Assembly (NCBI GenBank): GCA_036499395.1
Contig: DASYDW010000116.1
Location: 157,832 to 221,831 of the forward strand
Reading direction: 5' to 3'
DNA: 64,000 nt
Source of the DNA: Pirellulales bacterium
GTDB lineage: Bacteria; Planctomycetota; Planctomycetia; Pirellulales; JACPPG01
Shown here: positions 1 through 64,000 of the stretch, in pieces
Numbering within the stretch: the stretch's first letter is position 1
How the letters are laid out: every line of letters begins with the position of its first letter
Notes under the pieces: generated by a model
Databases searched by the model: none
Told to the model about the DNA's origin: nothing
What the model saw: the letters and a program-made list of their open reading frames with translations, nothing else
Position numbers and translations under genes: made by a program

Positions 1-702
1 CCGGCCGACGAAGTGCAACTAATCATGGGGGACACGCGCGAGACGCGCTTTCTGAAACGTTCGGCCGCCTACGGTAAGCTCGATTTGCGCACCGTAGGCG
101 CCACGCTCTCTCGCACCGGCCGCGCGAAGTTGGATCACGTCGATAAGCCAACATGGAACACAGAAATTTTCGCAGCCGAGTGCGCCGGCTGTCACGCCAC
201 GGCCGTCGATCCCGAGACACACGCCTTCGCCGCGCCATCGCTCGATTGCTTCACCTGCCACGGCGATGCGCCGGCCAAGCATGCCAACGATCCGAAGTTG
301 ATGCCGCTGGCCAAGGCGCGCAAAGATTCGCCCGCCGTAGTTACCTCGATCTGCGCCCAATGCCATGTGCGATTCGGAAAATCGAAATCGACAGGCTTGC
401 CCTATGCCAACAACTTCGTGGCGGGCGATAATTTGTTCCGCGACTTCCAGGTCGACTTCGCGTTGGCTGATGATGTGAAGATCAATCCGGCCGACCGGCA
501 CGTGCTCGACAACGTGCGCGACGTCGTACTGTATGGTCGCGAGTCGATGACCTGCCTCAGTTGCCACCAAGTGCATACCGGCTCGACGAAAGCGCATCGC
601 GATGTGCCCGATCAAAAGTATTGCCTGCACTGCCACGAGGCCGGCAAACCGAAGAAGGAGCACATTCCCTACGAGGTTCACAGCCAGCGCTGCCAGTATT
701 GA
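1..702 (+). CDS. multihaem c-type cytochrome (5' end cut by window edge)
   Basis: The frame is open from nt 1, with no stop before the listed codon at 13. The translation has five CxxCH haem-binding motifs (CAGCH, CFTCH, CAQCH, CLSCH, CLHCH). Stop at 700-702. Confidence 0.8.
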   Translation, partial: PADEVQLIMGDTRETRFLKRSAAYGKLDLRTVGATLSRTGRAKLDHVDKPTWNTEIFAAECAGCHATAVDPETHAFAAPSLDCFTCHGDAPAKHANDPKLMPLAKARKDSPAVVTSICAQCHVRFGKSKSTGLPYANNFVAGDNLFRDFQVDFALADDVKINPADRHVLDNVRDVVLYGRESMTCLSCHQVHTGSTKAHRDVPDQKYCLHCHEAGKPKKEHIPYEVHSQRCQY

Positions 703-1158
703 CCGGCGACAAATTCATGGCTGAATTCCGACGATTGATCGAAAAAAGCTCATATGCCATTTGGCATGCGGGAAAGGGCTTTGGCACCAGATTTCTTGGG
801 GGAAAAGGGCATTTTCTACTTGCGTTGCTCGGAGTCGGCTTCTAGACTCGACACTGATTTGTGGGACTAATTTCAGCTTTTTCTTGGCGCAGCTAATGAC
901 ATCGAGCCCCAATCGCTAACCTCCGTCCCTACGGGGGCGCGCGCTTTCTAGGCGATTGTTAATTCGGGCTCATTCTGGCAATTCTTGCCGCGTCACTCGG
1001 GCTTTCGATTGGATTTGCTCGTTGCGCTCATCGTGCGCGCATCAATCAATTCGAATCGTGACCTCGCGTTTATCGCGCGCCTATTCCGGATTTCACCGCA
1101 GGTTTGCACCCGCGGATTTACTTGACTTGTTTACCTGCCTTTAACTACGGAGTGTCTC

Positions 1159-1869
1159 ATGAAGTCGACCAAAATGCCTGGTGTGATTGCCTTTTCCTGT
1201 CTCGTGCTGGGATTGGCAATTTCGGCCCCGGCGACCACGATCTCATTCTCAACCGGCGATAACTCGACGGTGGATGGTGGTAAACCGGTGGATGCCCAGG
1301 TGACGTTCGTGACCACTACGAACGAAATTCTTGTCACGTTGGAAAATCTGCAAACGAAGATTAGTGATATCGCGCAAGTGATTAGTGGTGTGTCGTTCGA
1401 ATTGAGCAACAACAAGACCAGCACCACGCTCGGATCGAGTTCCGGTGTGGAACGAACGGTGAATTCAAACCGTACTTTCAGTGACGGTCTGACGGTTCCC
1501 ACCGGCTGGCAAGTTCTGCTCGATGGCACCAGCATGCAGCTGATGCTGCCCGATGGAATGGACACGCACTCCATTATCGGGCCGGCTTCTGGCACCAAGT
1601 ACTCGAATGCGAATTCGTCGATCGCGGGCAGTTCGGATGCCAATCCGTTCCTGGCCGGGCCGGTGACGTTCGTGATTCCCGTAAATGGCGTCACGTCGAC
1701 GACGACGGTCGATTGGGCCACTTTTCACTTTGGTATCTGTGCGACGTACGTGCAAGCATGCAATACGTTTGTGCCCGAACCGGGTAGCATGACGCTGGTC
1801 GGTCTGGCGATTGCGTGTGGGGCTGTTGCGGGCCGCCGTAAATTGCGTTCGCTACGCCGTAAGGCGTAG
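1159..1869 (+). CDS. PEP-CTERM sorting-domain exported protein
   Basis: Signal peptide MKSTKMPGVIAFSCLVLGLAISAPA. GGAG lies shortly upstream of the ATG. C-terminal PEP-CTERM signal FVPEPGSMTLVGLAIACGAVAGRRKLR. The body is Thr/Ser/Asn-rich with no recognised enzyme motif. Confidence 0.85.
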   Translation: MKSTKMPGVIAFSCLVLGLAISAPATTISFSTGDNSTVDGGKPVDAQVTFVTTTNEILVTLENLQTKISDIAQVISGVSFELSNNKTSTTLGSSSGVERTVNSNRTFSDGLTVPTGWQVLLDGTSMQLMLPDGMDTHSIIGPASGTKYSNANSSIAGSSDANPFLAGPVTFVIPVNGVTSTTTVDWATFHFGICATYVQACNTFVPEPGSMTLVGLAIACGAVAGRRKLRSLRRKA

Positions 1870-1994
1870 CCGGGGGTGACAGCGCCCTCGTGCGCTGTAG
1901 GGCGCCCTGCCAGGGAGAGGCAGGGCGCAAAGAGCTGAACGATAAGCGGACAAGAACAGAGAGCACGTACGAGGTTGGTCTCCTAAAAATGACC

Positions 1995-2019
1995 AAGCCG
2001 CCTTCCGGGCGGCTTTTTT
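1995..2019 (+). terminator. Rho-independent terminator downstream of the PEP-CTERM gene
   Basis: aaGCCGCC-ttccg-GGCGGCtt stem followed by a T6 run (2014-2019). Confidence 0.7.
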
Positions 2020-2247
2020 CATGCGCAGCCGCCGTTACGGCATGACATCGAGCCGAGGTTTTCTCGGCATGTTACCGGTTGATCGACCGGTTTGGCCTGA
2101 TGAAATCGCCGGAGTCGTAGACTCTCGCGTCTTGAGAATTTGACCTTCGGTCGCTGATCCTCCACAATGGCGCCGCTTGCCTGACCGTCCGTGCCCCCGC
2201 CCCGCCGCCGTCCCGCCCGCCTCCGCACAACGATAAGGATCGGTGCG

Positions 2248-3606
2248 ATGAATCCGTTTTGCCCAGGCCCGCTGCGCCGTCGCGAGTTCTTGCGCGCGGG
2301 CGTTCTCGGGCTGGGGGGCATCGGACTCGAGCAGGTTCTCGCCGCCCGGGCTCGCGCCGGCCAGGCATCGCGCGACACGACGGTGATCCTCTTCTGGATG
2401 TGGGGCGGCCCGAGCCATCTCGAGACGTACGACCTGAAACCGTACGCCCCCAGCGAATATCGCGGCCCCTTCCGTCCAATCGCGACGGACGTGCCGGGGC
2501 TCGATATCTGCGAATTGTTTCCGCGGCAGGCCCGGCTCGGCTCGAAGATCTCGCTCGTTCGTTCGTTGCACCATGACATGTCGGCGCATAACGACGGCTC
2601 GATCGAACTTCTGACCGGCAAAACTCCCGATCGGCCCGACCCCACCTCCACGGCGCGCAGCGAGCATCCCGACTTCGGCATGGTGGCCAGCAAGCTGCGC
2701 GGCTCCCGGCCGGACGGCCTGCCGAATTACGTCGGCATTCCGCGGCAACCCTTCATGACCCGGCCCGTTTATCTCGGGCTGGCGCACTCGGCCGTGGCCG
2801 CGGGCGATCCCTCTAACAAGGATTATCGTCCACCCAATTTGTCACTGGCCGCGGGTGTCGACGCCCAGCGACTTGCCGAGCGGCGCGGCCTGCTACCGCA
2901 ATTCGATCGGTTGCGTCGGGATCTGGACTTGGGGGGCTCGCTCGACGGCGTCGAGCAGTTCCGCGGCCAGGCGCTGACGATGCTCACTAACCCCGCGGTC
3001 GCTGACGCCTTTGCCGTCGGTCGCGAAACTGAAGCCGCGCGCGAGCGTTACGGCCGGCACCTGTGGGGACAAAGCTGCTTGCTTGCGCGCCGACTGGCTG
3101 AGGCGGGCGTGGCCGTCATTACGATCGACGCCCTCGCCCCCACGCTCAGTGATCGGTACTTCAGTTGGGACGATCACATCAACACAGTCACACGCTGGGA
3201 CATGGCCGACGCGATGCGGTATCGCGCGCCGTTCATGGACCAGGGCATCTCGGCCTTGATCGAAGACATCTACGACCGCGGCCTGTCCGAACGAGTGATG
3301 GTCGTCGCAGCCGGCGAATTCGGCCGCACGCCGCGATTGGTCAATCGCGACGGGCTGATCGGCCGCGATCACTGGCCCGGCGCGCAAGCGGCACTCGTTT
3401 CCGGCGGCGGACTGCGGATGGGGCAAGTCGTCGGTGCGACGAACTCGAAAGGAGAATACCCTGCCGATCGCCCGCTCACGCCGCAGGATCTGCTCGCCAC
3501 GATGTATCGCCATCTTGGCGTTGACTATGACCGCTCGTTCGTTGATTTAGGCGGCCGGCCGACAAAAATTCTGGCCGACGGCGCGCCCATCCGCGAACTG
3601 GTGTAA
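2248..3606 (+). CDS. DUF1501 family (sulfatase-fold) protein with Tat signal
   Basis: Twin-arginine leader MNPFCPGPLRRREFLRAGVLGLGG. Hallmark DUF1501 N-terminus TTVILFWMWGGPSHLETYDLKP and C-terminal AAGEFGRTPR...GRDHWP. ATG at 2248 is preferred over the GTG ORF start at 2191. Confidence 0.85.
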   Translation: MNPFCPGPLRRREFLRAGVLGLGGIGLEQVLAARARAGQASRDTTVILFWMWGGPSHLETYDLKPYAPSEYRGPFRPIATDVPGLDICELFPRQARLGSKISLVRSLHHDMSAHNDGSIELLTGKTPDRPDPTSTARSEHPDFGMVASKLRGSRPDGLPNYVGIPRQPFMTRPVYLGLAHSAVAAGDPSNKDYRPPNLSLAAGVDAQRLAERRGLLPQFDRLRRDLDLGGSLDGVEQFRGQALTMLTNPAVADAFAVGRETEAARERYGRHLWGQSCLLARRLAEAGVAVITIDALAPTLSDRYFSWDDHINTVTRWDMADAMRYRAPFMDQGISALIEDIYDRGLSERVMVVAAGEFGRTPRLVNRDGLIGRDHWPGAQAALVSGGGLRMGQVVGATNSKGEYPADRPLTPQDLLATMYRHLGVDYDRSFVDLGGRPTKILADGAPIRELV

Positions 3607-3834
3607 CGAACGTCGTAGGTACTCCACGAGCATCGGCCGCTGCCCGCAATGCGCTCCACGCATCACGCACTACCAGCCCAGCAGTGCCAGCAAGGGTCCC
3701 AACGCCAACCCAGATCACCGCCCTGCACAAAAGCTTCCCTCGGGCCGGCTTCGATTGTCGCAACCATCGCGGCGGATAAACTAGGGCTGCTCACGCCGCT
3801 CGCTCGTCCCTGCATCCCCAGGTGCCCCCCGGCC

Positions 3835-5121
3835 ATGGCTACCTCGATCGCTCCTTCCGCTACGTCTCCCTCCGCGCCGGTTCCTGCGAAGCCCCCGACC
3901 AGCGCCGCGCGAGGCAGCTCGGTCCGCACGCAGCCCAACGAGCGGCTGTTGTCGCTCGACGCGTACCGTGGATTCATCATGGTGGCGCTGGCGTCGGGCG
4001 GGTTCGGAATCTGGGAGGTGGCCCGCAAGCATTTTCCCGATGATCCCACCTGGCAAACGCTGGGCTATCACTTTCATCACGTGAAATGGCTGGGCTGCGC
4101 GTTCTGGGACTTGATCCAGCCGTCGTTCATGTTTATGGTCGGCGTGGCGATGGCCTATTCGTATGCCGCACGCCAGTCGCATGGCCAACCGTATTGGAAG
4201 ATGTTGCTACACGCCATCACACGTTCCATCGTGCTGGTGCTGTTGGGCGTGTTTCTGCGCTCGGGCAGTGGCACGCAAACCAATTGGACGTTCATGGACG
4301 TCGTATCGCAGATCGGGTTGGGCTACACGTTCTTGTTTTTGCTGTGGGGCAAGCCTCGGTTGTGGCAAGGCATTGCCGCGGCCGTGATTCTCGTCGGCTA
4401 TTGGGCGCTTTTCGCCGCGTACCCGCTGCCGCCTGAGGATTTCGATTACGCGTCGGTCGGCGTATCGGCTGATTGGCAGCATCTGGAAGGCTTTTCAAAG
4501 CACTGGGACAAGGGAACCAACCCCGCCGCGCGATTCGACACCTGGTTCCTGAACCTCTTCCCGCGTGCCAAGCCGTTCGCGTATGAGTCATCGGGCTATC
4601 CGACGCTGAACTTCATCCCCTCGCTGGCCACGATGATCTTCGGCCTGATGGCGGGCGAGTATCTACGCGGCCCACAGCGCCGCTGGGTGAAGTTCCTCAC
4701 GCTGGCCGGCCTGGGCGGCGCGGCACTCGGAATCGGCTGGGGGTTGGAATTGGCCGGCATCTGCCCGGTCGTCAAAATTATCTGGACGCCCAGTTGGGCC
4801 ATCTTCAGCACCGGCTGGACGCTGTTGATGCTGGCTGGCTTCTACGGTGTGATCGACGTTCTCGGCCTGCGGCGATGGAGCTCTCCGCTGTTGGTCGTCG
4901 GCATGAACTCGATCCTGATCTACGTCATGGAAAGCATGCTCAGCGGCTGGTTTAACACGCGGCTCAAAATCCATTTCGGCCAGGATCTATATCCGCGTGT
5001 TGCCAACGCCTTGCATCTCGGCGAGGCCTACGTGCCCATCGTCGAGCACGTGTTGGTCCTCTTGGCGATGTGGCTGGTCTGCTATTGGCTCTATCGCCAA
5101 AAGATCTTCGTGCGCATCTGA
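3835..5121 (+). CDS. multi-pass membrane protein, HGSNAT-like (DUF1624/DUF5009) acyltransferase family
   Basis: The RLLSLDAYRGFIMVALAS motif is typical of heparan-alpha-glucosaminide N-acetyltransferase-like proteins. About 10 hydrophobic segments follow. ATG 3835 was chosen; ORF start 3649 adds a non-hydrophobic Pro/Ser-rich extension. Confidence 0.6.
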   Translation: MATSIAPSATSPSAPVPAKPPTSAARGSSVRTQPNERLLSLDAYRGFIMVALASGGFGIWEVARKHFPDDPTWQTLGYHFHHVKWLGCAFWDLIQPSFMFMVGVAMAYSYAARQSHGQPYWKMLLHAITRSIVLVLLGVFLRSGSGTQTNWTFMDVVSQIGLGYTFLFLLWGKPRLWQGIAAAVILVGYWALFAAYPLPPEDFDYASVGVSADWQHLEGFSKHWDKGTNPAARFDTWFLNLFPRAKPFAYESSGYPTLNFIPSLATMIFGLMAGEYLRGPQRRWVKFLTLAGLGGAALGIGWGLELAGICPVVKIIWTPSWAIFSTGWTLLMLAGFYGVIDVLGLRRWSSPLLVVGMNSILIYVMESMLSGWFNTRLKIHFGQDLYPRVANALHLGEAYVPIVEHVLVLLAMWLVCYWLYRQKIFVRI

Positions 5122-5166
5122 ACGCTACGCGGACGACGACGTTTTTTAAAGAACGCCACGCGTCCT

Positions 5167-7281
5167 CTACTCGCCTGGCACCCACAGCGCAGACTTCTTG
5201 CCCGGCCCCGCGTCGCTTTCGGGAGTCCAGATCTTGCCCGGTTCGGCGGCCGCCCCCGGCACCACCAGCGGGGACGCACCTTGCTGAGGCGGCCGCACCG
5301 GCCGACCATCGGGCGTGACCAGTCCGGCCTCGACCAGGATCTGCAACAGTGCCTGCGCCACGCCCGGCTCGCGTGAATGTTCCTTTTGAATGTGCGCCAG
5401 CACGCGGCTGAATTCCTGCGGTTCGCCCCGTTCCAGTCGTAGCGACAATTCGTCGATGTCCCACATGGCCGTCGACTGTTTGGCCTCGTCGGCTGCCGCG
5501 CGCGCCTTGTCGAGATAAGTAAGCGATTGGCTGGTGTCGTCTTCCAGCCTCGCGAGCAAGCCGTAGACTTGCGATGTGTTGGCCTTCAAAGACTCGCGTG
5601 CAAGAATCGCGTGTGCGATCTTGCGCGTGGCCAGTTGTGCGGCCGCGAATCGCGCCCGATTGAATCCCGCTACCAGCACCTGATCTGGCGCCTTCTCCCA
5701 CTCCACGTGGTGCAGGCGGGCCAGCGGTACATCATCGACCGACGTCTTCGTCGGGTCGATTGCTTCGGCCTCGGGCAATCCCAACCGCCGGCGCAATTCA
5801 CCGAACGCGTCGCCGATCGATGCTTCCTGGAACGAAAGCTCCAGCACCAGAATCGCGGCCAGCAGCGCGATCTGCTTGCCCGGGTCTTGCGCGGCTTGCG
5901 CGGGCGTTTGACCGCCGAGCACCGCGGCCGCCGTCTGCGTCCATCGATCGAGGATCGCCTCGCGACGCTGAGCCACTAGCAGCTTGTGAACCTCATCAAC
6001 GGGCGTATCCTCGGGCAGCCGCCAGTTCCAGCTCAGCGACCATTGCGTGGCGGGAATCTCGCCCCGCTTCTCTTCGGCGCCGGCCGGGCCAAGTTGCCCG
6101 CCCCACAGCTCCGTGACGACTTCACGCAGCGGAGCGACGTTCGGCTGTGCCACGGTCACTTCCAACCGCGCTTCGCGATCGGTCTGTCGACCAAAAATCA
6201 GCACATGTCCGAGCACATTCGGTACATCTTCACGCTTCAAACCGGCGCCCGTGCCCGGCGCGGGGCGATCGAGCACCACGAACGACCGGTGCGGCGGCAC
6301 CTCGTTGCGCTCTGTCCATGATGCGGTGTTCACCGGCATCACGGCCAAACGCCGATCGGTCAGCCGAGTGTCCAGCCCCTCGACGTCCGTGATCGGATAA
6401 TTGATCGAGAACAAGTCGATCCCCTGCCCTGTCGTCGCCGGATCGATCAGTTGGGCGAGCGCTTCGGCCTCGACCCGATCGTCGCGCGGAACGTCGAGCG
6501 ACGCCAGCTTGCGCAGCGCTTCGACCGCGCCGCCGTCGTCGGCCAGCCACTGCCGCAGGATCGCCAGGTTGTGCCAGAGCGCGGGAGAATCGCCGGCGCT
6601 CGCGGCCAAGGCCGTCAGCTTGTCGGCCGCCACGCGCCACGAACCACGCTGCGCAGGCTGTAGCGCCTCGTCGAACTTCGCCCGCCAGCTTGCGCTCTCC
6701 GGCGCCGGCAAAAAATCGGGCTCTTCCTTGAACAGCAGCGGCACCTGCGGCGAACCATTTAGCCGCATGATCAGCCCCAATGTCCGCTCGTCCTGCGGCA
6801 GCAGGTGCGCGAGCACCAGCAGATGCCCCAGGGCCGACGGAATTTCGTCCATCGTCACCAGCGCCTCGGCAATACTGGCGATCACGTCGACCACCGTGGC
6901 GGGCATTGGCGTCGGACTGCTCGAAATCGCCAATTGCAGGGTTTCGATCGCCCTCCGCAGCTCTCCCTCACCCAGCGTCACCAAGGCTGATTCGGCCAAC
7001 GCCACCGGATTGGTCGAGGCATTGGCTAGCACACCATCGATCACCTTTTTCGCCTCGTCTTGCCGCCCCATACCCAGCAGTAGCAGAGCCTGCGACGTCA
7101 TCAGGCAGGCTCGGCCGGGATACTTCGATTGCAGTTTCTCGATATGTTCCAGGCAGGCGAGTCGCTGGTCCCCTTCGAGCATCCGCTGGATTTTTTCCAG
7201 CTCGCCAACGAGGTCTGCGCAGCAGAATTTCAGCTTCTTGCCCGTTCCGGCCGGACAAGGGGAATAAGGATCAAGCGGCAT
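5167..7281 (-). CDS. hypothetical protein with degenerate SEC-C-like N-terminal motif and helical-repeat (TPR-like) body
   Basis: N-terminus MPLDPYSPCPAGTGKKLKFCCADL resembles the SEC-C metal-binding motif CPCGSGKKYKKCC but lacks one Cys. The remainder is an Ala/Leu-rich helical sequence. ATG at 7281; the ORF start at 7341 is TTG. Confidence 0.6.
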   Translation of the reverse strand: MPLDPYSPCPAGTGKKLKFCCADLVGELEKIQRMLEGDQRLACLEHIEKLQSKYPGRACLMTSQALLLLGMGRQDEAKKVIDGVLANASTNPVALAESALVTLGEGELRRAIETLQLAISSSPTPMPATVVDVIASIAEALVTMDEIPSALGHLLVLAHLLPQDERTLGLIMRLNGSPQVPLLFKEEPDFLPAPESASWRAKFDEALQPAQRGSWRVAADKLTALAASAGDSPALWHNLAILRQWLADDGGAVEALRKLASLDVPRDDRVEAEALAQLIDPATTGQGIDLFSINYPITDVEGLDTRLTDRRLAVMPVNTASWTERNEVPPHRSFVVLDRPAPGTGAGLKREDVPNVLGHVLIFGRQTDREARLEVTVAQPNVAPLREVVTELWGGQLGPAGAEEKRGEIPATQWSLSWNWRLPEDTPVDEVHKLLVAQRREAILDRWTQTAAAVLGGQTPAQAAQDPGKQIALLAAILVLELSFQEASIGDAFGELRRRLGLPEAEAIDPTKTSVDDVPLARLHHVEWEKAPDQVLVAGFNRARFAAAQLATRKIAHAILARESLKANTSQVYGLLARLEDDTSQSLTYLDKARAAADEAKQSTAMWDIDELSLRLERGEPQEFSRVLAHIQKEHSREPGVAQALLQILVEAGLVTPDGRPVRPPQQGASPLVVPGAAAEPGKIWTPESDAGPGKKSALWVPGE

Positions 7282-7614
7282 GGCTTTCGGTCCGTCTGTA
7301 ACGAATGGGCAAGGCCCGGCGGAACGATTTTCCGCAGGCAAAAGTGCCTTGATCGTATCAGAGCGAGGCGGCCATTACGACCCGTCGCCGGCCACGCTGC
7401 CCCAGGGTGTGGGAGGCTGGACGGTCGCGCGCGGAAAGACCGTCAAAATCGGCCCGTCGCCGACCGCCGACCAGCGCCATCGACCCACCAATCGCTGAAG
7501 ACCTTATCCGGGCTTGGTCGATGAATGCAAGCAGAGGACCCCGGGGGTGCCCGGCGCAGTGCCGGTACGATCTATCGGAATCCGGGGCGCACCGTTTGTG
7601 ACGAGACCACGCGC

Positions 7615-7836
7615 ATGTGGCGGTCGTTTTTTCTTGCCGTCGGCCTGACGTTGCTCGTGGCCGGCGCCGAATGCCTGGTCGTGGACGACTTCATTCTGGC
7701 GTCCAAGGGGGGTGCCAGTGCCGAGCGCAGCACTCGCGATATCAAGCCGCCCGAATGGGCCCCCTGGAGCCTGCTCTCGGCTGGCGCCGTGACGATGCTC
7801 TACTCGTTCACGATCCCGCAGCGCGTGAAGGGCTAA
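7615..7836 (+). CDS. small two-TM membrane protein, unknown function
   Basis: MWRSFFLAVGLTLLVAGAECLVV and WSLLSAGAVTMLYSF hydrophobic segments. ATG 7615 lies within the ORF that starts at 7525. Confidence 0.45.
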   Translation: MWRSFFLAVGLTLLVAGAECLVVDDFILASKGGASAERSTRDIKPPEWAPWSLLSAGAVTMLYSFTIPQRVKG

Positions 7837-7950
7837 GGCAGTCTACTGTGGCGATGCTTCTCCCGTAGGGTGCCCTGCGAGCACTGTACATTGCCGAGGT
7901 GGGGCGATCCGAATTACGGCCCCAACAAGCTCGGGTGGCCCCCGCATCCG

Positions 7951-9477
7951 TCACCGATCTCGAATCGGCAGGAACTGCGGGTCAAGATGTACGTATCCGC
8001 CTTGACCTGCTTCGACTTTGCAGTTCGGTAACGCGGCACGTAATGCGCTTATTTGACTGCCGGTCACATGCACGCACCTGTGGACGCCTAATTCCTGAAG
8101 ATTCGACATTTTCTTCAGATGCTCCAAGCCATGATCTGTGAGCTTCTCGCACCAATAAAACCCCAACGATATTAGTTTCGGCAATTGGACCAAACTCGCC
8201 ACGTCATCATCGCTGAATCCTTGGACGCCATTGATCACCAGATGTTCAACGCTTTGGGGTATTACGACCTGATAATGTGGCGCATCGGCAGAGCGTGTTT
8301 GATAATCGAGGTCTAGCCGCTTCAATTTGCGGAGCGATGACAGGCCGTGCCCCTGCACACGGTCGTTCATACGAATACAGAGTTGATGCAGTTGCAGGCA
8401 TTCTCCGAGGCTCGCAAGCCCTGCGTCGTCGACGTTCGCACCCAAAGTGATATCAAGAGACTCAAGGTTCTTAATCGCTCGTAGCTGTTCCCATCCTTTG
8501 TTGGTTTCCGTGCTCTTGCCAAATAGCAGCGTCAGATCTTCTAGCTTTGTCAGGGTCGCGATTTCGGCGAGTACATCATCATTCAGTCCGTCGCGAAATC
8601 GGATGGTCAGCCAGTCTAGATTCTTAAGCTCGCCAAGCCGCGCGTTCGCGAGGTTGCTGCGCAGAGCGCGGCCGTTGATTTCTAACTGATGGAGTCCGTG
8701 CAAATTGCCAACCCACGGCCAGCCGCGCACGCCGGCGGGCAAATCGACAACGAAAACTTGGAGAATGGGCCCAGCCGGCCCCGGCGAGATCGTCACTCTG
8801 TGATCTACGTCTTCGTCAATATCCAAGTCAAGATATTCGAGGTTGCGGAGGGCGCCTAAATGGGAAAGTCCATCGTCGGAAATTTGAAATCCGCAGTTCA
8901 AATGTAGACGACGAAGATTGCTGAGCTTTTCGAGTTCGGCAATTCCCGCGTCAGTCACGTTCGCTCCGCAGTCAATAGTGAGGAACTCTAGTTTTTCCAG
9001 GGAACCAACAATGGCCATCACGCCGTTGTCACCGACTAGACGAGATTCGAGCCAAAGCTCATTCAGTTGCTTTAAGGACGCTAATTCCTGGAATCCGGAT
9101 TGCGTGCAACCGGAGTCGGATGAGATCATCAGTTCCTCAAGCTGCGGAAATTCAGGAAGGAGGCGCAACATATCATCCGTTGCGTGCCACAATTCAACGC
9201 TTTTAACGTTACAGAGATGATCGACATCGACAAATCTCTGCAACCACAATGGGACAGGAAGTGTGTCGAACTCGGGCTCGAAGTCTTTGTACTCTATCGA
9301 ATTGAAAGTGTGTCCCGCGCGAAGCGCTACCACCGAGCGCTTCTGCCGCAGGGCGCTCGCGTGCCAGCGCACGAGCAGGCCGAGACTGACGCCGAGCGTC
9401 AAAAAGACGACGAGCAATCCGCGCAGCCCGAACTGCAACCAGCGGCGGCGCGTGGGCCGTGTTTGTGAGTTGGTCAT
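7951..9477 (-). CDS. leucine-rich repeat (RNI/F-box-LRR-like) protein with N-terminal membrane anchor
   Basis: N-terminal RRRWLQFGLRGLLVVFLTLGVSLGLL anchor, then many ~25-aa repeats of the L..L..L.L....ItD.GL..L type. ATG 9477 was chosen over 9576. The gene is AT-richer than its surroundings (hand count 25/60 G+C at 8101-8160). Confidence 0.8.
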   Translation of the reverse strand: MTNSQTRPTRRRWLQFGLRGLLVVFLTLGVSLGLLVRWHASALRQKRSVVALRAGHTFNSIEYKDFEPEFDTLPVPLWLQRFVDVDHLCNVKSVELWHATDDMLRLLPEFPQLEELMISSDSGCTQSGFQELASLKQLNELWLESRLVGDNGVMAIVGSLEKLEFLTIDCGANVTDAGIAELEKLSNLRRLHLNCGFQISDDGLSHLGALRNLEYLDLDIDEDVDHRVTISPGPAGPILQVFVVDLPAGVRGWPWVGNLHGLHQLEINGRALRSNLANARLGELKNLDWLTIRFRDGLNDDVLAEIATLTKLEDLTLLFGKSTETNKGWEQLRAIKNLESLDITLGANVDDAGLASLGECLQLHQLCIRMNDRVQGHGLSSLRKLKRLDLDYQTRSADAPHYQVVIPQSVEHLVINGVQGFSDDDVASLVQLPKLISLGFYWCEKLTDHGLEHLKKMSNLQELGVHRCVHVTGSQISALRAALPNCKVEAGQGGYVHLDPQFLPIRDR

Positions 9478-9614
9478 CACTGTCGATTCTAATCCGTCGC
9501 GCCGTGCTTTACGTCGCGTGGTAAAATGACTCGACCGGTGGCAGTGGCTGCGGGCGTCGTAATCAGCGGCCGTCACCGCCGGTCGTAATCCGGGCCGATA
9601 CGGAGATTATCGCG

Positions 9615-10361
9615 ATGCCCGATGTTGATGAACGAGAACCACCCGGCGACGTGCCGGCGAGCAAGCCCTCTGCGTGGGCCATGTGGCGTTTGCGCACCGA
9701 TCCAGCACCGCTTTTTCTTTTCGTCGTGCCGCTGGTGCTCTATCGCGTGTGGGAATATCGCCTGCCGAGTGTTGCCATGGTCCGGTTCAACTATGCGGAT
9801 GACGTCTGCGCCGGGCTCGCGCTGCTGGTGGTAATCGCCATAACCCGTGGGCTGCAATCAGCCCTCAGGGCGTTTGTCGAGTTGGGTCGCGGCATCGCGC
9901 CTGGCACCTACCAATCGCGACGCCGGCTCTGGGCACCGCTACTGGTGCTGGGAGCCGTCGCCTACGGGCTTGTGTGGGCTGAAATCCTCATGCACGCGGG
10001 CTTCTGGTTCAGCCGTGCGGCGATGGAGCGTTTGGCCGACAGCGCGTTGGCCCACCCGAGAGCCGCGCGAATCGGGGGAAACTGCTGGGCGGGGCTCTAT
10101 TATGTTTACGACGTCGAGATCATCGGCCAGACGGTCGTCCTTTATCTCGACGAGGACCAGAGCACGTATGGCTTCGCCCGCGTGCCGGGCTTCACCCGCG
10201 ATCCAGTATTCAACATCCCGCATCTGCCCACAACCGAGCCTGGGCTGTACCGAGACTTTCCCGCTCGGGCCGGTTTTCAAGACCGCGAGGGGGAGCGGAT
10301 CATGCACGACTGGCTCGTTGTCTATTCCAGCTATTGGCGGGTAAAGCTCGGTTGGAGCTAG
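9615..10361 (+). CDS. hypothetical membrane protein
   Basis: 248-aa ORF with three hydrophobic segments (LFLFVVPLVLY, GLALLVVIAIT, LLVLGAVAYGLVWAEIL) and a soluble C-terminal half. No family recognised. Divergent from the LRR gene. Confidence 0.5.
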   Translation: MPDVDEREPPGDVPASKPSAWAMWRLRTDPAPLFLFVVPLVLYRVWEYRLPSVAMVRFNYADDVCAGLALLVVIAITRGLQSALRAFVELGRGIAPGTYQSRRRLWAPLLVLGAVAYGLVWAEILMHAGFWFSRAAMERLADSALAHPRAARIGGNCWAGLYYVYDVEIIGQTVVLYLDEDQSTYGFARVPGFTRDPVFNIPHLPTTEPGLYRDFPARAGFQDREGERIMHDWLVVYSSYWRVKLGWS

Positions 10362-10621
10362 TCGCCTGGCCGATCCCCACTGCCCTGCCGCAAACTCTCG
10401 CCCTCCAGCGCGAGTATTTTGACTTTTCGCAAAACCGATTGTCAGGATGCGCAATTCCGCACGCCTATATCCTGTAACGGTGAGTGCTGTTACATCGTCC
10501 GCCCCAGGCCGTCACGCCGCGAAGCCAATCGCGCTGGACCGGTCCCGGGCTTTCGATACGCTGCGTCCGCCGGACAGGGGGCTTCAACTAGGTCAGGCAA
10601 CATTCGCAAGGGCTGCACTCC

Positions 10622-11536
10622 ATGAAACGACCGACAATTGGGCTGTGCGTGGCGCTAATGATCGGCATCGTCGCGCCGGCGGCACAGGCAGGCATTCATT
10701 TCCTGGATCAGGATTTCCACAGCGACTCCGTGGGCCAGGCGCCGGCCACGGGTTCTATGGGCCCCGTGATTACCATGCCGGGGGCCATCGGTGGTTTTTC
10801 GAGCACAGGCAATCCAGACGGCGACGTCCCACCGAATGCCATCACCGAGGGAACTATCACGGTTCAAAACCCAAATAACCAGGCGGTCTTCAGCTCAGTC
10901 GGATCAAACGACGAAACCGGCGCTTTGTTCATGGACACCGGCTTCAACATCACGTCGCAGCAGGTGACCCTGGGCTTTGATATTGACGTCATGCAAGCGC
11001 CGGCGCTCATGACGGATGCCAACTCGCAGCCCATGACACTGCACCTCGATTCGGGGGACATTACGGCCGGCATCTTGTTCGGGGCGCGACTCTACAGCAG
11101 CACCGCAGGCAATTGGGCCGTCAGCGTAGCGGTTGTGCCCACGAGCGCCACGGGCGGTGTATACGCCCTGCGCAACTCGGACAATTCGCAGCTGATGCCG
11201 TTCGGGACCTACACCAATGGCCAGGACAATCACATCACGGTCGTGGCCGACTACACGGCCGGCACGGCAAGCGCCTATATCAATAACACCCTGGGCTTGA
11301 GCGCCTATCCGTTACGAAATGGCGGCAGTCCCGGCCAAACCGGCCCTCTCGCCAATGCGACTTTCAACGAGTTATTCATGTACATGAACGGCCAGAACAC
11401 TGGCGACGGCAATCAGGTCGCGGTCGATAACATCACAGGTGACTTCGCCACCGTGCCCGAGCCGGCCACGGTCGCCATCTGGGCCGTAGGGTGTGCATTG
11501 GTCGTGGGCGTGCGTTGGCGCAGGCGATCACACTAG
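10622..11536 (+). CDS. PEP-CTERM sorting-domain exported protein
   Basis: Signal peptide MKRPTIGLCVALMIGIVAPAAQA. C-terminal TVPEPATVAIWAVGCALVVGVRWRRRSH. Confidence 0.85.
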   Translation: MKRPTIGLCVALMIGIVAPAAQAGIHFLDQDFHSDSVGQAPATGSMGPVITMPGAIGGFSSTGNPDGDVPPNAITEGTITVQNPNNQAVFSSVGSNDETGALFMDTGFNITSQQVTLGFDIDVMQAPALMTDANSQPMTLHLDSGDITAGILFGARLYSSTAGNWAVSVAVVPTSATGGVYALRNSDNSQLMPFGTYTNGQDNHITVVADYTAGTASAYINNTLGLSAYPLRNGGSPGQTGPLANATFNELFMYMNGQNTGDGNQVAVDNITGDFATVPEPATVAIWAVGCALVVGVRWRRRSH

Positions 11537-11567
11537 TCGCGGCACTTATTGCACTACCAAACGAAGC

Positions 11568-11609
11568 GAGCGACGATCGTCTGACAGTGGCGGTCGTCGC
11601 TCCTTTCTT
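11568..11609 (+). terminator. hairpin terminator after PEP-CTERM gene
   Basis: A 9-bp stem, GAGCGACGA (11568-11576) / TCGTCGCTC (11594-11602), followed by CTTTCTT. Confidence 0.55.
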
Positions 11610-11648
11610 GGATTGCAGGACCGAATCCATCTGCCGACCCTGCCGCGC

Positions 11649-12827
11649 TCACTTGACGGGGACACCGTTGTTGAACGATGTCGCCTCCTGCACTTCGCCT
11701 GATTCGGCCCATTCGTACAATTCGCCGTGCCTGCGTCCCTTGCGATAGCCGACCACGACCTTAGGTGCCCCTGATTCATACCAGCCCATGATACGGCCGT
11801 TGGGGGCGTCGTCTTCGAAAACTCCCTCGGCCTTCCGATTGCCGTTTTCGAACCATTCGGTCGACAGGCCATCCTTGCTGCCGACATTGTACGTTTCCAT
11901 GACCTTCAATTGGCCGTTGCGATACCAATTGCGATACAGCCCCGTCAGATCCCCTTTCTCGTAAGTGGCATCCACCTTGGGGGCATGCTTGTCGTCGTCG
12001 CCCCACCATTCTTTCCACTCGCCATCGCGGGCCCCGTCGATGTAATGGCCTTTGGCTTTTTCGCTGCCATCGGGATGCCATTCGGCAAAATCGCCGTCGA
12101 GTGCGCCGTCTTTGTAGGTGCGATCGGTCTTGGGTCGGCCGTCGGAATACCATTCGGCGTAATGCCCCTCCTTGGCGCCGTCCTTGTAATCGACTTCGAG
12201 CGATTTGTGCTTGTTGCGATAGTAGAGCACCGAATGGCCGCTCTTGGTGCCATGAACGAACTCGGAAACCTCTTGCGGGGCGCCGTCGTTGTACCAGCGG
12301 CGGACGGTGCCGTGTTGATCTCCCTGGTCGAAGATCTGTTCGATGGATTTTTGGCCACCAGCGTGCCAGGCAGTGAGCTTTCCGTGCTTGGTATCTCCGC
12401 GAAACGTCGTTTCCTGTTTCTTTTGGCCATTGGCGTGATAGAGGACCTCGGCCCCTTCCTTGTTCCCCTTCTTGTAGGTCCCTTCCCCTTTTTTCTGACC
12501 GGACTCGTACCACTCGGTCCAGGGTCCGTCTCGCATTCCGTCGTGGTAAATGTATCGGCTGGCGATCGGTCCCTTCTCGTAATAAGTTTCGACCACACCG
12601 TGCTCGATTTCTTCGCCGCGGGCGTTCTTCTTTATCTGCCGCTTTGCTTTGATTGCGCCCGAAGCGAACTTCTCCTCGACCACTTGCGGCTTTGCCGCGG
12701 TCGGCGTCTGAGCGCCGGCCGGCGCCGTCATGACCACCAGGCTGAGAAGTAAGGGAGCGATCATGGATCGAATGACGTGAGAAGCGAGAAAAAATCGCCG
12801 CCGGTACCGCGGCGCACCACCAGGCAC
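11649..12827 (-). CDS. MORN-repeat-variant (YwqK-family) repeat protein, exported
   Basis: About 13 tandem ~23-aa repeats of the pattern G.k.G....wY.nG (e.g. DGPWTEWYESGQKK, EGHYAEWYSDGRPK, DGEWKEWWGDD). N-terminus RYRRRFFLASHVIRSMIAPLLLSLVVMTAPAGAQ looks like a signal peptide. The start could instead be ATG 12764. Confidence 0.8.
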   Translation of the reverse strand: MPGGAPRYRRRFFLASHVIRSMIAPLLLSLVVMTAPAGAQTPTAAKPQVVEEKFASGAIKAKRQIKKNARGEEIEHGVVETYYEKGPIASRYIYHDGMRDGPWTEWYESGQKKGEGTYKKGNKEGAEVLYHANGQKKQETTFRGDTKHGKLTAWHAGGQKSIEQIFDQGDQHGTVRRWYNDGAPQEVSEFVHGTKSGHSVLYYRNKHKSLEVDYKDGAKEGHYAEWYSDGRPKTDRTYKDGALDGDFAEWHPDGSEKAKGHYIDGARDGEWKEWWGDDDKHAPKVDATYEKGDLTGLYRNWYRNGQLKVMETYNVGSKDGLSTEWFENGNRKAEGVFEDDAPNGRIMGWYESGAPKVVVGYRKGRRHGELYEWAESGEVQEATSFNNGVPVK

Positions 12828-12998
12828 GCCGACCGGACCCTCGAAATTCTACGATAGGCCCGCCGGTAAAGTTTGGGAACAGCCCGGCCCGGGAATAGGC
12901 GTTTTGTCCGGGCGCGACGGGCGGAAAAATCCTCGCCATCCCCCGCCCCTGCCCGAAAGCTGGCAGCTCACCGCCACGAGCGATCATCGCGGCGTCGT

Positions 12999-14627
12999 TT
13001 ACTCAGCCGGCTTCTCGCCGTCGCGCAGCACGTCGAAGTACGTCCGCGCGTGCTCGCGATAACCGCGCGGCATTTTGGTGTCCGCCAGCGGGTCCGAGGC
13101 ACTGCCGCGCGCGGCCTGGAATTGCGATTGAATCTCTTGTTCGACGCGCCCCTTCGAGTTCGGGCCGTCGATCTTGCCCGTCACGCTCACGGCGCCCGCC
13201 CCCATCTTGCCTCGCAACTTCGTGTCGTACAGGCCGGCCTCGATATCATCCTCGGGCCGATCGGCATCCATGTGGCCACGGCCGGGCTTCAGGCTCCGTT
13301 GTGTCGAACGTTGTTGCAGCATGCCAAAACGGTCGGCCTCCATCGCGTCGTTAGCGCCGATCGCATCCTTGGCGTCCGCCAATTCTTGCAGCGCCTCGTC
13401 CAATAGCGCGCCCTCGGCTTGCTCCTGCATCATTTCCGAGAGCTGCCCCTGCATTTGCGCCAGTGCCGCGGCGGCCGATTTCGAGTCGCCTTGCTTCATG
13501 CACTCCGAACACTCGCCCATCTTCGAGGCCATTTGCGCCAGCTTTTGCATCTGCGACGCCTGCTTCTGCATCTCGCCAAGCTTCTTTTCCAGTTGCTCGG
13601 CTTCCTTCGACTGACCGGCGGCGCGTTTTTCGGCGATTTGTCTCTTCAGCTCGCTTTCCATCTCGCGCTGCTTCTCGGCGACGTTCTTCAACTTTCGTTC
13701 CATCGCTTCCAGTTGCTTGGCCAACTCGGCCTTGGCCTGACCGTCGAGTTGGCCGGACCGCAACTTCTCCTGCAGCGCTTCCAGCTCGCGGCCGGCTTGC
13801 TTCAGATCTCCTTCCTTGAGCGCATCGGTCAGCTTGTCGGCGGGGCCCTTGGCCAGGTTCTTCAACTGCTCGAACTGCTCTTGCAACTTGTCACCACCGC
13901 GCAATTGCTCGCGACGTTCTTCGAGCTGCTTGTGCAGGTCGTTCATTTTGACCAAAGCGTCGTGGCGGTTCTCTTCCCCTTTGCTCAACTCTTTCAGTCC
14001 GGCTTCGAGCTTCGCCAGGGAATCGGCCTCCTTCAGGTCCTTTTCCTTGGCTTCCTTCAACTGCTCGGCGATCTTCTCGCGTGCCACCTGCGTGACCTTC
14101 TTCACTTGCACCTTTTGCTCGGCCAGCTCGGTCGTGGCCGTGGCGATTTCCGTGACGGGATTCAGGAACACCGCCAGCGAGAAGGCAGCCGCGGCCGGCA
14201 CCAGCGGCAGTAGCGCCGTGCGCGACAGAGACAGGCGAAATCCCGGTCCGACGTCCACACGCTCGACGGCGCGAACGGCGTCCGCCACGAGCGCTTGCCC
14301 CATGGGCGTTTCGCGCTCGGCCGCGCTCAAGGCGTAAGCACTCGAAATTCGCTCGTGCAGTCCGAAGCGCCGATCGATCTCGATCGCGGCGTCCAATTCC
14401 GATTGGCCGCGCAACCAGACCAGCGCGGCCGACAGGAGAATGCCGGCGGCCAATCCAATCGTGGGCCAGGCCCAACTCAGCAGCCCCAGCGGATAATACT
14501 TATCGACCGCGACTAGGATGGCCGAAGCCGCCAATGTGCCGAACAAGCACCAGGGAAGCGTGGCTAAGAATCGCTGCATCGCCAAACGACGCCGCGCGAT
14601 ACGAACCTGACGCCTGAGCTTTTCCAT
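12999..14627 (-). CDS. membrane-anchored coiled-coil protein, unknown function
   Basis: Two N-terminal TM helices, then ~300 aa of E/K/Q/L-rich heptad-like sequence, a CSEC motif and a C-terminus PRGYREHARTYFD. No family recognised. Confidence 0.65.
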   Translation of the reverse strand: MEKLRRQVRIARRRLAMQRFLATLPWCLFGTLAASAILVAVDKYYPLGLLSWAWPTIGLAAGILLSAALVWLRGQSELDAAIEIDRRFGLHERISSAYALSAAERETPMGQALVADAVRAVERVDVGPGFRLSLSRTALLPLVPAAAAFSLAVFLNPVTEIATATTELAEQKVQVKKVTQVAREKIAEQLKEAKEKDLKEADSLAKLEAGLKELSKGEENRHDALVKMNDLHKQLEERREQLRGGDKLQEQFEQLKNLAKGPADKLTDALKEGDLKQAGRELEALQEKLRSGQLDGQAKAELAKQLEAMERKLKNVAEKQREMESELKRQIAEKRAAGQSKEAEQLEKKLGEMQKQASQMQKLAQMASKMGECSECMKQGDSKSAAAALAQMQGQLSEMMQEQAEGALLDEALQELADAKDAIGANDAMEADRFGMLQQRSTQRSLKPGRGHMDADRPEDDIEAGLYDTKLRGKMGAGAVSVTGKIDGPNSKGRVEQEIQSQFQAARGSASDPLADTKMPRGYREHARTYFDVLRDGEKPAE

Positions 14628-14778
14628 AGCCTCGCTCCTGCCGTAAGCGATCGAAAACCCGACGCGCGGGCCGCCCGACCAGCCCCCTCTCGATCATAGG
14701 GCCTCCCTAGCCAGGAAGCCAGCGAGGAACACCCAGGGGGGCGGGCGTCTCGCCCGCCTTAAGGTGAACCCGACATCG

Positions 14779-15735
14779 CTACTGCAACCCCTGCACAATC
14801 TTAGGAAACTCCGCAGCGAGCGCAGCCCGCCAATCAGGGAGCGCAAGGCCAAATCGCTCGCGCACCCGCCAGCCGTCGAGGCGCGAGTTCAGTGGGCGCC
14901 GTGCCGGAGTCGGGTATTCGGCGGTCGTGATCGGCAGCACCCGCTCGACACGCAGGGAAAGCCCCGCCGCGCCGGCCAAGCGAAAGATTTCCTCGGCGAA
15001 ACCATGCCAGCTCGTTTCGCCCGCGACGGGCAGATGGAACGTCCCGCCATGCTCGCGCAGGAATTCAGCGGGCGAGTCCCCGGCCAGGCGCAGGATCTCG
15101 GCGGTGGTAGTGGCCACGGCCGCGGCGGGAGTCGGCCCCCCGACCTGGTCTGCGACCACGCGAAGCTCGGTCCGCTCGGACGCCAGCTTGAGCATGGTGC
15201 GGACAAAGTTGTGCCCGTGCGCGGCATAAATCCAGGAGATGCGCAGAATGACATGAGCTACGCCGGCGGCACGAATCGCTTCCTCGCCAGCCAGTTTCGT
15301 CCGGCCGTAGGCATTCAACGGATTTGTGACGTCGTCTTCGCGCCAGGGGCGCGTGCCGCCGCCATCGAACACGTAATCGGTCGAATAATGCACAAGCGCC
15401 GTGCCGGCCGCTCGCGCCTCTTCGGCCAGCATGCCGGGCATGATGCCGTTGACGAGCATGGCCAGGTCAGGCTCGGACTCCGCCCGATCGACTGCCGTAT
15501 ACGCTGCCGCGTTGACGATGATGGCCGGACGCACCTCGCGAACCGTACGGCGCACGGCGTCCAAATCCGTAACGTCAAGGATCAGCCGTTGCGCCGTGCC
15601 TGCGAACGCACCGGGCGAACGGGCCGTGGCGAACACCGGACCGACCGGGGCGAGCGTCCGCAGCAATTCACGCCCCACCTGCCCCGTAGCGCCGACGAGC
15701 AGGATGCGCGGCGGATTATCGGGCTTCGACGTCAA
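14779..15735 (-). CDS. rfbD: dTDP-4-dehydrorhamnose reductase
   Basis: Motifs ILLVGATGQVGRE (Rossmann), VNAAAYTAVDRAE, HYSTDYVFDG and PLNAYGRTKLAGE (YxxxK) match the RmlD pattern. The ORF opens at TTG 15915 with no ATG in the first 76 codons. TTG 15735 gives a normal length, so the start is uncertain. Confidence 0.8.
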   Translation of the reverse strand: MTSKPDNPPRILLVGATGQVGRELLRTLAPVGPVFATARSPGAFAGTAQRLILDVTDLDAVRRTVREVRPAIIVNAAAYTAVDRAESEPDLAMLVNGIMPGMLAEEARAAGTALVHYSTDYVFDGGGTRPWREDDVTNPLNAYGRTKLAGEEAIRAAGVAHVILRISWIYAAHGHNFVRTMLKLASERTELRVVADQVGGPTPAAAVATTTAEILRLAGDSPAEFLREHGGTFHLPVAGETSWHGFAEEIFRLAGAAGLSLRVERVLPITTAEYPTPARRPLNSRLDGWRVRERFGLALPDWRAALAAEFPKIVQGLQ

Positions 15736-16079
15736 GGCAGGATCCGTCCCGATTGAATGGTCGGCAGTGACAGTTGGCAGCGGTCGAAAATAACGCTGAG
15801 ATTTCGACTCTGGTTTCCCATTATATCGGCAGTTGCACTTGGCCCCTTGCCACTGCTGGCGGATATGGCATACTCGGCCGCGCGGCTTATCGAATTCTTG
15901 GGATCCGCTGGTCAAACGACGACCAGTCGAAGCCTTGAGGGAAGGGGCATCAGCGACGCGTTATAGCGTGCCCCGCTCAATTCTCGATAAGTTGTCTCGT
16001 AATCGCGAATTTCCCCGGGGTGCGTTCGTCGGCCCCTAATTTCTAGTCGTTATTGCCCACACGCAGAAGGAAGAATTGC

Positions 16080-16574
16080 ATGAGCGCCGTAGACAAGCCG
16101 CTAGTGGCCATCGTGATGGGGAGCAAGTCGGACTGGGAGTTGATGAAACACGCCGGCGATACGCTGGCCAAGTTCGACGTGCCGCACGAGTGCCGCGTGT
16201 TGTCGGCGCATCGCACGCCGGACCAGTTGCGCGAGTATATGGCCGACGCCGAAAAGCGCGGCGTGGAAGTGTGGATCGCCGCCGCCGGCGGAGCCGCCCA
16301 CTTGGCGGGAGTCGTGGCGGCACACACGGTGAAGCCTGTCCTCGGGGTGCCGATTCCCAGCACGACGCTCAACGGGCTCGATTCGTTGCTCGCGATCGTG
16401 CAGATGCCGGCCGGCATCCCCGTTGGCACCCTGGCGATCGGCAAGCCTGGCGTCGTCAACGCGGCATTATTGGCCGTCAGCATCCTGGCAACCAACCGCC
16501 CGCCGCTGACCGCAAAGCTGCACGACTATCGCGCCGAACAGGCAAAGAAAGTCCTCAGCGAGACGCTGCCGTAA
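16080..16574 (+). CDS. purE: 5-(carboxyamino)imidazole ribonucleotide mutase
   Basis: VAIVMGSKSDWELMKHA...CRVLSAHRTPD...IAAAGGAAHLAGVVAAHT..PVLGVPI is the canonical PurE sequence. ATG 16080 is preceded by GAAGGAAG. Confidence 0.93.
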   Translation: MSAVDKPLVAIVMGSKSDWELMKHAGDTLAKFDVPHECRVLSAHRTPDQLREYMADAEKRGVEVWIAAAGGAAHLAGVVAAHTVKPVLGVPIPSTTLNGLDSLLAIVQMPAGIPVGTLAIGKPGVVNAALLAVSILATNRPPLTAKLHDYRAEQAKKVLSETLP

Positions 16575-16727
16575 CTACGACAAGCGGCGATTCGACACCG
16601 TCGCGGCTACTACGATCGGCCGCATCGCGCCGTCGTAAACTTGCTGCGTCACGCACCAAACGCTTATCCTGATGACGTAACCGTTGGTTGATGCCAAATC
16701 GATCCGCGCGCATTTTGGGGCGAGTGC

Positions 16728-17678
16728 ATGTCTGACGAAATTACCAAAATCCTAATTGCCGCCACCGGCGGTATTGCTTCGAAGGACATAATCACGAAGC
16801 TTCTCGGACCGAGCGCGGACTATATTGGCGAAGGCGCGCGGAGTCTTGTTGAGAAGTCGAGCCGGAACCTGCGCCGAATATTCGATGTCGCGTGCGGAAA
16901 GCTCGGAAATAAGATCGACTCTCAAGGTGGTGTAAACGCACGTGTCTTAAAAGGTGTCTGGGAAGAAGGACGTTACATCGAAGATGCGATCTCCGCAGAA
17001 TACTTCGGCGGATTGCTTGCTGGGGCTCGAACGACAGATGGTGCCGATGATTCGGCCGTCCCAGCACTCTCGCTGTTGAAAGCCATGTCCTCCCAACAGC
17101 TGCGACTACATTTCATCATCTACTCGTTACTCGCGCGCTATCCTTTTGCCACAAAGCGGCTCGACGCACATGAGTTCTGGAAGGGCCTTCACGTGGCCGT
17201 TTCAGTCGACGAGCTACTCTTGGCCGCACAATTTGACGGCGGGGACGGCGCGGCCATTCTCTTGTTGGCAACGAAAGGACTAATCGATCACGGGTTGCTG
17301 GGATGGCGGTACGCGTTCGAATATGGGGGCCTAAAGGAGTCGTCGGGAATTACCCCGGCATTTGATTTCATAACACTGACGCCAAATAAGGCTGGAGCCA
17401 GCCTTTTTCTTCGAGCCCTTGGTCAACGTGGTCTACATCCTGAGTTAATCACCGCAATTAACGTCGACCATAGTCTATCGGACGACATCAAGTCATCCGT
17501 TCAGTTACCGCCAAATGCGACTTGCTACCACTCACCTGTCGAGGATTCGATAAGACCTCTGCACGACGACGTGGAAGACCGGTTACTTGAGGTTGAGTCA
17601 GACGTGGAGGAGTTGAAGGACGAACTTCGGCGAAGTAAGACGGACGCTGAAAGCAAACGTAAAAAGAAGCCGGTTTAA
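16728..17678 (+). CDS. Abi-alpha (DUF4393)-like protein, candidate abortive-infection gene
   Basis: The N-terminal ~130 aa follow the Abi-alpha family pattern as I recall it: KLLGPSADYIGEGARSLVEK..RNLRRIFDVA...ARVLKGVWEEGRYIEDAISAEYFGGLLAGART..DDS..ALSLLKAMSSQQLRLHFIIYS. The C-terminus is an acidic coiled-coil with a KRKKK tail. Hand-counted G+C is 29/60 and 30/60 inside, versus 46/60 in purE. Confidence 0.55.
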   Translation: MSDEITKILIAATGGIASKDIITKLLGPSADYIGEGARSLVEKSSRNLRRIFDVACGKLGNKIDSQGGVNARVLKGVWEEGRYIEDAISAEYFGGLLAGARTTDGADDSAVPALSLLKAMSSQQLRLHFIIYSLLARYPFATKRLDAHEFWKGLHVAVSVDELLLAAQFDGGDGAAILLLATKGLIDHGLLGWRYAFEYGGLKESSGITPAFDFITLTPNKAGASLFLRALGQRGLHPELITAINVDHSLSDDIKSSVQLPPNATCYHSPVEDSIRPLHDDVEDRLLEVESDVEELKDELRRSKTDAESKRKKKPV

Positions 17679-17750
17679 TTCGTACCGATAGGCTACAACC
17701 AGCGAGACCGCGTCCTTCGTCGTCCATTCCATTTTTGACCGACGTATCAT

Positions 17751-18569
17751 TTATTTCGCGCGCCATGGGTTGTAATCGGTCTCGTGGCGGTCGAGTTGCC
17801 GGACGACCGCTTCCCATTGGAACGGATACCGCATCGGCTGCGTCAGCACCGAGCGGCTTTGTCGGGCCACTTCCGGCGGCACGATTTGCAAAGGCCGCCC
17901 CGTGGCCATCGCGCGTAAATTGACCGCGCAGGTCCGCTCCATATCGATCATGTCGAGGACTGCTTGCTCGACCGACGAACCTGTGGTAAGCAAGCCGTGA
18001 TTGGCCAGGATCAGCGCCCGTTTCGTTCCGAGCGCCGACGTTATGTCGACTGTTTGCTGCTCGTCGAGCACGATGCCGGTGTATTCGCTGTAGATGGCGT
18101 GGTCTTCAAAAAACGAGCAGCCCGTCTGCTCGAGCGGATCGAGCAGGATGCCCAGCGCGCTATAGGCCGAGCCGGCCGGCGGATGCGTGTGGCAGGCGCA
18201 GTTAACGTCAGGCCTGGCATGATGAATCGCGGCGTGAATGCAGAAGCCGGCCTGATTGATCATCGGCCAGCCGTCGATGATCTCCCCCTTCGAGTTCACC
18301 AGCACCAGGTTCTCGGCCGTCACCTCGCTGAACATCTTGCCGAACGGATTGACCCAGAAATAATCGGGCGCACCGGGCACACGCAGGCTGATGTGGCCAG
18401 CTAGTCCATCGTCCAGACCATGCCGGGCGATAATCCGATAAGCCGCGGCAAGTTTCACGCGTTCGTGTCGCGCTTCCTGCGAATTGGCGATCTCCAGGAC
18501 CCATTCCTTCTCAGCCGAGTCGCTGGCAACGGTACTGCGAACGATCGACGAGGGGTCGGAATTGATCAT
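17751..18569 (-). CDS. class II aldolase/adducin-family protein
   Basis: GLAGHISLRVPG, metal-ligand-type CHTHPPAG and LILANHGLLTTG motifs. A strong AGGAGG lies ~7 nt upstream of ATG 18569. Confidence 0.8.
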   Translation of the reverse strand: MINSDPSSIVRSTVASDSAEKEWVLEIANSQEARHERVKLAAAYRIIARHGLDDGLAGHISLRVPGAPDYFWVNPFGKMFSEVTAENLVLVNSKGEIIDGWPMINQAGFCIHAAIHHARPDVNCACHTHPPAGSAYSALGILLDPLEQTGCSFFEDHAIYSEYTGIVLDEQQTVDITSALGTKRALILANHGLLTTGSSVEQAVLDMIDMERTCAVNLRAMATGRPLQIVPPEVARQSRSVLTQPMRYPFQWEAVVRQLDRHETDYNPWRAK

Positions 18570-18736
18570 TAAATCCTCCTAAGCGCTGCGTAGGGGCGGG
18601 CGGGCAGCGTGTGCGTATAAAGAACTTGAGAAAGGTCCGCGAGCCCAGCGTTGGCGGAACCACGTTGCACGGCTCGGAACGTCATCCTAGCGTGCTAATT
18701 AAAGCCATGCAAAACGACGAGCCCGCAGACGATCTT

Positions 18737-19567
18737 TCAGGTGCGCCACTGCGGCGGACGCTTGTTCAAAAATGCGTCGATCCCTTCTTGGGCGTCGGGC
18801 AGAGCGGCATTTTCGACCATCGCACACTCGGCAACCTTATAGGCCGCCGGACGGTCGAGCGATAACTGCTCGTAAAAAGTTCGTTTGCCGAGCGCGAGCA
18901 CGGCACCACTGGCCGAAGCGATCTGCCGGGCGAGTTTCAGCGTCTCCGCGGCCAGTTGGTCGCTCGGCACGACGCGATTTACCAGCCCGATACGCTCGGC
19001 CTCGGTCGCCGTAATCGCATCACCAGTCAGCAGCATTTCCATCGCCTTCTTCGTGCTCACCGCCCGGGCTAGCGCCACCGCCGGTGTTGAGCAGAACAAT
19101 CCGATCCGCACGCCGGGCGTCGCGAAGGTGGCGGTCTCGGCGGCGATGACCAAATCGCACGTGGCCACCAATTGGCAACCGGCCGCGGTAGCAACCCCCT
19201 GCACCTGCGCAATAACGGGCTGCGGCAGATGGCGGATCGCCTCCATGACTTCCGTACACAGGGTGAACAGCGCCTCGGCCTGCTCGCGGCTGGCCGTCGC
19301 GACCTCGCGCAGATCATGGCCCGAACTGAAAACGGGGCCGTCGGCCTTCAAGATGACGCACTTAATCGCCGCGTCGCCGGCGATCACGCGCAGTTGATCG
19401 CGCAGCGCCATGAGCACGTCGCGGCTGAGCGCATTGCGCCTGGCCGGATTGGCGAGCGTGAGCACCGCGACCCGATCGACATGCTCGCAACCCACCAGCG
19501 AACCAGCCGGGGCCGAGGCGCCGGCATGCGATGTCAGGGCGTCAGTCGTCGTTGATCGTTGCGTCAT
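18737..19567 (-). CDS. enoyl-CoA hydratase/isomerase (crotonase) family protein
   Basis: VAVLTLANPARRNALS...VILKADGPVFSSGHDLRE...GVATAAGCQLVATCD is the typical crotonase fold signature. Confidence 0.85.
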   Translation of the reverse strand: MTQRSTTTDALTSHAGASAPAGSLVGCEHVDRVAVLTLANPARRNALSRDVLMALRDQLRVIAGDAAIKCVILKADGPVFSSGHDLREVATASREQAEALFTLCTEVMEAIRHLPQPVIAQVQGVATAAGCQLVATCDLVIAAETATFATPGVRIGLFCSTPAVALARAVSTKKAMEMLLTGDAITATEAERIGLVNRVVPSDQLAAETLKLARQIASASGAVLALGKRTFYEQLSLDRPAAYKVAECAMVENAALPDAQEGIDAFLNKRPPQWRT

Positions 19568-19639
19568 CGATTCACAAGCGCGGCCCGAGAGCCGTGGCGT
19601 TTCGTCGCAGCGCGATCAATGGATATAGTTCGTATGGAC

Positions 19640-20614
19640 CTAGTTGGCGCTGATCGCACGCGTCGTCCGGCCCGCTGATCGTAAGGGACGCGAAGTGGTT
19701 TTCGAGCAGTAATCGTCGAAGCCCAATCGCGTGAGTTGCTCGTCGAGTTGGCTTGCCTGTTCCGCGCTCAAGGGGCGTAGCGGCGAGCGAACCGGCCCGC
19801 AATCAATCCCCAGCCGGTTCATTACGGCCTTGCCGGCAGCCATGAACGACGAGCCGAAACGCAACAGCGCCCGGACCAATTCTACGGCACGCATTTGCTC
19901 GCGGCGGGCCAGGACCATGTCTTCCGCGTCGAAGGCATGAATCACCCGCTGATACAGGGGCGTCATGAAGTTATAGGTGCTACCGACAGCGCCCCGGACA
20001 CCTAGCGCCAGGGCCGCCAGCAGGATTTCGTCCTTGCCGAACAGCACTTCAAAGCGGCCATCATCCAAGGCGACGCAGGCCGCGAGATCGACCAGGTCAT
20101 CGTGGCTGTATTTCAATCCGACGAGATTGGGAATTTGCCGGCCGGCGACCTTCATAAAGTTTGCCATCGGCAGGCTGACGCCCGTCATGCCCGGAATGTG
20201 GTAGTAGTAAAACGGCAGATCGGGGGCGGCAGCCGCGATCGGAGCGCAAAAGTCCGTCAGCATGTCTGCATCGGCCGGCTTGGCAAAGCAAGGGCCCATC
20301 GCCGCGGTCGCCGCGGCGCCATGCTCGGCCGCGTGCTCGGCCAACTCGATGCAATCACGCTGGCAGGTATGCCCGACGTGAACCACCACGGCAAAGCGGC
20401 CAGCGGCGGCTTTGATCCAGCGCTCGGTAACCGTGCGGCGCTCGGCGAGCGTCATCGACATGCTCTCGCCGGTGGTCCCACAGACAAAGGCGCCTGCCAA
20501 TTCGTTATTGGCGAACAGGTCGGCCTGCTCGTCGATGACGCCCAGATTGAGCTCACCATTTCGCGTGAAGGGAGTGTACGGAGCGGCAATCAACTTGACG
20601 GGTGGACGCTTCAT
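19640..20614 (-). CDS. DHDPS/N-acetylneuraminate-lyase-family aldolase
   Basis: AAPYTPFTRNGELN, VCGTTGESMSMTLAERR, YYYHIPGMTG, GLKYSHDD (Schiff-base Lys context) and GSTYNFM closely parallel the NanA/NPL-type motifs. Confidence 0.8.
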   Translation of the reverse strand: MKRPPVKLIAAPYTPFTRNGELNLGVIDEQADLFANNELAGAFVCGTTGESMSMTLAERRTVTERWIKAAAGRFAVVVHVGHTCQRDCIELAEHAAEHGAAATAAMGPCFAKPADADMLTDFCAPIAAAAPDLPFYYYHIPGMTGVSLPMANFMKVAGRQIPNLVGLKYSHDDLVDLAACVALDDGRFEVLFGKDEILLAALALGVRGAVGSTYNFMTPLYQRVIHAFDAEDMVLARREQMRAVELVRALLRFGSSFMAAGKAVMNRLGIDCGPVRSPLRPLSAEQASQLDEQLTRLGFDDYCSKTTSRPLRSAGRTTRAISAN

Positions 20615-20693
20615 AAAAATCGTTCGGCAGGAGGTAGTGATAGGTGTCTATTTCGCGTTGGCAGATTTTGCCATTATGGGCGGCGAGTCGACT

Positions 20694-21029
20694 TTAATTG
20701 CTCGAGAGCAGCTTGGCGAGAGCCTCGAGCCCGGTCATGCCCGGCTCGATACCGAGCTTGCGGGCGGGCTCGCTGACTTCCACGATCTTGGCCTGGTAAA
20801 GATCCTCGGGCTCGCATAGCGGTTTGGCGGGCGTGCCACGTGCAATCGCAACAACGAGCCCGAATTCCCCCGCGACGGCCACATCATAAATGCCGCATCC
20901 GACCAGCCCGCGGCTGGTGTGAATGGCACAATACTGGCCACCGGGCCAGCGAAAGCTGGTTCCCAGCGCCTCGCCGTGCGGGGTGTGCAGAACGTCGTTG
21001 CGCGCGGTGGGAAGCGTGGTCGTGGTCAT
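20694..21029 (-). CDS. DUF1805 (YunC-like) protein
   Basis: GLVGCGIYDVAVAGEFGLVVAIARGT...EDLYQAKIVEVSEPARKLGIEPGMTGLEALAKLL parallels the Bacillus YunC pattern. Confidence 0.75.
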   Translation of the reverse strand: MTTTTLPTARNDVLHTPHGEALGTSFRWPGGQYCAIHTSRGLVGCGIYDVAVAGEFGLVVAIARGTPAKPLCEPEDLYQAKIVEVSEPARKLGIEPGMTGLEALAKLLSSN

Positions 21030-21437
21030 GCGGTAGTTTTCCTAACTATATATACCCGCGCACCGGGCGGTCACCGCGAACACCTCTCTTGGTAGCGTGC
21101 CGCGCGCGGGCCCGCAAGCGTTACAACGCAAAAGGGGGACACAGCTTGCCAGCCGTCGACGTAAGTGCTTAAACGGCGTGTTTGTCGGTGCAGCGAAGTG
21201 GGGGGATTGACTAGGGTTTGCCGGCCGTCTTGACGAACCGGGATGATCGCTTGGGGCAACGGGATTCGAGATCCGCTGACCTGGCCGTCCGGCGGATGAC
21301 TATCGCAAATTTGACCCCGCAATGGGCGTGATTCACAATACCTCTCCACCGGTCGCGCCGTGCTATTGCGCCACGGCGTTAGGGCCGAGTCTCGCTCGCG
21401 TCGCAGTCCCCTGCCCTTCAAGTTGGAGTCAACCACA

Positions 21438-22400
21438 GTGAAACGCCTCGCGTCGTCGTTTGGCCTGTTCGCGCTTGCCGCGATTCTGTCGGTCAATGTT
21501 TGCCTTGCGGATGACGCGCCCGGCGCCGCCGCGGGACTGGCAGCACCACCCGAGAAAGCCGCGTCACCCTACAAGCAGCAACAGGACGTCGTTTACGCAG
21601 ACATCGACGGTATCGGCCTGCTATTGGATATCTTCACGCCAACTGGCAAGAGCAACGGCATGGCGATCGTCGACGTGGCCAGCGGCGCCTGGTTCTCGGA
21701 CCGCGGCAAGATCAACGATCACAAGCGGGCCAAAATGTTCGACACCTTCTGCGAACGCGGCTACACGGTGTTCGCCGTGCGACCCGGATCGCGTAATCGG
21801 TTCACAGCGCTCGAGATGTTGCAGAACCTGAAGACCGGCATTCGCTGGGTCAAAGCGCACGCCGAGGAATACAAGATCGATCCGAATCGACTCGGCCTGA
21901 CCGGCGCCTCGGCCGGTGGGCATCTGGCATGCCTGTGCGCGGCCACGGCCGATGATGGCAAGCCGGACGATCGCGATCCTTTGAATCGCCAAAGTACGCG
22001 AGTGAAGGCGGTTTCGGTATTCTTCCCTCCCACAGACTTCACGAACTGGGGGACCGCCAAGGTTGGGCCGGACAATCTTTCGATGTCGTCGCGCATGGTC
22101 GGCAATCTGCTGTATCAGGGGGGCATCACGACGCAGAAGAATGAAGAAGTCTTCGAGCAGATGAAGAAGATCTCGCCCGCGCATCATGTGACCGGCCAGT
22201 TTCCGCCGTTCTTGGTTTACCACGGCGACAAAGACCCGTTGGTCCCGCTGCAGCAAAGCGAGCTACTGGTCGCGGCGCTGAAAAAAGAAGGAGTGCCGGC
22301 CGAGCTGATTGTAAAACCAGGAGGCGGTCATCCCTGGCCAACGATCCACGAGGAAGTGAAGGAAGTTGCCGACTGGTTCGACAAAGAACTTGTGAAATAA
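21438..22400 (+). CDS. secreted alpha/beta hydrolase (esterase/peptidase S9-like)
   Basis: GTG 21438 gives the signal peptide VKRLASSFGLFALAAILSVNVCLADD. Nucleophile elbow GASAGGHL, with late HGDKDPLVP and GGGHPW motifs. Confidence 0.8.
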   Translation: MKRLASSFGLFALAAILSVNVCLADDAPGAAAGLAAPPEKAASPYKQQQDVVYADIDGIGLLLDIFTPTGKSNGMAIVDVASGAWFSDRGKINDHKRAKMFDTFCERGYTVFAVRPGSRNRFTALEMLQNLKTGIRWVKAHAEEYKIDPNRLGLTGASAGGHLACLCAATADDGKPDDRDPLNRQSTRVKAVSVFFPPTDFTNWGTAKVGPDNLSMSSRMVGNLLYQGGITTQKNEEVFEQMKKISPAHHVTGQFPPFLVYHGDKDPLVPLQQSELLVAALKKEGVPAELIVKPGGGHPWPTIHEEVKEVADWFDKELVK

Positions 22401-22444
22401 GCTCCGGTACTGACAGCTTTGCTTCTACTCGGAATCTGTGATAT

Positions 22445-22503
22445 CTGCGTAATCTGTGGATCGCCGCCTGCAAACGCCGGTAGCAGGTCCACAGATTACG
22501 CAG
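22445..22503. repeat. long palindromic element (16-bp perfect arms) between convergent genes
   Basis: CTGCGTAATCTGTGGA (22445-22460) is the exact reverse complement of TCCACAGATTACGCAG (22488-22503). An inner CCTGC/GCAGG pairing extends the stem. A third AATCTGTG copy sits at 22433-22440. No flanking T-run on either strand. Confidence 0.8.
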
Positions 22504-22581
22504 GCCGAGGCGTTGGATAAGCGCAATGCGATGACGCCAAGTTCTCTGCAGTAGCGTCCTATCGTTACGCTGCGATACTTG

Positions 22582-23640
22582 TCAGCCCGTGGCTTTCGCC
22601 GCGATCGCTTGCAGGCGTTCTTCGAGCGCCGGCAGACCGGTGAGAATTTCAACGCCGATTTCCACAGCCCACAGCGGTACGCCCGCGATCTGGTCGACCC
22701 CCAGCTTGACCAGGTCCTTGTGCGTGCAAATCAGTGCCGAGGCATGCTGCTCGCGGGCCCATTGCCCTAACGATGCGACATCCTCCTGCGTATAGGCGTG
22801 ATGATCGCGGAACTCACGCAGTTCGCTCACCCCGAAGCCGCACTGCGCGAGCGTGTGCCGGAAACCGGCCGGATTGCCGATACCGCAGAATGCCGCGACA
22901 CTCTGTCCGACAAAGGCCGAAAAGGGAGCCGTTTGCCCGCTTCCCGAAAGTAATCGCTCAGGTGCGTGCCGCATCTCGAGCCATGCCGCCTGCGAGTTAT
23001 AGCGCGCGGCAATGGCGCGCAACTCAGCGCGCTGCTGGGGCGAAACCATATCAGCGCGCGACAGCGCCACAATATCGGCCCGGGCGAGCGAGGAAACCGG
23101 TTCGCGCAGCATGCCGCGTGGAAACACGTGGTCGAAGCCAAACGGCTCGAGCGCGTCCAAGAGCACGATATCCAGATCGCGTGCCAGCCGGCGATGCTGA
23201 AAGCCGTCATCGAGCAGAATCACCTGGCATTCGAACTCGTCGACGGCCGTGTGCGCGGCCGTGACGCGGTCGGGATTTTGCAGATGCGGAACGTCGGGCA
23301 ACTTTTGCTCGAGTTCGAGCGCCTCGTCATTGCGCGCTCCTTGCTCGGCGCCGTAGCCGCGACTGATGAGCGTTACACGGATGTCGCGAGCACGCAGCCA
23401 ACGAGCGATCCAGGCCACGAGCGGCGTCTTGCCCGTCCCGCCAAGCGTCAAATTACCGACGCTGATCACCGGCACGCTGGCATGCTCGACGCCAATTTGC
23501 CGATCATAGCCGTAGTTGCGCCAGCGGACGGCCAGCGTGTACGGAATCTCGACCATGCGCAGCACGGCACGCCATAGATGCGCTCGCGCGTCGCGCCGCT
23601 GTCCGCTGACCAGAGCACGAAATTCAGCAGCGCTAAGCAA
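22582..23640 (-). CDS. lpxK: tetraacyldisaccharide 4'-kinase
   Basis: VISVGNLTLGGTGKTPLVAWIARWL P-loop, ISRGYG and ILLDDGFQH motifs. TTG start at 23640. Confidence 0.9.
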   Translation of the reverse strand: MLSAAEFRALVSGQRRDARAHLWRAVLRMVEIPYTLAVRWRNYGYDRQIGVEHASVPVISVGNLTLGGTGKTPLVAWIARWLRARDIRVTLISRGYGAEQGARNDEALELEQKLPDVPHLQNPDRVTAAHTAVDEFECQVILLDDGFQHRRLARDLDIVLLDALEPFGFDHVFPRGMLREPVSSLARADIVALSRADMVSPQQRAELRAIAARYNSQAAWLEMRHAPERLLSGSGQTAPFSAFVGQSVAAFCGIGNPAGFRHTLAQCGFGVSELREFRDHHAYTQEDVASLGQWAREQHASALICTHKDLVKLGVDQIAGVPLWAVEIGVEILTGLPALEERLQAIAAKATG

Positions 23641-23649
23641 AAGGCGTCC

Positions 23650-23717
23650 CCTGTAGCCGGCCTCTACGAGGCCGGTCGAATCCGAGCGGCACCGGGGTCA
23701 CAGTCCCCGGCTACAGG
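23650..23717. repeat. composite palindromic (REP-like) element between icd-like gene and lpxK
   Basis: Outer arms CCTGTAGCCGG (23650-23660) / CCGGCTACAGG (23707-23717). They enclose two hairpins: CCGGCCTC-tac-GAGGCCGG (23657-23675), and CCGGGG (23692-23697) paired with CCCCGG (23705-23710). Confidence 0.75.
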
Positions 23718-23744
23718 TTATTCGTCATGACTACCTGGCCATTC

Positions 23745-24842
23745 CTATTCGGCCAACTTGCGGCAGATCGCGTCGGCCATCTCGCGGGTGCCGACGGCGG
23801 TCGGATCATCGCGATTCGGCTTCAGGTCGTAGGTGACATACTTCCCTTCGGCGATCACGTCAGCCACGGCCTTTTCCAGGCGGTCGCCGGCTTCGATCTC
23901 GCCCAGGTAACGCAGCATTAACATGCCGGAGAGGATCAGTGCCGTCGGGTTGACCTTATTCTGCCCTTTGTACTTGGGAGCACTGCCGTGCGTGGCTTCG
24001 AAGACGGCTCCGTCGGGGCCGATGTTCGCACCCGGCGCGACACCCAAACCACCGACCAGCCCCGCGGCCAGATCGCTGAGGATGTCACCGTACAGGTTCG
24101 GCAGCACCAGCACGTCATACAACTCGGGCTTTTGCACGAGCTGCATGCACATGTTGTCGACGATCCGGTCTTCGAATTCGATGTCCGTATATTCAGCAGC
24201 CACGTTGCGGGCCACTTCCAGAAACAGCCCGTCGGTGAACTTCAAGATGTTCGCCTTGTGAACGGCCGTGACCCGCTGGCGGCTGTTCTTCCGGGCGTAC
24301 TCGAAGGCACAGCGCACAATCCGCTCGGTGGCCGAAACGCTGATCGACTTGATCGTCAGGCCGGTCTCGTCCAGGCCCGATTTGATTTTCTTCTCGGCTC
24401 GCTCGTTGATGAACTTGATCGCTTCGGCAGTCTCGGGCTTGCCGCGTTCGAACTCGATGCCGGCGTACAGGCTCTCGGTGTTCTCGCGGACAATCACCAG
24501 GTCGACGGGCACCTCGGTGAAGAAGCTGCGCACGCCGACGTACTGCTTGCAGGGGCGGATGCAGGCGAACAGGCCCAGCGCTTGCCGCAGATGGACATTG
24601 ATGCTGCGGAATCCGGTGCCGACGGGCGTGGTAATAGGGGCCTTCAAGGCGCACTTCGTGCGGCGGACGCTCTCCATGACGGCGTCCGGCAAAGGCGTGC
24701 CCATCTTCTCCATGATGTCGACGCCAGCGACCTGCTCGTCCCAGTTGATTTTGACGCCGGTGGCATCGACGCATTTCTTGGCGGCCGCGGCGAGTTCCGG
24801 ACCGGTACCGTCGCCGGTGATGAGGGTAACTTCGTGAGCCAT
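23745..24842 (-). CDS. icd: isocitrate dehydrogenase, NAD-type (isocitrate/isopropylmalate dehydrogenase family)
   Basis: [32 protein letters not shown] and [27 protein letters not shown] closely match the IDH3-like NAD-IDH motifs. Substrate specificity versus homoisocitrate or isopropylmalate is not proven. Confidence 0.8.
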
Positions 24843-25056
24843 GGGAGTGTGGACCTACCTTTTGCCCTTTGGGGGGGATGTCGATTCGCGGGGGGCCGAA
24901 AAAGCGGCCCAGAGGCGGGCGAAGCGTAAGCAGGAAAAATTAACAGACAGGGGGCGGGGGGTCAAACGGGCCTGAACGGGCGGCGTGAGTGCCGCACAAC
25001 TCGTTTTCCGTCTCCCCATATCGGGATGAATTAGCTTCCTGACCAAGCCGAAACCG

Positions 25057-28000
25057 TCACCCGTCCTTCGCGCCCCAGCCCCCGCCGCCTGGCGTCTCGA
25101 TCGAAAGCACGTCTCCCGGCTTCGCGGTGAATTGCACTTGGGCAGCCAATTCGTCATGCGTCCCGTCGGCGCGCCGCAACGTGTTCCTTCCGAGTTGGCC
25201 CGGCGCGCCACCGGCCAGGCCGTACGGCGGATACGGCCCACGTCGTTGCGACAAGATCGAAACTTCCAGCCGGCGCAGGAACTCGATGCGGCGCACGATA
25301 CCGTCCCCGCCGCGATGTTGGCCGGCTCCGCCCGATCCGCGCCGAATCGAGAACTCTTGCAGCCGCACCGGGTAGCGCTGTTCGAGCACCTCGGGATCGG
25401 TCAGCCGAGTGTTCGTCATGTGTGTGTGTACGGCGTCGGCGCCGTCCGCCTCGGGCGTCGCGCCGGCGCCGCCGCAAATCGTCTCGTAGTATCCGAACGT
25501 GCTGTCGCCGAATAACACGTTGTTCATCGTCCCCTGACTGGCGGCAGCTACCTGAAGCGCGCCCAGCAACACGTCCACGACACGCTGCGACGTCTCGACA
25601 TTTCCACCAACCACCGCCGGACTGACGGCGGGCGTCGCGCCTGGCGTCGGGTTCAACAAGCACTCGGGCAGCGCAATCGTCACCGGCGCGAGCACTCCCT
25701 GATTCAGTGGAATGTCCTCGTCGATCAGCGACCGCAAGAAATACATCACGGCCGCCGTGACAATCGCCCGATTCGCGTTCAGGTTGCCGACCAGCACGGG
25801 GCCGGTACCCGTGAAGTCGATCGTCGCGCGATCTCCCGCGATATCGATCGTTGCCACGATGGCCGAACCGTCGTCGAGATGGTCTTCGAAGCGGTGTCGA
25901 CCACTGGGTAATTTCGCGAGCGCCTGCCGCATCTTCTGCTCGGCCGCGTTTTGGATATATCGCATATAGGCCTGCACGACCGGCAGCGAATGCCGCTCGA
26001 CCAGCCGCGCCAGGTCGCGCGCGCCCTGCTGATTCGCCGCCACCTGCGCCGCGACGTCAGCCAGATTGTCCGCCACCTTGCGCGTCGGATACCGCCCGGA
26101 ACTTAGCAGTCGGCCAAATTCCTCGAGCCGTGATTCTCCGGCGTCGACCAGTTTGAAATTCCGCACCAGCACCCCTTCCTCGGCCAGGTTCCGAGAAAAT
26201 GGCGGCATCGAGCCCGGGACGATGCCCCCGATCTCGGCGTGGTGCGCGCGGCTGGCCGTGAAGAACAAGAGCTGTGTGCCCGCCGCGTCAAACAAGGGTG
26301 TGACGACCGTGACATCCGGCAGATGCGATCCTCCGCGATAGGGATCGTTGGTCACAAAGACGTCTCGCGGTCGCAGCGCGGGATTGTCTGCCAAAATACA
26401 CCGCACCGTTTCCCCCATCGCCCCCAAATGTACCGGGATGTGCGGCGCATTGACGACCAGGTCCCCCGCGGCCGTGAATACCGCGCAACTGAAATCGAGA
26501 CGCTCCTTCACGTTCACACTGCTGGCCGTATTGCGTAGCGTGATCCCCATCTGCTCGGCGATCGCGGCGAAGCGATTGTTGAAAACTTCGAGCGTCGCCG
26601 GATCGCAATCGATGGCCCTGTTGTCCGTGTCGCCTTCGGATCGCTCGCTCTCCTTTTTGCGCGCCACACGAGTCAGCACCAATTCGCCGCGCGAGAGGAC
26701 TTCTCCCTGCCAGCCGGGATCGATGATCGTCGTCGACATCCCTTCGTGTACCACGGCCGGCCCCGTGATCTGATCCCCCGGCTGCAACCGCGCGCGATCA
26801 AAAACATTCGCATGGCACTGCTGCGCCTCGAAGTACACATTGGCCTCTCGCTCGGCCGGCGCGGCGCGGTGCGGTGCATGCGTCGAAGGCTCCTCGGGCG
26901 GGACAGTATGCCCCACGGCCTCGACCCGCAACGCCACGATTTCCATCACCCGACCGTCGCTGCGATAGCCGTACAGCTTCTCATGTTCAGCGGCGTACGC
27001 TTCGGCGTATGTTCCCTGGCGGGGCTCGGCAATCGTCAGCGAGGCATCTAACCCCTGGTAGCGCAGGTCAAGCGATCGTCGCACGCTGACGCGATCCGGC
27101 GCGATCCCCTCGGCCAGCACTTCGTCGCGCGCGCCCGCGACCAGTTCGGCAAACGTTGCTGCCAGTTGCTGCACGCGATCTTCCGAATAATGATCGTAAA
27201 CGCCCTGCGCAGCGTGGCGCACCACGTCGGCGGCACCGATGCCATAAGCGCTCAAGATGCCCGCATCAGGATGCAACAGCACCTGGCGCATACCAAGTTC
27301 GTCGGCCACGGCGCAGGCGTGTTGTCCCGCCGCCCCGCCGAACGCCACCAGGACATACTCGCGAGGATCGCATCCCTTGGCGATCGAAATCGATTGAATC
27401 GCCTTCACCATGTTGGCGTTCGCGACCTGCAGAAAACCGTCACACAGTTCAATCGGTGTGTAGCGACGCGCCGCCACACGCTCGATTTCGTCGATTAGCG
27501 CTTTCAGTCGCGCTGCGACCGCCGCGTGATCGAGCGGAAACGGAAAATGCTCTGGCAGAATCTTGCCCAGGTAAAAGTTCACGTCCGTCACGGTTAGCGG
27601 TCCGCCGCGACCGTAACAGGCCGGGCCCGGTGCGGCTCCGGCGCTCTGCGGTCCGACGACCAACTTTGCCCCGTCAAAGGCGCAAATCGACCCACCGCCC
27701 GCGGCCACGGTTTCGATCGCCATCATCGGCGCGACGACCCGCACGCCCGCTTTTTCAGTCTCGTACTCGAGTTCGAATCGGCCGTCGAAGCGCGATACGT
27801 CGGTGCTCGTCCCCCCCATGTCGAAGCCGATGGCCTGCGTGAAGCCCGCGCTTTCCGCCGCGCGCGAGAAACCGACCACGCCGCCGGCCGGTCCGGACAG
27901 GATGCTGTCCTTGCCGACGAAATTTTCGGCCGCGACCAACCCTCCGGCCGAGGTCATGATCCGCAAATCGGCCGAGGGGAGCGAGCCTCGCAGCAAACCC

Positions 28001-28881
28001 ACGTAATCGCGCAGGATCGGATTTAAGTAGGCGTCCATCACGGTTGTGTCACCGCGGGCAACAATCTTAACCAGCGGCGCCACGCGACTACTGGTGCTGA
28101 TTTCGGCAAAGCCTGCCTCGCGCGCCAACTCCGCGACCTGTTCTTCATGTGCAGCAATGCGATAGGCGTGCAGCAGGCAAATCGCCAACGAATCGATGCC
28201 ACGGCCGCGCAGCTCGCGGAACTGCTGCTTTACCAAATCGGGGTCTGGCGATCGCATTACCTCGCCGTCGACGGTCACACGCTCGTCGATTTCGACAACA
28301 TCTGCGAACAGAGGAACGCGTTTCTTGATCGCGACATCAAACAGTCTCGGCCGGTTTTGATAGCCGATCGCCAGAATGTCACCGAACCCACGGGTCGTCA
28401 CAAACGCCGTGCGCGCCCCGCGTCGCGTTATCAAGGCGTTGGTTCCCCGTGTGGTTCCCAAACGCACCACGACGTGAGGAATCTGGGAACTAAGCGACAG
28501 CCCCAGCAAGTAGCGTATCGCCACGATCGGCGCTTCCTCGCCCGAGGCGAGCTCGTACGCTTGCCCCGGAGTGGCATCCACGGGCAGCGGCGCGTCAAGT
28601 TTCAGACAGCCTGCATCGCTTTCGCGCACCCGACGTTCCGCCACCACGTCGCCCGTCGGGCTCAACAGCCGCAGCGTATAGCCGGCCCAAAAATTCGCCG
28701 GATCGACGGCGCGCAACGAATCGAAGATCTCTGTGCGCGACGAACCGTCCCCAGCCGATCCCTTCGTCACGCCCGAGCTCAACAACTTAAGGCGCGCAAG
28801 CGTGCCATCCGGACGCCGTGCAAAGCAATCGGTGAACGTACCACCAACGTCAATCCAGAATTCCCAAGCGCTTGATTGCAT
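25057..28881 (-). CDS. fused hydantoinase A/B family 5-oxoprolinase-like protein
   Basis: 1274 aa. N-terminal FWIDVGGTFTDC (HyuA-type), a central ATPase region and a C-terminal HyuB-type half (VTNDPYRGGSHLPD). Confidence 0.88.
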   Translation of the reverse strand: MQSSAWEFWIDVGGTFTDCFARRPDGTLARLKLLSSGVTKGSAGDGSSRTEIFDSLRAVDPANFWAGYTLRLLSPTGDVVAERRVRESDAGCLKLDAPLPVDATPGQAYELASGEEAPIVAIRYLLGLSLSSQIPHVVVRLGTTRGTNALITRRGARTAFVTTRGFGDILAIGYQNRPRLFDVAIKKRVPLFADVVEIDERVTVDGEVMRSPDPDLVKQQFRELRGRGIDSLAICLLHAYRIAAHEEQVAELAREAGFAEISTSSRVAPLVKIVARGDTTVMDAYLNPILRDYVGLLRGSLPSADLRIMTSAGGLVAAENFVGKDSILSGPAGGVVGFSRAAESAGFTQAIGFDMGGTSTDVSRFDGRFELEYETEKAGVRVVAPMMAIETVAAGGGSICAFDGAKLVVGPQSAGAAPGPACYGRGGPLTVTDVNFYLGKILPEHFPFPLDHAAVAARLKALIDEIERVAARRYTPIELCDGFLQVANANMVKAIQSISIAKGCDPREYVLVAFGGAAGQHACAVADELGMRQVLLHPDAGILSAYGIGAADVVRHAAQGVYDHYSEDRVQQLAATFAELVAGARDEVLAEGIAPDRVSVRRSLDLRYQGLDASLTIAEPRQGTYAEAYAAEHEKLYGYRSDGRVMEIVALRVEAVGHTVPPEEPSTHAPHRAAPAEREANVYFEAQQCHANVFDRARLQPGDQITGPAVVHEGMSTTIIDPGWQGEVLSRGELVLTRVARKKESERSEGDTDNRAIDCDPATLEVFNNRFAAIAEQMGITLRNTASSVNVKERLDFSCAVFTAAGDLVVNAPHIPVHLGAMGETVRCILADNPALRPRDVFVTNDPYRGGSHLPDVTVVTPLFDAAGTQLLFFTASRAHHAEIGGIVPGSMPPFSRNLAEEGVLVRNFKLVDAGESRLEEFGRLLSSGRYPTRKVADNLADVAAQVAANQQGARDLARLVERHSLPVVQAYMRYIQNAAEQKMRQALAKLPSGRHRFEDHLDDGSAIVATIDIAGDRATIDFTGTGPVLVGNLNANRAIVTAAVMYFLRSLIDEDIPLNQGVLAPVTIALPECLLNPTPGATPAVSPAVVGGNVETSQRVVDVLLGALQVAAASQGTMNNVLFGDSTFGYYETICGGAGATPEADGADAVHTHMTNTRLTDPEVLEQRYPVRLQEFSIRRGSGGAGQHRGGDGIVRRIEFLRRLEVSILSQRRGPYPPYGLAGGAPGQLGRNTLRRADGTHDELAAQVQFTAKPGDVLSIETPGGGGWGAKDG

Positions 28882-29025
28882 GGAGGCCGAGTGTGGCGGA
28901 AAACATGCCGCAAGGCAAACTCTTAATCAATCGTCCGCGTCGAAGACCTCGCCCCCAGAGGACACCTTCACTGTCGGGGAACCGCGGCGCGAGTCGATGA
29001 TCGCTTATGCGATCCCCTCACCCTG

Positions 29026-29046
29026 CCCTCTCCCGGAGGGAGAGGG
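29026..29046 (-). terminator. GC-rich hairpin just downstream of the dus-family gene (possible terminator/repeat)
   Basis: CCCTCTCCC-gga-GGGAGAGGG 9-bp stem, 12 nt beyond the stop at 29058. There is no U-run, so its function as an intrinsic terminator is uncertain. Confidence 0.35.
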
Positions 29047-29057
29047 ATATCTGTCGG

Positions 29058-30122
29058 CTATTCGGCGTCTTGCGTTTGCGGAAAGAAATCGTTGACCACG
29101 CCCGCGAAGTCGTCAGGCGTGGTAACGTGCGAGATGCGAGTGCGAAACTCGCGCGCGCCGGGCCGACCTTGGGCATAGCAACAGGCAAAGCGCCGCATCA
29201 GGATCGTGCCGCGTGCCTGGCCGAATCGCTCGCATACCAGCCTGTAGTGATAGAGGAGTAGCGTGCGTTCTTCGGCCAGCGTCGGGTCAGCGGGAATCGG
29301 TTCACCTCGTAATGCCGCCTGTGCCTGGCGGAACAACCACGGCTTCGATAGGGCAGCCCGCGCGATCATTACGCCGTCGACGTCGTAACGGGCCAAGGCT
29401 TCGACGACTTTCTGCGGCGAGTCGAGATCGCCGTTCCCGATCAGCGGAATGCGTTTCAGGTAAGGCTTGATTGACGAAATCCGGTCCCAGTCGGCCGAAC
29501 CTTTGAAGAAATCTTGCGCCGTGCGGCCATGCACCGTCAGCGCCGCGGCGCCGGCCCCTTCGATGACTTGTGCCACGTCGATGGCGTTGATGTTGTCGCG
29601 CGTGCAGCCCAAGCGGATCTTGGCCGTAACCGGCGTGGGGGCGCAGGCCTGAGAAACGCGCTCGACGATCGCACCGACACGGTCGGGGCATTTCAACAAG
29701 TAACTGCCGCTTTGCGCCGCGACCGTGACTTGCTTCACGGGGCAGCCGAAGTTGATATCGACAACGCTGACTTTGAACTCGTGCGCTAATCGCGCGCCGA
29801 CCGCGGCCAGCGTGCCTGGGTCGTTGTCCCAGATCTGCACCGCCAGCGGGCGGGCTTCATCTTTCACGCCCCACAATCGATCGGGGAATTCGCCGTCCCG
29901 TTCATCCTTCGCCAGAAAGCCGCGAGCACTAACCATCTCGGTCGCCTGCAGGCCGGCGCCGCCGAATTCGCGCACGATCTGCCGATACGCGTAATTAGTG
30001 AAGCCGGCCATCGGCGCCTGCAGCACCGGCGGATCGACGATCACGTTGCCGATCACGAGCGGCTTCGCGCGAGGGCGACGCTCGGCCGTTTCGCTGGCAA
30101 CATTCTCGGTGATCGTGGCCAT
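29058..30122 (-). CDS. tRNA-dihydrouridine synthase (Dus family, DusB-like)
   Basis: LQAPMAGFTNYAYRQI, DINFGCPV, TVHGRT and IGNGD motifs. Confidence 0.88.
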   Translation of the reverse strand: MATITENVASETAERRPRAKPLVIGNVIVDPPVLQAPMAGFTNYAYRQIVREFGGAGLQATEMVSARGFLAKDERDGEFPDRLWGVKDEARPLAVQIWDNDPGTLAAVGARLAHEFKVSVVDINFGCPVKQVTVAAQSGSYLLKCPDRVGAIVERVSQACAPTPVTAKIRLGCTRDNINAIDVAQVIEGAGAAALTVHGRTAQDFFKGSADWDRISSIKPYLKRIPLIGNGDLDSPQKVVEALARYDVDGVMIARAALSKPWLFRQAQAALRGEPIPADPTLAEERTLLLYHYRLVCERFGQARGTILMRRFACCYAQGRPGAREFRTRISHVTTPDDFAGVVNDFFPQTQDAE

Positions 30123-30209
30123 CAGTCTTTCAGACGCTTACGGTGAATTGCAGTCTAGCGAGCTACCTCGTAAGGCAGCGTGACACTCGATTGCTTTGGC
30201 GTACCGCGT

Positions 30210-32591
30210 TCAGTTGCCGACCGGCGTCGGCGTGGTGCTTACCAGGGCCCGAACCAACGACTCGCTCCCCGTGGCAGGTGGCAGCACAGCATTCGCGTAC
30301 GCGGCAATCTCGATATTGTAATCGGTGAGCCGGGCCAGAAACGTGCCCGTCTCGGCGGTTTGATCGCTGATGGCTTGCAGAGCCTGGCGCGTCTCGGCCA
30401 TGGAGAAGGTGGGATCCAGAGCCATGTTGCCCCGCGCGTCGTCGGCAGCGACGACCGCCGCGGCTCGATCGACCAGGGCAGCCCGCAATTGCGGAATCGT
30501 GGCGGCCAGGCGCTGGATCGTGGGAGATGTGGCCAGCTCACGCGGCAATTCGTTCAATTGCAGTCGGTATCCGCCAGCGTGCGGAGGTGTTTCCGCGATC
30601 AGCCAAGGACTGCCGGTCAGCGGGCGCCCCGCGGCCTGCGTCAGGCTCCACTGTGCCGTCAGTCGCTCGATCTGTGCATTGCGCGCGTCGGCCTGGGCGG
30701 CCAGTTGTGCGGCGCGCACCAACAACATGGCTTCGGCGCCGCCAGGACCTTGCAGCCCTTGACTGGCGATCGTCCCCCCGAGCGCTTCGAATTGCTCGAG
30801 CTGCTGCGCGAGCAATTGAGCGCGAGCCGCGTGAAACTGCGCCTGCCAATACGACGTGATCGCGTCACGTCGCCGCTCAGCGGGAACATTCACCAGGTAA
30901 TCAGCAAGCGGGATCGGCGCGCTTTCGGCCGTTACCGCGACAGGCTCCCAACACAAGACCAGCGCCAACTGCCGCGCCTGATCGGCGCTCGACCGATCGC
31001 GCAGCGCCGGGTAAAGGCATGGCGAAGCGTGTAGCTCAGCGGTCGTGATCGCTGCCGCCGGCGGTTCGGCCGCTGGAATATCAGCACTCGGCATCGTTGG
31101 CACACCGCGTTCCGCAACGGGCAGCGCAGAGGACTCGGCCAAAGGCGCCTCCGGCAGCATGTCGGCCGGCGCCGTCTGATTCTCGGGAATGCCGGTGGGA
31201 CGCTGTGCAGCGTACTTGCCGTAAGGAGGTTCTGCCTTTTCCGTCGATGTCGAACCGTAGGGGGCCTTTTCTTCGTCGCCACGTGGCAACGGGGGCAAGC
31301 GCTGCTCGCGCGGTGTTTGCTGCGGGGGACGCGGCGGAGCCAGCGTCGGCTCGTTGCGCACAGGCGCCGCGGGATTCACCGGCGGCGGAGCAAGATTCAG
31401 TTGCCCCTCGGGCACTGGCTGCAAAGGCATCTGTTGCGGCGCGGCAATCGGCTGATTGAAGCCGGCCCGTTCGATGCCGGTCGCTCCCGCCGGATTCGTC
31501 ATCGTACCGCCGGCAACCGTGCCAGTCGGAACACCCGCGGGAAGCTTGATCAACATCGAGGCCAGCCCTTGTGGGTCCAAGGGGGGCGTCGGAGCGGACA
31601 TCGCGTATTCGGCGATTTCGAGATTGTAAGTGCGGACATCGGCCATAAAAGCACGGCGCTGACGCGACAGCTCATCGACCAGCGATAAAACGAGAGCCAA
31701 GTCGCTGCGCCCCTCAAAATGCGATTCCTCGGCGGCCATTAAGGCATCGCCGGCGGCGTTGACCGCGGCGGCACGCGATTCGATCGCGCTACGGCGGATC
31801 GGCAGTGTTCGATCAATCAACACGGCCCGCGGCGGAATCGCGCGGCCTTGATATAGATTGTCCAACTCCGTGCGATACGGTCCTACGTGCGGAATGTCCG
31901 ACGGCAACGGCAGCGTTTGCCCCGTCGGCAAACGAATCGAGCCGGCCAGGTCATATTGTCCAGAGACCAGCGCAACGTCGGCATCTTGCAGTCTCGCCTT
32001 AGCGGCCTGCAGCCGAGGCGCCAGCATGCGCTGGTCGGTGCTCGGCTCATTGTCAGGGTGTTGGGCCGGCTTCAATCGCTCGAACTGTTGATACTCATCC
32101 CAAGCAAAGTTGTAGTCGGCCAGCGCCTCGGCCAGACGCCAATAGCTTTCCGTCGCGCGCAATTGCCCGGCGCGATCCGGGACCAAACGCAGGACCTCGA
32201 CCAGCGGCATCGGGCGGCCGCGCGGTTGTTCCCCCTCGGGCACGGCCAAGGCCTGACTGAGAATCTCGGCCGACGCGGTGCGTGCCGAACGCGGTTCGAC
32301 GGGCACCAGCTTGCCAGGCGCCGCGGACGGCGGCGGCGCAGCAGCAGGAGCTTCCTTGCGCGCCGGCGGAATTTCGGCCGGGACGGGCGGAGGCGGTGGA
32401 TCAGTTTCGGCAGGAGGAATGACGCCCGCCTGCGGCGCGGCCGGGGCCTCGCCGGCCGGCGCCGTGGTACTTTGCCCACGCTCGCGCTGGCCATGCACGC
32501 CCTGTTGCCCCGCGCGCGGTGCGGCCGGCGGCTGGGCGGCCGGCGGCAATTGCGCGAGCAAGCTACAGATTAAAAAGTGAGTCGTGTACAT
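30210..32591 (-). CDS. exported proline-rich protein with internal two-fold duplication (possible distant TolC/OEP-like)
   Basis: ATG 32591 gives MYTTHFLICSLLAQ. There is a ~110-aa P/A-rich linker. Two homologous halves share ordered motifs (SYW..., LE/QFE.L, TYNLEIAEYA / DYNIEIAAYA). The family assignment is speculative. Confidence 0.6.
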   Translation of the reverse strand: MYTTHFLICSLLAQLPPAAQPPAAPRAGQQGVHGQRERGQSTTAPAGEAPAAPQAGVIPPAETDPPPPPVPAEIPPARKEAPAAAPPPSAAPGKLVPVEPRSARTASAEILSQALAVPEGEQPRGRPMPLVEVLRLVPDRAGQLRATESYWRLAEALADYNFAWDEYQQFERLKPAQHPDNEPSTDQRMLAPRLQAAKARLQDADVALVSGQYDLAGSIRLPTGQTLPLPSDIPHVGPYRTELDNLYQGRAIPPRAVLIDRTLPIRRSAIESRAAAVNAAGDALMAAEESHFEGRSDLALVLSLVDELSRQRRAFMADVRTYNLEIAEYAMSAPTPPLDPQGLASMLIKLPAGVPTGTVAGGTMTNPAGATGIERAGFNQPIAAPQQMPLQPVPEGQLNLAPPPVNPAAPVRNEPTLAPPRPPQQTPREQRLPPLPRGDEEKAPYGSTSTEKAEPPYGKYAAQRPTGIPENQTAPADMLPEAPLAESSALPVAERGVPTMPSADIPAAEPPAAAITTAELHASPCLYPALRDRSSADQARQLALVLCWEPVAVTAESAPIPLADYLVNVPAERRRDAITSYWQAQFHAARAQLLAQQLEQFEALGGTIASQGLQGPGGAEAMLLVRAAQLAAQADARNAQIERLTAQWSLTQAAGRPLTGSPWLIAETPPHAGGYRLQLNELPRELATSPTIQRLAATIPQLRAALVDRAAAVVAADDARGNMALDPTFSMAETRQALQAISDQTAETGTFLARLTDYNIEIAAYANAVLPPATGSESLVRALVSTTPTPVGN

Positions 32592-32987
32592 CTCGGCATC
32601 CTTCCGGACGTTGACAGCCCGATAGCAAATCCCGAAACAACGGACCGTCACCTACTTGTGATAGGACGCGAAGTTTCGGCTGGCGCGCGGAATTGCGCAG
32701 CGCAGCCCCCCGCGCCTCGCAAAACTGTGGTTCAGCGTGACCGGTTCCTGCCAAAGCGTCAACAGGGACGATTCGGGCAGGCCTCTTTTCCACCAACGAG
32801 TGACGGTCTAACCCGTGGCCAATGCGGTGCAAGTGCCGGTTAACTTTGCCTAATCCACCGGAACGATTGTTCGTGCCATCATGTTACCGCGTGGTTGACG
32901 CCCGCGCGCCGGGCTTGTGAGAATGTGCAGGCATCCCGGCCACGTCAGGCAGTTGCAGCACAAGGCGCTTCAGCATTCCGTCCGCCT

Positions 32988-33545
32988 ATGAATTCCAAGA
33001 CCAACGGCCAATCGCCGAACGGGCAGCAGCCGCACCCAAAGCCGGTGCGCGCCTCGGCCATGGTGCTTGGTGCGGCGTGCGGCATCGGCATAGTGCTGGC
33101 GATCATCGTCGTGACCCTCGTCCTCAAGCGCGGACCGTCCGTGCCTGAAATTACCCGTGCCGATCTGGACGTGGCCGAGCAGAAGTGGAAAGCCAACGGA
33201 CCGGCCGGGTACGACATGGATATCACGATCGGCGGACGGCAGCCGGGCGTGGTACACATCGAGGTCCGCGCCGGCACGGTCACAAAAATGACGCGAGACG
33301 GGGTCACCCCCTCGCAATCGCGTACTTGGGAATATTGGACCGTGCCGGAACAGTTCGAAACAATCCGCCAGGATTTCGATTCCTCCGAAACCGCCGGAGG
33401 CTTTGGCGCGGCCCCCGGCTCGCAGACCATACTCAAGGCCGAGTTCGATTCGCACTACGGCTATCCGCGGCGCTATCAGCGCTTCGTATTGGGCACCGAT
33501 CTGGCCGTCGAGTGGGACGTGACGCATTTCGCGCCCGTCGAGTGA
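32988..33545 (+). CDS. membrane-anchored small protein, unknown function
   Basis: ATG 32988 (MNSKTNGQ...). Single TM helix AMVLGAACGIGIVLAIIVVTLVL followed by a ~130-aa soluble domain ending in HYGYPRRYQRF. Confidence 0.6.
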   Translation: MNSKTNGQSPNGQQPHPKPVRASAMVLGAACGIGIVLAIIVVTLVLKRGPSVPEITRADLDVAEQKWKANGPAGYDMDITIGGRQPGVVHIEVRAGTVTKMTRDGVTPSQSRTWEYWTVPEQFETIRQDFDSSETAGGFGAAPGSQTILKAEFDSHYGYPRRYQRFVLGTDLAVEWDVTHFAPVE

Positions 33546-33607
33546 ACGAGCAAATTGTCATCGATCCGCTAACACTAATCCATAAACACATTCAGAAATT
33601 GCCTGGC

Positions 33608-34426
33608 ATGACGAATTGGTCCGGAAAAGTGGTGATCGTCACCGGTGGCTCAAGCGGACTGGGGCGCGCCATCGCTGCTGCGTTCGCCGAGCGTGGGGCC
33701 AATGTCGTGATCGCGGCGCGCGGCGCCGATGCATTGCAGCGCACCGCCGCGGAACTCAGCCAAGCGGGCCGTGCGGTGACTGCGATTCCGACCGACGTGA
33801 CGCGGCAGGTATCGGTCGATGCGCTGATCGCGCAAACGATCGCCAGATTTGGCCGCATCGATGTGCTGGTGAACAACGCCGGACGATCGAGCCGGCGGGC
33901 TGTGCTCGACACCACGCCCGAGGATTTCGCCGCGCTCGTGGAAATCAATCTGCTGGGTCTGGTGCGCATGACGCGGGCCGCGGCGCCCCATCTGCTAACA
34001 GCCCACGGACACGTGGTGAATATCGGCTCGCTGGCTGGCAAGTCCGCGACCCGATTCATGGGGGCCTACCCGGCCAGCAAGTTCGCCGTCTCGGCCTATT
34101 CGCAGCAGTTGCGATTGGAGCTCGAGCCGCAGGGCTTGCATGTGTTATTGGTCTGCCCGGGCCCGATCGCGCGGGACGAACCGCGTGCGGCTGACAGTGA
34201 GCGCGCCCAAGAAGACACGAGCGGCATTCCCGAAAGCGCCCGCAAGCCAGGCGCGGGGGCGAAAGTAAAACTCCTTCAGCCAGAAGACCTGGCCGCACGC
34301 ATCGTCCAAGCCTGCGACGCGCGACAACCAGAACTGGTCATCCCAGGCAAGGCGCGAATCCTCTTCGCCATCGCCGCCCTCTCACCGCGCTGGGGCGATT
34401 GGCTGGTGCGACGGATGACGAGTTAG
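33608..34426 (+). CDS. SDR family oxidoreductase
   Basis: VVIVTGGSSGLGRAIA (TGxxxGxG), NNAG and YPASKFA (YxxxK). The ATG at 33608 is in frame with the longer shadow ORF from 33185. Confidence 0.88.
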   Translation: MTNWSGKVVIVTGGSSGLGRAIAAAFAERGANVVIAARGADALQRTAAELSQAGRAVTAIPTDVTRQVSVDALIAQTIARFGRIDVLVNNAGRSSRRAVLDTTPEDFAALVEINLLGLVRMTRAAAPHLLTAHGHVVNIGSLAGKSATRFMGAYPASKFAVSAYSQQLRLELEPQGLHVLLVCPGPIARDEPRAADSERAQEDTSGIPESARKPGAGAKVKLLQPEDLAARIVQACDARQPELVIPGKARILFAIAALSPRWGDWLVRRMTS

Positions 34427-34559
34427 ATGCAGCAGTTCTAGACGTTGAATTTGAGGACTGTTCTTTTGAGACTTCGGGAGCGTGTTTAGACTACGACGCA
34501 GGTTCGGTCCGACTCCAAACATAGTACCTCTCACGACTGAGGTCTTTCCGGTTCCGGCT

Positions 34560-35606
34560 CTACTCGGGATCTGGATTGGTAGTTATCCAATTGTCGACTT
34601 CGGTCATCATCGTAGTTGCACTCGTAATGGACGCTCCGGTGAGATCCGCAGCGATTGCGCCGGATAACTCAATTTCTGCACCGACCTGCATTTCGCCCCA
34701 AGAGTCAAAGCCTTTCATCCGCTCTTTGAATGCGTCGTCAACAAAACCACTCCGGTGAACGAGCGCATTTCGGACGGCGTGCAGTATATCCAAGCCGCGG
34801 TTGTCAATCGCGCCCATTACGGCATCGCCTCTGAAAATCGATCGATACGCGGATCTAATGTCGTCGAGAGTCTTAAACGACACCTTTCTACTTTCGACTA
34901 GCACGTTCCCCATAGTACGCCGAAGATCGAAATGATGCTTCATAAGGAGGCGGAACGGCAACCATTTAGAAGCCTCTTCCTTGCCGCTTGGTGCCATTCG
35001 TTTCACGAGTTCACGCGGGCACTCATTGACGGCTACAATCCAGAGATCTCCAACCAGCGTCTCAAATGCTGTCCAACTGCCGATGATTTGAGCCGCAAGA
35101 AGCGCGTGCAATGCGTCTGAAATTGCCGAGGTGCTGAACTGTGAAATCATCGCCGAAATTTGCGGATGCATACTCTCGAATCCGACAGTCGCCTTATCAA
35201 CTGACTCTTGAATAGGAAGAAAATCGAGCAGTTCCCTGAACGTACCGACGTTTTCGAGCCGTTCCTGTAGCGCTGACTGCAGAATGGCATTAGTCTCTGG
35301 AGTATTTGGATTGGTCGATACTGCTTCGATGAGCCCCGGAACTTTTGAAAGCGACTTAATGAGTTGAAAAAACGCGATACCAGCAATTCCTGATGCCAAG
35401 CTGACGCGTCCGGGAAATTTAGCCATCGTACGAAGGCGATTGACGTTTCGCTCAAATGCCTCAGCAACTGGACGCAGTGACACGTTCCGCAACCCGCCGG
35501 CTAACCCTACATAGTCGGTTGCGAACGAGGCGGCTTTCTCGAATTGGCGGTCGGAACTTCTACTTTCGACGTTGCCCGCTTCAATCGTTTCGGCTTCTAT
35601 GGTCAT
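34560..35606 (-). CDS. HEPN-motif protein (candidate Abi-type RNase), otherwise unknown
   Basis: 348 aa, all-helical in character. R279-N-A-L-V-H284 (nt 34755-34772) matches the HEPN Rx4-6H signature. GAGAGAGGG lies upstream of the ATG. G+C is ~48-50% in hand-counted lines versus 75% in the adjacent SDR gene. Confidence 0.55.
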   Translation of the reverse strand: MTIEAETIEAGNVESRSSDRQFEKAASFATDYVGLAGGLRNVSLRPVAEAFERNVNRLRTMAKFPGRVSLASGIAGIAFFQLIKSLSKVPGLIEAVSTNPNTPETNAILQSALQERLENVGTFRELLDFLPIQESVDKATVGFESMHPQISAMISQFSTSAISDALHALLAAQIIGSWTAFETLVGDLWIVAVNECPRELVKRMAPSGKEEASKWLPFRLLMKHHFDLRRTMGNVLVESRKVSFKTLDDIRSAYRSIFRGDAVMGAIDNRGLDILHAVRNALVHRSGFVDDAFKERMKGFDSWGEMQVGAEIELSGAIAADLTGASITSATTMMTEVDNWITTNPDPE

Positions 35607-35839
35607 AGTGGCCCTCTCTCACCATGTAGATCATCGCCTAGCCCGAGCAGTTGACTGCCGGGTCGCCAATTCTTCCGAAATGACAAAGGTTCCGGAAAGT
35701 GCGGTCAAGGCGAAGTGAAGACCGCCCCTTCACGTGAGTTCGCCGCGCGAGCTCTTGGCGATGGCGCCAGTAAGGCATTCCACCGCGCAGGGCGGTGTCT
35801 CAAGTTTCCGTGCGACAGACTGTTTGACGGCCGTCGAGA

Positions 35840-36127
35840 TTACTCAATCGGCGTCGAAACATGCCCTTGGCGATCGACCTTCGGTAGCACCTTGGGCTGG
35901 TAGATTTCGGTGTAGGCCTTGGCCTTGCGGTGCAGGTCCAATGCTTCGGTTGATTCCCAGCGCTCGACGAGCAGGAATTTCGTTTCGTCGACGGTCGAGT
36001 GATACACCTCGAAGCGGGCGCAGCCGGGCTCGGCGCGGGATAGCCGCCCCTGCTCGCGCAACAGCTCGCGAATCTCGGGGACGTCTTTGGCGTCTTTGAC
36101 GGTAATCCAGATGTTGGCATAGATCAT
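35840..36127 (-). CDS. antibiotic-biosynthesis-monooxygenase (ABM, YgiN-like) domain protein
   Basis: 95 aa. The pattern IWITVKD....F....L...SRAEPGC..FEVY......F.LVERWES.EALD.H matches the ABM/quinol monooxygenase family. Confidence 0.8.
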   Translation of the reverse strand: MIYANIWITVKDAKDVPEIRELLREQGRLSRAEPGCARFEVYHSTVDETKFLLVERWESTEALDLHRKAKAYTEIYQPKVLPKVDRQGHVSTPIE

Positions 36128-36253
36128 CGGTCGAGGCTCCCGGTCCTGACGAGGTTGATGCGGTGCACGGTTCGTTGCTCGCCCGCGATGGCAAGCTGGT
36201 TAGCCGATAAGGTTTGGACGATCAAAGAATTGATTGAGTGGGCGGCCGGGGCA

Positions 36254-36412
36254 TCAGTCTGAATTGCGGCGGGGCTCGGGCCGCGCCAATCCAAATATGC
36301 AGATGATGATGCCAAGCAGGACAACGAACCAACCCATAACGTGTTCCGCGTGCGGCGAGCAAAGAATTACCCCTCCCGCCAATGTCATGAAAGCTCCAGT
36401 TAGTGCTCGCAT
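36254..36412 (-). CDS. possible small two-TM membrane peptide
   Basis: MRALTGAFMTLAGGVILC...VMGWFVVLLGIIICIFGL. GGGAGGGG lies 7 nt upstream of ATG 36412. There is no homology evidence, so this could be spurious. Confidence 0.3.
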   Translation of the reverse strand: MRALTGAFMTLAGGVILCSPHAEHVMGWFVVLLGIIICIFGLARPEPRRNSD

Positions 36413-36589
36413 CGCTGCGCCCCTCCCATATATTGGAGATACCATTCGCCATGATACTCCGTCGAGATTTATTTTTCCCCACTGCTTAAGGTGACCAGCA
36501 CCGGAATTTTGCGTTCTGAATCAGCGGCCGGCACAATACCAAATATGGCAGACGGCCCAGGCAACGCGCACCCGGCAGAGGAAGGTCCG

Positions 36590-38026
36590 ATGAAACGAGG
36601 CAGGCGTCATCGAATCGTGAGTGCGAGGCCCACGTTGGTCGTGGTTGCGGTCGTCACGTTATTCGCCGCGATTCTGCGCGCGGACGAACCGGCGGCCGAG
36701 GCTGATAAGTCCGGCGACCAACGGACGAAGCGGATTCGAGTCGTGAATCAAAAGGGAGAGCCAGTCGGCGGCGCGACCGTGATCCCGTGGGCGGTGCGAT
36801 CAAAGCGAGGACATGGCATGTGGCGCACCGGGCCCAACTACGATCAGGAGCCGCCCAAGATCACGACCGACAACGAAGGACGCGGCCAGTTTTCGTTTCC
36901 TGTCTTACTTGATTCGGACAAAACATTTCCGCCGATGGCGTTCACCTGCAGCGTAGCCCATCCCGACTACGCCGGCTCGACCTACAACGACGTGCCAGTC
37001 GAGAACGACGCCTATAAGGGAGAATCGACGATCGAAGTGCGTCAGGGGGCTGCGATCGAGATCACGCCGTTTGCCGATCACGTGAACATTAATCCGGCGC
37101 AGGTTTACGCCGTATGGAGCGCGTCGGCGCCCGATCAAGAGCGTAACAAGGTCAACGAGCGCGGGGCGATCCAGTTGCCCCACCTGCCGGCCGGCAAGGA
37201 ATTGCTGCAGATCGTCTATCTGCCCGACGACGGGGGCGTGATGTACAGCGACGTGAAAAAAATCGAGCTCCACGACGGCGACCATCATCAACTACGCTTC
37301 GAACTCAAGCCGGCCGTGCGCGTTGAAGGGCGGCTCGAAGGGCCCGTCGAACGTCCCATGAAGGAGGGTCGCGCGATCGGCGAGGTCATTCTGTGGGACG
37401 AGGAAGTCCAGGGGACGCTGCAATGGCGCGCCGCGGCGACGATGCGGATCGATGGCAGCTTTGTGTTCGAGTCCTTACCGCGCGGCGATCTGCAAGTGAT
37501 CGCGGTCTGCCCTGGTGCGATGGCCGACGACGGCGAGACGCCAGCCTTCGCTCGGGACCACGAGAAGCAGCAAGGAGCGTCGTTTTTCTGTCGGCCGCAG
37601 GTCTTCAAGCTACAAGAAGAGACGACGCGGGTTGTGGTAAAGATGGTCAAAACGGCCGATTGCCTGGTACACGTCGTGGGACCGGACAATGCCGCGGTCG
37701 CAGGCGCCAAATGCGGCTTCTGGCCGAATGTTGGCTGGTGGCGCGGCGGAAGCCAGGTCTATGGCCGGCCGTTCTACAGCACAATCGACCTGCTGAAGGA
37801 TCCGAGCTTGCGTGAACTCTTCCGGCGTCCTGATTATGCCTATTCGGCCGAGACCGACGCCGAGGGACAAGCGCTCATCAAGAATCTGCCCGCGAAGGCC
37901 AACCAACTTGGCGTGTATCACGACACGCTACAAATGCCGGGCAATGATCCGCATCCCAGCCAGCTCGTCTCCTTGGCAGCCGGGCAACAAGTAGAAGTCT
38001 CGGTGAAGCTGCAAGCGAAGAAATAG
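36590..38026 (+). CDS. secreted protein, possibly with carboxypeptidase-regulatory-like beta-sandwich domains
   Basis: ATG 36590 is preceded by GAGGAAGG. Signal/anchor RPTLVVVAVVTLFAAILRADE. IRVVNQKGEPVGGATVIP resembles the CarboxypepD_reg N-terminus. The rest is unassigned. Confidence 0.6.
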   Translation: MKRGRRHRIVSARPTLVVVAVVTLFAAILRADEPAAEADKSGDQRTKRIRVVNQKGEPVGGATVIPWAVRSKRGHGMWRTGPNYDQEPPKITTDNEGRGQFSFPVLLDSDKTFPPMAFTCSVAHPDYAGSTYNDVPVENDAYKGESTIEVRQGAAIEITPFADHVNINPAQVYAVWSASAPDQERNKVNERGAIQLPHLPAGKELLQIVYLPDDGGVMYSDVKKIELHDGDHHQLRFELKPAVRVEGRLEGPVERPMKEGRAIGEVILWDEEVQGTLQWRAAATMRIDGSFVFESLPRGDLQVIAVCPGAMADDGETPAFARDHEKQQGASFFCRPQVFKLQEETTRVVVKMVKTADCLVHVVGPDNAAVAGAKCGFWPNVGWWRGGSQVYGRPFYSTIDLLKDPSLRELFRRPDYAYSAETDAEGQALIKNLPAKANQLGVYHDTLQMPGNDPHPSQLVSLAAGQQVEVSVKLQAKK

Positions 38027-38235
38027 ATCGGGGCGAGAATTCCGCGACGCAGCGAACCCCACAATCCAAAATGACCCCAGTTTGACGCGCGCCCTTCAGC
38101 GAACCAGAATACGGGTTCGTTGGTGGCCTTCCTTTCTGACGCGAACAATATCGCCCCTGGGCTCGGTGGCGTGCGCGGCGGGCGGCGCACCCCCATCACA
38201 CGGTCGAATTTGATTCTTCTCTGCCGGAGGTTGCC

Positions 38236-40350
38236 ATGCGTTTGAGAGTTTTGTCGGGTGATTGGTGTTCTCGGGTCGCGGCACTTTCGGTCGCGATCGT
38301 CATGGCGACGAGCGGTGCAGCACAGTCCGAAACGGTCACCGTCTATCGCGATGACTGGGGCGTACCGCACATTTATGCTGAGACATTGCCCGGCGCGGCC
38401 TTCGCGGCCGGTTACGCACAGGCCGAGGATCGCCTCGAACAACTTTTGCAGAACTATCGTCTCGCCGCCGGTACGCTGGCCGAGATCGCAGGCCCTGCGC
38501 TGATCGATCAGGACTATCGTTCGCGCGTCTGGCAGCACGAGGAAATCGCCCGCGAGCATTACAACCAAATGGATCCGAAGCTGAAAGCCGCTTCCGCCGG
38601 CTTTATTAAAGGTATCCAAAAGTATATGGACGAGCATCCGGACGAGGTGCCCAAGTGGGCGCAAAAGCTGGAACCGCATTTCCCGGTCATGCTCAGCCGA
38701 TTCATTATTTGGAACTGGCCCGAGGGACAGGCACAGGATGACCTCGAGCGGGCCGGTATCAAGCCCTCGGCGCAGCCTTACCTGGGTTCGAACGAATGGG
38801 TGATCGCGGCCGATCGCAGCGCGAATGGCAAGGTGATCGCACTGATCGACCCGCACTTGAGCTGGTATGGCCCCTTCCGCTTTTACGAGCAGCGGATGTA
38901 CGCCAGCGGCGAGGATTTTGCGCTGTCAGGCGCGGCGATCCTGGGGCTGCCAATGCCGGGCTTGGGGCACACGCAGTATGCGTCGGTCGCCATGACCACC
39001 GGCGGGCCCGACACGGCCGACGTCTATGAAGAGACCATCGACCCGGCCAATCCGCTGCGCTACGAAGTGGATGGCAAATGGCGAGAAATGACGACGCGCA
39101 AAATTACGCTTCGCGTGCGCGAAGGCGAGAAAGTGACCGAGAAGAGCTTTCAGGTCGATTCGACGCATCACGGCCCGGTCGTGGCACGCAAAGACGGCAA
39201 GGCATACACGATGGCCCTGGCGTATATCGATCGCGCAGGCTTGATGGAAGAGTTGTACAAGGTTCACACGGCCCGCAGCCTGGACGCGATAAAAGCGGCG
39301 CTAACCACCTGCGAGCTAATGCCGCAGAACATCATGATCGGCACCGTGGACGGCGACACATTCTATGTGCATGACGGGCGAGTGCCGGTCCGCAATCACG
39401 GCCTACCGACGAACAAGCCCGTGCCGGGCAATGTCTCGAAGAACGACTTCGCGGGCATTCACCCCTTCGAGGATTTGGCACAGGTCACGAATCCCAAGGA
39501 CGGGTACATGCAAAACTGCAACGTCGCGCCAGTGCATATGATGCGGCACAGCCCGATGACCAAGGAAAGTGCCAAGCGGCCGTATTTGTATTATGACGAT
39601 GGACGCGGCAATCATCAGCGCGCCGAGATGGTGACCGAGATTCTGCATACCGACAATTCCGTCACGCTCGACGAGGCGATCGACCTGGCCTTCTGCACTC
39701 AGATTCTCGGCGCCGAGAAATGGCAAGAGCGTCTGGCCCAGGCGTGGAAGTCGGCCAAGGACGCCGCAAAGACGCCCGATGTCAGCGCCGCTTTCGCCGC
39801 GATCCAAGGTTGGGACCGTCGTGCCGATCCGGGCAGCAACGGGGCCCTGGCCTATTACGCCTTCAAGATGGCGCTGGGCGGCAAGTTGGCCGAGGCGATC
39901 AGCGTGCCGGCAGATTTGAAGGATGAAGATATCCTGGCGGCGCTCACGAAGGGAACCGATTGGATGCGCAGCAAAGCCGGCGGCGTCAGCGCTCGTTACG
40001 GCGATGTGTTTCGAGTCGCCCGCAAAGACGGCAAGCAAAGCTGGCCCGTCGGCGGTGGCAGCGTGAAGGAGGCCGGCATGGCCACCCCGCGCGCGATCTC
40101 GTTCGACGCGGTCGGCGATCAAAAGATCGGCCACGGCGGCCAGACCTCGACGCAAATCGTGGTGCTCTCGAAGCCGCCACGCTCGTACATGGTGCTACCT
40201 CTGGGCGAGAGCGATCATCCCGCGACGGGGCACTGGGACGACCAGGCGGCGAAGTTGTTTAGCGAAGGGAAGGCCAAGGATACCTACTTCATGGACCGAG
40301 AAGGGCTCGCGCCGCATGTCACGAGCACCAAAAAGCTGGAATACAACTAA
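38236..40350 (+). CDS. penicillin acylase family Ntn-hydrolase (AHL/penicillin amidase-like)
   Basis: VTVYRDDWGVPHIYAE...AQAEDRLEQL alpha-subunit motifs. Autoprocessing-site context YLGSNEWVIA, where Ser is the nucleophile. Confidence 0.88.
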   Translation: MRLRVLSGDWCSRVAALSVAIVMATSGAAQSETVTVYRDDWGVPHIYAETLPGAAFAAGYAQAEDRLEQLLQNYRLAAGTLAEIAGPALIDQDYRSRVWQHEEIAREHYNQMDPKLKAASAGFIKGIQKYMDEHPDEVPKWAQKLEPHFPVMLSRFIIWNWPEGQAQDDLERAGIKPSAQPYLGSNEWVIAADRSANGKVIALIDPHLSWYGPFRFYEQRMYASGEDFALSGAAILGLPMPGLGHTQYASVAMTTGGPDTADVYEETIDPANPLRYEVDGKWREMTTRKITLRVREGEKVTEKSFQVDSTHHGPVVARKDGKAYTMALAYIDRAGLMEELYKVHTARSLDAIKAALTTCELMPQNIMIGTVDGDTFYVHDGRVPVRNHGLPTNKPVPGNVSKNDFAGIHPFEDLAQVTNPKDGYMQNCNVAPVHMMRHSPMTKESAKRPYLYYDDGRGNHQRAEMVTEILHTDNSVTLDEAIDLAFCTQILGAEKWQERLAQAWKSAKDAAKTPDVSAAFAAIQGWDRRADPGSNGALAYYAFKMALGGKLAEAISVPADLKDEDILAALTKGTDWMRSKAGGVSARYGDVFRVARKDGKQSWPVGGGSVKEAGMATPRAISFDAVGDQKIGHGGQTSTQIVVLSKPPRSYMVLPLGESDHPATGHWDDQAAKLFSEGKAKDTYFMDREGLAPHVTSTKKLEYN

Positions 40351-40369
40351 CGATGGCGGGAGAACGCGT

Positions 40370-41764
40370 ATGAAGCGGTGGTTAATCTGCCTTTGCAGCG
40401 TCGCGATTCTTGCAACTTCGTTCTTCACGCCGGCCACTGCGGCCGACAATAAAGCCGTGAATAGTGACGCCAAGCCGCTGCGCTACAAGGTGCATATTGG
40501 ACAGGAGTTGATCTACACCGGCGAGAGCGATTTTCAGCACGACGACGGCAGCATCAAAACCAAGATCAACTGGAAGCTGCTCCCCGTGCGGCAGAATCCG
40601 GACGGCGGCTGCCGAATGTTGATACGGCAAGGAACGTCGCGCGGGCGAACCAAGAAGGGCGAGGCCGAGGTCACCTACAGCCCCGAGAAGGTATCAATGG
40701 CCTGGTGCGACCTGGCGCCCGACGGCTGCATCGCGGACAATCCGACTCTCGATTTCACGCTCGATGTACGCGCTGTTTTGCCCCAATTGCCCAAGGCGGG
40801 GCAGACTTCCTGGCAATGCGACAACAGCCTGACCACGGTTCACGACGATTACAAGCTGCTCGAGTCAAACGCTGCGGATGCGGATCACATCCGGTTCGAG
40901 GATGTTTCCAAGACCCCGACGGACGAGATTTATCTCAGCTCGAAGAAGTCGACCTTCTCGTTCGACGTGAAGCGGGGGCTAGTCGATCAGGCGGACGCCG
41001 AAACCGCACAAGGGTATGGCGTCGAGGGGCGCGGTACGACCCGGCTGTCGCTCAGTGAAGTCGCGCAAGTCGATCCGAACATCGCCACGTTCGTGGCCGT
41101 CGAAATGACCGATTACTTCGCCGTCAAACAGGAATACGAAGAGCTGCTGAGCGAAGCTGAAAAAGATGCTACGCGATCGAGTGATCTGTCGACCCGGGCG
41201 AAAGCGATCCTCGAGGACTTGCGCGCCACGGTTCAATCCGAGATCTTTCAATCGCAGCTTGACGCCGACCTGAAGCGGCATGACACAGTCGCCAAGCACG
41301 CACTCGAGCAGGCGCAACGCTTCGCCGCGGTCGTGGGTCAGCCATCGCCGACATGGCAGACGACTGACCTGGCGGGCAACACCCGCTCGATCGAAGATTG
41401 CCGCGGCAAGGTCGTGGTGCTCGATTTCTGGTATCGCGGGTGCGGCTGGTGCATCCGTGCCATGCCGCAGATCAAGCAGTTGGCCGCGCACTGTCAGGGG
41501 CAGCCGGTCGAGGTGTTTGGCATGAACACCGATGACGACCAGGCCGATGCCCGTTTCGTGGTCGAGAAGCTGGCGCTCTCCTACCCGACGTTAAAGGCCG
41601 ACGGCCTGGACGAGAAATACGGCGTGCGCGGCTTTCCAACGCTCTTGATCATCGATCAGGCGGGCACCGTGCGCGAGGTCCACGTCGGGTATTCGCCCAC
41701 GCTGGGGAAAAGCGTGACGGCCTCGATCGACAAGCTGCTGGCCGAAACCGCGGCCGCAAAGTGA
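40370..41764 (+). CDS. secreted TlpA-like thiol:disulfide oxidoreductase with large unknown N-terminal domain
   Basis: Signal peptide MKRWLICLCSVAILATSFFTPATA. C-terminal thioredoxin fold GKVVVLDFWYRGCGWCIRAMP (CxxC) ...GVRGFPTLLIID. The first ~330 aa are unassigned. Confidence 0.8.
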   Translation: MKRWLICLCSVAILATSFFTPATAADNKAVNSDAKPLRYKVHIGQELIYTGESDFQHDDGSIKTKINWKLLPVRQNPDGGCRMLIRQGTSRGRTKKGEAEVTYSPEKVSMAWCDLAPDGCIADNPTLDFTLDVRAVLPQLPKAGQTSWQCDNSLTTVHDDYKLLESNAADADHIRFEDVSKTPTDEIYLSSKKSTFSFDVKRGLVDQADAETAQGYGVEGRGTTRLSLSEVAQVDPNIATFVAVEMTDYFAVKQEYEELLSEAEKDATRSSDLSTRAKAILEDLRATVQSEIFQSQLDADLKRHDTVAKHALEQAQRFAAVVGQPSPTWQTTDLAGNTRSIEDCRGKVVVLDFWYRGCGWCIRAMPQIKQLAAHCQGQPVEVFGMNTDDDQADARFVVEKLALSYPTLKADGLDEKYGVRGFPTLLIIDQAGTVREVHVGYSPTLGKSVTASIDKLLAETAAAK

Positions 41765-42023
41765 AGGTAATAGAGGGGCGAGGCCGCGGGGTTTCGCGTC
41801 CTCTGCCACGCCGGCGGCCACGATAAAACCCGGTTTCTGGCGGTGCCAGCAGAGCGTCCGGCGTCGGTTTTCGGCCAGTCCGCTATTTACATGAGTAGCA
41901 TTGGTCGATAAGAATGTTTGTAAGCTAACTATTTTCCTTCGGGCGACGTGGGTCCGTTCCACCGGACTGGCAAAGCCCAAGGCTTTTGACTGCCTTTTTC
42001 GTCAACCCTATCTGAGGTGATTC

Positions 42024-43859
42024 ATGCGCGGCTCGTTGCAAGTGGCGGCTGTGGCGGTTGCCCTTGTGGCCTGCGGGCAGGTCTTGGCGGACCAGCCCTC
42101 GAATGTTCCGCCGATCGGCAAGAAGATCGACGGCTTTTCGTTGCCTGACATTCATGGCAACAATCGCACGCTCGCCGAGTTGCGCGGCGGCAAGGCCTTG
42201 GTCGTGGCGTTCGTCGGCGTTGAGTGTCCGCTCGTTAAGCAGTACGCGCCGCGGTTGGCGACGTTAGCTGCGGAATACGAAGCACAGGGCGTGAAGTTCG
42301 TCGCGATCGATTCGAACCTGCAGGATTCGCTGGCCGAAATCGCACACTTCGCCAAGATGCACGACCTGACGTTTCCCGTGCTGAAAGACATGAATAATCG
42401 CGTTGCCGATGCCTTCGGCGCCACGCGTACGCCGGAAGTATTCGTGCTCGACGCAGACGACGTGCTGCGATACGCGGGCCGGGTGGACGACCAGTTCGGC
42501 TTCAAGACCGGGGCCGGCTATGCCAAGCCACGCTTAGAGCGTCGCGACCTGGCCGTGTCGATCGACGAACTGTTGGCCGGCAAGCCCGTCAGCCAGCCAC
42601 TGGTAAAGGCCGACGGTTGCATCATCGGTCGTGTGAAGCATGAACCGCACGGCGATGTCACCTATTCGAACCAGATCGCGCGAATTTTGCAGACGCGTTG
42701 CCTGGAATGCCATCGCGATGGCGAAGTCGCGCCGTTCGCCGTCGATTCGTACGACGAAGTGGTGGGCTGGGCCGAAATGATTCGCGAGGTGGTCAACGAC
42801 GGACGCATGCCCCCTTGGTACGCCAATCCCGCGCACGGCAAGTATTCCAACGACGCACGGCTGACCGACGAAGAAAAGGGTCTGCTGGCCAGTTGGGTCG
42901 ACAATGGTTGCCCGGAAGGGGACAAGTCGCAACTGCCGGCGCCGCGTGAATTCGCCAAGGGTTGGCGCATCGGCGAGCCCGACCAGGTGATCTTCGTCGA
43001 CAGCGAACCGTACGCGGTGCCCGCCGAAGGGACCGTGGAATACAAGTACTTCACGGTCGACCCCGGTTGGACCGAGGACAAATGGGTGCAAGCCACTGAG
43101 TGCCGGCCAGGCAACTCGGCCGTGGTGCATCACATCATTTGCTTTATTCGCGCGCCGGGCAGCGTCGAAGGGATGATGGCCGGGCTGGGTGGATACGCAC
43201 CGGGGAATCCCTCGGACGTGCATCCGGCAGGAACCGCCACGTTTGTGCCAGCCAATTCGAAACTGGTTTTCCAGATGCACTACACGCCCAACGGCGTCGC
43301 GACGACGGATCGCAGCTCGATCGGCATTAAGTTCGCCGACCCGCAGAGTGTGAAGAAGAAGGTACACGGCGACGCGATTGGCAACCTGTCGCTAAACATT
43401 CCGGCCGGCGATCCCAACTTCGAAGTCAAAGCCAAGCACAAGTTCCGCCGCGACATGTTGATCTTGAACATGACGCCGCACATGCATCTGCGTGGTAAGG
43501 ATTTCCGGTACGTGCTGACGCATCCGGATGGACGCGAGCAGGTGCTGTTGGACGTGCCGAATTGGGACTTCAACTGGCAACTGCGTTACGAGTTGGCCGA
43601 GCCAGTGCTCGCTCCCAAGGGCTCGACATTGCATTGCGTCGCGCACTTCGACAACTCGACCGAGAACCTGGCGAATCCGGATCCGACGAAGGTCGTTCAC
43701 TTCGGCGACCAGACGTGGGAAGAAATGATGTTCGGCTTCTACGCTTCGATCGATCCGAAAGAGGATCTAACCGTTAAGGTTGCAGGCGAAGCCGACAAGA
43801 ACGAAGGCCCCCGCAGCGGTTCGACCCTCGAACGCGACGGAAACGCCGGCGGACGATAA
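42024..43859 (+). CDS. exported fusion protein: redoxin-like domain + CxxCH haem motif + PHM/DBH-like copper monooxygenase-type domain
   Basis: Signal peptide. AhpC/TSA-like region with a single Cys (VGVECPLV). CLECH at nt 42699-42713, followed by RMPPW. C-terminal VVHHIICF, TPHMHLRGKDF and WEEMMFGFY resemble CuH/CuM ligand motifs. Confidence 0.7.
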   Translation: MRGSLQVAAVAVALVACGQVLADQPSNVPPIGKKIDGFSLPDIHGNNRTLAELRGGKALVVAFVGVECPLVKQYAPRLATLAAEYEAQGVKFVAIDSNLQDSLAEIAHFAKMHDLTFPVLKDMNNRVADAFGATRTPEVFVLDADDVLRYAGRVDDQFGFKTGAGYAKPRLERRDLAVSIDELLAGKPVSQPLVKADGCIIGRVKHEPHGDVTYSNQIARILQTRCLECHRDGEVAPFAVDSYDEVVGWAEMIREVVNDGRMPPWYANPAHGKYSNDARLTDEEKGLLASWVDNGCPEGDKSQLPAPREFAKGWRIGEPDQVIFVDSEPYAVPAEGTVEYKYFTVDPGWTEDKWVQATECRPGNSAVVHHIICFIRAPGSVEGMMAGLGGYAPGNPSDVHPAGTATFVPANSKLVFQMHYTPNGVATTDRSSIGIKFADPQSVKKKVHGDAIGNLSLNIPAGDPNFEVKAKHKFRRDMLILNMTPHMHLRGKDFRYVLTHPDGREQVLLDVPNWDFNWQLRYELAEPVLAPKGSTLHCVAHFDNSTENLANPDPTKVVHFGDQTWEEMMFGFYASIDPKEDLTVKVAGEADKNEGPRSGSTLERDGNAGGR

Positions 43860-43878
43860 CGCCCAATGATCAATAATC

Positions 43879-43919
43879 ACCGGCCGGAAGGGGCTTTTCC
43901 TCTACCGGCCGGTTTTTTT
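43879..43919 (+). terminator. Rho-independent terminator
   Basis: ACCGGCCGG (43879-43887) / CCGGCCGGT (43905-43913) stem followed by a T7 run. Confidence 0.75.
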
Positions 43920-44053
43920 ATGCGCCGAACGCCGGCCGCCCGAGGTGGACCGGCCCTGGACAGGCCTGGCGCTCGACCGGAAAATGCAGCCCAGACGTTC
44001 GCCCTGCGCGGGGCGAATGCCAGATCGAACCGATTCTTTCAGGGTTGCTTGCG

Positions 44054-45094
44054 ATGATGCGTTGGACTTTTTGGGCCACGCTCGTGAGTGTGGTGGTTTT
44101 GCAAAACCACTTCACCCCGCCCGCTTGCGCGCAAGCTCCCCTGGTCACACGCGTGCTGGAACGCATTCCTCGCACCGCGCAGGAACTGGCCGAAGCGCAC
44201 GACAAAAGCGACTTGATCTGCACGATGCTCGAAGAGGGGGTGCCGCTCGCGCAGCCGACGTTCAGCGAGCGGACGGTCGTGGACGTCGACGTGGTCCGCG
44301 GCGGAGTGCGCAGCCGCCAGCAGGCGCAGCTCAATTTCGGACGCTGGCCGGTGATCGATTACGGCACGTTGATGATCGACGAGGATCGCAAGCAGTTGCC
44401 GTTTTTCACAAGCGGCGTCATCCTCGACGTGATCGACAACACCTACATCAGCCTGCAAGCGCGCGTGCAGCGTGCCAGTCCGGACGGCGAGCCCTATTTG
44501 TATTACGTGCCCGCCGCCTGCGCCGGCGAATATGGCAAGCCGGCCACGGCGTCCGAATTCGCGGCGCTGCAGCAATCGGCCGTGAGTAACGTTCACGGCC
44601 TGGGCTTGTTCGTCAAGCCTGGACAACCGCGCAATCCGCAGGCGCTGCGAACGCTGGTGATCAGCATTAAGGGGAGCCGGATCATTCCCAATAAAGAGTT
44701 GGAAGTGATCGAAACCGTGCCGACGATGGAACTGCTGTTCGTGCGGATGCGGATCGCGCCCCCGGCGAAGGGGCAAGCACCGTCCGCGGCCGATGTGCGG
44801 GTACATGCCTTCGGCACGATCGACGGCTTGACGAAGCTGGTCAGCTTCGCGCCGTACACGGTTCCGAAAAACGTCAACGATTGCACGATTCGCAGCACCG
44901 TGCGGATCACCGAGTATGCGCTGGCCGGACAACTGCCGTCGGCCCGGGCCGCGCGCGAGGTGCGCGTGCAAACGGACAAAGAATTCGCGATCGCCGACCT
45001 GAACGCCTACGTGCGCCGCGCCGGAATGCCAGGCGATGCGTTTGACAACCTTACAGAACTGCTCGACGCAATCATCGACGGCCAGCTACGTTGA
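44054..45094 (+). CDS. secreted hypothetical protein
   Basis: MMRWTFWATLVSVVVLQNHFTPPACAQA signal peptide. 346 aa with no recognised motif. The stop overlaps the TTG of the downstream shadow ORF. Confidence 0.6.
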   Translation: MMRWTFWATLVSVVVLQNHFTPPACAQAPLVTRVLERIPRTAQELAEAHDKSDLICTMLEEGVPLAQPTFSERTVVDVDVVRGGVRSRQQAQLNFGRWPVIDYGTLMIDEDRKQLPFFTSGVILDVIDNTYISLQARVQRASPDGEPYLYYVPAACAGEYGKPATASEFAALQQSAVSNVHGLGLFVKPGQPRNPQALRTLVISIKGSRIIPNKELEVIETVPTMELLFVRMRIAPPAKGQAPSAADVRVHAFGTIDGLTKLVSFAPYTVPKNVNDCTIRSTVRITEYALAGQLPSARAAREVRVQTDKEFAIADLNAYVRRAGMPGDAFDNLTELLDAIIDGQLR

Positions 45095-45360
45095 ACAACC
45101 CCGCGCCTCTCGGGAATGGCATATCTTGGAGGCCGAATATTTTGGCAGGACTCCCTGGGGCACTGTCTTGGGGGGCGGACGTCCCGTCCGCCTTCTTAGC
45201 TTCTTTGCCGATTCATGCCGGCCAAATTATCCAAACCAACTCGCCCATCAACGAATGGGCGGGCGAGCCGCCCGCCCCCCCGAGACGCGCCCATCCAATC
45301 ACACCCCACCCTCAGTCACGCGCTACTCGAACACACCCCTTCCAGGAAAAACCTTCGCCG

Positions 45361-45876
45361 ATGAGTGAGTTCGCGCATGAGCGTCATAAGCCTTTGGTGC
45401 CTTTAAATCGCGAGCGCGAGCTGGTCGTGGCTTGCGCGCCGCTGCGGACAAACGTCAATTTGTCGCGCATCGTGCGTGCGGCCGGCTGTTGTGGCGTGCG
45501 GCGGATCGTCTGTTGCGGCCACGCCAAGGTGATCGGCAAGATCGCCCGCGACGCGCTCGATCCCGACAATCCCGCGACGCTGGTGCTCGACGTGCATCGC
45601 ACGCTCGCCCCGGCACTCGTGAAGCTGCGCGAACAGGGGTATCAGCTCGTCGGCCTCGAGCAGACTACCGGATCAAAATGCCTGTACGACTTTCCCTTTC
45701 CCCGGCGGACGGTCCTGGTGGTGGGGAACGAACGCCAAGGGCTGGAAGACGACGTGCTACGGCTGTTGCACGACGTGGTGGAAATCCCCGTCTACGGATT
45801 GCCCTACGCCCATAACGTGGCCACGGCCACGGCAATGGCTCTTTACGAATATTGCAGGCAATACCCCGAGGGGTGA
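45361..45876 (+). CDS. TrmH/SpoU-family RNA 2'-O-methyltransferase
   Basis: NVNLSRIVRAAGCCG, VVGNERQGL and IPVYG..YAHNVATATAMALYEY (SPOUT knot motifs). ATG 45361; the upstream 90 codons of the ORF are Pro-rich and non-homologous. Confidence 0.82.
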   Translation: MSEFAHERHKPLVPLNRERELVVACAPLRTNVNLSRIVRAAGCCGVRRIVCCGHAKVIGKIARDALDPDNPATLVLDVHRTLAPALVKLREQGYQLVGLEQTTGSKCLYDFPFPRRTVLVVGNERQGLEDDVLRLLHDVVEIPVYGLPYAHNVATATAMALYEYCRQYPEG

Positions 45877-46181
45877 CCGCACGACGGCAACGCCGAGCAG
45901 CGAAGCGTGACGAAATCTTCATTCGCCGACACCGCCGAATGTCTCGCGCAAGGATTGTCCCAGTGACATATCCTTGAGTTGGCTAAGGGGTTTAGCGGCT
46001 CCATTAGCTGGGGCGTCGACGACGCGTCAAACCGCTTCGCCGGCGTCCCCTTTCGTGCCCGCAGTGACGTCGCGCCCCTGGCGGCCCATTGCCGAATCTG
46101 TTACGCTGGCACGCTTTAAGCTCCCCGTCGGGAACCCTCTCGCTGGGTGAGCGACAAGAATCGATTGCCGAGGCTGCCCCG

Positions 46182-46697
46182 ATGAAACAGGCGATTGCCG
46201 GAGTTGCTCCTCCCGAGTTGAGCGAAGTCACGATCATGACCGTATGGCCTTCGATCGCCATCACGGGCTTGGGGCGATTTCTAGGGCGCGCCTTTGAAAG
46301 CCGGCTAGGCTTTGGCAATATTCTCACGCTTGGCAACTTTCTCAAGCTGGCCACGATTCCCGTCACGCTGGGCATCTTCTTCGCGATGCTGCTCGTGCCG
46401 GGCATGAACCGTCGCTACCGGCTGACGAATCGTCGGTTGCTGATCGAAACAGGGCTCAGCCCCAAGGTCGCCAGCGCCGTTTTGCTGGACGACTTCGACG
46501 CGATCGATCTGGAAGTCCTGCCCGGCCAGGAATGGTACCCCTGCGGTGAAATGATCTTCCGCAAGGGCAAGGTCGAAACGTTCCGCCTCTCGGCCGTGCC
46601 GCGGCCCGAATCGTTCAAGCAGGTCTGCCTGAAGGCGCAGCGCGGCTACGCCTCGGTCAAAAGCGTCATGGCCCATCAGACGCCAGTAGCGGTCTAG
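46182..46697 (+). CDS. membrane protein with bacterial PH (bPH_2/YdbS-like) domain
   Basis: Two TM segments, then RRYRLTNRRLLIETG......D.IDLEV.PGQ....G.MIF. This fits the bacterial PH-domain pattern. Confidence 0.5.
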   Translation: MKQAIAGVAPPELSEVTIMTVWPSIAITGLGRFLGRAFESRLGFGNILTLGNFLKLATIPVTLGIFFAMLLVPGMNRRYRLTNRRLLIETGLSPKVASAVLLDDFDAIDLEVLPGQEWYPCGEMIFRKGKVETFRLSAVPRPESFKQVCLKAQRGYASVKSVMAHQTPVAV

Positions 46698-46840
46698 CCA
46701 CGCTTTCGCGGCCGCGTCCCCGAAGAGCGACCGCATTGACGCTCGGCATTGGGGCTAACGCACCAGAAGTTTGGGGTTAACACACCAACGATTCACTGCG
46801 CCTGCAAAAGCGATAGCGACGAGCACCCGCGAATTCGCCG

Positions 46841-49102
46841 CTACTCGGCCTGCAGTTGCTCGGTGACCTCGACCACACCGACGTCGACGTATTGCCCCCC
46901 GCCGGTCTGTTTGCAATGTACCGAGAGGATATTTTCGCCCGCCCGTAACGCCGCGCGCGCCTTCGGAGCAATCGGCAACAGTTGGTAATCGGTCGAATAG
47001 CCCGAGGCTTTGGCGGCCAGGACACCGTTGAGAAAGACCTCGACGTCTTCGTCGTGGTGCAGTCGCACAAAGACGTTCTCGCGATCGAAATCGCCGAGGG
47101 TAAATCGTCGTCGCAGCCAGATCTCAGCCGTGTTCCACACCGTGCCGACCACAGCGCCGGGCGTGTCGCTGGTGCCGAAGCCGCCCGGAGCCTCGCTCCA
47201 CTGTTTGTCGTCGAACTCGGGCAGCGCCCATTTCACGCCCGGCGTATTCAGCGTGTACAGCCAGTGCTGGGCCGAATGCTCCGAGGTCGGAACCAGCGTG
47301 CGAACGATTGGCGGCGGCAAATAAAGCCGCGCCGCGGCCGCCGCAGCGGCGTGCTCATCGACCTTGATGACGTCCCGATCGTAAGTCATCAGTCCGTTGA
47401 CCTCGATCTCGACGTCCGTGGTTTGTGTGTAGACCGCGGCGCTCAGGCCGGGATCGGCCACCAGCGGGCGCAGGCCATCCAGCAGCTTGAGATAGCCTTC
47501 GTTCAACTCATCCTTGGACGACAGGTTGCGATAGCCCCAGTTCTTTTCGTTTTGCCAGGTATGCCCCACCAGCGGCAGTCCCAGCCCACCGAATTCCCCC
47601 AGCACCGCGGCGCGATCGTCTTCGGCCGGCGGCGCTCCAGGGCCCGGATAGACGTGAATGTCATGCACGTCGCCGACTTGCATATCGTTCCAGCCGCTGG
47701 CGCCGCAAACCAGGCGCGAGGGGTCGAGTTCCTCGGTGTAGCGAGTCAACCGGGCTGTGTCGTACTGCCCCCACCCTTCGTTGAAGACAACCCACATCAC
47801 GATCGACGGATGATTGATGTGCGATTCGATCATCCGCTTCAACTCGGCTTCGAACTGTTGGGCCGAGTCGGCGGTCCGTTTCAATTCTCCCTTACCGGAT
47901 GCGACCGAACGGTCGCCGCTGGGCATGTCCTGCCAAACCAATAACCCCAGCTTGTCGCACCAGTAATACCAGCGGTCCGGCTCGACTTTGACGTGCTTGC
48001 GCACCATGTTGAAGCCGAGCCGTTTCGTGACCTCGAGGTCATAGAGTTGCGCGGCGTCACTGGGGGCTGTGTAAAGCCCGTCGGGCCAGAATCCCTGATC
48101 CAGCGGACCGTACTGAAACAGCGCGGTTCCATTCAGCAGGATGCGCATCGCCCCTTTCGCACTCTTGCCTATCGAGATATCGCGCATGCCGAAGTAGCTT
48201 TCCAGCGCGTCGCTTTCACGCTCAACGTTGCCGATCACCACTTTCAACCCATACAGGAACGGGTCGGCAGGGCTCCACGGGTGCGGGTCTGGCAGCGGAA
48301 GCTCGATCGTCTGGCCAATCGTCCCGGTGGCCGTCGCCACGGTATCTTCGCCGGAAAGTGCCGTCAGGCGGACGGGCATATCTTCGGCCTCGGGCGAGCC
48401 TTGGGCCGTGACTCTTACAACGCCGGCCTTCAGATCGGGCGTGATGCGCAGCGAAGTTACGTAAGCGTCCGAAACCGGTTCGATCCACACCGTCTGCCAG
48501 ATTCCGGTGGTCGAGGTGTACCAAATGCCGTGCGGCTTGCGCACCTGTTTGCCGCGCGGCTGCGTGCCGGCGTCACCGGGATCATACACGCCGACGATTA
48601 ATTCTTGCTCGCCCGTTCCATTTAGCGCCGTGGTGATATCGAAATCGAAGGGGTCGTAACCGCCACGGTGCGAGCCGAGCTTTTTGCCGTTCACCCACAC
48701 GGTTGTGTCCCAATCGACCGCGCCAAAATGCAACAAGACGTGCTTACCGGTCCATCCTTGCGGCACGGTAAACATCCGCCGGTACCAGACGCGTTCGGCA
48801 TCGCGCATCACGCCCGACAGTGCCGACTCGACCGGAAACGGGACCAGGATCTGCTGCGAAAGTTGCCTGCCGACGGGGGGCGCCGAATCACGTCCGGCAA
48901 CCGCGAATTGCCACAAGCCGTTCAGATTGTGCCACTGGCGGCGAACCATCTGCGGCCGGGGGTATTCGCTCCATACCTTGTCGGGGCGAACTTCCTTAGC
49001 AAAACGGGTCAACAGCGGGCCGGCAGCAGGCTGCCAGTCGGCGCCGCGTGCAAACGGCGCCAGGCCCACCAGGACCACAAACAATGCGAGACGAATAGAC
49101 AT
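46841..49102 (-). CDS. glycoside hydrolase family 2 protein
   Basis: Signal peptide. Sugar-binding-domain motifs NGLWQF, VWVNGKKLGSHRGGYDPFDFDIT. TIM-barrel acid/base context VVFNEGWGQ. Extra C-terminal jelly-roll. Confidence 0.85.
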   Translation of the reverse strand: MSIRLALFVVLVGLAPFARGADWQPAAGPLLTRFAKEVRPDKVWSEYPRPQMVRRQWHNLNGLWQFAVAGRDSAPPVGRQLSQQILVPFPVESALSGVMRDAERVWYRRMFTVPQGWTGKHVLLHFGAVDWDTTVWVNGKKLGSHRGGYDPFDFDITTALNGTGEQELIVGVYDPGDAGTQPRGKQVRKPHGIWYTSTTGIWQTVWIEPVSDAYVTSLRITPDLKAGVVRVTAQGSPEAEDMPVRLTALSGEDTVATATGTIGQTIELPLPDPHPWSPADPFLYGLKVVIGNVERESDALESYFGMRDISIGKSAKGAMRILLNGTALFQYGPLDQGFWPDGLYTAPSDAAQLYDLEVTKRLGFNMVRKHVKVEPDRWYYWCDKLGLLVWQDMPSGDRSVASGKGELKRTADSAQQFEAELKRMIESHINHPSIVMWVVFNEGWGQYDTARLTRYTEELDPSRLVCGASGWNDMQVGDVHDIHVYPGPGAPPAEDDRAAVLGEFGGLGLPLVGHTWQNEKNWGYRNLSSKDELNEGYLKLLDGLRPLVADPGLSAAVYTQTTDVEIEVNGLMTYDRDVIKVDEHAAAAAAARLYLPPPIVRTLVPTSEHSAQHWLYTLNTPGVKWALPEFDDKQWSEAPGGFGTSDTPGAVVGTVWNTAEIWLRRRFTLGDFDRENVFVRLHHDEDVEVFLNGVLAAKASGYSTDYQLLPIAPKARAALRAGENILSVHCKQTGGGQYVDVGVVEVTEQLQAE

Positions 49103-49208
49103 GCGGTCGGCTCCGCGGGAAGACGTGGTCCTGACAAAAGCATACGCCGCACGGTCCGGGATGACACCGCGGCGGGAGTCTTTAGGCTAGCCCAGCGGCG
49201 CGATGCAT

Positions 49209-50051
49209 TCAATCTGCCGGCCGGCGCCCGAGCAGTCCCCAGGCTGTTGTCAGGATCGCCGATACGGCCAGCGCCGCTGTGCCGGGCTCGGGCACGGGCG
49301 AAGAGAACGACAGCGTGACGTCGTAGTTGCTGCTCCCCAGCGGGTTGTCGGCGAAAATCAAGTCGACGTGGTCATTAAACACCTCGAACGAGGCCAGGTC
49401 GCGCCCCTCGTTTTTGACGAACGTCGCCGAGCTCAGGTCGACCGTGTTGGGCAGAAACGTCGTGGCGCCCGAATTCGACAAAGTGGGCTGCACGCTCGGA
49501 TCCCAGGCGACGCCGTTCAAAGACATCGAGGTCGGGGTGCCCCAGAAATAATGATCGAGCGTAGCGCCCGTGTTCGTAATCACGACGCGATCGCTGCCGT
49601 CGATCGTTCCTTGCACGTGCAATAGAGTTTGCGTGGTGGGCACCCGGGGCGGCTCTTTCGTCAACACGACCTGAAACGTATACAGGTCGTCGCCATTGGG
49701 CGTATCCGCCAGATGGATTTGCAGATCGTTGCCATCAATCTCGGCGGCAACCTGGTCACGACCAGCCGTCTGCACGACGTTGGCGCGGTAATCGCTCAGG
49801 TCGCTGGGGATGAAGGGGCTGCCAGCGTCCGAAAGCGTGGTGTTGGTCTGCGGGTCCCACGATTGCCCGTCGAAATCGACACCCGTGGGAAAGCCGAAAT
49901 ACGTGTGATCCCAAGTGGCCTGCGTGGGCGTGACGTCAATCGTGTCGCTGCCGTCGATGCGCCCCGAGAAGGTCAGCGTCACAGTGTCTGCGCTCGACAG
50001 GTTTGCTAAGAGCACGAGTGACGCGACCGACGGCAACAGAACACGATGCAT
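49209..50051 (-). CDS. PEP-CTERM exported protein with tandemly duplicated domain
   Basis: Signal peptide MHRVLLPSVASLVLLANLSSA. Two ~115-aa homologous units (DGSDTIDVTP...W DPQTNTTLS / DGSDRVVITN...WDPSVQPTLS). C-terminal VPEPGTAALAVSAILTTAWGLLGRR. Confidence 0.85.
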   Translation of the reverse strand: MHRVLLPSVASLVLLANLSSADTVTLTFSGRIDGSDTIDVTPTQATWDHTYFGFPTGVDFDGQSWDPQTNTTLSDAGSPFIPSDLSDYRANVVQTAGRDQVAAEIDGNDLQIHLADTPNGDDLYTFQVVLTKEPPRVPTTQTLLHVQGTIDGSDRVVITNTGATLDHYFWGTPTSMSLNGVAWDPSVQPTLSNSGATTFLPNTVDLSSATFVKNEGRDLASFEVFNDHVDLIFADNPLGSSNYDVTLSFSSPVPEPGTAALAVSAILTTAWGLLGRRPAD

Positions 50052-50276
50052 ATTTGCCCTTTGATTATGACGAGAATGCCAGCCGCCGGCGCGGCCAGAA
50101 TGCGGTGTCGATTATGCGATGCGAGTAAGCTTATTTCAACGACATCAAACCAGTCTCTGGGAAATCCTCGGCTGGACTCGTGATCGCTCGACTACTAACA
50201 TTCCCCATCTGCGGGGTGGCGATTTTATGAAATGAACATGATCCTCGAGAAATCTCCTCCGCCGTATTAGCATCTC

Positions 50277-51680
50277 ATGAGCTCGTCCACGCCGAAGAAT
50301 CGCCGCGATTGGGGCTTCATGGTGCGCAGCTTGCGCCATCGCAACTTTGCGTTGTTCTTCAGCGGGCAGCTCATCTCGCTCATCGGGACGTGGTTGAGCC
50401 TGGTGGCTACGAGCTGGCTCGTTTATCGGATGACGCGAGAAAGCCAGCCCGAGCACGCGGCGATGATGCTGGGAGTGGTGAATTTCGCCGCCCAGATTCC
50501 AATCTTTCTGCTGGCCCCGCTGGCCGGCGTGTGGCTCGACCGCTGGAACCGGCATCACGTGCTGCTGGCGACGCAAGTATTGTCGATGCTGCAATCGTTC
50601 GCGCTGGCGTTCTTGGTGCTGACCGATCGGACCACGCTGGGGCAGATCATCGCGCTCAACATTTTCCAAGGGATCGTCAATGCCCTGGATATCCCCACGC
50701 GGCAGGCGTTCCTGGTGCAGATGATCGACGAGCCCGAGGATTTGAGCAACGCTATCGCGCTCAACTCGTCGATGGTGCAGGCGGCGCGGTTGGTCGGCCC
50801 GGCTGTCGCAGGCTTCTTGATTTATGCGTTCGGCGAGGGGCTATGCTTTTTGATTGACGGTTTCAGCTTTCTGACCGTGCTGGCGGCGCTGTGGATGATG
50901 CGGATCGCCCCCCGACCGACCGTCCAAAAGCATATGCCAGTCACGGCCGCGCTGTGGCAGGGATTAGTTTACGCCTTCGGCTTTGCGCCGATCCGGGCAC
51001 TGCTGGCGATGGTGGCCGTGGTGAGCTTGATGGCGATGTCACAATCGGTGCTGATGCCGATCTACGCTAATCAGATCATGGGCGGAGGCGAGCGCACGCT
51101 GGGAGTCCTGCTCGGCAGCGCCGGCTTGGGAGCTCTGGCGGGCGCGATTTATCTGGCGTCGCGACGCAGCGTATTGGGACTAGGGCGCGTCATCGTTTAC
51201 GGATCGGTCGGGCTGGGCCTGGCCATGTTGACGCTGGCCTCGTCACGGCACATCGCCATCTCGATCGTTGCGTTGCTGGTCGCGGGAGCGTCTTTGCTGG
51301 TGCAAGCGGCTTCGAGCAACACGCTGTTGCAGACGATCGTCGACGAAGACAAGCGCGGCCGTGTGATGAGCCTGTTCGCCATGGCGTTCATGGGCATGGC
51401 CCCCTTCGGCAGCTTGCTGGCTGGAAGCGTGGCAACCGAAATCGGCATCCGCTGGACGCTGGCGATGGCCGGCGTAGTCTGCATCCTGGCGGGATTGGCG
51501 TTCGCCCTGCATCTGCGCGCGATTCGCCCCCTGATCCGGCCCATCTATATCGCCAAAGGAATCTTACCGGCCGTCGCCGCCGACCCCCAATTGCCAACCG
51601 ATATCCTGGCCGACGAACTGGCAGCGCTCGGCGAAGTAGGCACGGTGAGCGGGAAACAGTCCAAACAGCGAGGGACCTAG
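50277..51680 (+). CDS. MFS transporter (EntS/MFS_3-like)
   Basis: RHRNFALFFSGQLISLIGTW start and 12 hydrophobic segments, typical of the enterobactin-exporter-like MFS layout. Confidence 0.85.
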   Translation: MSSSTPKNRRDWGFMVRSLRHRNFALFFSGQLISLIGTWLSLVATSWLVYRMTRESQPEHAAMMLGVVNFAAQIPIFLLAPLAGVWLDRWNRHHVLLATQVLSMLQSFALAFLVLTDRTTLGQIIALNIFQGIVNALDIPTRQAFLVQMIDEPEDLSNAIALNSSMVQAARLVGPAVAGFLIYAFGEGLCFLIDGFSFLTVLAALWMMRIAPRPTVQKHMPVTAALWQGLVYAFGFAPIRALLAMVAVVSLMAMSQSVLMPIYANQIMGGGERTLGVLLGSAGLGALAGAIYLASRRSVLGLGRVIVYGSVGLGLAMLTLASSRHIAISIVALLVAGASLLVQAASSNTLLQTIVDEDKRGRVMSLFAMAFMGMAPFGSLLAGSVATEIGIRWTLAMAGVVCILAGLAFALHLRAIRPLIRPIYIAKGILPAVAADPQLPTDILADELAALGEVGTVSGKQSKQRGT

Positions 51681-51711
51681 AGCGCTTCACCAAAGCCGCT
51701 GCCCGGTGTCG

Positions 51712-52533
51712 TCAATCAATAAAGAAATCGGGCTGCAATTCCTGGCCGGGCTCGGTTGCGTATTGATCGAAATCGGTGACGCCGCGTTCGCGGAGCAGAT
51801 CTTCGTCGATGAAGAAATTGCCCGTACACTTCCGGCTGTCGCTGGACAGAATCGCATACGCCGCATCCGCCATGATCTCTGGCTTGCGACAATGCGGGCG
51901 GGCGTGCGGCGCGAGCAGATTCTCGACCGCGGCGGTCCAGATCACGGTGCGTGGCCAAAGGGCGTTGGCCGCAATTCCCTGCTCGGCCAATTCCGCAGAC
52001 ATGCCCAGCACGCACATGCTCATGCCGAACTTGCTCATGGTGTAGGCAACATGCCCGGCGAACCATTTGGCTTCCATGTTCAAGGGGGGCGCCAAGTTCA
52101 AGATGTGCGCGTTGTCGCTCTTGGCCAGATACGGAATACACTTCTGCGAGCAGAGAAAGGTGCCGCGGATGTTGACCTGATGCATCAGGTCGTACCGCTT
52201 CATCGGCGTGGCGGTCGTAGGAGTGAGTGAGATGGCACTAGCATTATTGACGAGCATGTCGATGCCGCCGAATTTCTTGACCGCCTGTTCGACGGCCTCG
52301 GCGACCTGCTCTTCCTGCCGGACGTCGACCTGCAGGGCCAGGGCCTGGCCGCCGGCCTCTTCGATTTCCTTGGCGGCCGTGAAGATGGTGCCAGCCAGTT
52401 TCGGATGCGGCTCAACCGTCTTGGCCGCGATCACGATGTTCGCGCCGTCGCGCGCGGCACGCAAGGCGATGGCCTTGCCGATGCCACGGCTGGCACCCGT
52501 GATGAACATGGTCTTACCGCGCAGACTGGGCAT
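51712..52533 (-). CDS. SDR family oxidoreductase (HSDL2-like)
   Basis: KTMFITGASRGIGKAIA, NNASA and YTMSKFGMS (YxxxK). Confidence 0.88.
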   Translation of the reverse strand: MPSLRGKTMFITGASRGIGKAIALRAARDGANIVIAAKTVEPHPKLAGTIFTAAKEIEEAGGQALALQVDVRQEEQVAEAVEQAVKKFGGIDMLVNNASAISLTPTTATPMKRYDLMHQVNIRGTFLCSQKCIPYLAKSDNAHILNLAPPLNMEAKWFAGHVAYTMSKFGMSMCVLGMSAELAEQGIAANALWPRTVIWTAAVENLLAPHARPHCRKPEIMADAAYAILSSDSRKCTGNFFIDEDLLRERGVTDFDQYATEPGQELQPDFFID

Positions 52534-52625
52534 GGGATGCTCCGCAATTCGAAATCGAGAAGAAGGAAAAATCGAGACGGGTCGGACGAGCGATCAAACC
52601 TCGGCGCTATCAATCTCCAGCGCCT

Positions 52626-53792
52626 TCAGTTCCCAGCATTGTCCGGGTTCCAAATCGTGGCCGCAATATAGCGGTCTGTTTTCGGCTGGTCGTGATAATA
52701 GTAAATCGTCACCACGCGGCCGTCCGGACGTTGCACGCTGCGCGGGTAGCCCACGTCGCGGCCACCGCCATCGTCGCGCAGGATAATCTCCTTACCCCAA
52801 GTGCGACCGCCGTCCTTGCTCAGCACGGCTCGCATGCCGTAAGGGGGCCGGCGGTAACCGTACGTCAGGCACACCCGCCCGTCCTGCAGGCGAAGCATGG
52901 CGCCGGGGTTGCCCTCGCCGGTGTCGGGAGCAGCGATGCCGGCAGACTGCCAACTGCCGCCGTCATCCAGCGAACGATACAGGTCGATCCATTTCTTGGG
53001 CCCCTCGTGATGACGCAGCGCTGTAAGTAGCTCGGCCGGACCGAGACGAATCGTCGAAGGCATGATCGAAAAGCCGGTCGGCTCTGGCCCAATCCACGAA
53101 ATGAAACGCCACGTCTTACCGCCATCCTTGGTGCGGGCACACAGCACGCGCCCTTCTTCACGATCCGCTTTTGCCGCCGTCAGGAACAGCAGGCAATCGT
53201 CTTTGCTGTTGACGATGTAGTCCGTGCGGGCCGCGATGTTGATTTCTGGATGGTCAACGAGCGCCAAGCGGAAAGGCCCCTGCCAGGTATGGCCTCGATC
53301 GGTCGAATAGTGAAAACGCGAAGGACCGACATCGGCGTCGGTCATGCGCAGCGTCATGGCAAAATCAGGATGCGTGAAGTCGATGCCACCGGGACAATCC
53401 TGCCACGGCTTTTCGACCAGGCCTGGCGGCGTCACGCCATGCAGCGCCTTGCCGACCGGGATCAGCACCCCCTGCTTGGCCGGATTCTCGATCTTCCAAG
53501 TGCGACCGCCATCGGTGCTGCGGGCGAGCAGGTGTTCCTCGGCCCGGTCATGGTCGATATTGTGCCGCTCGAATCCCAGGTCCTTGTAATAGCCGGCGCC
53601 GAAGCCGACCAGGATTTCGTCTCCCCACGACCAGATGCCATGATTGGCCGGCCAGCCGCCAAAGCGCCCCGGCACGCGGTAGACATCGAAGTTCTCGACT
53701 TCAATCGCCACCGACCGCTGCGATGATATCGCGACGAAGGCAAGCATTGCGAAAGGCAAAACCAAAAAACTACGACGCTTCATGATGTTCAT
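52626..53792 (-). CDS. BNR/Asp-box repeat beta-propeller protein (sialidase superfamily)
   Basis: Signal peptide MKRRSFLVLPFAMLAFVAISS. Five Asp-boxes (STDGGRTW, STDRGHTW, TKDGGKTW, SLDDGGSW, SKDGGRTW). YRVPG resembles the sialidase RIP motif. Start is 53792 or 53783. Confidence 0.78.
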   Translation of the reverse strand: MNIMKRRSFLVLPFAMLAFVAISSQRSVAIEVENFDVYRVPGRFGGWPANHGIWSWGDEILVGFGAGYYKDLGFERHNIDHDRAEEHLLARSTDGGRTWKIENPAKQGVLIPVGKALHGVTPPGLVEKPWQDCPGGIDFTHPDFAMTLRMTDADVGPSRFHYSTDRGHTWQGPFRLALVDHPEINIAARTDYIVNSKDDCLLFLTAAKADREEGRVLCARTKDGGKTWRFISWIGPEPTGFSIMPSTIRLGPAELLTALRHHEGPKKWIDLYRSLDDGGSWQSAGIAAPDTGEGNPGAMLRLQDGRVCLTYGYRRPPYGMRAVLSKDGGRTWGKEIILRDDGGGRDVGYPRSVQRPDGRVVTIYYYHDQPKTDRYIAATIWNPDNAGN

Positions 53793-53959
53793 CTCGATCG
53801 TGAGGCCCAGAGGCCAGTTCGTGAGGCGGTTTACCATTGAACGCGATAGTTTAAGCGAAGCCGCAATGAGTTGCGACGTATCCCGTACCGGACATGCTTA
53901 TTCCGCCCCGAACGGACGGAAAAAGCATGGCACCAGAGAATTCCGCGGGACAAACACCC

Positions 53960-55600
53960 TTATCGCAGGTACTTTTCCAGGTGCTTGACGAGTTCGGCGC
54001 CCTCGGCCGGCTGGCTGCGAAACCCGACATACCGATCGGGCCGGATGAGATACAGCGTGTCACGATGCACTCCGTACTGCTGCCGCAGTTCGCCGGCGCA
54101 TAAATAACCAGCGCCCTCGACCGCGCTCGGGCTGACGCGCGCCATGTCGCGCGGAGCGATGATATACGACCGTATTACAGAACCGAAGCGGGCCGTGACC
54201 TGCTGCTTGATCTGTCGCAAACCATCGAGTTCTCGGACAGCATCGCCTGAAACCAATAGCAGCACATGCTCGGTAGAGCGGAAAAGATCAAAGAGACGCG
54301 TGCCTTGACCGGTCGCGCGGTCGATCAATTCTGCGTCGGGCGCTCGATCACCTGCCTTCACTCCCCCACCAGAGTGAAACCAGTGAATCGCGTGGATCGT
54401 CGAATGTTCGCCGGTAATTGGTCCGCGCCGGTAATTGATCGAAAACTCAGACAGCGTGTTGCTGATCTCGCTCTGCACGAACTGCAACGAACCAAAGAGC
54501 CGATAAAGACTGTCGCGAACTGCCTGAGCCATCGGACTGCGCAGTGTGCCGGCCTTGGTCATGATCGTGGCGTTTTTCAACACACGACGTCCGACTTTGG
54601 TCCGTTCCTGCGAATAGCTATCCAGCAGCAAGTCCTTCCCCTGGCCATGCTGAACCAGGGCCAACTTCCAAGCCAGGTTATAGGCATCCTGCATGCCGGT
54701 GTTCATCCCCTGGCCACCGGCAGGACTATGAATGTGCGCAGCGTCTCCGGCTAGAAACACGCGACCGTGACGATATGCTTCGACCATCCGCTCGTTGATG
54801 CGAAAGCCGGCCAACCAAACAGGATCCGAAACTGTAAGGCCGCCCGGACCTCGCTCGTTGACGGTCTGCTGCACTTCTTCGAGCGTCGGATCCTGGGGCC
54901 GCCCGTCAGGCGTGGTCGTGCCGAGATCGGCAATGACGCGGAACCGGCCACCAACGATGGGAAAGAACGCCAGCACGCCCTGCTTATGAAAAAAGATGCT
55001 CAACTCATCGGCCGGTAAATCTCCCTCCAGATAAAGATCGGCCAGCATCCAGTCATTCGGTTCGGCCGCGCCTGAGAAAGTAATGCCAAGTCCGTGCCGA
55101 ACAGCACTGTGAGCACCATCGCAGCCAATGATCCAAGGCGTGTGAATTCGTTCTTCACTGCCGTCGGCATGACGCAAACGACTGCTGACACCCTGCTCAT
55201 CGGCCGAGTAACCGATGAGCTCGGTTTGCCGCTCAATCTGCACTCCCAGTCGCGCGGCGTGCTCGGCCAGCAGTCGTTCGGTGTCGCATTGCGGCAGCAT
55301 CAGAGCGTAGTTGTAAGGACTGTCCGCTTCGAACGAGACGTGTACCAGCTTTTCGCCGCCGCTGTACAGATTCGCACCGTGGGCTTGCAGTCCGGCGTCA
55401 ACGAACGGCCGAACAGCCCCCATCGTGTCGAGCATCTCCATGCTGCGACTCCATACGACGAGCGCCTTCGACTTGTCGGAAGCGGTCGAGGCCTTATCAA
55501 TCAGCCGACAGGTCAAGCCGTGCCGGGCCAACTCGGCCGCCATCGTCAGTCCCACCGGGCCGGCGCCCACGACCAAGGCATCAAGATTCTCGGCAGGCAT
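53960..55600 (-). CDS. FAD-dependent aromatic-ring monooxygenase (PheA/TfdB family)
   Basis: DALVVGAGPVGLTMAAELARHG (GxGxxG), GRVFLAGDAAHIHSPAGGQGMNTGMQDA, and a C-terminal thioredoxin-like dimerisation region. Confidence 0.88.
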   Translation of the reverse strand: MPAENLDALVVGAGPVGLTMAAELARHGLTCRLIDKASTASDKSKALVVWSRSMEMLDTMGAVRPFVDAGLQAHGANLYSGGEKLVHVSFEADSPYNYALMLPQCDTERLLAEHAARLGVQIERQTELIGYSADEQGVSSRLRHADGSEERIHTPWIIGCDGAHSAVRHGLGITFSGAAEPNDWMLADLYLEGDLPADELSIFFHKQGVLAFFPIVGGRFRVIADLGTTTPDGRPQDPTLEEVQQTVNERGPGGLTVSDPVWLAGFRINERMVEAYRHGRVFLAGDAAHIHSPAGGQGMNTGMQDAYNLAWKLALVQHGQGKDLLLDSYSQERTKVGRRVLKNATIMTKAGTLRSPMAQAVRDSLYRLFGSLQFVQSEISNTLSEFSINYRRGPITGEHSTIHAIHWFHSGGGVKAGDRAPDAELIDRATGQGTRLFDLFRSTEHVLLLVSGDAVRELDGLRQIKQQVTARFGSVIRSYIIAPRDMARVSPSAVEGAGYLCAGELRQQYGVHRDTLYLIRPDRYVGFRSQPAEGAELVKHLEKYLR

Positions 55601-55626
55601 CGAATGGCTCCTTCCAGGCAGTTGGG

Positions 55627-56376
55627 CTAGGGCTGCAAATGAATGACCGTACGATCATCGCCGCACAATGATGGTCGATGTTCGATCGTGATTTGCTCGT
55701 CAGCCGATAGGCCAATCGTTTGACCATCCAACAGCACCGGCCCACGATCGAGCAAATAATGCGCAAAATTATAGAGCCGATGGCTCAACTCATCCGGCGT
55801 CCAGTTGCAGTGCGAAACTTCAAGTTCCATTTGCTCGAACGCCGCCAGGCCGGTCGTGAAGCCAAACAGCGAGCCGTCCTCGTTGCGACCGAGGCGAATA
55901 CTGATCCACAGATACAGCGGCAAACGCTCGCGCGTCATTTCCGCAGCCAGTTTGCGAAAAGCAGCTGGCTCATGCACCAGCCCTGCCTCGGGCCAGTAGA
56001 TGCCGATCACCGACGGCAGTTCGCACAGTCCTGCCGCGGCCCGCGTCATGGTCATCCACATTTTCAGCCGATCGACGCGCATCGCGAATACTGTTACCAG
56101 CAAATGCGCCCGCTGCTTTTGCATCTTCGTAGCCGCTTCCGGCCAGAGCGGCGACGCAGCGACAGGCCCTGCGAGGTCCGCCCAGGGTATCGGCTTTGCT
56201 ACTAGGCCGACTGCTACGTTGTACCCATCCAACTCGAACGTTACCGCCTTATCGTTGCGATCAAGTCGACTGATTGCACCCCACTCTCCCTGTGCCGAGG
56301 CAAAGGCCCGCTGCACTTCGTCGGCAGTCGGCAAGCGCTCGTCCGCAATCGCGATCATTGTCAGCGCGAATTCCAT
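55627..56376 (-). CDS. hypothetical protein, possibly DUF4261-like
   Basis: 249 aa. The C-terminal FGFTTGLAAFEQMELEV resembles my recollection of the DUF4261 T.GL..FG..ElEv motif. This is a weak assignment. Confidence 0.5.
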   Translation of the reverse strand: MEFALTMIAIADERLPTADEVQRAFASAQGEWGAISRLDRNDKAVTFELDGYNVAVGLVAKPIPWADLAGPVAASPLWPEAATKMQKQRAHLLVTVFAMRVDRLKMWMTMTRAAAGLCELPSVIGIYWPEAGLVHEPAAFRKLAAEMTRERLPLYLWISIRLGRNEDGSLFGFTTGLAAFEQMELEVSHCNWTPDELSHRLYNFAHYLLDRGPVLLDGQTIGLSADEQITIEHRPSLCGDDRTVIHLQP

Positions 56377-56454
56377 AACATCCCGTTCGGATTTGCGACG
56401 AAAAAGTAACTCGCAATCTTACTGCCGTCTGCGCTCCGCCGACTGCCGACTGTC

Positions 56455-57459
56455 TCAATACCACCGCCGCTTGTCGACGACGTTCAAAAGATCTTCGCCA
56501 GCAGCAAAGCGGCGCAGGTTGGCGAGCAGCACATGCAAGTGACGCTCGGCGATTTGCGGCGCCATACCAGCGACATGCGGCGTAACGATGACATTGTCGA
56601 ATTGCCACAACGGATGATCCGGCGGCAGCGGTTCGATCTCGAAGACATCCAACGCAGCGCCGGCGATTTCACCGGCCGTGAGCGCCGCGCACAAATCATC
56701 CAGCCGCACGATCGCGCCGCGGCCGATGTTGATCAGATACGCACTCCGCTTCATTTGTTGAAACTGTACTCGACCGAATAGCCCCGCGGTCTCAGGCGTG
56801 TGCGGCGCCGCGATCACGACGTAATCACTCTCGGCCAGAAGTCGCGGCAGTTGGTCACTGGCCCATAGCGCGGACATGCCGGGAAGCAGCTCACCAGGCA
56901 CCGGATCAACGGCCACCACGCGCATGTGGCAGGCCAGACCACGCGCGGCGATCTCGCGGCCAATCCCGCCAAAGCCAACCACGCCCAGCGTCTCGCCGGT
57001 CAATTGTCGATGTGTCAGGTCGATTGCTGTCTGCCGCCCGGCGCCGTATTGAAACCCGACGCGCGTCGTCTCACCCCCCACCGGCTCCCAACGCGCCGAT
57101 TTCTGCTGGCGGATGTAGTGGTGCAGATTACGGGCAAAACAGGTGATGTACCCCAGCACCTGGTCGGCAATGCAGTCATTGAACAGCCCTCGCATGTTGG
57201 TGAGCACGGCCGGATGCTCGACAAGCTCGGGAAACAGGTAATGCTCCATGCTGGCCGTCGGGGCCTGGATCCAGCGAAGCTGCTTGGCTCGGGCCAGCAG
57301 CTCAGGCGTGATGCGTCCGAAAAAAGCATCAGCGTCGGCCATCTCGTCGCCCGCCGTGTTCTCGTCCGACGCATTGACGATCGTGGCGACGCCGGCCGTG
57401 GCGGCAATGATCTTCGCGGCACGCTCGTCTTCGACAGGCGGGTGGATGACAAGTTTCAT
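56455..57459 (-). CDS. D-isomer-specific 2-hydroxyacid dehydrogenase family protein
   Basis: LGVVGFGGIGREIA NAD-binding motif, YLINIGRG, and DVFEIEPLP...VIVTPHVAG catalytic region. ATG 57459 (MKLVIHPP). Confidence 0.85.
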   Translation of the reverse strand: MKLVIHPPVEDERAAKIIAATAGVATIVNASDENTAGDEMADADAFFGRITPELLARAKQLRWIQAPTASMEHYLFPELVEHPAVLTNMRGLFNDCIADQVLGYITCFARNLHHYIRQQKSARWEPVGGETTRVGFQYGAGRQTAIDLTHRQLTGETLGVVGFGGIGREIAARGLACHMRVVAVDPVPGELLPGMSALWASDQLPRLLAESDYVVIAAPHTPETAGLFGRVQFQQMKRSAYLINIGRGAIVRLDDLCAALTAGEIAGAALDVFEIEPLPPDHPLWQFDNVIVTPHVAGMAPQIAERHLHVLLANLRRFAAGEDLLNVVDKRRWY

Positions 57460-57861
57460 CAGGCAGGGCTCAGGTGCGTTAGCGGATTGCTGCTTCCCGG
57501 CGGTCGCGGGCACGATATTGCTGAACGTGCCGATTGACTTCTATCGGTGCCAGCGGTGCTGGCTGGTTACCAATCTTGTGGGATGATTCTACCAATACAA
57601 AACGAATCAGCAGCGGCGCCTCGATTTCTCATCTTTCGCAGCTTCGCGCACATACCCGCAAATCGAGCCAGCTTGCTATCAAGCAAAGGCCGCAAAGTAG
57701 GCGGAAAGTCATGAAAAGCGCCTAACCGTCAAACTCGGCCCAAAGCGAAGCGTCCAATCTGCCGATCAATGACCCTGGAATCCGCACCCTCGGATTGCAG
57801 GGTTGCGCGACAAACTGCGGCGAGTATTCAAACTCCGCAGACTGTCGAAAAAGGGACAAAC

Positions 57862-59106
57862 ATGAATCAGCCTTTTATGACACAGCCATCGCGATCGCGG
57901 ATGACCAATTGCATCTTGTTGGTCGCCGTGCTGGGCAGCATGCTCGGATTGAGCGGCTGTGCTCATATGTATGAAAATGTCGAGTTGGGGAAGACCTCGC
58001 TGCCCCCTAATTATCCGCACGAGTTCGAGGCGCCGGCAAATTACGGCTATTTCCCGACCCTGTGGCGCCCATGGCCAGGGGCGGAAGCCGTACCCGGCCA
58101 GACCGCGGCCAACAACAAGGAAGACGAACAGGTCGGAACTCCTGAGTCGACGGAAAACCTGCCCGAGCCCGGCACCGAACCCGGCGCCGAGAGCACGACC
58201 GAACCGGGCATGGAGAACATCTTCGACTTGCCAGAGAACGCGCCGGACATGCAGGGTGACGACCGTGGAGCAGCGGGCGAGGCTCCCGATGCCATGCTGC
58301 CCGACGACTTGATTCCTCCTGAGAATGGGCCTGCCAATCCGGACGAAGGAAAAGGCCCGAACGCTCCGGAAGAGGGCGAGACCATTCCCGACACATTGAT
58401 TCCCGAGGCCGGCGCAACGCCTCCGCCCGAGACCAGCTTGCTCGAAGAACCGGCGAATCTCGAGGACATCACATTCGACGCTCCGCAAGGAAACCTGATT
58501 CCCGAAACGCCAGAACCGACTCTCGCCAAGCCGCGTCCCGGATTGATGATGCCAATCGAGCAGTCGCCACGTCCCGAAGGACGCGGGCGAGCCCCAATCG
58601 AAAATGCCATGCGGCCTGGCGTCCGCACCGGCGCCAAGGCGATGCTCATCGAACCGGAAAACGCGCTTCGCGAACTGTCCGGTGGCAAGATGAAAGCCGG
58701 CGCGATGCGTGATCCTTTCGCCGAGGGTCCGCAACTGGTGAGCGAACAGTCGGTCGACGTCGCCATGCCGACGATCATCGAGAACAAGCTGCCGCAGAGC
58801 GCCGAATCGACGCCGTGGCAAGCCGCGAAAAAAGGGAACGGCGTACGTCGCACCGCGACAACCGTCAGGGCGACCTCCGAAGGCGAAACGAGCGACTGGC
58901 GTCCGTCGCGGGCGCCTGCTACCGGCGATCGTGGCGCCGTCGCACAATCGACTCATCAACGTGCACGTGAGAACGCGTTACGACAAGTCGCGAGCCCGAA
59001 GTATCCCGAGCAACAGACGTCGTACTCGGAACCTGCGCCGCAAACGCCAACGCCGAAGCGACAGGTCGAATACACCTCGAGCGGATCGACGAACCCGCTA
59101 CGCTAG
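57862..59106 (+). CDS. Pro/Glu-rich lipoprotein, unknown function
   Basis: ATG 57862. Lipobox LLVAVLGSMLGLSGC. The long acidic P/E/G/A-rich body is low-complexity. Confidence 0.65.
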   Translation: MNQPFMTQPSRSRMTNCILLVAVLGSMLGLSGCAHMYENVELGKTSLPPNYPHEFEAPANYGYFPTLWRPWPGAEAVPGQTAANNKEDEQVGTPESTENLPEPGTEPGAESTTEPGMENIFDLPENAPDMQGDDRGAAGEAPDAMLPDDLIPPENGPANPDEGKGPNAPEEGETIPDTLIPEAGATPPPETSLLEEPANLEDITFDAPQGNLIPETPEPTLAKPRPGLMMPIEQSPRPEGRGRAPIENAMRPGVRTGAKAMLIEPENALRELSGGKMKAGAMRDPFAEGPQLVSEQSVDVAMPTIIENKLPQSAESTPWQAAKKGNGVRRTATTVRATSEGETSDWRPSRAPATGDRGAVAQSTHQRARENALRQVASPKYPEQQTSYSEPAPQTPTPKRQVEYTSSGSTNPLR

Positions 59107-59573
59107 TAGCGCAGAAAACACCCCCCGGCCAACTTCCCAAGGGGCCGGTTCTTCATAACGCCGCGACGTCCGATTGCCACGGTCGCGTCCTGCGATTCTT
59201 TGCCGCGCGTCGGCCTTCACGCCCCGCGTGTGGCCGTGGCCATCGGCCCAATCCGCTGCGTGTAACATCGCCCCAACTGCTCGCAATATGCCGATTTGCC
59301 GGGGATTTTGTCCCGTCGACGCCTGCTGGACAGTCGACGATGTTCATCGGCAATGATACAGTTAAGGGGAGAGAACCGGCCGGCCTGTACGGGCTGCGGG
59401 GCCGGCGAAATTCCCTGTCTTCAGGCGGTGGCCGTCCCGACTCGACAGGCGAGATGGTTCGGACGCACTATCGATTCCCGTCCCGAACCGCTGACACGGC
59501 GCGTAGACCGCGTCGTGGCTGATAGAGTGGGCTGCAGCGATTTCCGTCGCCGTTTTTCTAGCGAGCACGCGCC

Positions 59574-61679
59574 ATGAAGCAGGACTCATCCGCCCTATCG
59601 AGCGCGATCCCTGACGAGCGCCTCGCCGAGGTCGAAGAACTGCGCGCACGAATCGCGGAACTCGAAGCCCAGGTCAACGACTATCGGCGTTTGGCCGAGC
59701 GGTTAGGTGAATTGCCCAAGGGGCGCGACGCGGAGGAACGGCCCTTCTTTCCCGCGCTTGCCGAAACCTTGGCCAAGACGCTGAACGCTAATTTCGTCGT
59801 CGTGGGTGAGCTTTGCGCAGGCAAGAACCTGATCCGTACGCCCGCGATTTTCGCACGCGGCGTCATCCTGGTCGGCGACGAATACGAATTGGCGGGCACG
59901 CCGTGCGAGAACGTCGTCGGCAAGCGCGATTGCGTCTACACCGAACGGGTTCGCGAAATTTTTCCCCAAGACAAAACCCTCGTCGAATGGGGTGTGGAAA
60001 GCTACGTCGGAACGCCCCTGTTCGACTCGCAGGGGGCACCGCTGGGCCTGCTGGCCGCGATGTGGTCGACGCCACTGGCAGACCCCGAGCCGGCGCGCAC
60101 CATGCTGTCGCTGTTTGCCAACCGTGCCGCACGAGAGATCGAACGCGTCCGCGCGGACGAGGCGCTGCGCACGAGCGAAGCCCGCTTTCGTACGCTCTGC
60201 GAGGCATCTCCGATGGGGGTGTTCGAAAGCGACGAACGCGGCTTCTGCACGTACATCAGCACGCAGTGGGAGGAGTTAATGAAGCGACCGAACGAGCAAC
60301 TGCTCGGCTTCGGTTGGTCGTCGTTCGTGCATCCTGACGATATTCAGCGAGCCAGGGCAGTGTGGCGCGAGGCTTCCAGCCAACGACGTCCTTATCTGGA
60401 CGAATTCCGGATCGTGCTTGAGGACGGCGAGGTTCGCTGGGCACGAGCCATGGCCAAGCGCTTGGGCGATACCGAGCCGCCCAGCTACGTCGGCTGCGTC
60501 GAAGACGTCACCGATCGCAAGAATGCCGAACTGAATCAACGCGCCAGCGAGGAGCGGTTTCGCGCCTTTATGGACAACAGCCCGGCCATCGCCTTCATGA
60601 AGGACAGTGACGGTCGACGCGTATACGCCAATCTGCCGTACTTGAAACGCTTTCAGCGCGGCTCCGAAGACGTCATCGGCAAGACCGACTACGAAATGTT
60701 CGATGCCGACCTGGCGCGAAAGCTAGCGCTGAACGACGAGCGCGTGATGAGCCAAAACCGCTGCGTCCAAACAATCGAGGCCGTACCGACGGCTGACGGT
60801 GTGATGCATCACTGGTTGGTCTACAAGTTCCCGGTCGAAGCAGGATCGGGCGATCGTTATATCGGTGGCGTGGCCGTCGATATTACGGACCGACTGAATG
60901 CGGAAGAACGCCTACGCAAAGTGCTGGACGGACTCGAAAAGACCGTGGCCGAGCGGACCAGCAACCTGACGTCCGCCAATGCGAGGCTGCAACGCGAAAT
61001 CCTCGAACGCGAGTCGGCTGACACGGCCCTGCAAGCAGAACAAATCTTGCTCCGCCGTTTGCTCTACCGCCAGGAAACCGATCGCAAGCTCATCGCGTAC
61101 GAATTGCACGACGGGCCCGTCCAATACGTCACGGCGGCGCTGATGCATCTGGAGACGGCCCGCGATACGCTCGGAGGCGATGCGGTCACGACGAACGAGG
61201 CGTTTACCACAGCGCTCGAACTGTTACGCAATACAATTTCCGAATCGCGCCGCATGATCAACGGCCTGCAACCGATGCTGCTGGACGAGTCAGGGCTCGC
61301 GCCGGCAATCGAATGCTTGATTAACGACCACTATGATGCCCGGAAGATCACGTTCGAGCATCAGATGCGCACCGAACGTTTGACGCCGCTCATGGAAGGC
61401 ATATTGTTTCGCATCTGCCAGGAAGCGCTCACCAACGCCACCAAGTACAGCCAATCGACGCAGATTCGCATCCGCCTGACGCAGGAACACGCCTGGGTGC
61501 GATTGGAGGTGGTGGATCAGGGTATCGGCTTCGATACCGAGCAGGCCGCGGCCGCCAATAGCTTCGGTTTGCGCGGCATTCGCGAGCGGGCGCGTTTACT
61601 GGGGGGACACGCCATGATCGACAGTGCCCCGGGACGCGGCACGCGCGTGGCGGTAGAATTACCCGTCACGGAAGTTTGA
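59574..61679 (+). CDS. sensor histidine kinase (coiled-coil, GAF, two PAS, HisKA_3, HATPase_c)
   Basis: GAF-like region (residues ~50-195). PAS motifs (SPMGVFESD..., NSPAIAFMKD...). H-box YELHDGPVQYVTAA of the NarX/LiaS-type HisKA_3. GFGLRGIRERARLLGG ATPase G-box. Confidence 0.88.
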   Translation: MKQDSSALSSAIPDERLAEVEELRARIAELEAQVNDYRRLAERLGELPKGRDAEERPFFPALAETLAKTLNANFVVVGELCAGKNLIRTPAIFARGVILVGDEYELAGTPCENVVGKRDCVYTERVREIFPQDKTLVEWGVESYVGTPLFDSQGAPLGLLAAMWSTPLADPEPARTMLSLFANRAAREIERVRADEALRTSEARFRTLCEASPMGVFESDERGFCTYISTQWEELMKRPNEQLLGFGWSSFVHPDDIQRARAVWREASSQRRPYLDEFRIVLEDGEVRWARAMAKRLGDTEPPSYVGCVEDVTDRKNAELNQRASEERFRAFMDNSPAIAFMKDSDGRRVYANLPYLKRFQRGSEDVIGKTDYEMFDADLARKLALNDERVMSQNRCVQTIEAVPTADGVMHHWLVYKFPVEAGSGDRYIGGVAVDITDRLNAEERLRKVLDGLEKTVAERTSNLTSANARLQREILERESADTALQAEQILLRRLLYRQETDRKLIAYELHDGPVQYVTAALMHLETARDTLGGDAVTTNEAFTTALELLRNTISESRRMINGLQPMLLDESGLAPAIECLINDHYDARKITFEHQMRTERLTPLMEGILFRICQEALTNATKYSQSTQIRIRLTQEHAWVRLEVVDQGIGFDTEQAAAANSFGLRGIRERARLLGGHAMIDSAPGRGTRVAVELPVTEV

Positions 61680-61721
61680 TTTGCCTGTTGCCCGCCACCG
61701 GATTTCTCCCCCACTAGCTTC

Positions 61722-62894
61722 ATGATGCGCCGTATTTACCTCGATAATGCCGCTACGAGCTGGCCCAAGCCCGAGGCTGTCTATCGCGCCGTCGAACACT
61801 ATTTACGCGAGGTCGGCGCACCGGTCGGCCGGGGAGTATACAGCGAAGCGGTCGCGGCACAGTCGCTGGTCGACAGTGCGCGGCAAGCCATTGCCCGTTG
61901 GATCGGCGCGACTCAGGCGCGGAACGTCGTCTTCACGCTTAACGGTACCGATGCGCTGAACACCGCGATCCATGGGGCACTGGCCGACGGCGGTCACGTC
62001 GTCACGACCGTCGCTGAGCACAATTCCGTGCTGCGGCCGCTGGCCGCATTGCAAGAATCCGGCCGCGTTCAAGTCACGCGCGTGCCGTGCGACGGTTCGG
62101 GCGTGGTCGATCCGGCCGAAATTCGCCGCGCGCTGCGTCCTACCACGCGGCTCGTGGCCTTGGTCCATGCTTCGAACGTAACGGGAGTGATCCAGCCGGC
62201 CGCCGAAGTGGGACGACTGGTGCGCGAACATGGTGCATTGTTCTTGCTTGACGCGGCGCAGACCGTGGGAGAAATCGCGATCGACGTCCATCAGCTTCAC
62301 GTCGATCTACTCGCCGCGCCAGGTCATAAAGGATTGCTGGGGCCGTTAGGGACAGGCTTCGTGTATATTCGTCCCGGAATCGAAGACCGCATTCCCGCCT
62401 TTCGGCAGGGGGGAACAGGCACGCATAGCGATCGTGATCGTCAGCCCCATGATCTGCCGCAAAAGTACGAGGCGGGGAACTTGAACGTGCCAGGCATCGC
62501 CGGACTGGGGGCCGGCCTGCAATGGCTGACCGAACATGGCATCGATTCCTTGCGCAGTAATGCGATTGCGCGGACGCGGCAGTTGATTGACGGGCTCTCC
62601 GAGATTAAGGGGGTTCGCCTCTACGGCCCGCGCTCGCCCGAGGCGCGCGTGGCCGTTGTCAGCATCTCGTTGGCCGGCTACGATCCGCAGGAATTGTCGG
62701 CAACGCTCGATTCGGCTTTCGGCGTGCAGGCGCGCGCCGGCTTGCATTGCGCTCCCTTGATGCATCGGATGCTGGGCACCTCGGCCGCCGGAGGGACCCT
62801 GCGCTTCAGCCCTGGCCCTTTGACCAGCAGTGAGGACATTCAGACCGCGATCGGCGCCGTGGCCGAAGTAGCGGCGCAATCACCTGTCGGGTAA
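61722..62894 (+). CDS. class V aminotransferase-fold PLP enzyme (cysteine desulfurase family)
   Basis: IYLDNAATSWPKP, HASNVTG and APGHKGLLGPLGTG (PLP-Lys context). Confidence 0.85.
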   Translation: MMRRIYLDNAATSWPKPEAVYRAVEHYLREVGAPVGRGVYSEAVAAQSLVDSARQAIARWIGATQARNVVFTLNGTDALNTAIHGALADGGHVVTTVAEHNSVLRPLAALQESGRVQVTRVPCDGSGVVDPAEIRRALRPTTRLVALVHASNVTGVIQPAAEVGRLVREHGALFLLDAAQTVGEIAIDVHQLHVDLLAAPGHKGLLGPLGTGFVYIRPGIEDRIPAFRQGGTGTHSDRDRQPHDLPQKYEAGNLNVPGIAGLGAGLQWLTEHGIDSLRSNAIARTRQLIDGLSEIKGVRLYGPRSPEARVAVVSISLAGYDPQELSATLDSAFGVQARAGLHCAPLMHRMLGTSAAGGTLRFSPGPLTSSEDIQTAIGAVAEVAAQSPVG

Positions 62895-62976
62895 AACGGC
62901 ATAGCTGCGAACCGGCGCGGCTTTGCAGAACAGAACGGCGTGCCACGAGGGCGCCCGCGAATCGATTCGAGGACTG

Positions 62977-63399
62977 ATGCAGATGGAAAAGAAGCCCTGG
63001 TACCGCGACGGATTGCGCTTCAAGTGTACGCAGTGTGGCAATTGCTGCACTGGCGCGCCTGGATACGTGTGGGTGAACAAAGAAGAGATTGCCGCCCTCG
63101 CGCGCCGCTTCAATGTCTCGGTCGAGGATTTCGAGCAGGACTACGTCCGCCAGGTCGGTATCCGCAAAAGCCTGATCGAATACGACAACGGCGATTGCGT
63201 TTTCTTCGACACCGAAGCACGCAAGTGCACCGTTTACGAAGACCGCCCACGACAGTGCCGCACCTGGCCGTTTTGGGAATCGAATGTGCGGACACCGGAA
63301 ACGTGGCAAGAGACGTGCGAAGTCTGCCCGGGCAGCGGCGAGGGGAACCTGGTGCCGCTAGAAAAGATTCTCGAGCAATTGAAGGTCGTACGACTGTAG
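62977..63399 (+). CDS. YkgJ-family (UPF0153) cysteine-cluster protein
   Basis: FKCTQCGNCCTG and DCVFFD...KCTVYEDRPRQCRTWPFW motifs. ATG 62977; the ORF opens at TTG 62923. Confidence 0.8.
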   Translation: MQMEKKPWYRDGLRFKCTQCGNCCTGAPGYVWVNKEEIAALARRFNVSVEDFEQDYVRQVGIRKSLIEYDNGDCVFFDTEARKCTVYEDRPRQCRTWPFWESNVRTPETWQETCEVCPGSGEGNLVPLEKILEQLKVVRL

Positions 63400-63413
63400 G
63401 TTTGCCGCGCCAC

Positions 63414-63458
63414 AAAAAAAGCCGAACGCGCCGCGCGCCAGACGCGACACGTTCGAGC
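63414..63458 (-). terminator. Rho-independent terminator for the minus-strand gene at the right edge
   Basis: CGAACG (63423-63428) / CGTTCG (63450-63455) with a GC-rich interior. On the minus strand it is followed by a T7 run (A-run 63414-63420). Confidence 0.55.
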
Positions 63459-63482
63459 TAAAACGCCACCCGGTCATCTTCT

Positions 63483-64000
63483 TCACGGATTCGGTCGCTC
63501 AGCAGGAAGTGCTGGCCGCGCGGGGAGCGAGGGGCCGGGGTTCGGATTCGCCTGCGGCGGCACCGCTTGAACTGGCGCTGCTTGCGACGGCGCTGGCTGG
63601 GTTGGCACGACTTGAGGCGGGTTGGCCTGTTGCGCAGCGTTCAAGTCAGGTCGTTCGGTCGCCGCAGCGCCTCGCCCATCGCGCAGATTCGGGTCGACTG
63701 GCACTTGCGGCGGGTTACCAGGGACATTGCTATAGGCGCGACGCGTCCCCCGATACCCTGTGCGGTATTCAGTTCCCGCGGCGCCGGCCTGGTACGGCGA
63801 CCATCGATTGTTATCGAAGTAGGTCCACGATTGTTGCGGTGTGTAATACCACCAACGATTGCCGTTGTAGACATAGCGCCAGTTATGGGCGTTATTGGTG
63901 CCAAAGCCGGCCGGCACCATCGGGGCACCCGGTACGCTGCCTGTATAGCTGGCCGCGTCATACGGTGCCCATGCGTTATTGCGGTACATCATCCACGAGC
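63483..64000 (-). CDS. W/Y/N-rich and Pro/Gln-rich small protein (5' end may lie beyond window)
   Basis: The ORF has ATG-ATG at 63992 but the frame stays open to the window edge. The N-terminal half has NRWWYY / NNRWSPY motifs. The C-terminal half is a P/Q/A-rich low-complexity tail. Confidence 0.55.
   Translation of the reverse strand, partial: SWMMYRNNAWAPYDAASYTGSVPGAPMVPAGFGTNNAHNWRYVYNGNRWWYYTPQQSWTYFDNNRWSPYQAGAAGTEYRTGYRGTRRAYSNVPGNPPQVPVDPNLRDGRGAAATERPDLNAAQQANPPQVVPTQPAPSQAAPVQAVPPQANPNPGPSLPARPALPAERPNP

Follow-up and report, generated by a model that had tools for sequence, protein, structure and literature searches.

Abi-alpha is reportedly among the commonest of the defence systems that phages carry. 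The protein itself comes from Enterococcus faecalis (EF2833, V583 prophage 6) and is not the lactococcal determinant assumed in an earlier reading of the locus described here (the original prediction); its phenotype is premature lysis with an EOP below 1e-8 (PMC6356687). Among the phiNM1 prophage proteins present in lysogens, the most abundant is a DUF4393 protein, belonging to the same domain family (bioRxiv 10.1101/2025.10.23.684294). For phiNM1, gp17 is the correct DUF4393 gene; gp03, a candidate that we rejected, has no Pfam match. Belisama, a DUF2806 system described as Abi-alpha-like, is toxic and brings about unrecoverable lysis (bioRxiv 10.1101/2024.07.02.601686).

The locus of interest lies in a stretch of 64,000 nucleotides from a Pirellulales bacterium (hereafter the window), between a purine biosynthesis gene and a conserved metabolic cluster, and comprises the following features:

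16080 to 16574, plus strand: purE (AIRC carboxylase/mutase), the host gene on the left flank (PF00731 on the called gene; GC3 0.84)
16575 to 16727, plus strand: non-coding leader of 153 bp, from the purE stop to the ORF start (G+C 0.588)
16728 to 17678, plus strand: ORF of 316 aa, member of a large unannotated family with a remote relation to Abi_alpha (PF14337)
16785 to 17147, plus strand: residues ~20-140 of the ORF, conserved helical domain (KLLGP...AEYFGG.LA...DD...LS..Q.RLHF), the portion aligning with Abi_alpha
17166 to 17432, plus strand: residues ~147-235, alpha/beta module ending in the conserved strand-G-helix motif ITLTPNKAGASLFLRALG
17550 to 17666, plus strand: residues 275-313, long acidic C-terminal helix, a predicted coiled coil, with the basic tail KRKKK at 310-314
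17679 to 17750, plus strand: AT-rich spacer of 72 bp, from the ORF stop to the aldolase stop, forming the right end of the insert (G+C 0.514)
17751 to 18569, minus strand: class II aldolase/adducin-family gene on the right flank (PF00596; GC3 0.75)

The ORF sits exactly where the original prediction had placed it, begins with ATG and keeps an intact frame across 316 codons; it is the sole occupant of the 1,176 bp that separate purE from the aldolase gene. The latter, whose orthologues in planctomycete MAGs are 59-88% identical, is the first gene of a conserved aldolase-ECH-DHDPS-DUF1805 host cluster, and the neighbours of the 316-aa gene are all housekeeping genes (RmlD, purE, aldolase, ECH, DHDPS, LpxK and others). 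Annotation of this gene neighbourhood revealed no defence island, partner or mobility gene. A putative HEPN gene at 34.5 kb, which the original prediction had paired with the 316-aa gene as a second Abi-like insertion, has no Pfam match at E <= 0.01 and a marginal PADLOC match to RTasHEPN (E = 0.017, 13 bits).

The 316-aa gene is foreign in composition and inserted. The base counts from which a compositional contrast had been proposed are exact (29/60 at 16741-16800 and 30/60 at 17101-17160, versus 46/60 in purE at 16261-16320), and the contrast proved larger than they indicated: the ORF has a G+C content of 0.528, whereas the window averages 0.613 (z = -2.9, within the lowest 1.7% of 951-bp windows), and its GC3 is 0.558 against 0.75-0.84 in purE, aldolase, ECH, DHDPS and RmlD. 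More importantly, the insertion between purE and aldolase that had been postulated is borne out by two sister loci, L013 and L014, in which these genes are convergent and adjacent, with ~20 and ~60 bp between their stops and no gene between them; the purE orthologues concerned are 71-78% identical, and L014 also keeps ECH. Since purE and aldolase adjoin each other directly in two sister genomes, the presence of the 316-aa gene reflects an insertion. In a third close relative, whose DHDPS and esterase proteins are 87% and 85% identical, a 58%-identical copy of the 316-aa protein is encoded at a different site ~5 kb away, in another intergenic region of the same metabolic cluster, and this copy is equally AT-rich. 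The occurrence of a diverged, AT-rich copy at a different site of the cluster points to turnover rather than vertical descent. Positions 16575-17750 are a recently acquired single-gene insert of ~1.15 kb between the 3′ ends of convergent housekeeping genes; no direct or inverted repeats flank it beyond chance-level 9-mers.

Understanding what this insert encodes requires a definition of the family to which its product belongs. Phmmer searches with the window protein gave E values down to 5e-88 among non-identical relatives, and the family, defined through three alignments (A1-A3), numbers 1,201 representatives of 50%-identity clusters at E <= 1e-3 and 849 at E <= 1e-10. All representatives are labelled 'hypothetical' and have no Pfam domain; they are spread over Planctomycetota, Proteobacteria, Bacteroidota and Actinobacteria phages, and include Pseudomonas, Vibrio cholerae and Citrobacter copies. 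The window protein belongs to this family by full-length similarity, by G27, Y92, H128 and G223, and by the KLLGP, AEYFGG.LA, DD and LS..Q.R.H blocks. In sequenced phages the family is nearly absent, being confined to one Gordonia lineage, and there was no match in PLSDB plasmids, searched with the window protein and the family consensus, or in E. coli genomes, searched with the Citrobacter copy.

The original prediction assigned the protein to Abi_alpha and named the lack of a significant PF14337 match as grounds for refuting that assignment. No such match was found: neither the window protein nor its N-terminal 145 aa alone matches any Pfam family even at E <= 10, and its relatives and the family consensus score 12.5-20.1 bits against PF14337, all below the whole-protein gathering cut-off of 29 bits. 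The window protein was likewise not flagged by PADLOC, had no NCBIfam match, and gave nothing but coiled-coil noise against PHROGs. The three PDC-S47 models (PDLC05024, PDLC05025 and PDLC05026) are matched by 56 of 56 genuine Abi_alpha proteins (best 7.8e-65), by 2 of 78 relatives of the window protein (best E 1.3e-4), and not by the window protein itself at E <= 10. What stands is resemblance at the level of a superfamily. PF14337 is the sole Pfam family matched at E <= 0.01 by 12 of the 78 relatives (best 3e-6, the other 66 being unmatched) and, in a second set, the Pfam family matched by most members (6/24); these sub-threshold matches fall collinearly on the conserved helical domain. An hhalign comparison of the family (A3) with 56 genuine PF14337 proteins (A4) gave E = 3.8e-4 and a probability of 36% over 171 collinear columns, pairing query residues 20-196 with Abi_alpha 18-193, although conserved polar residues do not coincide between the two; against one single Abi_alpha sequence the probability was 1.8%, which is uninformative. 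With the family HMM, 28 of the 56 genuine Abi_alpha proteins outscored every one of 1,120 shuffled decoys, and in the reverse search 24 of 113 family members exceeded the decoy 99th percentile, the window protein being unscored. Independent AlphaFold2 models of the window protein and Abi_alpha have helix and strand order and spacing in common over ~190 residues, and both match BFVD entry A0A291AUV8 in Foldseek (probability 0.99, with low TM-scores of 0.30-0.47). The case for homology to Abi_alpha is thus built from numerous weak signals that agree, with no single strong one among them, and these comparisons of profiles and predicted structures support a placement of the window family as a distant sister family to Abi_alpha (DUF4393; PDC-S47 in PADLOC; 'AbiAlpha' in the output of defence annotation). 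At the level of a superfamily the resemblance holds, with a signal that is real for the family as a whole and weak for each single sequence; the window protein is not a formal PF14337 member.

The AlphaFold2 model of the 316-aa protein (pLDDT 92.4, pTM 0.84) allows its parts to be set out. The helical domain consists of helices at 4-26, 29-64, 71-81, 87-99, 111-119 and 122-137, parallel to those of the Abi_alpha model, and its invariant or near-invariant positions are G27, P28, N47, E91, Y92, G95, L97, A98, R101, D107, D108, S121, H128 and Y132. In the alpha/beta module, DSSP assigns helices at 147-152, 160-166, 174-187 and 221-230 and strands at 154-159, 191-199, 202-207 and 214-219; G223 is invariant, and L185, L190, L226 and G232 nearly so. 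The modelled fold of this module is possibly winged-helix-like, as Foldseek returned weak, non-significant winged-helix matches (MarR, PadR, RctB and OMT, E 0.8-2.4); with the 316-aa model there was no significant match in the PDB (best E 0.38). A match to CDK7, the sole one in a PDB sequence-profile search, was judged spurious (E = 0.07). The motif string of the original prediction and its acidic, KRKKK-bearing C-terminus agree with the translation, which ends ...DDVEDRLLEVESDVEELKDELRRSKTDAESKRKKKPV, and residues 275-313 are modelled as one uninterrupted helix (pLDDT ~97). This coiled coil and basic tail are specific to the clade of the window protein: the coiled coil is present in relatives of ~300-350 aa and missing from the majority of ~260-280 aa, which match query residues ~10-235 only, and Pfam finds generic coiled-coil noise alone on this C-terminal helix. 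No transmembrane segment was detected in the protein (max KD19 1.44).

The genomic surroundings of relatives bear more directly on function. Nine of 13 family members lie on mobile elements or beside defence genes, in what is a small sample with no background rate for comparison. In one case, from Citrobacter, the gene lies in the gpA-gpQ hotspot of a P2-like prophage, a site defined in PMC9122126. Others are found with an integrase, Hachiman, S8/AAA and HNH; with S8/AAA; beside a Dcm-EcoRII-Vsr restriction-modification system; beside AbiEii/DUF6088 and TraG; among integrases, a relaxase, IS91 and Hachiman; and beside SLFN_AlbA_2 and AAA_13. In the temperate Gordonia phage Toast the relative lies between tail genes and the integrase/repressor, and in V. 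cholerae it is inside a cassette-like array with Phd and Fic. The G+C content of the member gene is below that of its locus in 12 of 12 loci, clearly so (>= 0.03) in 8. Three genes of the coiled-coil clade, namely that of the window, the homologue nearest to it and one further member (P0003), have housekeeping flanks only, and guilt by association is therefore argued from members further removed. We rejected a two-gene system for this clade, as no neighbour gene is conserved across contexts; a 270-aa ORF beside another relative, considered as a partner gene, is merely an S8 peptidase fragment.

Judged by where its relatives are found, the gene plausibly has the defence-type role proposed for it, while the window gene itself sits among housekeeping genes. 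We put at roughly 60% the probability that it is a horizontally acquired, stand-alone gene of abortive-infection type, directed against phages or other mobile elements. As to its mode of action, we infer a trigger, an effector mode and domain roles as follows. The protein would be made constitutively, presumably from the gene's own putative promoter in the 153-bp leader, and would stay inactive until a phage product is sensed; the infected cell would then be killed or lysed early, before progeny mature, as with Abi-alpha and as reported for Belisama. The N-terminal helical domain may act as the core module of the family, the alpha/beta, possibly winged-helix, module as the binding or sensing part, and the clade-specific coiled coil in oligomerisation, and the KRKKK tail could contact nucleic acid or an anionic membrane. 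Because no catalytic constellation is held in common with Abi_alpha and no transmembrane segment is present, a mechanism of binding or interference is favoured over an enzymatic or pore-forming one.

The alternative that survives best, although we consider it unlikely, is that the gene is mobile-element cargo with a non-defence role, such as a winged-helix regulator binding DNA or protein, a superinfection-exclusion or anti-defence factor, or some other 'moron', found in hotspots as all accessory cargo is. Counter-defence and regulatory genes do occur in hotspots and islands, and a 316-aa protein with no enzymatic motif, transmembrane segment or defence-model match, whose mid-domain has a winged-helix-like pattern of secondary structure and weak Foldseek matches to MarR, PadR and RctB, would suit such a role. 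However, those matches are non-significant (E >= 0.8), the sole detectable relation of the family is to a validated Abi protein (PMC6356687), and members lie directly beside Hachiman, restriction-modification, AbiE and S8/AAA genes and in the P2 old/tin slot.

Less likely again is that the insert is left over from a past transfer, inert or decaying, with an ORF that looks intact but has lost its expression or function in this host. The gene stands alone, with no partner or mobility gene near it, and its unameliorated composition marks it as recent and perhaps transient. It also has no recognisable promoter or terminator: a sigma-70-type scan of the leader found no match, Rfam found no family there, and the 72-bp spacer contains no terminator-like site. 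The promoter scan is, however, unsuited to planctomycetes, and against decay stand the intact frame, the retention of the family invariants (G27, Y92, H128, G223 and the near-invariant set), a confident fold model, and the recovery of an identical sequence from two independent assemblies. That the gene is instead a host gene tied functionally to the aldolase-ECH-DHDPS-DUF1805-esterase cluster, as adjacency of the closest homologue to the same cluster in a related genome might suggest, is highly improbable and largely refuted, since the two copies lie at opposite cluster ends and are 58% identical where cluster proteins are 72-87% identical, both are foreign in GC3, L013 and L014 keep aldolase-purE without the gene, and all other relatives occur in unrelated contexts.

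The preferred reading, an abortive-infection-type defence gene, can be extended from the window to its family. We offer as a tentative proposal, at slightly under even odds, that the family (at least 1,200 clusters at 50% identity) constitutes a widespread anti-phage system of one gene, so far undescribed, and a third branch of an Abi-alpha/DUF2806 (Belisama) superfamily that Pfam and PADLOC miss; in planctomycetes, its clade would have gained a coiled-coil tail for oligomerisation, and the gene would enter intergenic sites between convergent genes as a naked cassette of ~1.1 kb, with rapid turnover of alleles and sites between sister genomes. Should a defence role hold for the family, over 1,000 'hypothetical' clusters would gain a function, including the Pseudomonas, Vibrio cholerae, Citrobacter and P2-hotspot copies, and tools for defence annotation would need a new model. 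Comparison of three diverged branches (Abi_alpha, DUF2806/Belisama and the window family) would reveal the residues and modules truly common to them, offering a practical route to the mechanism of Abi-alpha. The planctomycete copies also provide a clean natural case of putative single-gene defence cargo entering a chromosome without recognisable mobility machinery.

Set beside Abi-alpha, the window family is likewise a single gene for ~270-310 aa with no transmembrane segment or enzymatic domain, and relatives of both occur on prophages and in defence islands. The N-terminal cores are collinear (EYFGG.LA...LS..Q in the window family, MFAKLIASS...IKQLSP.D in Abi_alpha), and in each the core is followed by a predicted alpha/beta module ending strand-G-helix. 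The invariant residues differ (Y92, D107/D108 and H128 versus H114, E119, K122 and D128), and the helical insertion found in Abi_alpha at ~203-258 contrasts with the coiled coil and basic tail at the C-terminus of the window clade. Planctomycetes and Proteobacteria are the hosts of the window family, whereas those of Abi_alpha are mainly Firmicutes and Pasteurellaceae, and the window family is rare in sequenced phages while Abi_alpha is prophage-rich. Belisama (DUF2806/PF10987), a small single-gene cassette from the superintegron of Vibrio cholerae for which homology to Abi-alpha has been reported, is widespread in Pseudomonadota, and V. cholerae likewise carries a member of the window family, in a cassette-like array. 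The PF10987 domain model, which was compared in place of Belisama's own sequence, matched none of 78 relatives at E <= 0.01 and not the window protein, and the relation between Belisama and the window family may be one of superfamily level only. With the P2 old/tin-slot cargo, AbiZ and the DUF4238 system (Rousset et al. 2022) there is no sequence similarity, and the analogy is positional and functional only. What the window gene would have in common with the P2 old/tin-slot cargo and single-protein Abi systems is a logic of infection-triggered suicide, encoded by a single gene whose product is constitutively present.

The gene studied here occupies a locus with the order RmlD, purE, the gene, class II aldolase, enoyl-CoA hydratase (ECH), DHDPS-family, DUF1805, esterase, LpxK and isocitrate/isopropylmalate dehydrogenase, in which its called neighbours are housekeeping genes without exception:

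16728-17678 (+), ORF of 316 aa between purE and the class II aldolase gene

The ORF was confirmed in the sequence, and the protein that it encodes, acidic at the C-terminus and with KRKKKPV as its last residues, has an identical copy in a second, independent assembly. Three hand-counted G+C values in the original prediction were exact on recount, and the foreign composition claimed for the gene is borne out by its G+C of 0.528, where the window averages 0.613 (z = -2.9; just 1.7% of windows of equal size reach so low a value), and by a GC3 of 0.558, compared with 0.84 for purE, 0.75 for the aldolase, 0.77 for ECH, 0.75 for DHDPS and 0.77 for RmlD. Further low-G+C bins, among the lowest 951-bp windows, lie at ~7000-8500, 11000-11500, 49000-50000 and 53000-55500 and might be other foreign segments. 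Two more ORFs of the window deserve mention:

34560-35606 (-), ORF of 348 aa, earlier called HEPN
12999-14627 (-), ORF of 542 aa whose product is hydrophobic in an N-terminal region and has a long coiled-coil middle part rich in K, E and Q

The former (G+C 0.513) lies inside a low-GC stretch at 33500-36400 (0.574) and may be a second foreign gene; its designation as a HEPN companion was not supported, since it matches no Pfam family at E <= 0.01 and, in PADLOC, matches the model of an RT-associated HEPN just marginally (13 bits, E = 0.017, residues 231-287). The latter, which shows strong AT skew (-0.3 to -0.47), has no Pfam family on record.

Among 44 loci having the aldolase in common, two planctomycete sister loci support the proposal that the gene is an insertion. 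There purE and the aldolase gene converge on each other as immediate neighbours, without an intervening gene; aldolase identity is 80% and the stop-to-stop distance ~20 bp in one (L013), 77% and ~60 bp in the other (L014), compared with 1,176 bp in the window. At the locus with the closest aldolase (88%), purE-aldolase synteny is broken because the genes downstream of the aldolase differ, a MutS2-like ATPase and then a polyphosphate kinase being found in place of purE (L012 1142-5239), which makes the junction itself a point of rearrangement between close relatives. At the insertion boundaries neither repeats nor an integrase or tRNA-like element turned up, nor a sigma-70-type promoter, a terminator or an Rfam family.

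Vertical inheritance in synteny with purE, the reading against which the original prediction had set insertion, was not seen. The closest homologue, P0002 (58% identity), resides on a short contig of a closely related genome whose proteins are 87% (DHDPS), 85% (esterase), 78% (DUF1805) and 72% (ECH) identical to those of the window. It occupies a different site, at the opposite end of the same cluster and convergent with the esterase gene, which corresponds to the esterase/LpxK spacer of the window (22401-22581), and it is as AT-rich as the window copy (GC3 0.51 versus 0.76-0.83). Two sister genomes thus carry two diverged alleles at two intergenic sites ~5 kb apart, which is not such inheritance and looks like repeated acquisition or rapid relocation. 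P0002 lies at L065 1-1034 (contig JBEQTX010000119.1), with the contig break inside the gene. That MAG is labelled 'Singulisphaera sp.', yet the proteins of its cluster share 72-87% identity with those of the 'Pirellulales' window, and one of the labels is therefore probably wrong.

An exhaustive phmmer search returned 1,201 50%-identity representatives at E <= 1e-3 (849 at E <= 1e-10), and the window protein is therefore not the orphan that it had been taken for. Most representatives are 260-280 aa long and align to its residues ~10-235; the C-terminal coiled coil is restricted to a clade of ~300-350-aa proteins that includes it. Members from Pseudomonas, Vibrio cholerae, Citrobacter freundii, Agarivorans, Hafnia and Comamonas are among the relatives, all of them annotated as hypothetical, with a precomputed Pfam domain in none. 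Across 113 members G27, Y92, H128 and G223 are invariant, and L26, P28, G34, N47, G67, E91, G95, L97, A98, R101, D107, D108, S121, Y132, L185, L190, L226 and G232 nearly so.

The predicted Abi-alpha-like nature of the gene stands as a resemblance, seen in profiles, decoy-controlled HMM searches and predicted structure, and falls as formal membership of PF14337 (Abi_alpha, DUF4393): the window protein has no match in Pfam even at E <= 10, none in PADLOC or NCBIfam, and coiled-coil noise only against PHROGs. PF14337 was the sole Pfam family matched at E <= 0.01 among 78 relatives (12/78, best 3e-6), and in a second set it was matched by more members than any other family (6/24). These matches are collinear with the conserved domain but stay at 12-20 bits where the cut-off is 29; the sub-cut-off scorers include Gordonia phage Toast gp35, members from cultured organisms and the family consensus. 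Genuine Abi_alpha proteins (n = 56) were gathered via phiNM1 gp17, a DUF4393 protein all of whose listed homologues carry PF14337. By hhalign, the family profile aligned with this set over 171 collinear columns (E = 3.8e-4, probability 36%; residues 20-196 against 18-193), pairing AEYFGG.LASSR...LS..Q with R.MFAKLIASSMD...IKQLSP.D. Searched with the family HMM, 28 of the 56 outscored every one of 1,120 shuffled decoys, and in the reverse search 24 of 113 family members exceeded the decoys' 99th percentile (~1 expected). Independent AF2 models of the window protein (pLDDT 92.4) and phiNM1 gp17 (pLDDT 87.3) are alike in element order and spacing over ~190 residues, both ending the matched region with a strand and then a glycine-started helix, and both match BFVD structure A0A291AUV8 with probability 0.99 and low TM-scores.

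Corresponding elements in the AF2 models (residues; window protein, then phiNM1 gp17)
Helix: 4-26; 18-32
Helix: 29-64; 35-62
Helix: 71-81; 74-86
Helix: 87-99; 91-104
Helix: 111-119; 116-123
Helix: 122-137; 126-135
Strand: 154-159; 140-149
Helix: 174-187; 171-183
Strand: 191-199; 187-191

These several lines are weak and agree with one another. Two findings speak against the link. Unlike genuine Abi_alpha, all 56 of which match the PADLOC model of that family, PDC-S47 (best 7.8e-65), the relatives of the window protein do so in 2 of 78 cases, and the polar residues that each family conserves fall at different positions. We consider it likely (about 80%) that the window family forms a separate sister branch within an Abi_alpha-like superfamily, and not a PF14337 member.

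Nine of 13 distinct members sampled are on mobile elements or adjoin defence genes. One (P0021; L010, L011) has an integrase and Hachiman on one side and an S8 peptidase, an AAA ATPase and an HNH gene on the other, and P0019 (L003) lies in a diverged module of the same type (integrase remnant, member, S8, AAA; 49/62/78% identity, no DNA similarity). A module in which an integrase or its remnant and the family member precede an S8 peptidase and an AAA ATPase thus recurs on two unrelated contigs (L003 9760-14476; L010 8863-14481). This AAA-S8 pair may resemble the IetAS defence system, and could be a partner or a travelling companion of this subclade. Other members follow Dcm-EcoRII-Vsr (P0029, L007); accompany AbiEii/DUF6088 and TraG (P0220, Pseudomonas, L064), integrases, a relaxase and IS91 with Hachiman nearby (P0210, Agarivorans, L063), or SLFN_AlbA_2 and an AAA_13 ATPase (P0011, L005); lie between tail genes and an integrase/repressor cassette (Toast gp35, L056); or have Phd and Fic cassettes and an IS around them (P0227, V. 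cholerae, L058). In Citrobacter, P0254 (L061) is found between gpA and portal gpQ of a P2-like prophage, the old/tin hotspot of such prophages (PMC9122126). It is joined there (L061 7855-9717) by ORFs of 62, 178 and 326 aa, all three unannotated and the last without a Pfam match, which could be separate hotspot cargo or partners. The context of P0027, adjoining RtcB and Lon-like genes, is ambiguous, and that of the window gene, P0002 and P0003, all of the coiled-coil clade, is purely housekeeping. About 3.5 kb from P0003 lies a 1,180-aa CHAT-NACHT/TPR protein (L008 9346-12888), a possible defence or signalling ATPase-protease. Member genes were lower in G+C than their loci in 12 of 12 cases, by at least 0.03 in eight. 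In sequenced phages the family is all but missing, and PLSDB plasmids gave no member.

Abi-alpha is not lactococcal, as had been stated: it is EF2833, a single protein of 272 aa from Enterococcus faecalis V583 prophage 6, which cuts plaquing of phage Idefix to < 1e-8 and brings lysis forward by ~10 minutes (PMC6356687). A DUF4393 protein is the most abundant protein of the phiNM1 prophage in lysogens (bioRxiv 10.1101/2025.10.23.684294), and Belisama, a V. cholerae integron cassette with a DUF2806 'homologous to an Abi-alpha domain', is toxic and causes unrecoverable lysis (bioRxiv 10.1101/2024.07.02.601686). In phage genomes, 'AbiAlpha' has been reported as second in frequency among defence types. 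The window protein has no transmembrane segment or enzymatic domain, and no solved structural relative was found; its mid-domain combines a GLI-type motif with a pattern like that of a winged helix, and has non-significant Foldseek matches to MarR, PadR and RctB. Reasoning from its relatives, we propose that it would be a non-enzymatic effector of the Abi-alpha type, set off by infection and acting through suicide or lysis timing, in which the alpha/beta module may sense or bind and the coiled coil specific to this clade may mediate oligomerisation. By this analogy a role in defence is somewhat favoured, and a specific lysis-timing mode is rather unlikely. The type of element is not surprising, and the family is a good candidate for experimental validation.

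Follow-up and report, generated by a model that had tools for sequence, protein, structure and literature searches.

An exported Pirellulales protein with predicted haem c and PHM/DBH-type two-copper domains

The gene described here occupies positions 42024..43859 of the forward strand within a 64-kb stretch of a Pirellulales MAG (the whole stretch of DNA that was analysed, hereafter the window). It starts with ATG, is complete including its stop codon and encodes a tri-modular exported protein of 611 amino acids; gene calling done independently on the metagenome contig of origin gave the same boundaries. At NCBI the product is HEY4311930.1, a "redoxin domain-containing protein". All features given below lie on the same, plus strand. 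Within the 64-kb window the gene has no paralogue, and no terminator-like site was found close to it. The signal peptide noticed by the first-pass annotation, read here as Sec-type from the sequence together with a homologue comparison, covers residues 1-22 (42024..42089). It consists of MRGSLQVAAVAVALVACGQVLA, followed after the cleavage mark by DQ, and judging from these letters the cut probably falls between VLA and DQ. All 36 aligned homologues share a start with positive charge, a hydrophobic stretch and an AxA-like site, and each of them also has an N-terminal hydrophobic 10-mer above KD 1.8. The signal peptide further contains the lipobox-like LVAC17, which is not conserved (lipobox-like motifs occur in only 4/36 homologues). 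At the other end, the low-complexity tail (aa 588-611; 43785..43856) is likewise not conserved and, with a pLDDT below 50 in the model, probably disordered.

The first module is a thioredoxin-fold redoxin domain (aa 27-204; 42102..42635) that was recognised by Pfam, by comparison with PDB sequences and by Foldseek. AhpC-TSA is its best Pfam match (E 7.7e-20), followed by Redoxin (E 6.2e-18), both over aa 31-157. Against PDB sequences, the structural-genomics entry 3u5r scored E 6.6e-23 and entries of the 3u5r/2ywi/2cvb type ranged from E 6.6e-23 to 5.8e-17 over aa 25-202; Foldseek likewise placed 2ywi, 2cvb and 3u5r at about 1e-13. These three entries match the module over ~175 residues, including a C-terminal extension that ends in a GCxI cysteine; the aligned stretch contains the GC(I/N/S/T)I motif. 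They are stand-alone proteins of ~190-220 aa with no haem or copper fusion. While 3u5r shares the single-cysteine motif ("RCPFV"), 2ywi and 2cvb carry an extra cysteine three residues upstream (CNHC).

Two cysteines stand out in this module. Cys68 (42225..42227) is the sole active-site cysteine and takes the first CxxC position when aligned to the WCEPC of ResA, the motif being C68-P-L-V71. An AhpC/TSA-like region with a single remaining cysteine had been noticed from the sequence before; the Pfam domain is indeed there, and Val71 replaces the second cysteine. Among 50%-identity cluster representatives Cys68 is kept in 74/75, and position 71 is a cysteine in only 2/75, being otherwise Val or Ala. 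Cys199 (42618..42620), conserved in 73/73, belongs to the GCxIGR motif that closes the extension; this GCxI is common to 3u5r, 2ywi and 2cvb, and Cys199 is a candidate partner of Cys68. The module has the fold of ResA, TlpA and DsbE and lacks their redox-active CxxC. In NCBIfam the protein matches ResA and DsbE best, with all scores far below their cut-offs (ResA 58.5 bits against 170). Peroxiredoxins hold their peroxidatic cysteine within a PxxxT/SxxC motif, which is absent from this protein: three positions ahead of Cys68 stands Gly65 (glycine in 59/75), and the NCBIfam Prx and BCP models also scored far below their cut-offs.

The second module is a mono-haem c-type cytochrome domain (aa 208-300; 42645..42923), delimited by Pfam and weak profile matches. 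Scanned in isolation, it reaches 32.5 bits for Haem_bd (PF14376; cut-off 27) and 2.2e-4 for Cytochrome_CBB3, whereas Haem_bd attains only 25.8 bits against the same cut-off of 27 in the full-length scan. Weak profile matches extend to the PccH-type cytochrome 4rlr, the haem domain of hydrazine synthase alpha and cytochrome c6. The haem-attachment motif CLECH (aa 226-230; 42699..42713) supplies C226, C229 and the proximal ligand H230, and is followed by RMPPW (aa 261-265; 42804..42818), which aligns with the "MPAW" of cytochrome c6; the first-pass annotation had pointed to both motifs, and both are present. C226, C229, H230 and M262 are conserved in all 117 cluster representatives compared, and M262 probably serves as the sixth (distal) ligand of the haem. 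The CxxCH, the distal methionine and the export signal expected of a c-type cytochrome are all found in the sequence, and covalent attachment of the haem is predicted.

The remainder of the protein corresponds to two β-sandwich domains. The CuH-type domain (aa ~310-440; 42951..43343) was identified by Foldseek and profile alignments as the counterpart of the N-terminal catalytic domain of PHM and DBH. The CuM-type domain (aa ~441-585; 43344..43778) is the counterpart of Pfam Cu2_monoox_C according to Foldseek, to PF03712 matches in relatives and to hhalign. In an AF2 model of the protein (pLDDT 80.9, pTM 0.75), Foldseek matched both domains to ~30 PHM entries and to human DBH (E 4e-13 to 5e-10, probability 1.00, 275-304 columns), which is the two-domain β-sandwich arrangement of copper type II monooxygenases. 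Identity to these proteins, rat PHM and human DBH, is only 15-18%. PHM, the catalytic core of PAM (1phm, 1opm, 1sdw), provides the best structural matches after the redoxins, with a Foldseek E of about 1e-12 and a target TM-score of about 0.64 over ~280 columns; among the best 50 matches, all those that are not redoxins are PHM or DBH.

Searches with the sequence of the protein itself gave a different picture. Neither Cu2_monooxygen nor Cu2_monoox_C was found when Pfam was searched with the full-length protein or with its C-terminal 275 aa alone, even at E<=10, so that the curated cut-offs for PF01082 and PF03712 are not reached, and the NCBIfam scan returned no copper-monooxygenase match. Relatives are more informative: PF03712 (Cu2_monoox_C) appears at E<=0.01 in 16/22 of them, PF01082 in only 1/22 (E 0.0026), and a single relative, P0175, exceeds the curated cut-off for Cu2_monoox_C (27.0 bits against 23). 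The hmmscan proposed by the first-pass annotation is thus negative for the protein itself, and Cu2_monoox_C is detected in most of these relatives. Homology of the protein to PHM and DBH therefore becomes visible only through family profiles or structure. A more diverse family profile (A3) found DBH (4zel) among PDB sequences at E 7.5e-5 and aligned with a DBH/TBH alignment over 254 columns in hhalign (probability 96.3%, E 1.6e-9). A narrower C-terminal profile (A2) and a CuM-domain profile (A4) aligned with DBH/TBH at E 1.4e-4 and at E 1.9e-5 (77.7% probability), respectively. Against PDB sequences, A2 retrieved no PHM or DBH and only a spurious gingipain match (E 0.43), and A4 retrieved nothing.

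The alignments also place the six predicted metal ligands. In PHM the ligands are H107, H108 and H172 for CuH, and H242, H244 and M314 for CuM. Profile alignments set H369-H370 (43128..43133) on DBH His262/His263, equivalent to PHM H107/H108, H419 in FQMHYTPNG (43278..43280) on DBH His333, equivalent to PHM H172, and the histidines of H486-M487-H488 (43479..43487) on DBH His412/His414, equivalent to PHM H242/H244 (DBH numbering from PMC4846438). The thioether ligand of CuM is predicted by hhalign to be M568 within E566-E567-M568-M569 (43719..43730), equivalent to PHM M314 and DBH Met487; "DEM" or "EEM" falls on the DBH/TBH "DEM" that contains Met487 in two of three hhalign runs (A3, A4), the register in A2 being off by one residue. 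Both the adjacent histidine pair with a third histidine (CuH) and the HxH with a distal methionine (CuM) can accordingly be read in the sequence. VVHHIICF, TPHMHLRGKDF and EEMMFGFY had been singled out earlier, and all are present with H369, H370, H486, H488, M568 and M569; the third CuH-type histidine, H419, was not named at that stage.

Representatives of 50%-identity clusters supplied the 130 Cu domains in which ligand conservation was scored. H369 and H370 are each kept in 129/130, H419, H486 and H488 in 130/130, and E567 and M568 in 128/128, with M569 at only 78/130. Conservation of the motifs across the family is far more than chance. The first-pass annotation had named a lack of conserved ligands in orthologues as a reason to abandon the copper assignment; instead, every histidine is retained in at least 129 of 130 domains and M568 in all 128. 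The similarity may extend to the second coordination sphere. Q519 in DFNWQ (43578..43580) is invariant in alignments A1, A3, A4 and A6, and aligns with the Gln of the DBH "FQE" at an identical spacing of +31 from the second histidine of HxH. Judging from this position, it probably corresponds to PHM Q272, a residue that forms a hydrogen bond with the CuM ligand H242 (PMC12164859).

Other features of the eukaryotic enzymes have no counterpart. In PHM, R240 lies two residues before HxH and acts as the peptide-carboxylate clamp (PMC12164859); no conserved counterpart exists in the family, in which the position of T484 is variable (M39, F19, T16, S15, L15). Nor does the protein have cysteines where DBH/TBH carry theirs within the aligned region; in DBH, some of these are disulfide-bonded. 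Lacking the equivalents of the clamp and of these cysteines, it may differ in chemistry and substrate. In common with the eukaryotic, ascorbate-dependent DBH, TBH and MOXD1 (4zel), it shows the same two-β-sandwich core, six aligned ligands, the Gln at +31 and the xEM motif, and, like DBH with its DOMON domain, it bears an extra N-terminal domain with a potential redox or haem-binding function. It differs from DBH and TBH in carrying a domain for a predicted covalent haem c where DBH has DOMON, in lacking a dimerisation domain, and in being bacterial, periplasmic, presumably ascorbate-independent and, at 15-18% identity, without a match to the Pfam copper-monooxygenase models. In contrast to PHM, it has no PAL partner domain, and a haem rather than ascorbate is the presumed donor.

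Because fold, sequence profiles and ligands agree, the evidence supports the assignment of the C-terminal ~290 aa to a PHM/DBH-type two-copper domain with a putative electron-entry haem in front of it, which bears out the PHM/DBH-like two-copper domain of the first-pass annotation as far as sequence and model can tell.

The family comprises 10,214 50%-identity clusters from Planctomycetota and Acidobacteriota. In all 128 complete representatives the haem domain directly precedes the Cu domain, whereas the redoxin module is found in 82/128 and absent from 46/128. A genuine haem-less architecture was ruled out, as 22/22 "Cu-only" representatives proved to be N-terminally truncated gene calls. 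Mean column identity amounts to 73% in the C-terminal domain (A2) against 57% over the whole protein. Database names given to the family include "redoxin domain-containing protein", "peroxiredoxin", "thiol-disulfide isomerase" and "cytochrome c family protein". Accessory fusions in 35 long relatives (EF-hand, TPR, GDSL lipase, CBM48-type, MBOAT and 3-keto-disaccharide hydrolase) are heterogeneous and offer no clue to the substrate. Canonical DBH-like genes in bacteria were considered as well and discarded: proteins of ~283-323 aa named "dopamine β-monooxygenase" in metagenomes, for which P0303 served as the example, lie among fragmented gene calls of eukaryotic type.

Immediately upstream stands a TlpA-like gene encoding a CGWC motif, whose co-occurrence with the present gene had been put forward as a possible link. 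It is kept in orthologues at 79-87% identity, gone in a 71% orthologue and absent from all 79 genome loci compared, which restricts the synteny to close relatives and rejects the gene as a partner. A tblastn search of all window neighbours against the 79 loci revealed nothing syntenic; the two "TlpA" matches it gave correspond to the redoxin domains of the homologues themselves. When the neighbours at these loci were clustered de novo, only genome-wide abundant families emerged, DUF1501-like and sulfatase, at 12 loci each. The 79 loci thus contain no conserved operon partner and give no clue to the substrate; this lack of a conserved neighbour was counted in favour of a self-sufficient protein.

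We consider it reasonably probable that the protein is a Sec-exported, self-contained, non-coupled two-copper monooxygenase of the PHM/DBH class, fed by its fused haem c. The ligands would be H369, H370 and H419 for the electron-transfer copper CuH, and H486, H488 and M568 for the O2-activating copper CuM. A covalent, His/Met-ligated haem c would replace ascorbate, along with the eukaryotic DOMON/cytochrome b561 system, as the one-electron donor, and could itself be reduced either by the periplasmic respiratory pool or by the N-terminal module. Single electrons would then pass from haem c to CuH and on to CuM, where O2 would be activated and a C-H bond hydroxylated in a substrate that is presumably not a glycine-extended peptide. 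Since the haem c domain is fused in 128/128 complete representatives, ascorbate is predicted not to be the physiological reductant, and the function is likely that of an ascorbate-independent, haem-c-fed monooxygenase. Comparable arrangements exist in haem-c-fused copper nitrite reductases and in cellobiose dehydrogenase, whose cytochrome domain feeds LPMOs: single electrons reach a catalytic copper and no small-molecule reductant is needed. The analogy is purely functional; their copper folds (cupredoxin or LPMO, as opposed to the PHM sandwich) are unrelated and the reactions differ.

In the same scheme the single-Cys thioredoxin-fold module, with Cys68 and Cys199, would be an accessory of about two thirds of the members. 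It might hold two electrons as a dithiol reservoir for the haem, or use its thiols to handle substrate or peroxide. To our knowledge, there is little precedent for thiols passing electrons to haem c unless a flavin or quinone mediates, which weakens the role proposed for the redoxin.

The same modules could also be read as an oxidase, in which electrons would run from the thiols of Cys68 and Cys199 through the haem to the two coppers for the reduction of O2 or H2O2, no organic substrate being oxygenated; the protein would then serve as a sulfhydryl oxidase of the periplasm or detoxify peroxide or oxygen. The order thiol, haem, CuH, CuM does resemble a wire, and it suits such a role that both cysteines are near-invariant wherever the redoxin module occurs, that AhpC/TSA is the best Pfam match of that module, that the substrate-binding Arg of PHM is not conserved, and that neither neighbours nor fusions related to a substrate came to light. 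We nevertheless judge it unlikely. With the redoxin missing from over a third of complete representatives and haem and copper domains constant, thiols cannot be the general electron source; the position of the peroxiredoxin-type Thr is taken by Gly65; and the full CuM set typical of C-H-hydroxylating enzymes, His2Met with its second-sphere Gln, is strictly kept.

Far less credible is a peroxiredoxin or a TlpA/ResA-like thiol-disulfide oxidoreductase with a non-catalytic C-terminal region, acting with the upstream TlpA-like protein in the maturation of cytochromes or copper proteins. The database names, the ResA and DsbE matches, distant as they are, and the retention of the CGWC gene in the closest orthologues all point in this direction; against them stand the missing CxxC that defines ResA and TlpA, a C-terminal domain that is the best-conserved part of the protein, a redoxin that is optional across the family and a TlpA-like neighbour that is lost already at 71% identity and at 79/79 loci. 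The PHM/PNGase F fold is also found in non-copper proteins and a few relatives carry CBM48-type or 3-keto-disaccharide-hydrolase-like domains, but a binding or copper-handling role of the β-sandwiches without redox catalysis (binding carbohydrates or peptides, or storing or chaperoning copper) is highly improbable, given that binding needs neither two strictly conserved ligand sets nor an obligatorily fused cytochrome c and that the structural matches are specifically PHM and DBH, not PNGase F.

Returning to the haem-c-fed monooxygenase, the accessible literature treats PHM, DBH and TBH as eukaryotic, ascorbate-dependent non-coupled two-copper monooxygenases. A review of PAM evolution never mentions bacteria, and a mechanistic review from 2025 does so only in an unrelated antibiotics context. 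The literature searched, of incomplete coverage, contains no description of a characterised bacterial haem-c/PHM-like fusion; this is consistent with the earlier remark that no characterised bacterial example was known, and with a bacterial family combining PHM/DBH-type ligands and a built-in haem c that is uncharacterised so far.

Going further, we tentatively speculate that the family could be the counterpart, in prokaryotes and independent of ascorbate, of the neuroendocrine copper monooxygenases of eukaryotes, whose evolutionary root it may even represent. Present as many paralogues per genome in Planctomycetota and Acidobacteriota, its members might act as self-sufficient periplasmic "electron wires", in which the Cys68/Cys199 dithiol would store two electrons, haem c would meter them singly and CuH/CuM would hydroxylate a novel class of substrates.

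The animal counterparts of the two-copper domain are the enzymes that produce noradrenaline and amidated peptide hormones, and the electron route to and across their CuH-CuM pair is still debated (PMC12164859). If the proposed function is true, the protein would provide a bacterial, disulfide-free model in which the entry of electrons could be tracked optically through the haem, and the family would form a new class of bacterial copper oxygenases beside pMMO, LPMOs and tyrosinases. The assignment would also correct an annotation gap that concerns thousands of proteins now named "peroxiredoxin", "redoxin" or "cytochrome c family protein". Finally, the expansion by which Planctomycetota and Acidobacteriota of soil and water carry multiple paralogues in each genome hints at an oxidative activity that may have gone unrecognised in these polymer-degrading phyla.

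The protein under study is exported, and in it, as in every complete relative annotated, a c-type cytochrome is fused ahead of a core that is homologous to peptidylglycine alpha-hydroxylating monooxygenase (PHM) and dopamine β-monooxygenase (DBH) and carries both of their copper-ligand sets in full. Its reading frame, on the forward strand at 42024..43859, opens with ATG and encodes 611 aa. The position assigned by the first-pass annotation was exact, and the boundaries were identical when genes were called independently on the source contig, which comes from a JGI metagenome and is 365 kb long. Each motif listed there was likewise located in the translated sequence: CLECH (aa 226-230, nt 42699-42713), RMPPW (aa 261-265), VVHHIICF (H369 and H370), TPHMHLRGKDF (H486 and H488) and EEMMFGFY (M568 and M569). 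NCBI holds the protein as HEY4311930.1, a "redoxin domain-containing protein" of a Pirellulales MAG.

The assignment of the C-terminal core required methods other than curated profiles. The last ~290 aa have no Pfam match even at E<=10, and the search for a Pfam copper-monooxygenase domain, by which the first-pass annotation had proposed to judge its reading, is thus literally negative; a narrow family profile also failed to retrieve PHM and DBH from the PDB sequences. The AF2 model, built with 36 homologues, reached a mean pLDDT of 80.9 and a pTM of 0.75; most of the β-domain residues have a pLDDT of 80-95. When it was compared with the PDB by Foldseek, the redoxin matches were followed by ~30 rat PHM entries and human DBH (E 4e-13 to 5e-10, probability 1.00, 275-304 aligned columns); these alignments cover both β-sandwich domains, the target TM-score for PHM is ~0.64, and no other fold family occurs in the top 50. 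At the profile level, an alignment of 22 divergent redoxin-less relatives (A3) matches human DBH (4zel) at E 7.5e-5. The DBH fragment from this match was used to retrieve a DBH/TBH family alignment, to which hhalign aligned A3 over 254 columns (probability 96.3%, E 1.6e-9), the profile of close orthologues (A2) at E 1.4e-4 and that of the CuM domain (A4) at E 1.9e-5. Pfam Cu2_monoox_C is matched at E<=0.01 by 16 of 22 relatives, one of which, at 27.0 bits, exceeds the curated cut-off of 23; Cu2_monooxygen is matched weakly by one of the 22. The predicted fold, the profile homology and the ligands place the core in the copper type II monooxygenase superfamily, beyond the reach of curated Pfam models, and support the original PHM/DBH-type assignment.

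The ligands were equated with those of DBH by counting through the A3-4zel alignment, in which the chain index carries a +39 offset relative to the residue numbering. The HH pair of the family aligns with DBH His262/His263, the histidine of QxHY with His333 and the HxH with His412/His414, which are the CuH and CuM ligands in the DBH structure (PMC4846438); their PHM counterparts are H107/H108/H172 and H242/H244 (PMC12164859). In the two hhalign runs with more diverse profiles (A3 and A4) the (D/E)EM of the family falls residue for residue on the DEM that contains DBH Met487, and with the narrow A2 the register is off by one residue. As M568 is kept in 128/128 relatives and M569 in only 78/130, M568 is the candidate Met ligand of CuM. 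Cluster representatives at 50% identity supplied 130 Cu domains: H369 and H370 are each kept in 129 of these, and H419, H486 and H488 in all 130; the ligand set is therefore conserved across relatives, a point on which the first-pass annotation had let its reading depend. An invariant Gln519 lies opposite the Gln of the DBH "FQE", both at +31 from the second His of HxH. In PHM, Q272 hydrogen-bonds the CuM ligand H242 (PMC12164859), and Gln519 is probably its counterpart. DBH and TBH carry cysteines in the aligned region, some of them disulfide-forming in DBH, whereas the target has none at those positions. It also differs from PHM at the peptide-carboxylate clamp R240, where it has T484, a position variable in the family; the loss of this clamp suggests that the substrate is not a glycine-extended peptide.

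Ahead of this core, aa 198-310 scanned alone match Pfam Haem_bd at 32.5 bits (cut-off 27) and Cytochrome_CBB3 at E 2.2e-4, the Haem_bd score in the full-length scan being slightly under the cut-off at 25.8 bits. C226, C229, H230 and M262 are each kept in 117/117 divergent relatives, and a weak profile alignment sets the MPPW of the family opposite the MPAW of cytochrome c6. The module fits a mono-haem c-type cytochrome with putative covalent attachment and His/Met ligation.

The N-terminal sequence MRGSLQVAAVAVALVACGQVLA/DQ is built like a Sec signal peptide; the same layout is present in 36/36 aligned homologues, only four of which have a lipobox-like motif. It is followed by the redoxin module (aa 31-157; Pfam AhpC-TSA E 7.7e-20, Redoxin E 6.2e-18), whose closest solved structures, matched over aa 25-202, are 3u5r, 2ywi and 2cvb, structural-genomics thioredoxin-like proteins that share with the target a C-terminal extension ending in a conserved GCxI. 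In alignment with ResA the two cysteines of WCEPC fall on Cys68 and Val71, so the earlier observation of a CxxC reduced to one Cys was correct. Cys68 is kept in 74/75 divergent redoxin modules of the family, only two have a Cys at position 71, and Cys199 is kept in 73/73. Three residues before Cys68 stands Gly, in contrast to the Thr/Ser of peroxiredoxins, and the NCBIfam ResA, DsbE and Prx models all score far below their cut-offs. On these sequence features the module can be classed neither with the classical thiol-disulfide oxidoreductases nor with the peroxiredoxins, and the features that would define the database reading, peroxiredoxin or thiol-disulfide isomerase, are lacking.

When aa 302-596 were used as a phmmer query against 1.84 billion representatives, 10,214 clusters passed E<=1e-3, and 1,465 of them also passed E<=1e-30. 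Domain-HMM annotation of the best 150 of the 10,214 gave 82 redoxin-haem-Cu proteins, 46 haem-Cu proteins without redoxin and 22 apparently "Cu only". All 22 lack a signal peptide, and their first residue lies within the Cu domain or shortly ahead of it; this architecture was therefore discarded as truncated gene calls; it follows that, within these 150, haem precedes the Cu core in 128/128 complete members, the redoxin module being optional. A GTDB genome scan confirmed at least 591 loci, among those listed Planctomycetota (Pirellulales, Planctomycetaceae, Gemmataceae, a Kuenenia MAG) and Acidobacteriota (Blastocatellia, Bryobacterales, Terriglobia); in the 79 loci kept, several genomes are represented by two or three paralogues. 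Longer relatives add EF-hands, TPR repeats, a GDSL lipase, CBM48-type, MBOAT or 3-keto-disaccharide-hydrolase-like domain, among which no consistent theme was found. In some relatives, P0121 (1251 aa) among the examples listed, the whole redoxin-haem-Cu cassette occurs twice in one polypeptide.

Intergenic gaps of 259 bp and 185 bp separate the gene from its neighbours; a weak σ70-like match lies upstream (41886-41915), and no terminator-like site was found near the gene in the window. Upstream lie a small ABM-type monooxygenase gene (35840-36127, reverse strand) and, on the forward strand, a penicillin-amidase (Ntn-hydrolase) family gene (38236-40350; Pfam E 1.8e-120) and the gene of a TlpA/ResA-like protein of 464-482 aa (40316-41764, called from 40370 on the source contig). 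The latter has a CGWC motif (WYRGCGWC) and a thioredoxin domain confined to its last ~140 aa, the N-terminal ~330 aa having no Pfam match. Directly downstream, a forward-strand gene (44045-45094, called from 44054 on the source contig) encodes a hypothetical exported protein (~346 aa) whose N-terminus is hydrophobic and for which Pfam gave no match; a SpoU methylase gene is also among the neighbours. Orthologues at 87% and 79% identity keep the amidase, TlpA-like, hypothetical and SpoU genes in this order around the target. At 71% identity a serpin gene on the opposite strand replaces the TlpA-like gene, and the hypothetical and SpoU genes still adjoin the target. None of the window neighbours, the hypothetical gene included, recurs in the 79 genome loci, nor does any other gene beyond families abundant genome-wide. 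The proposed link with the TlpA-like gene did not hold: its loss at 71% and absence from the 79 loci indicate that the genes occur together through recent common ancestry and not as partners kept together in the family. The protein appears to be self-contained. Elsewhere in the window, a stop-free stretch off the left edge (1-699, forward strand) encodes five CxxCH in 233 aa and probably forms the C-terminal end of a c-type cytochrome with several haems, and a 280-aa protein without Pfam match (49209-50051, reverse strand) terminates in ...PVPEPGTAALAVSAILTTAWGLLGRRPAD, which resembles a sorting signal of the PEP-CTERM type.

We propose that the haem would do the job of ascorbate in PHM and DBH by passing single electrons to CuH, while CuM (His2Met) would bind O2 and hydroxylate the substrate. 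Such a cytochrome-to-copper supply resembles that of other copper enzymes with tethered cytochromes, namely haem-c-fused nitrite reductases and the cytochrome domain of cellobiose dehydrogenase, which feeds LPMOs. The main rival to this hydroxylase scheme is an oxidase without organic substrate, transferring electrons from a thiol or cytochrome to O2 or H2O2; no clue to a substrate was found in genomic context or domain fusions. In the redoxin module, a Cys68/Cys199 dithiol might store two electrons for the haem; the module might instead hold a thiol substrate or scavenge peroxide from uncoupled turnover. These are weak suggestions, as a third of the family does without the module, and we treat it as accessory.

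A full-text literature search turned up no account of a PHM-like enzyme from bacteria or of a haem-c fusion, in keeping with the first-pass annotation, which knew of no characterised bacterial example. A review of PAM evolution nowhere mentions bacteria, and a 2025 mechanistic review does so once, in the unrelated context of antibiotics. Metagenomic proteins named "dopamine β-monooxygenase" measure ~283-323 aa, share ~50% identity with the core of human DBH and come from contigs as long as 1.2 Mb. They were rejected as bacterial genes: one of them, P0303 (6001-6855 in loci L086 and L087), lies among split amino-acid permease pieces, DUF716 and sparse calls, a context that indicates exons on eukaryotic contigs. 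No family member was found under the name of copper monooxygenase in the source annotations. The target is set apart from the known copper type II monooxygenases by its presumed electron-donor module, by its location in the cell and by the taxa in which such proteins occur, and the family to which it belongs is real, widespread, uncharacterised and mis-annotated.
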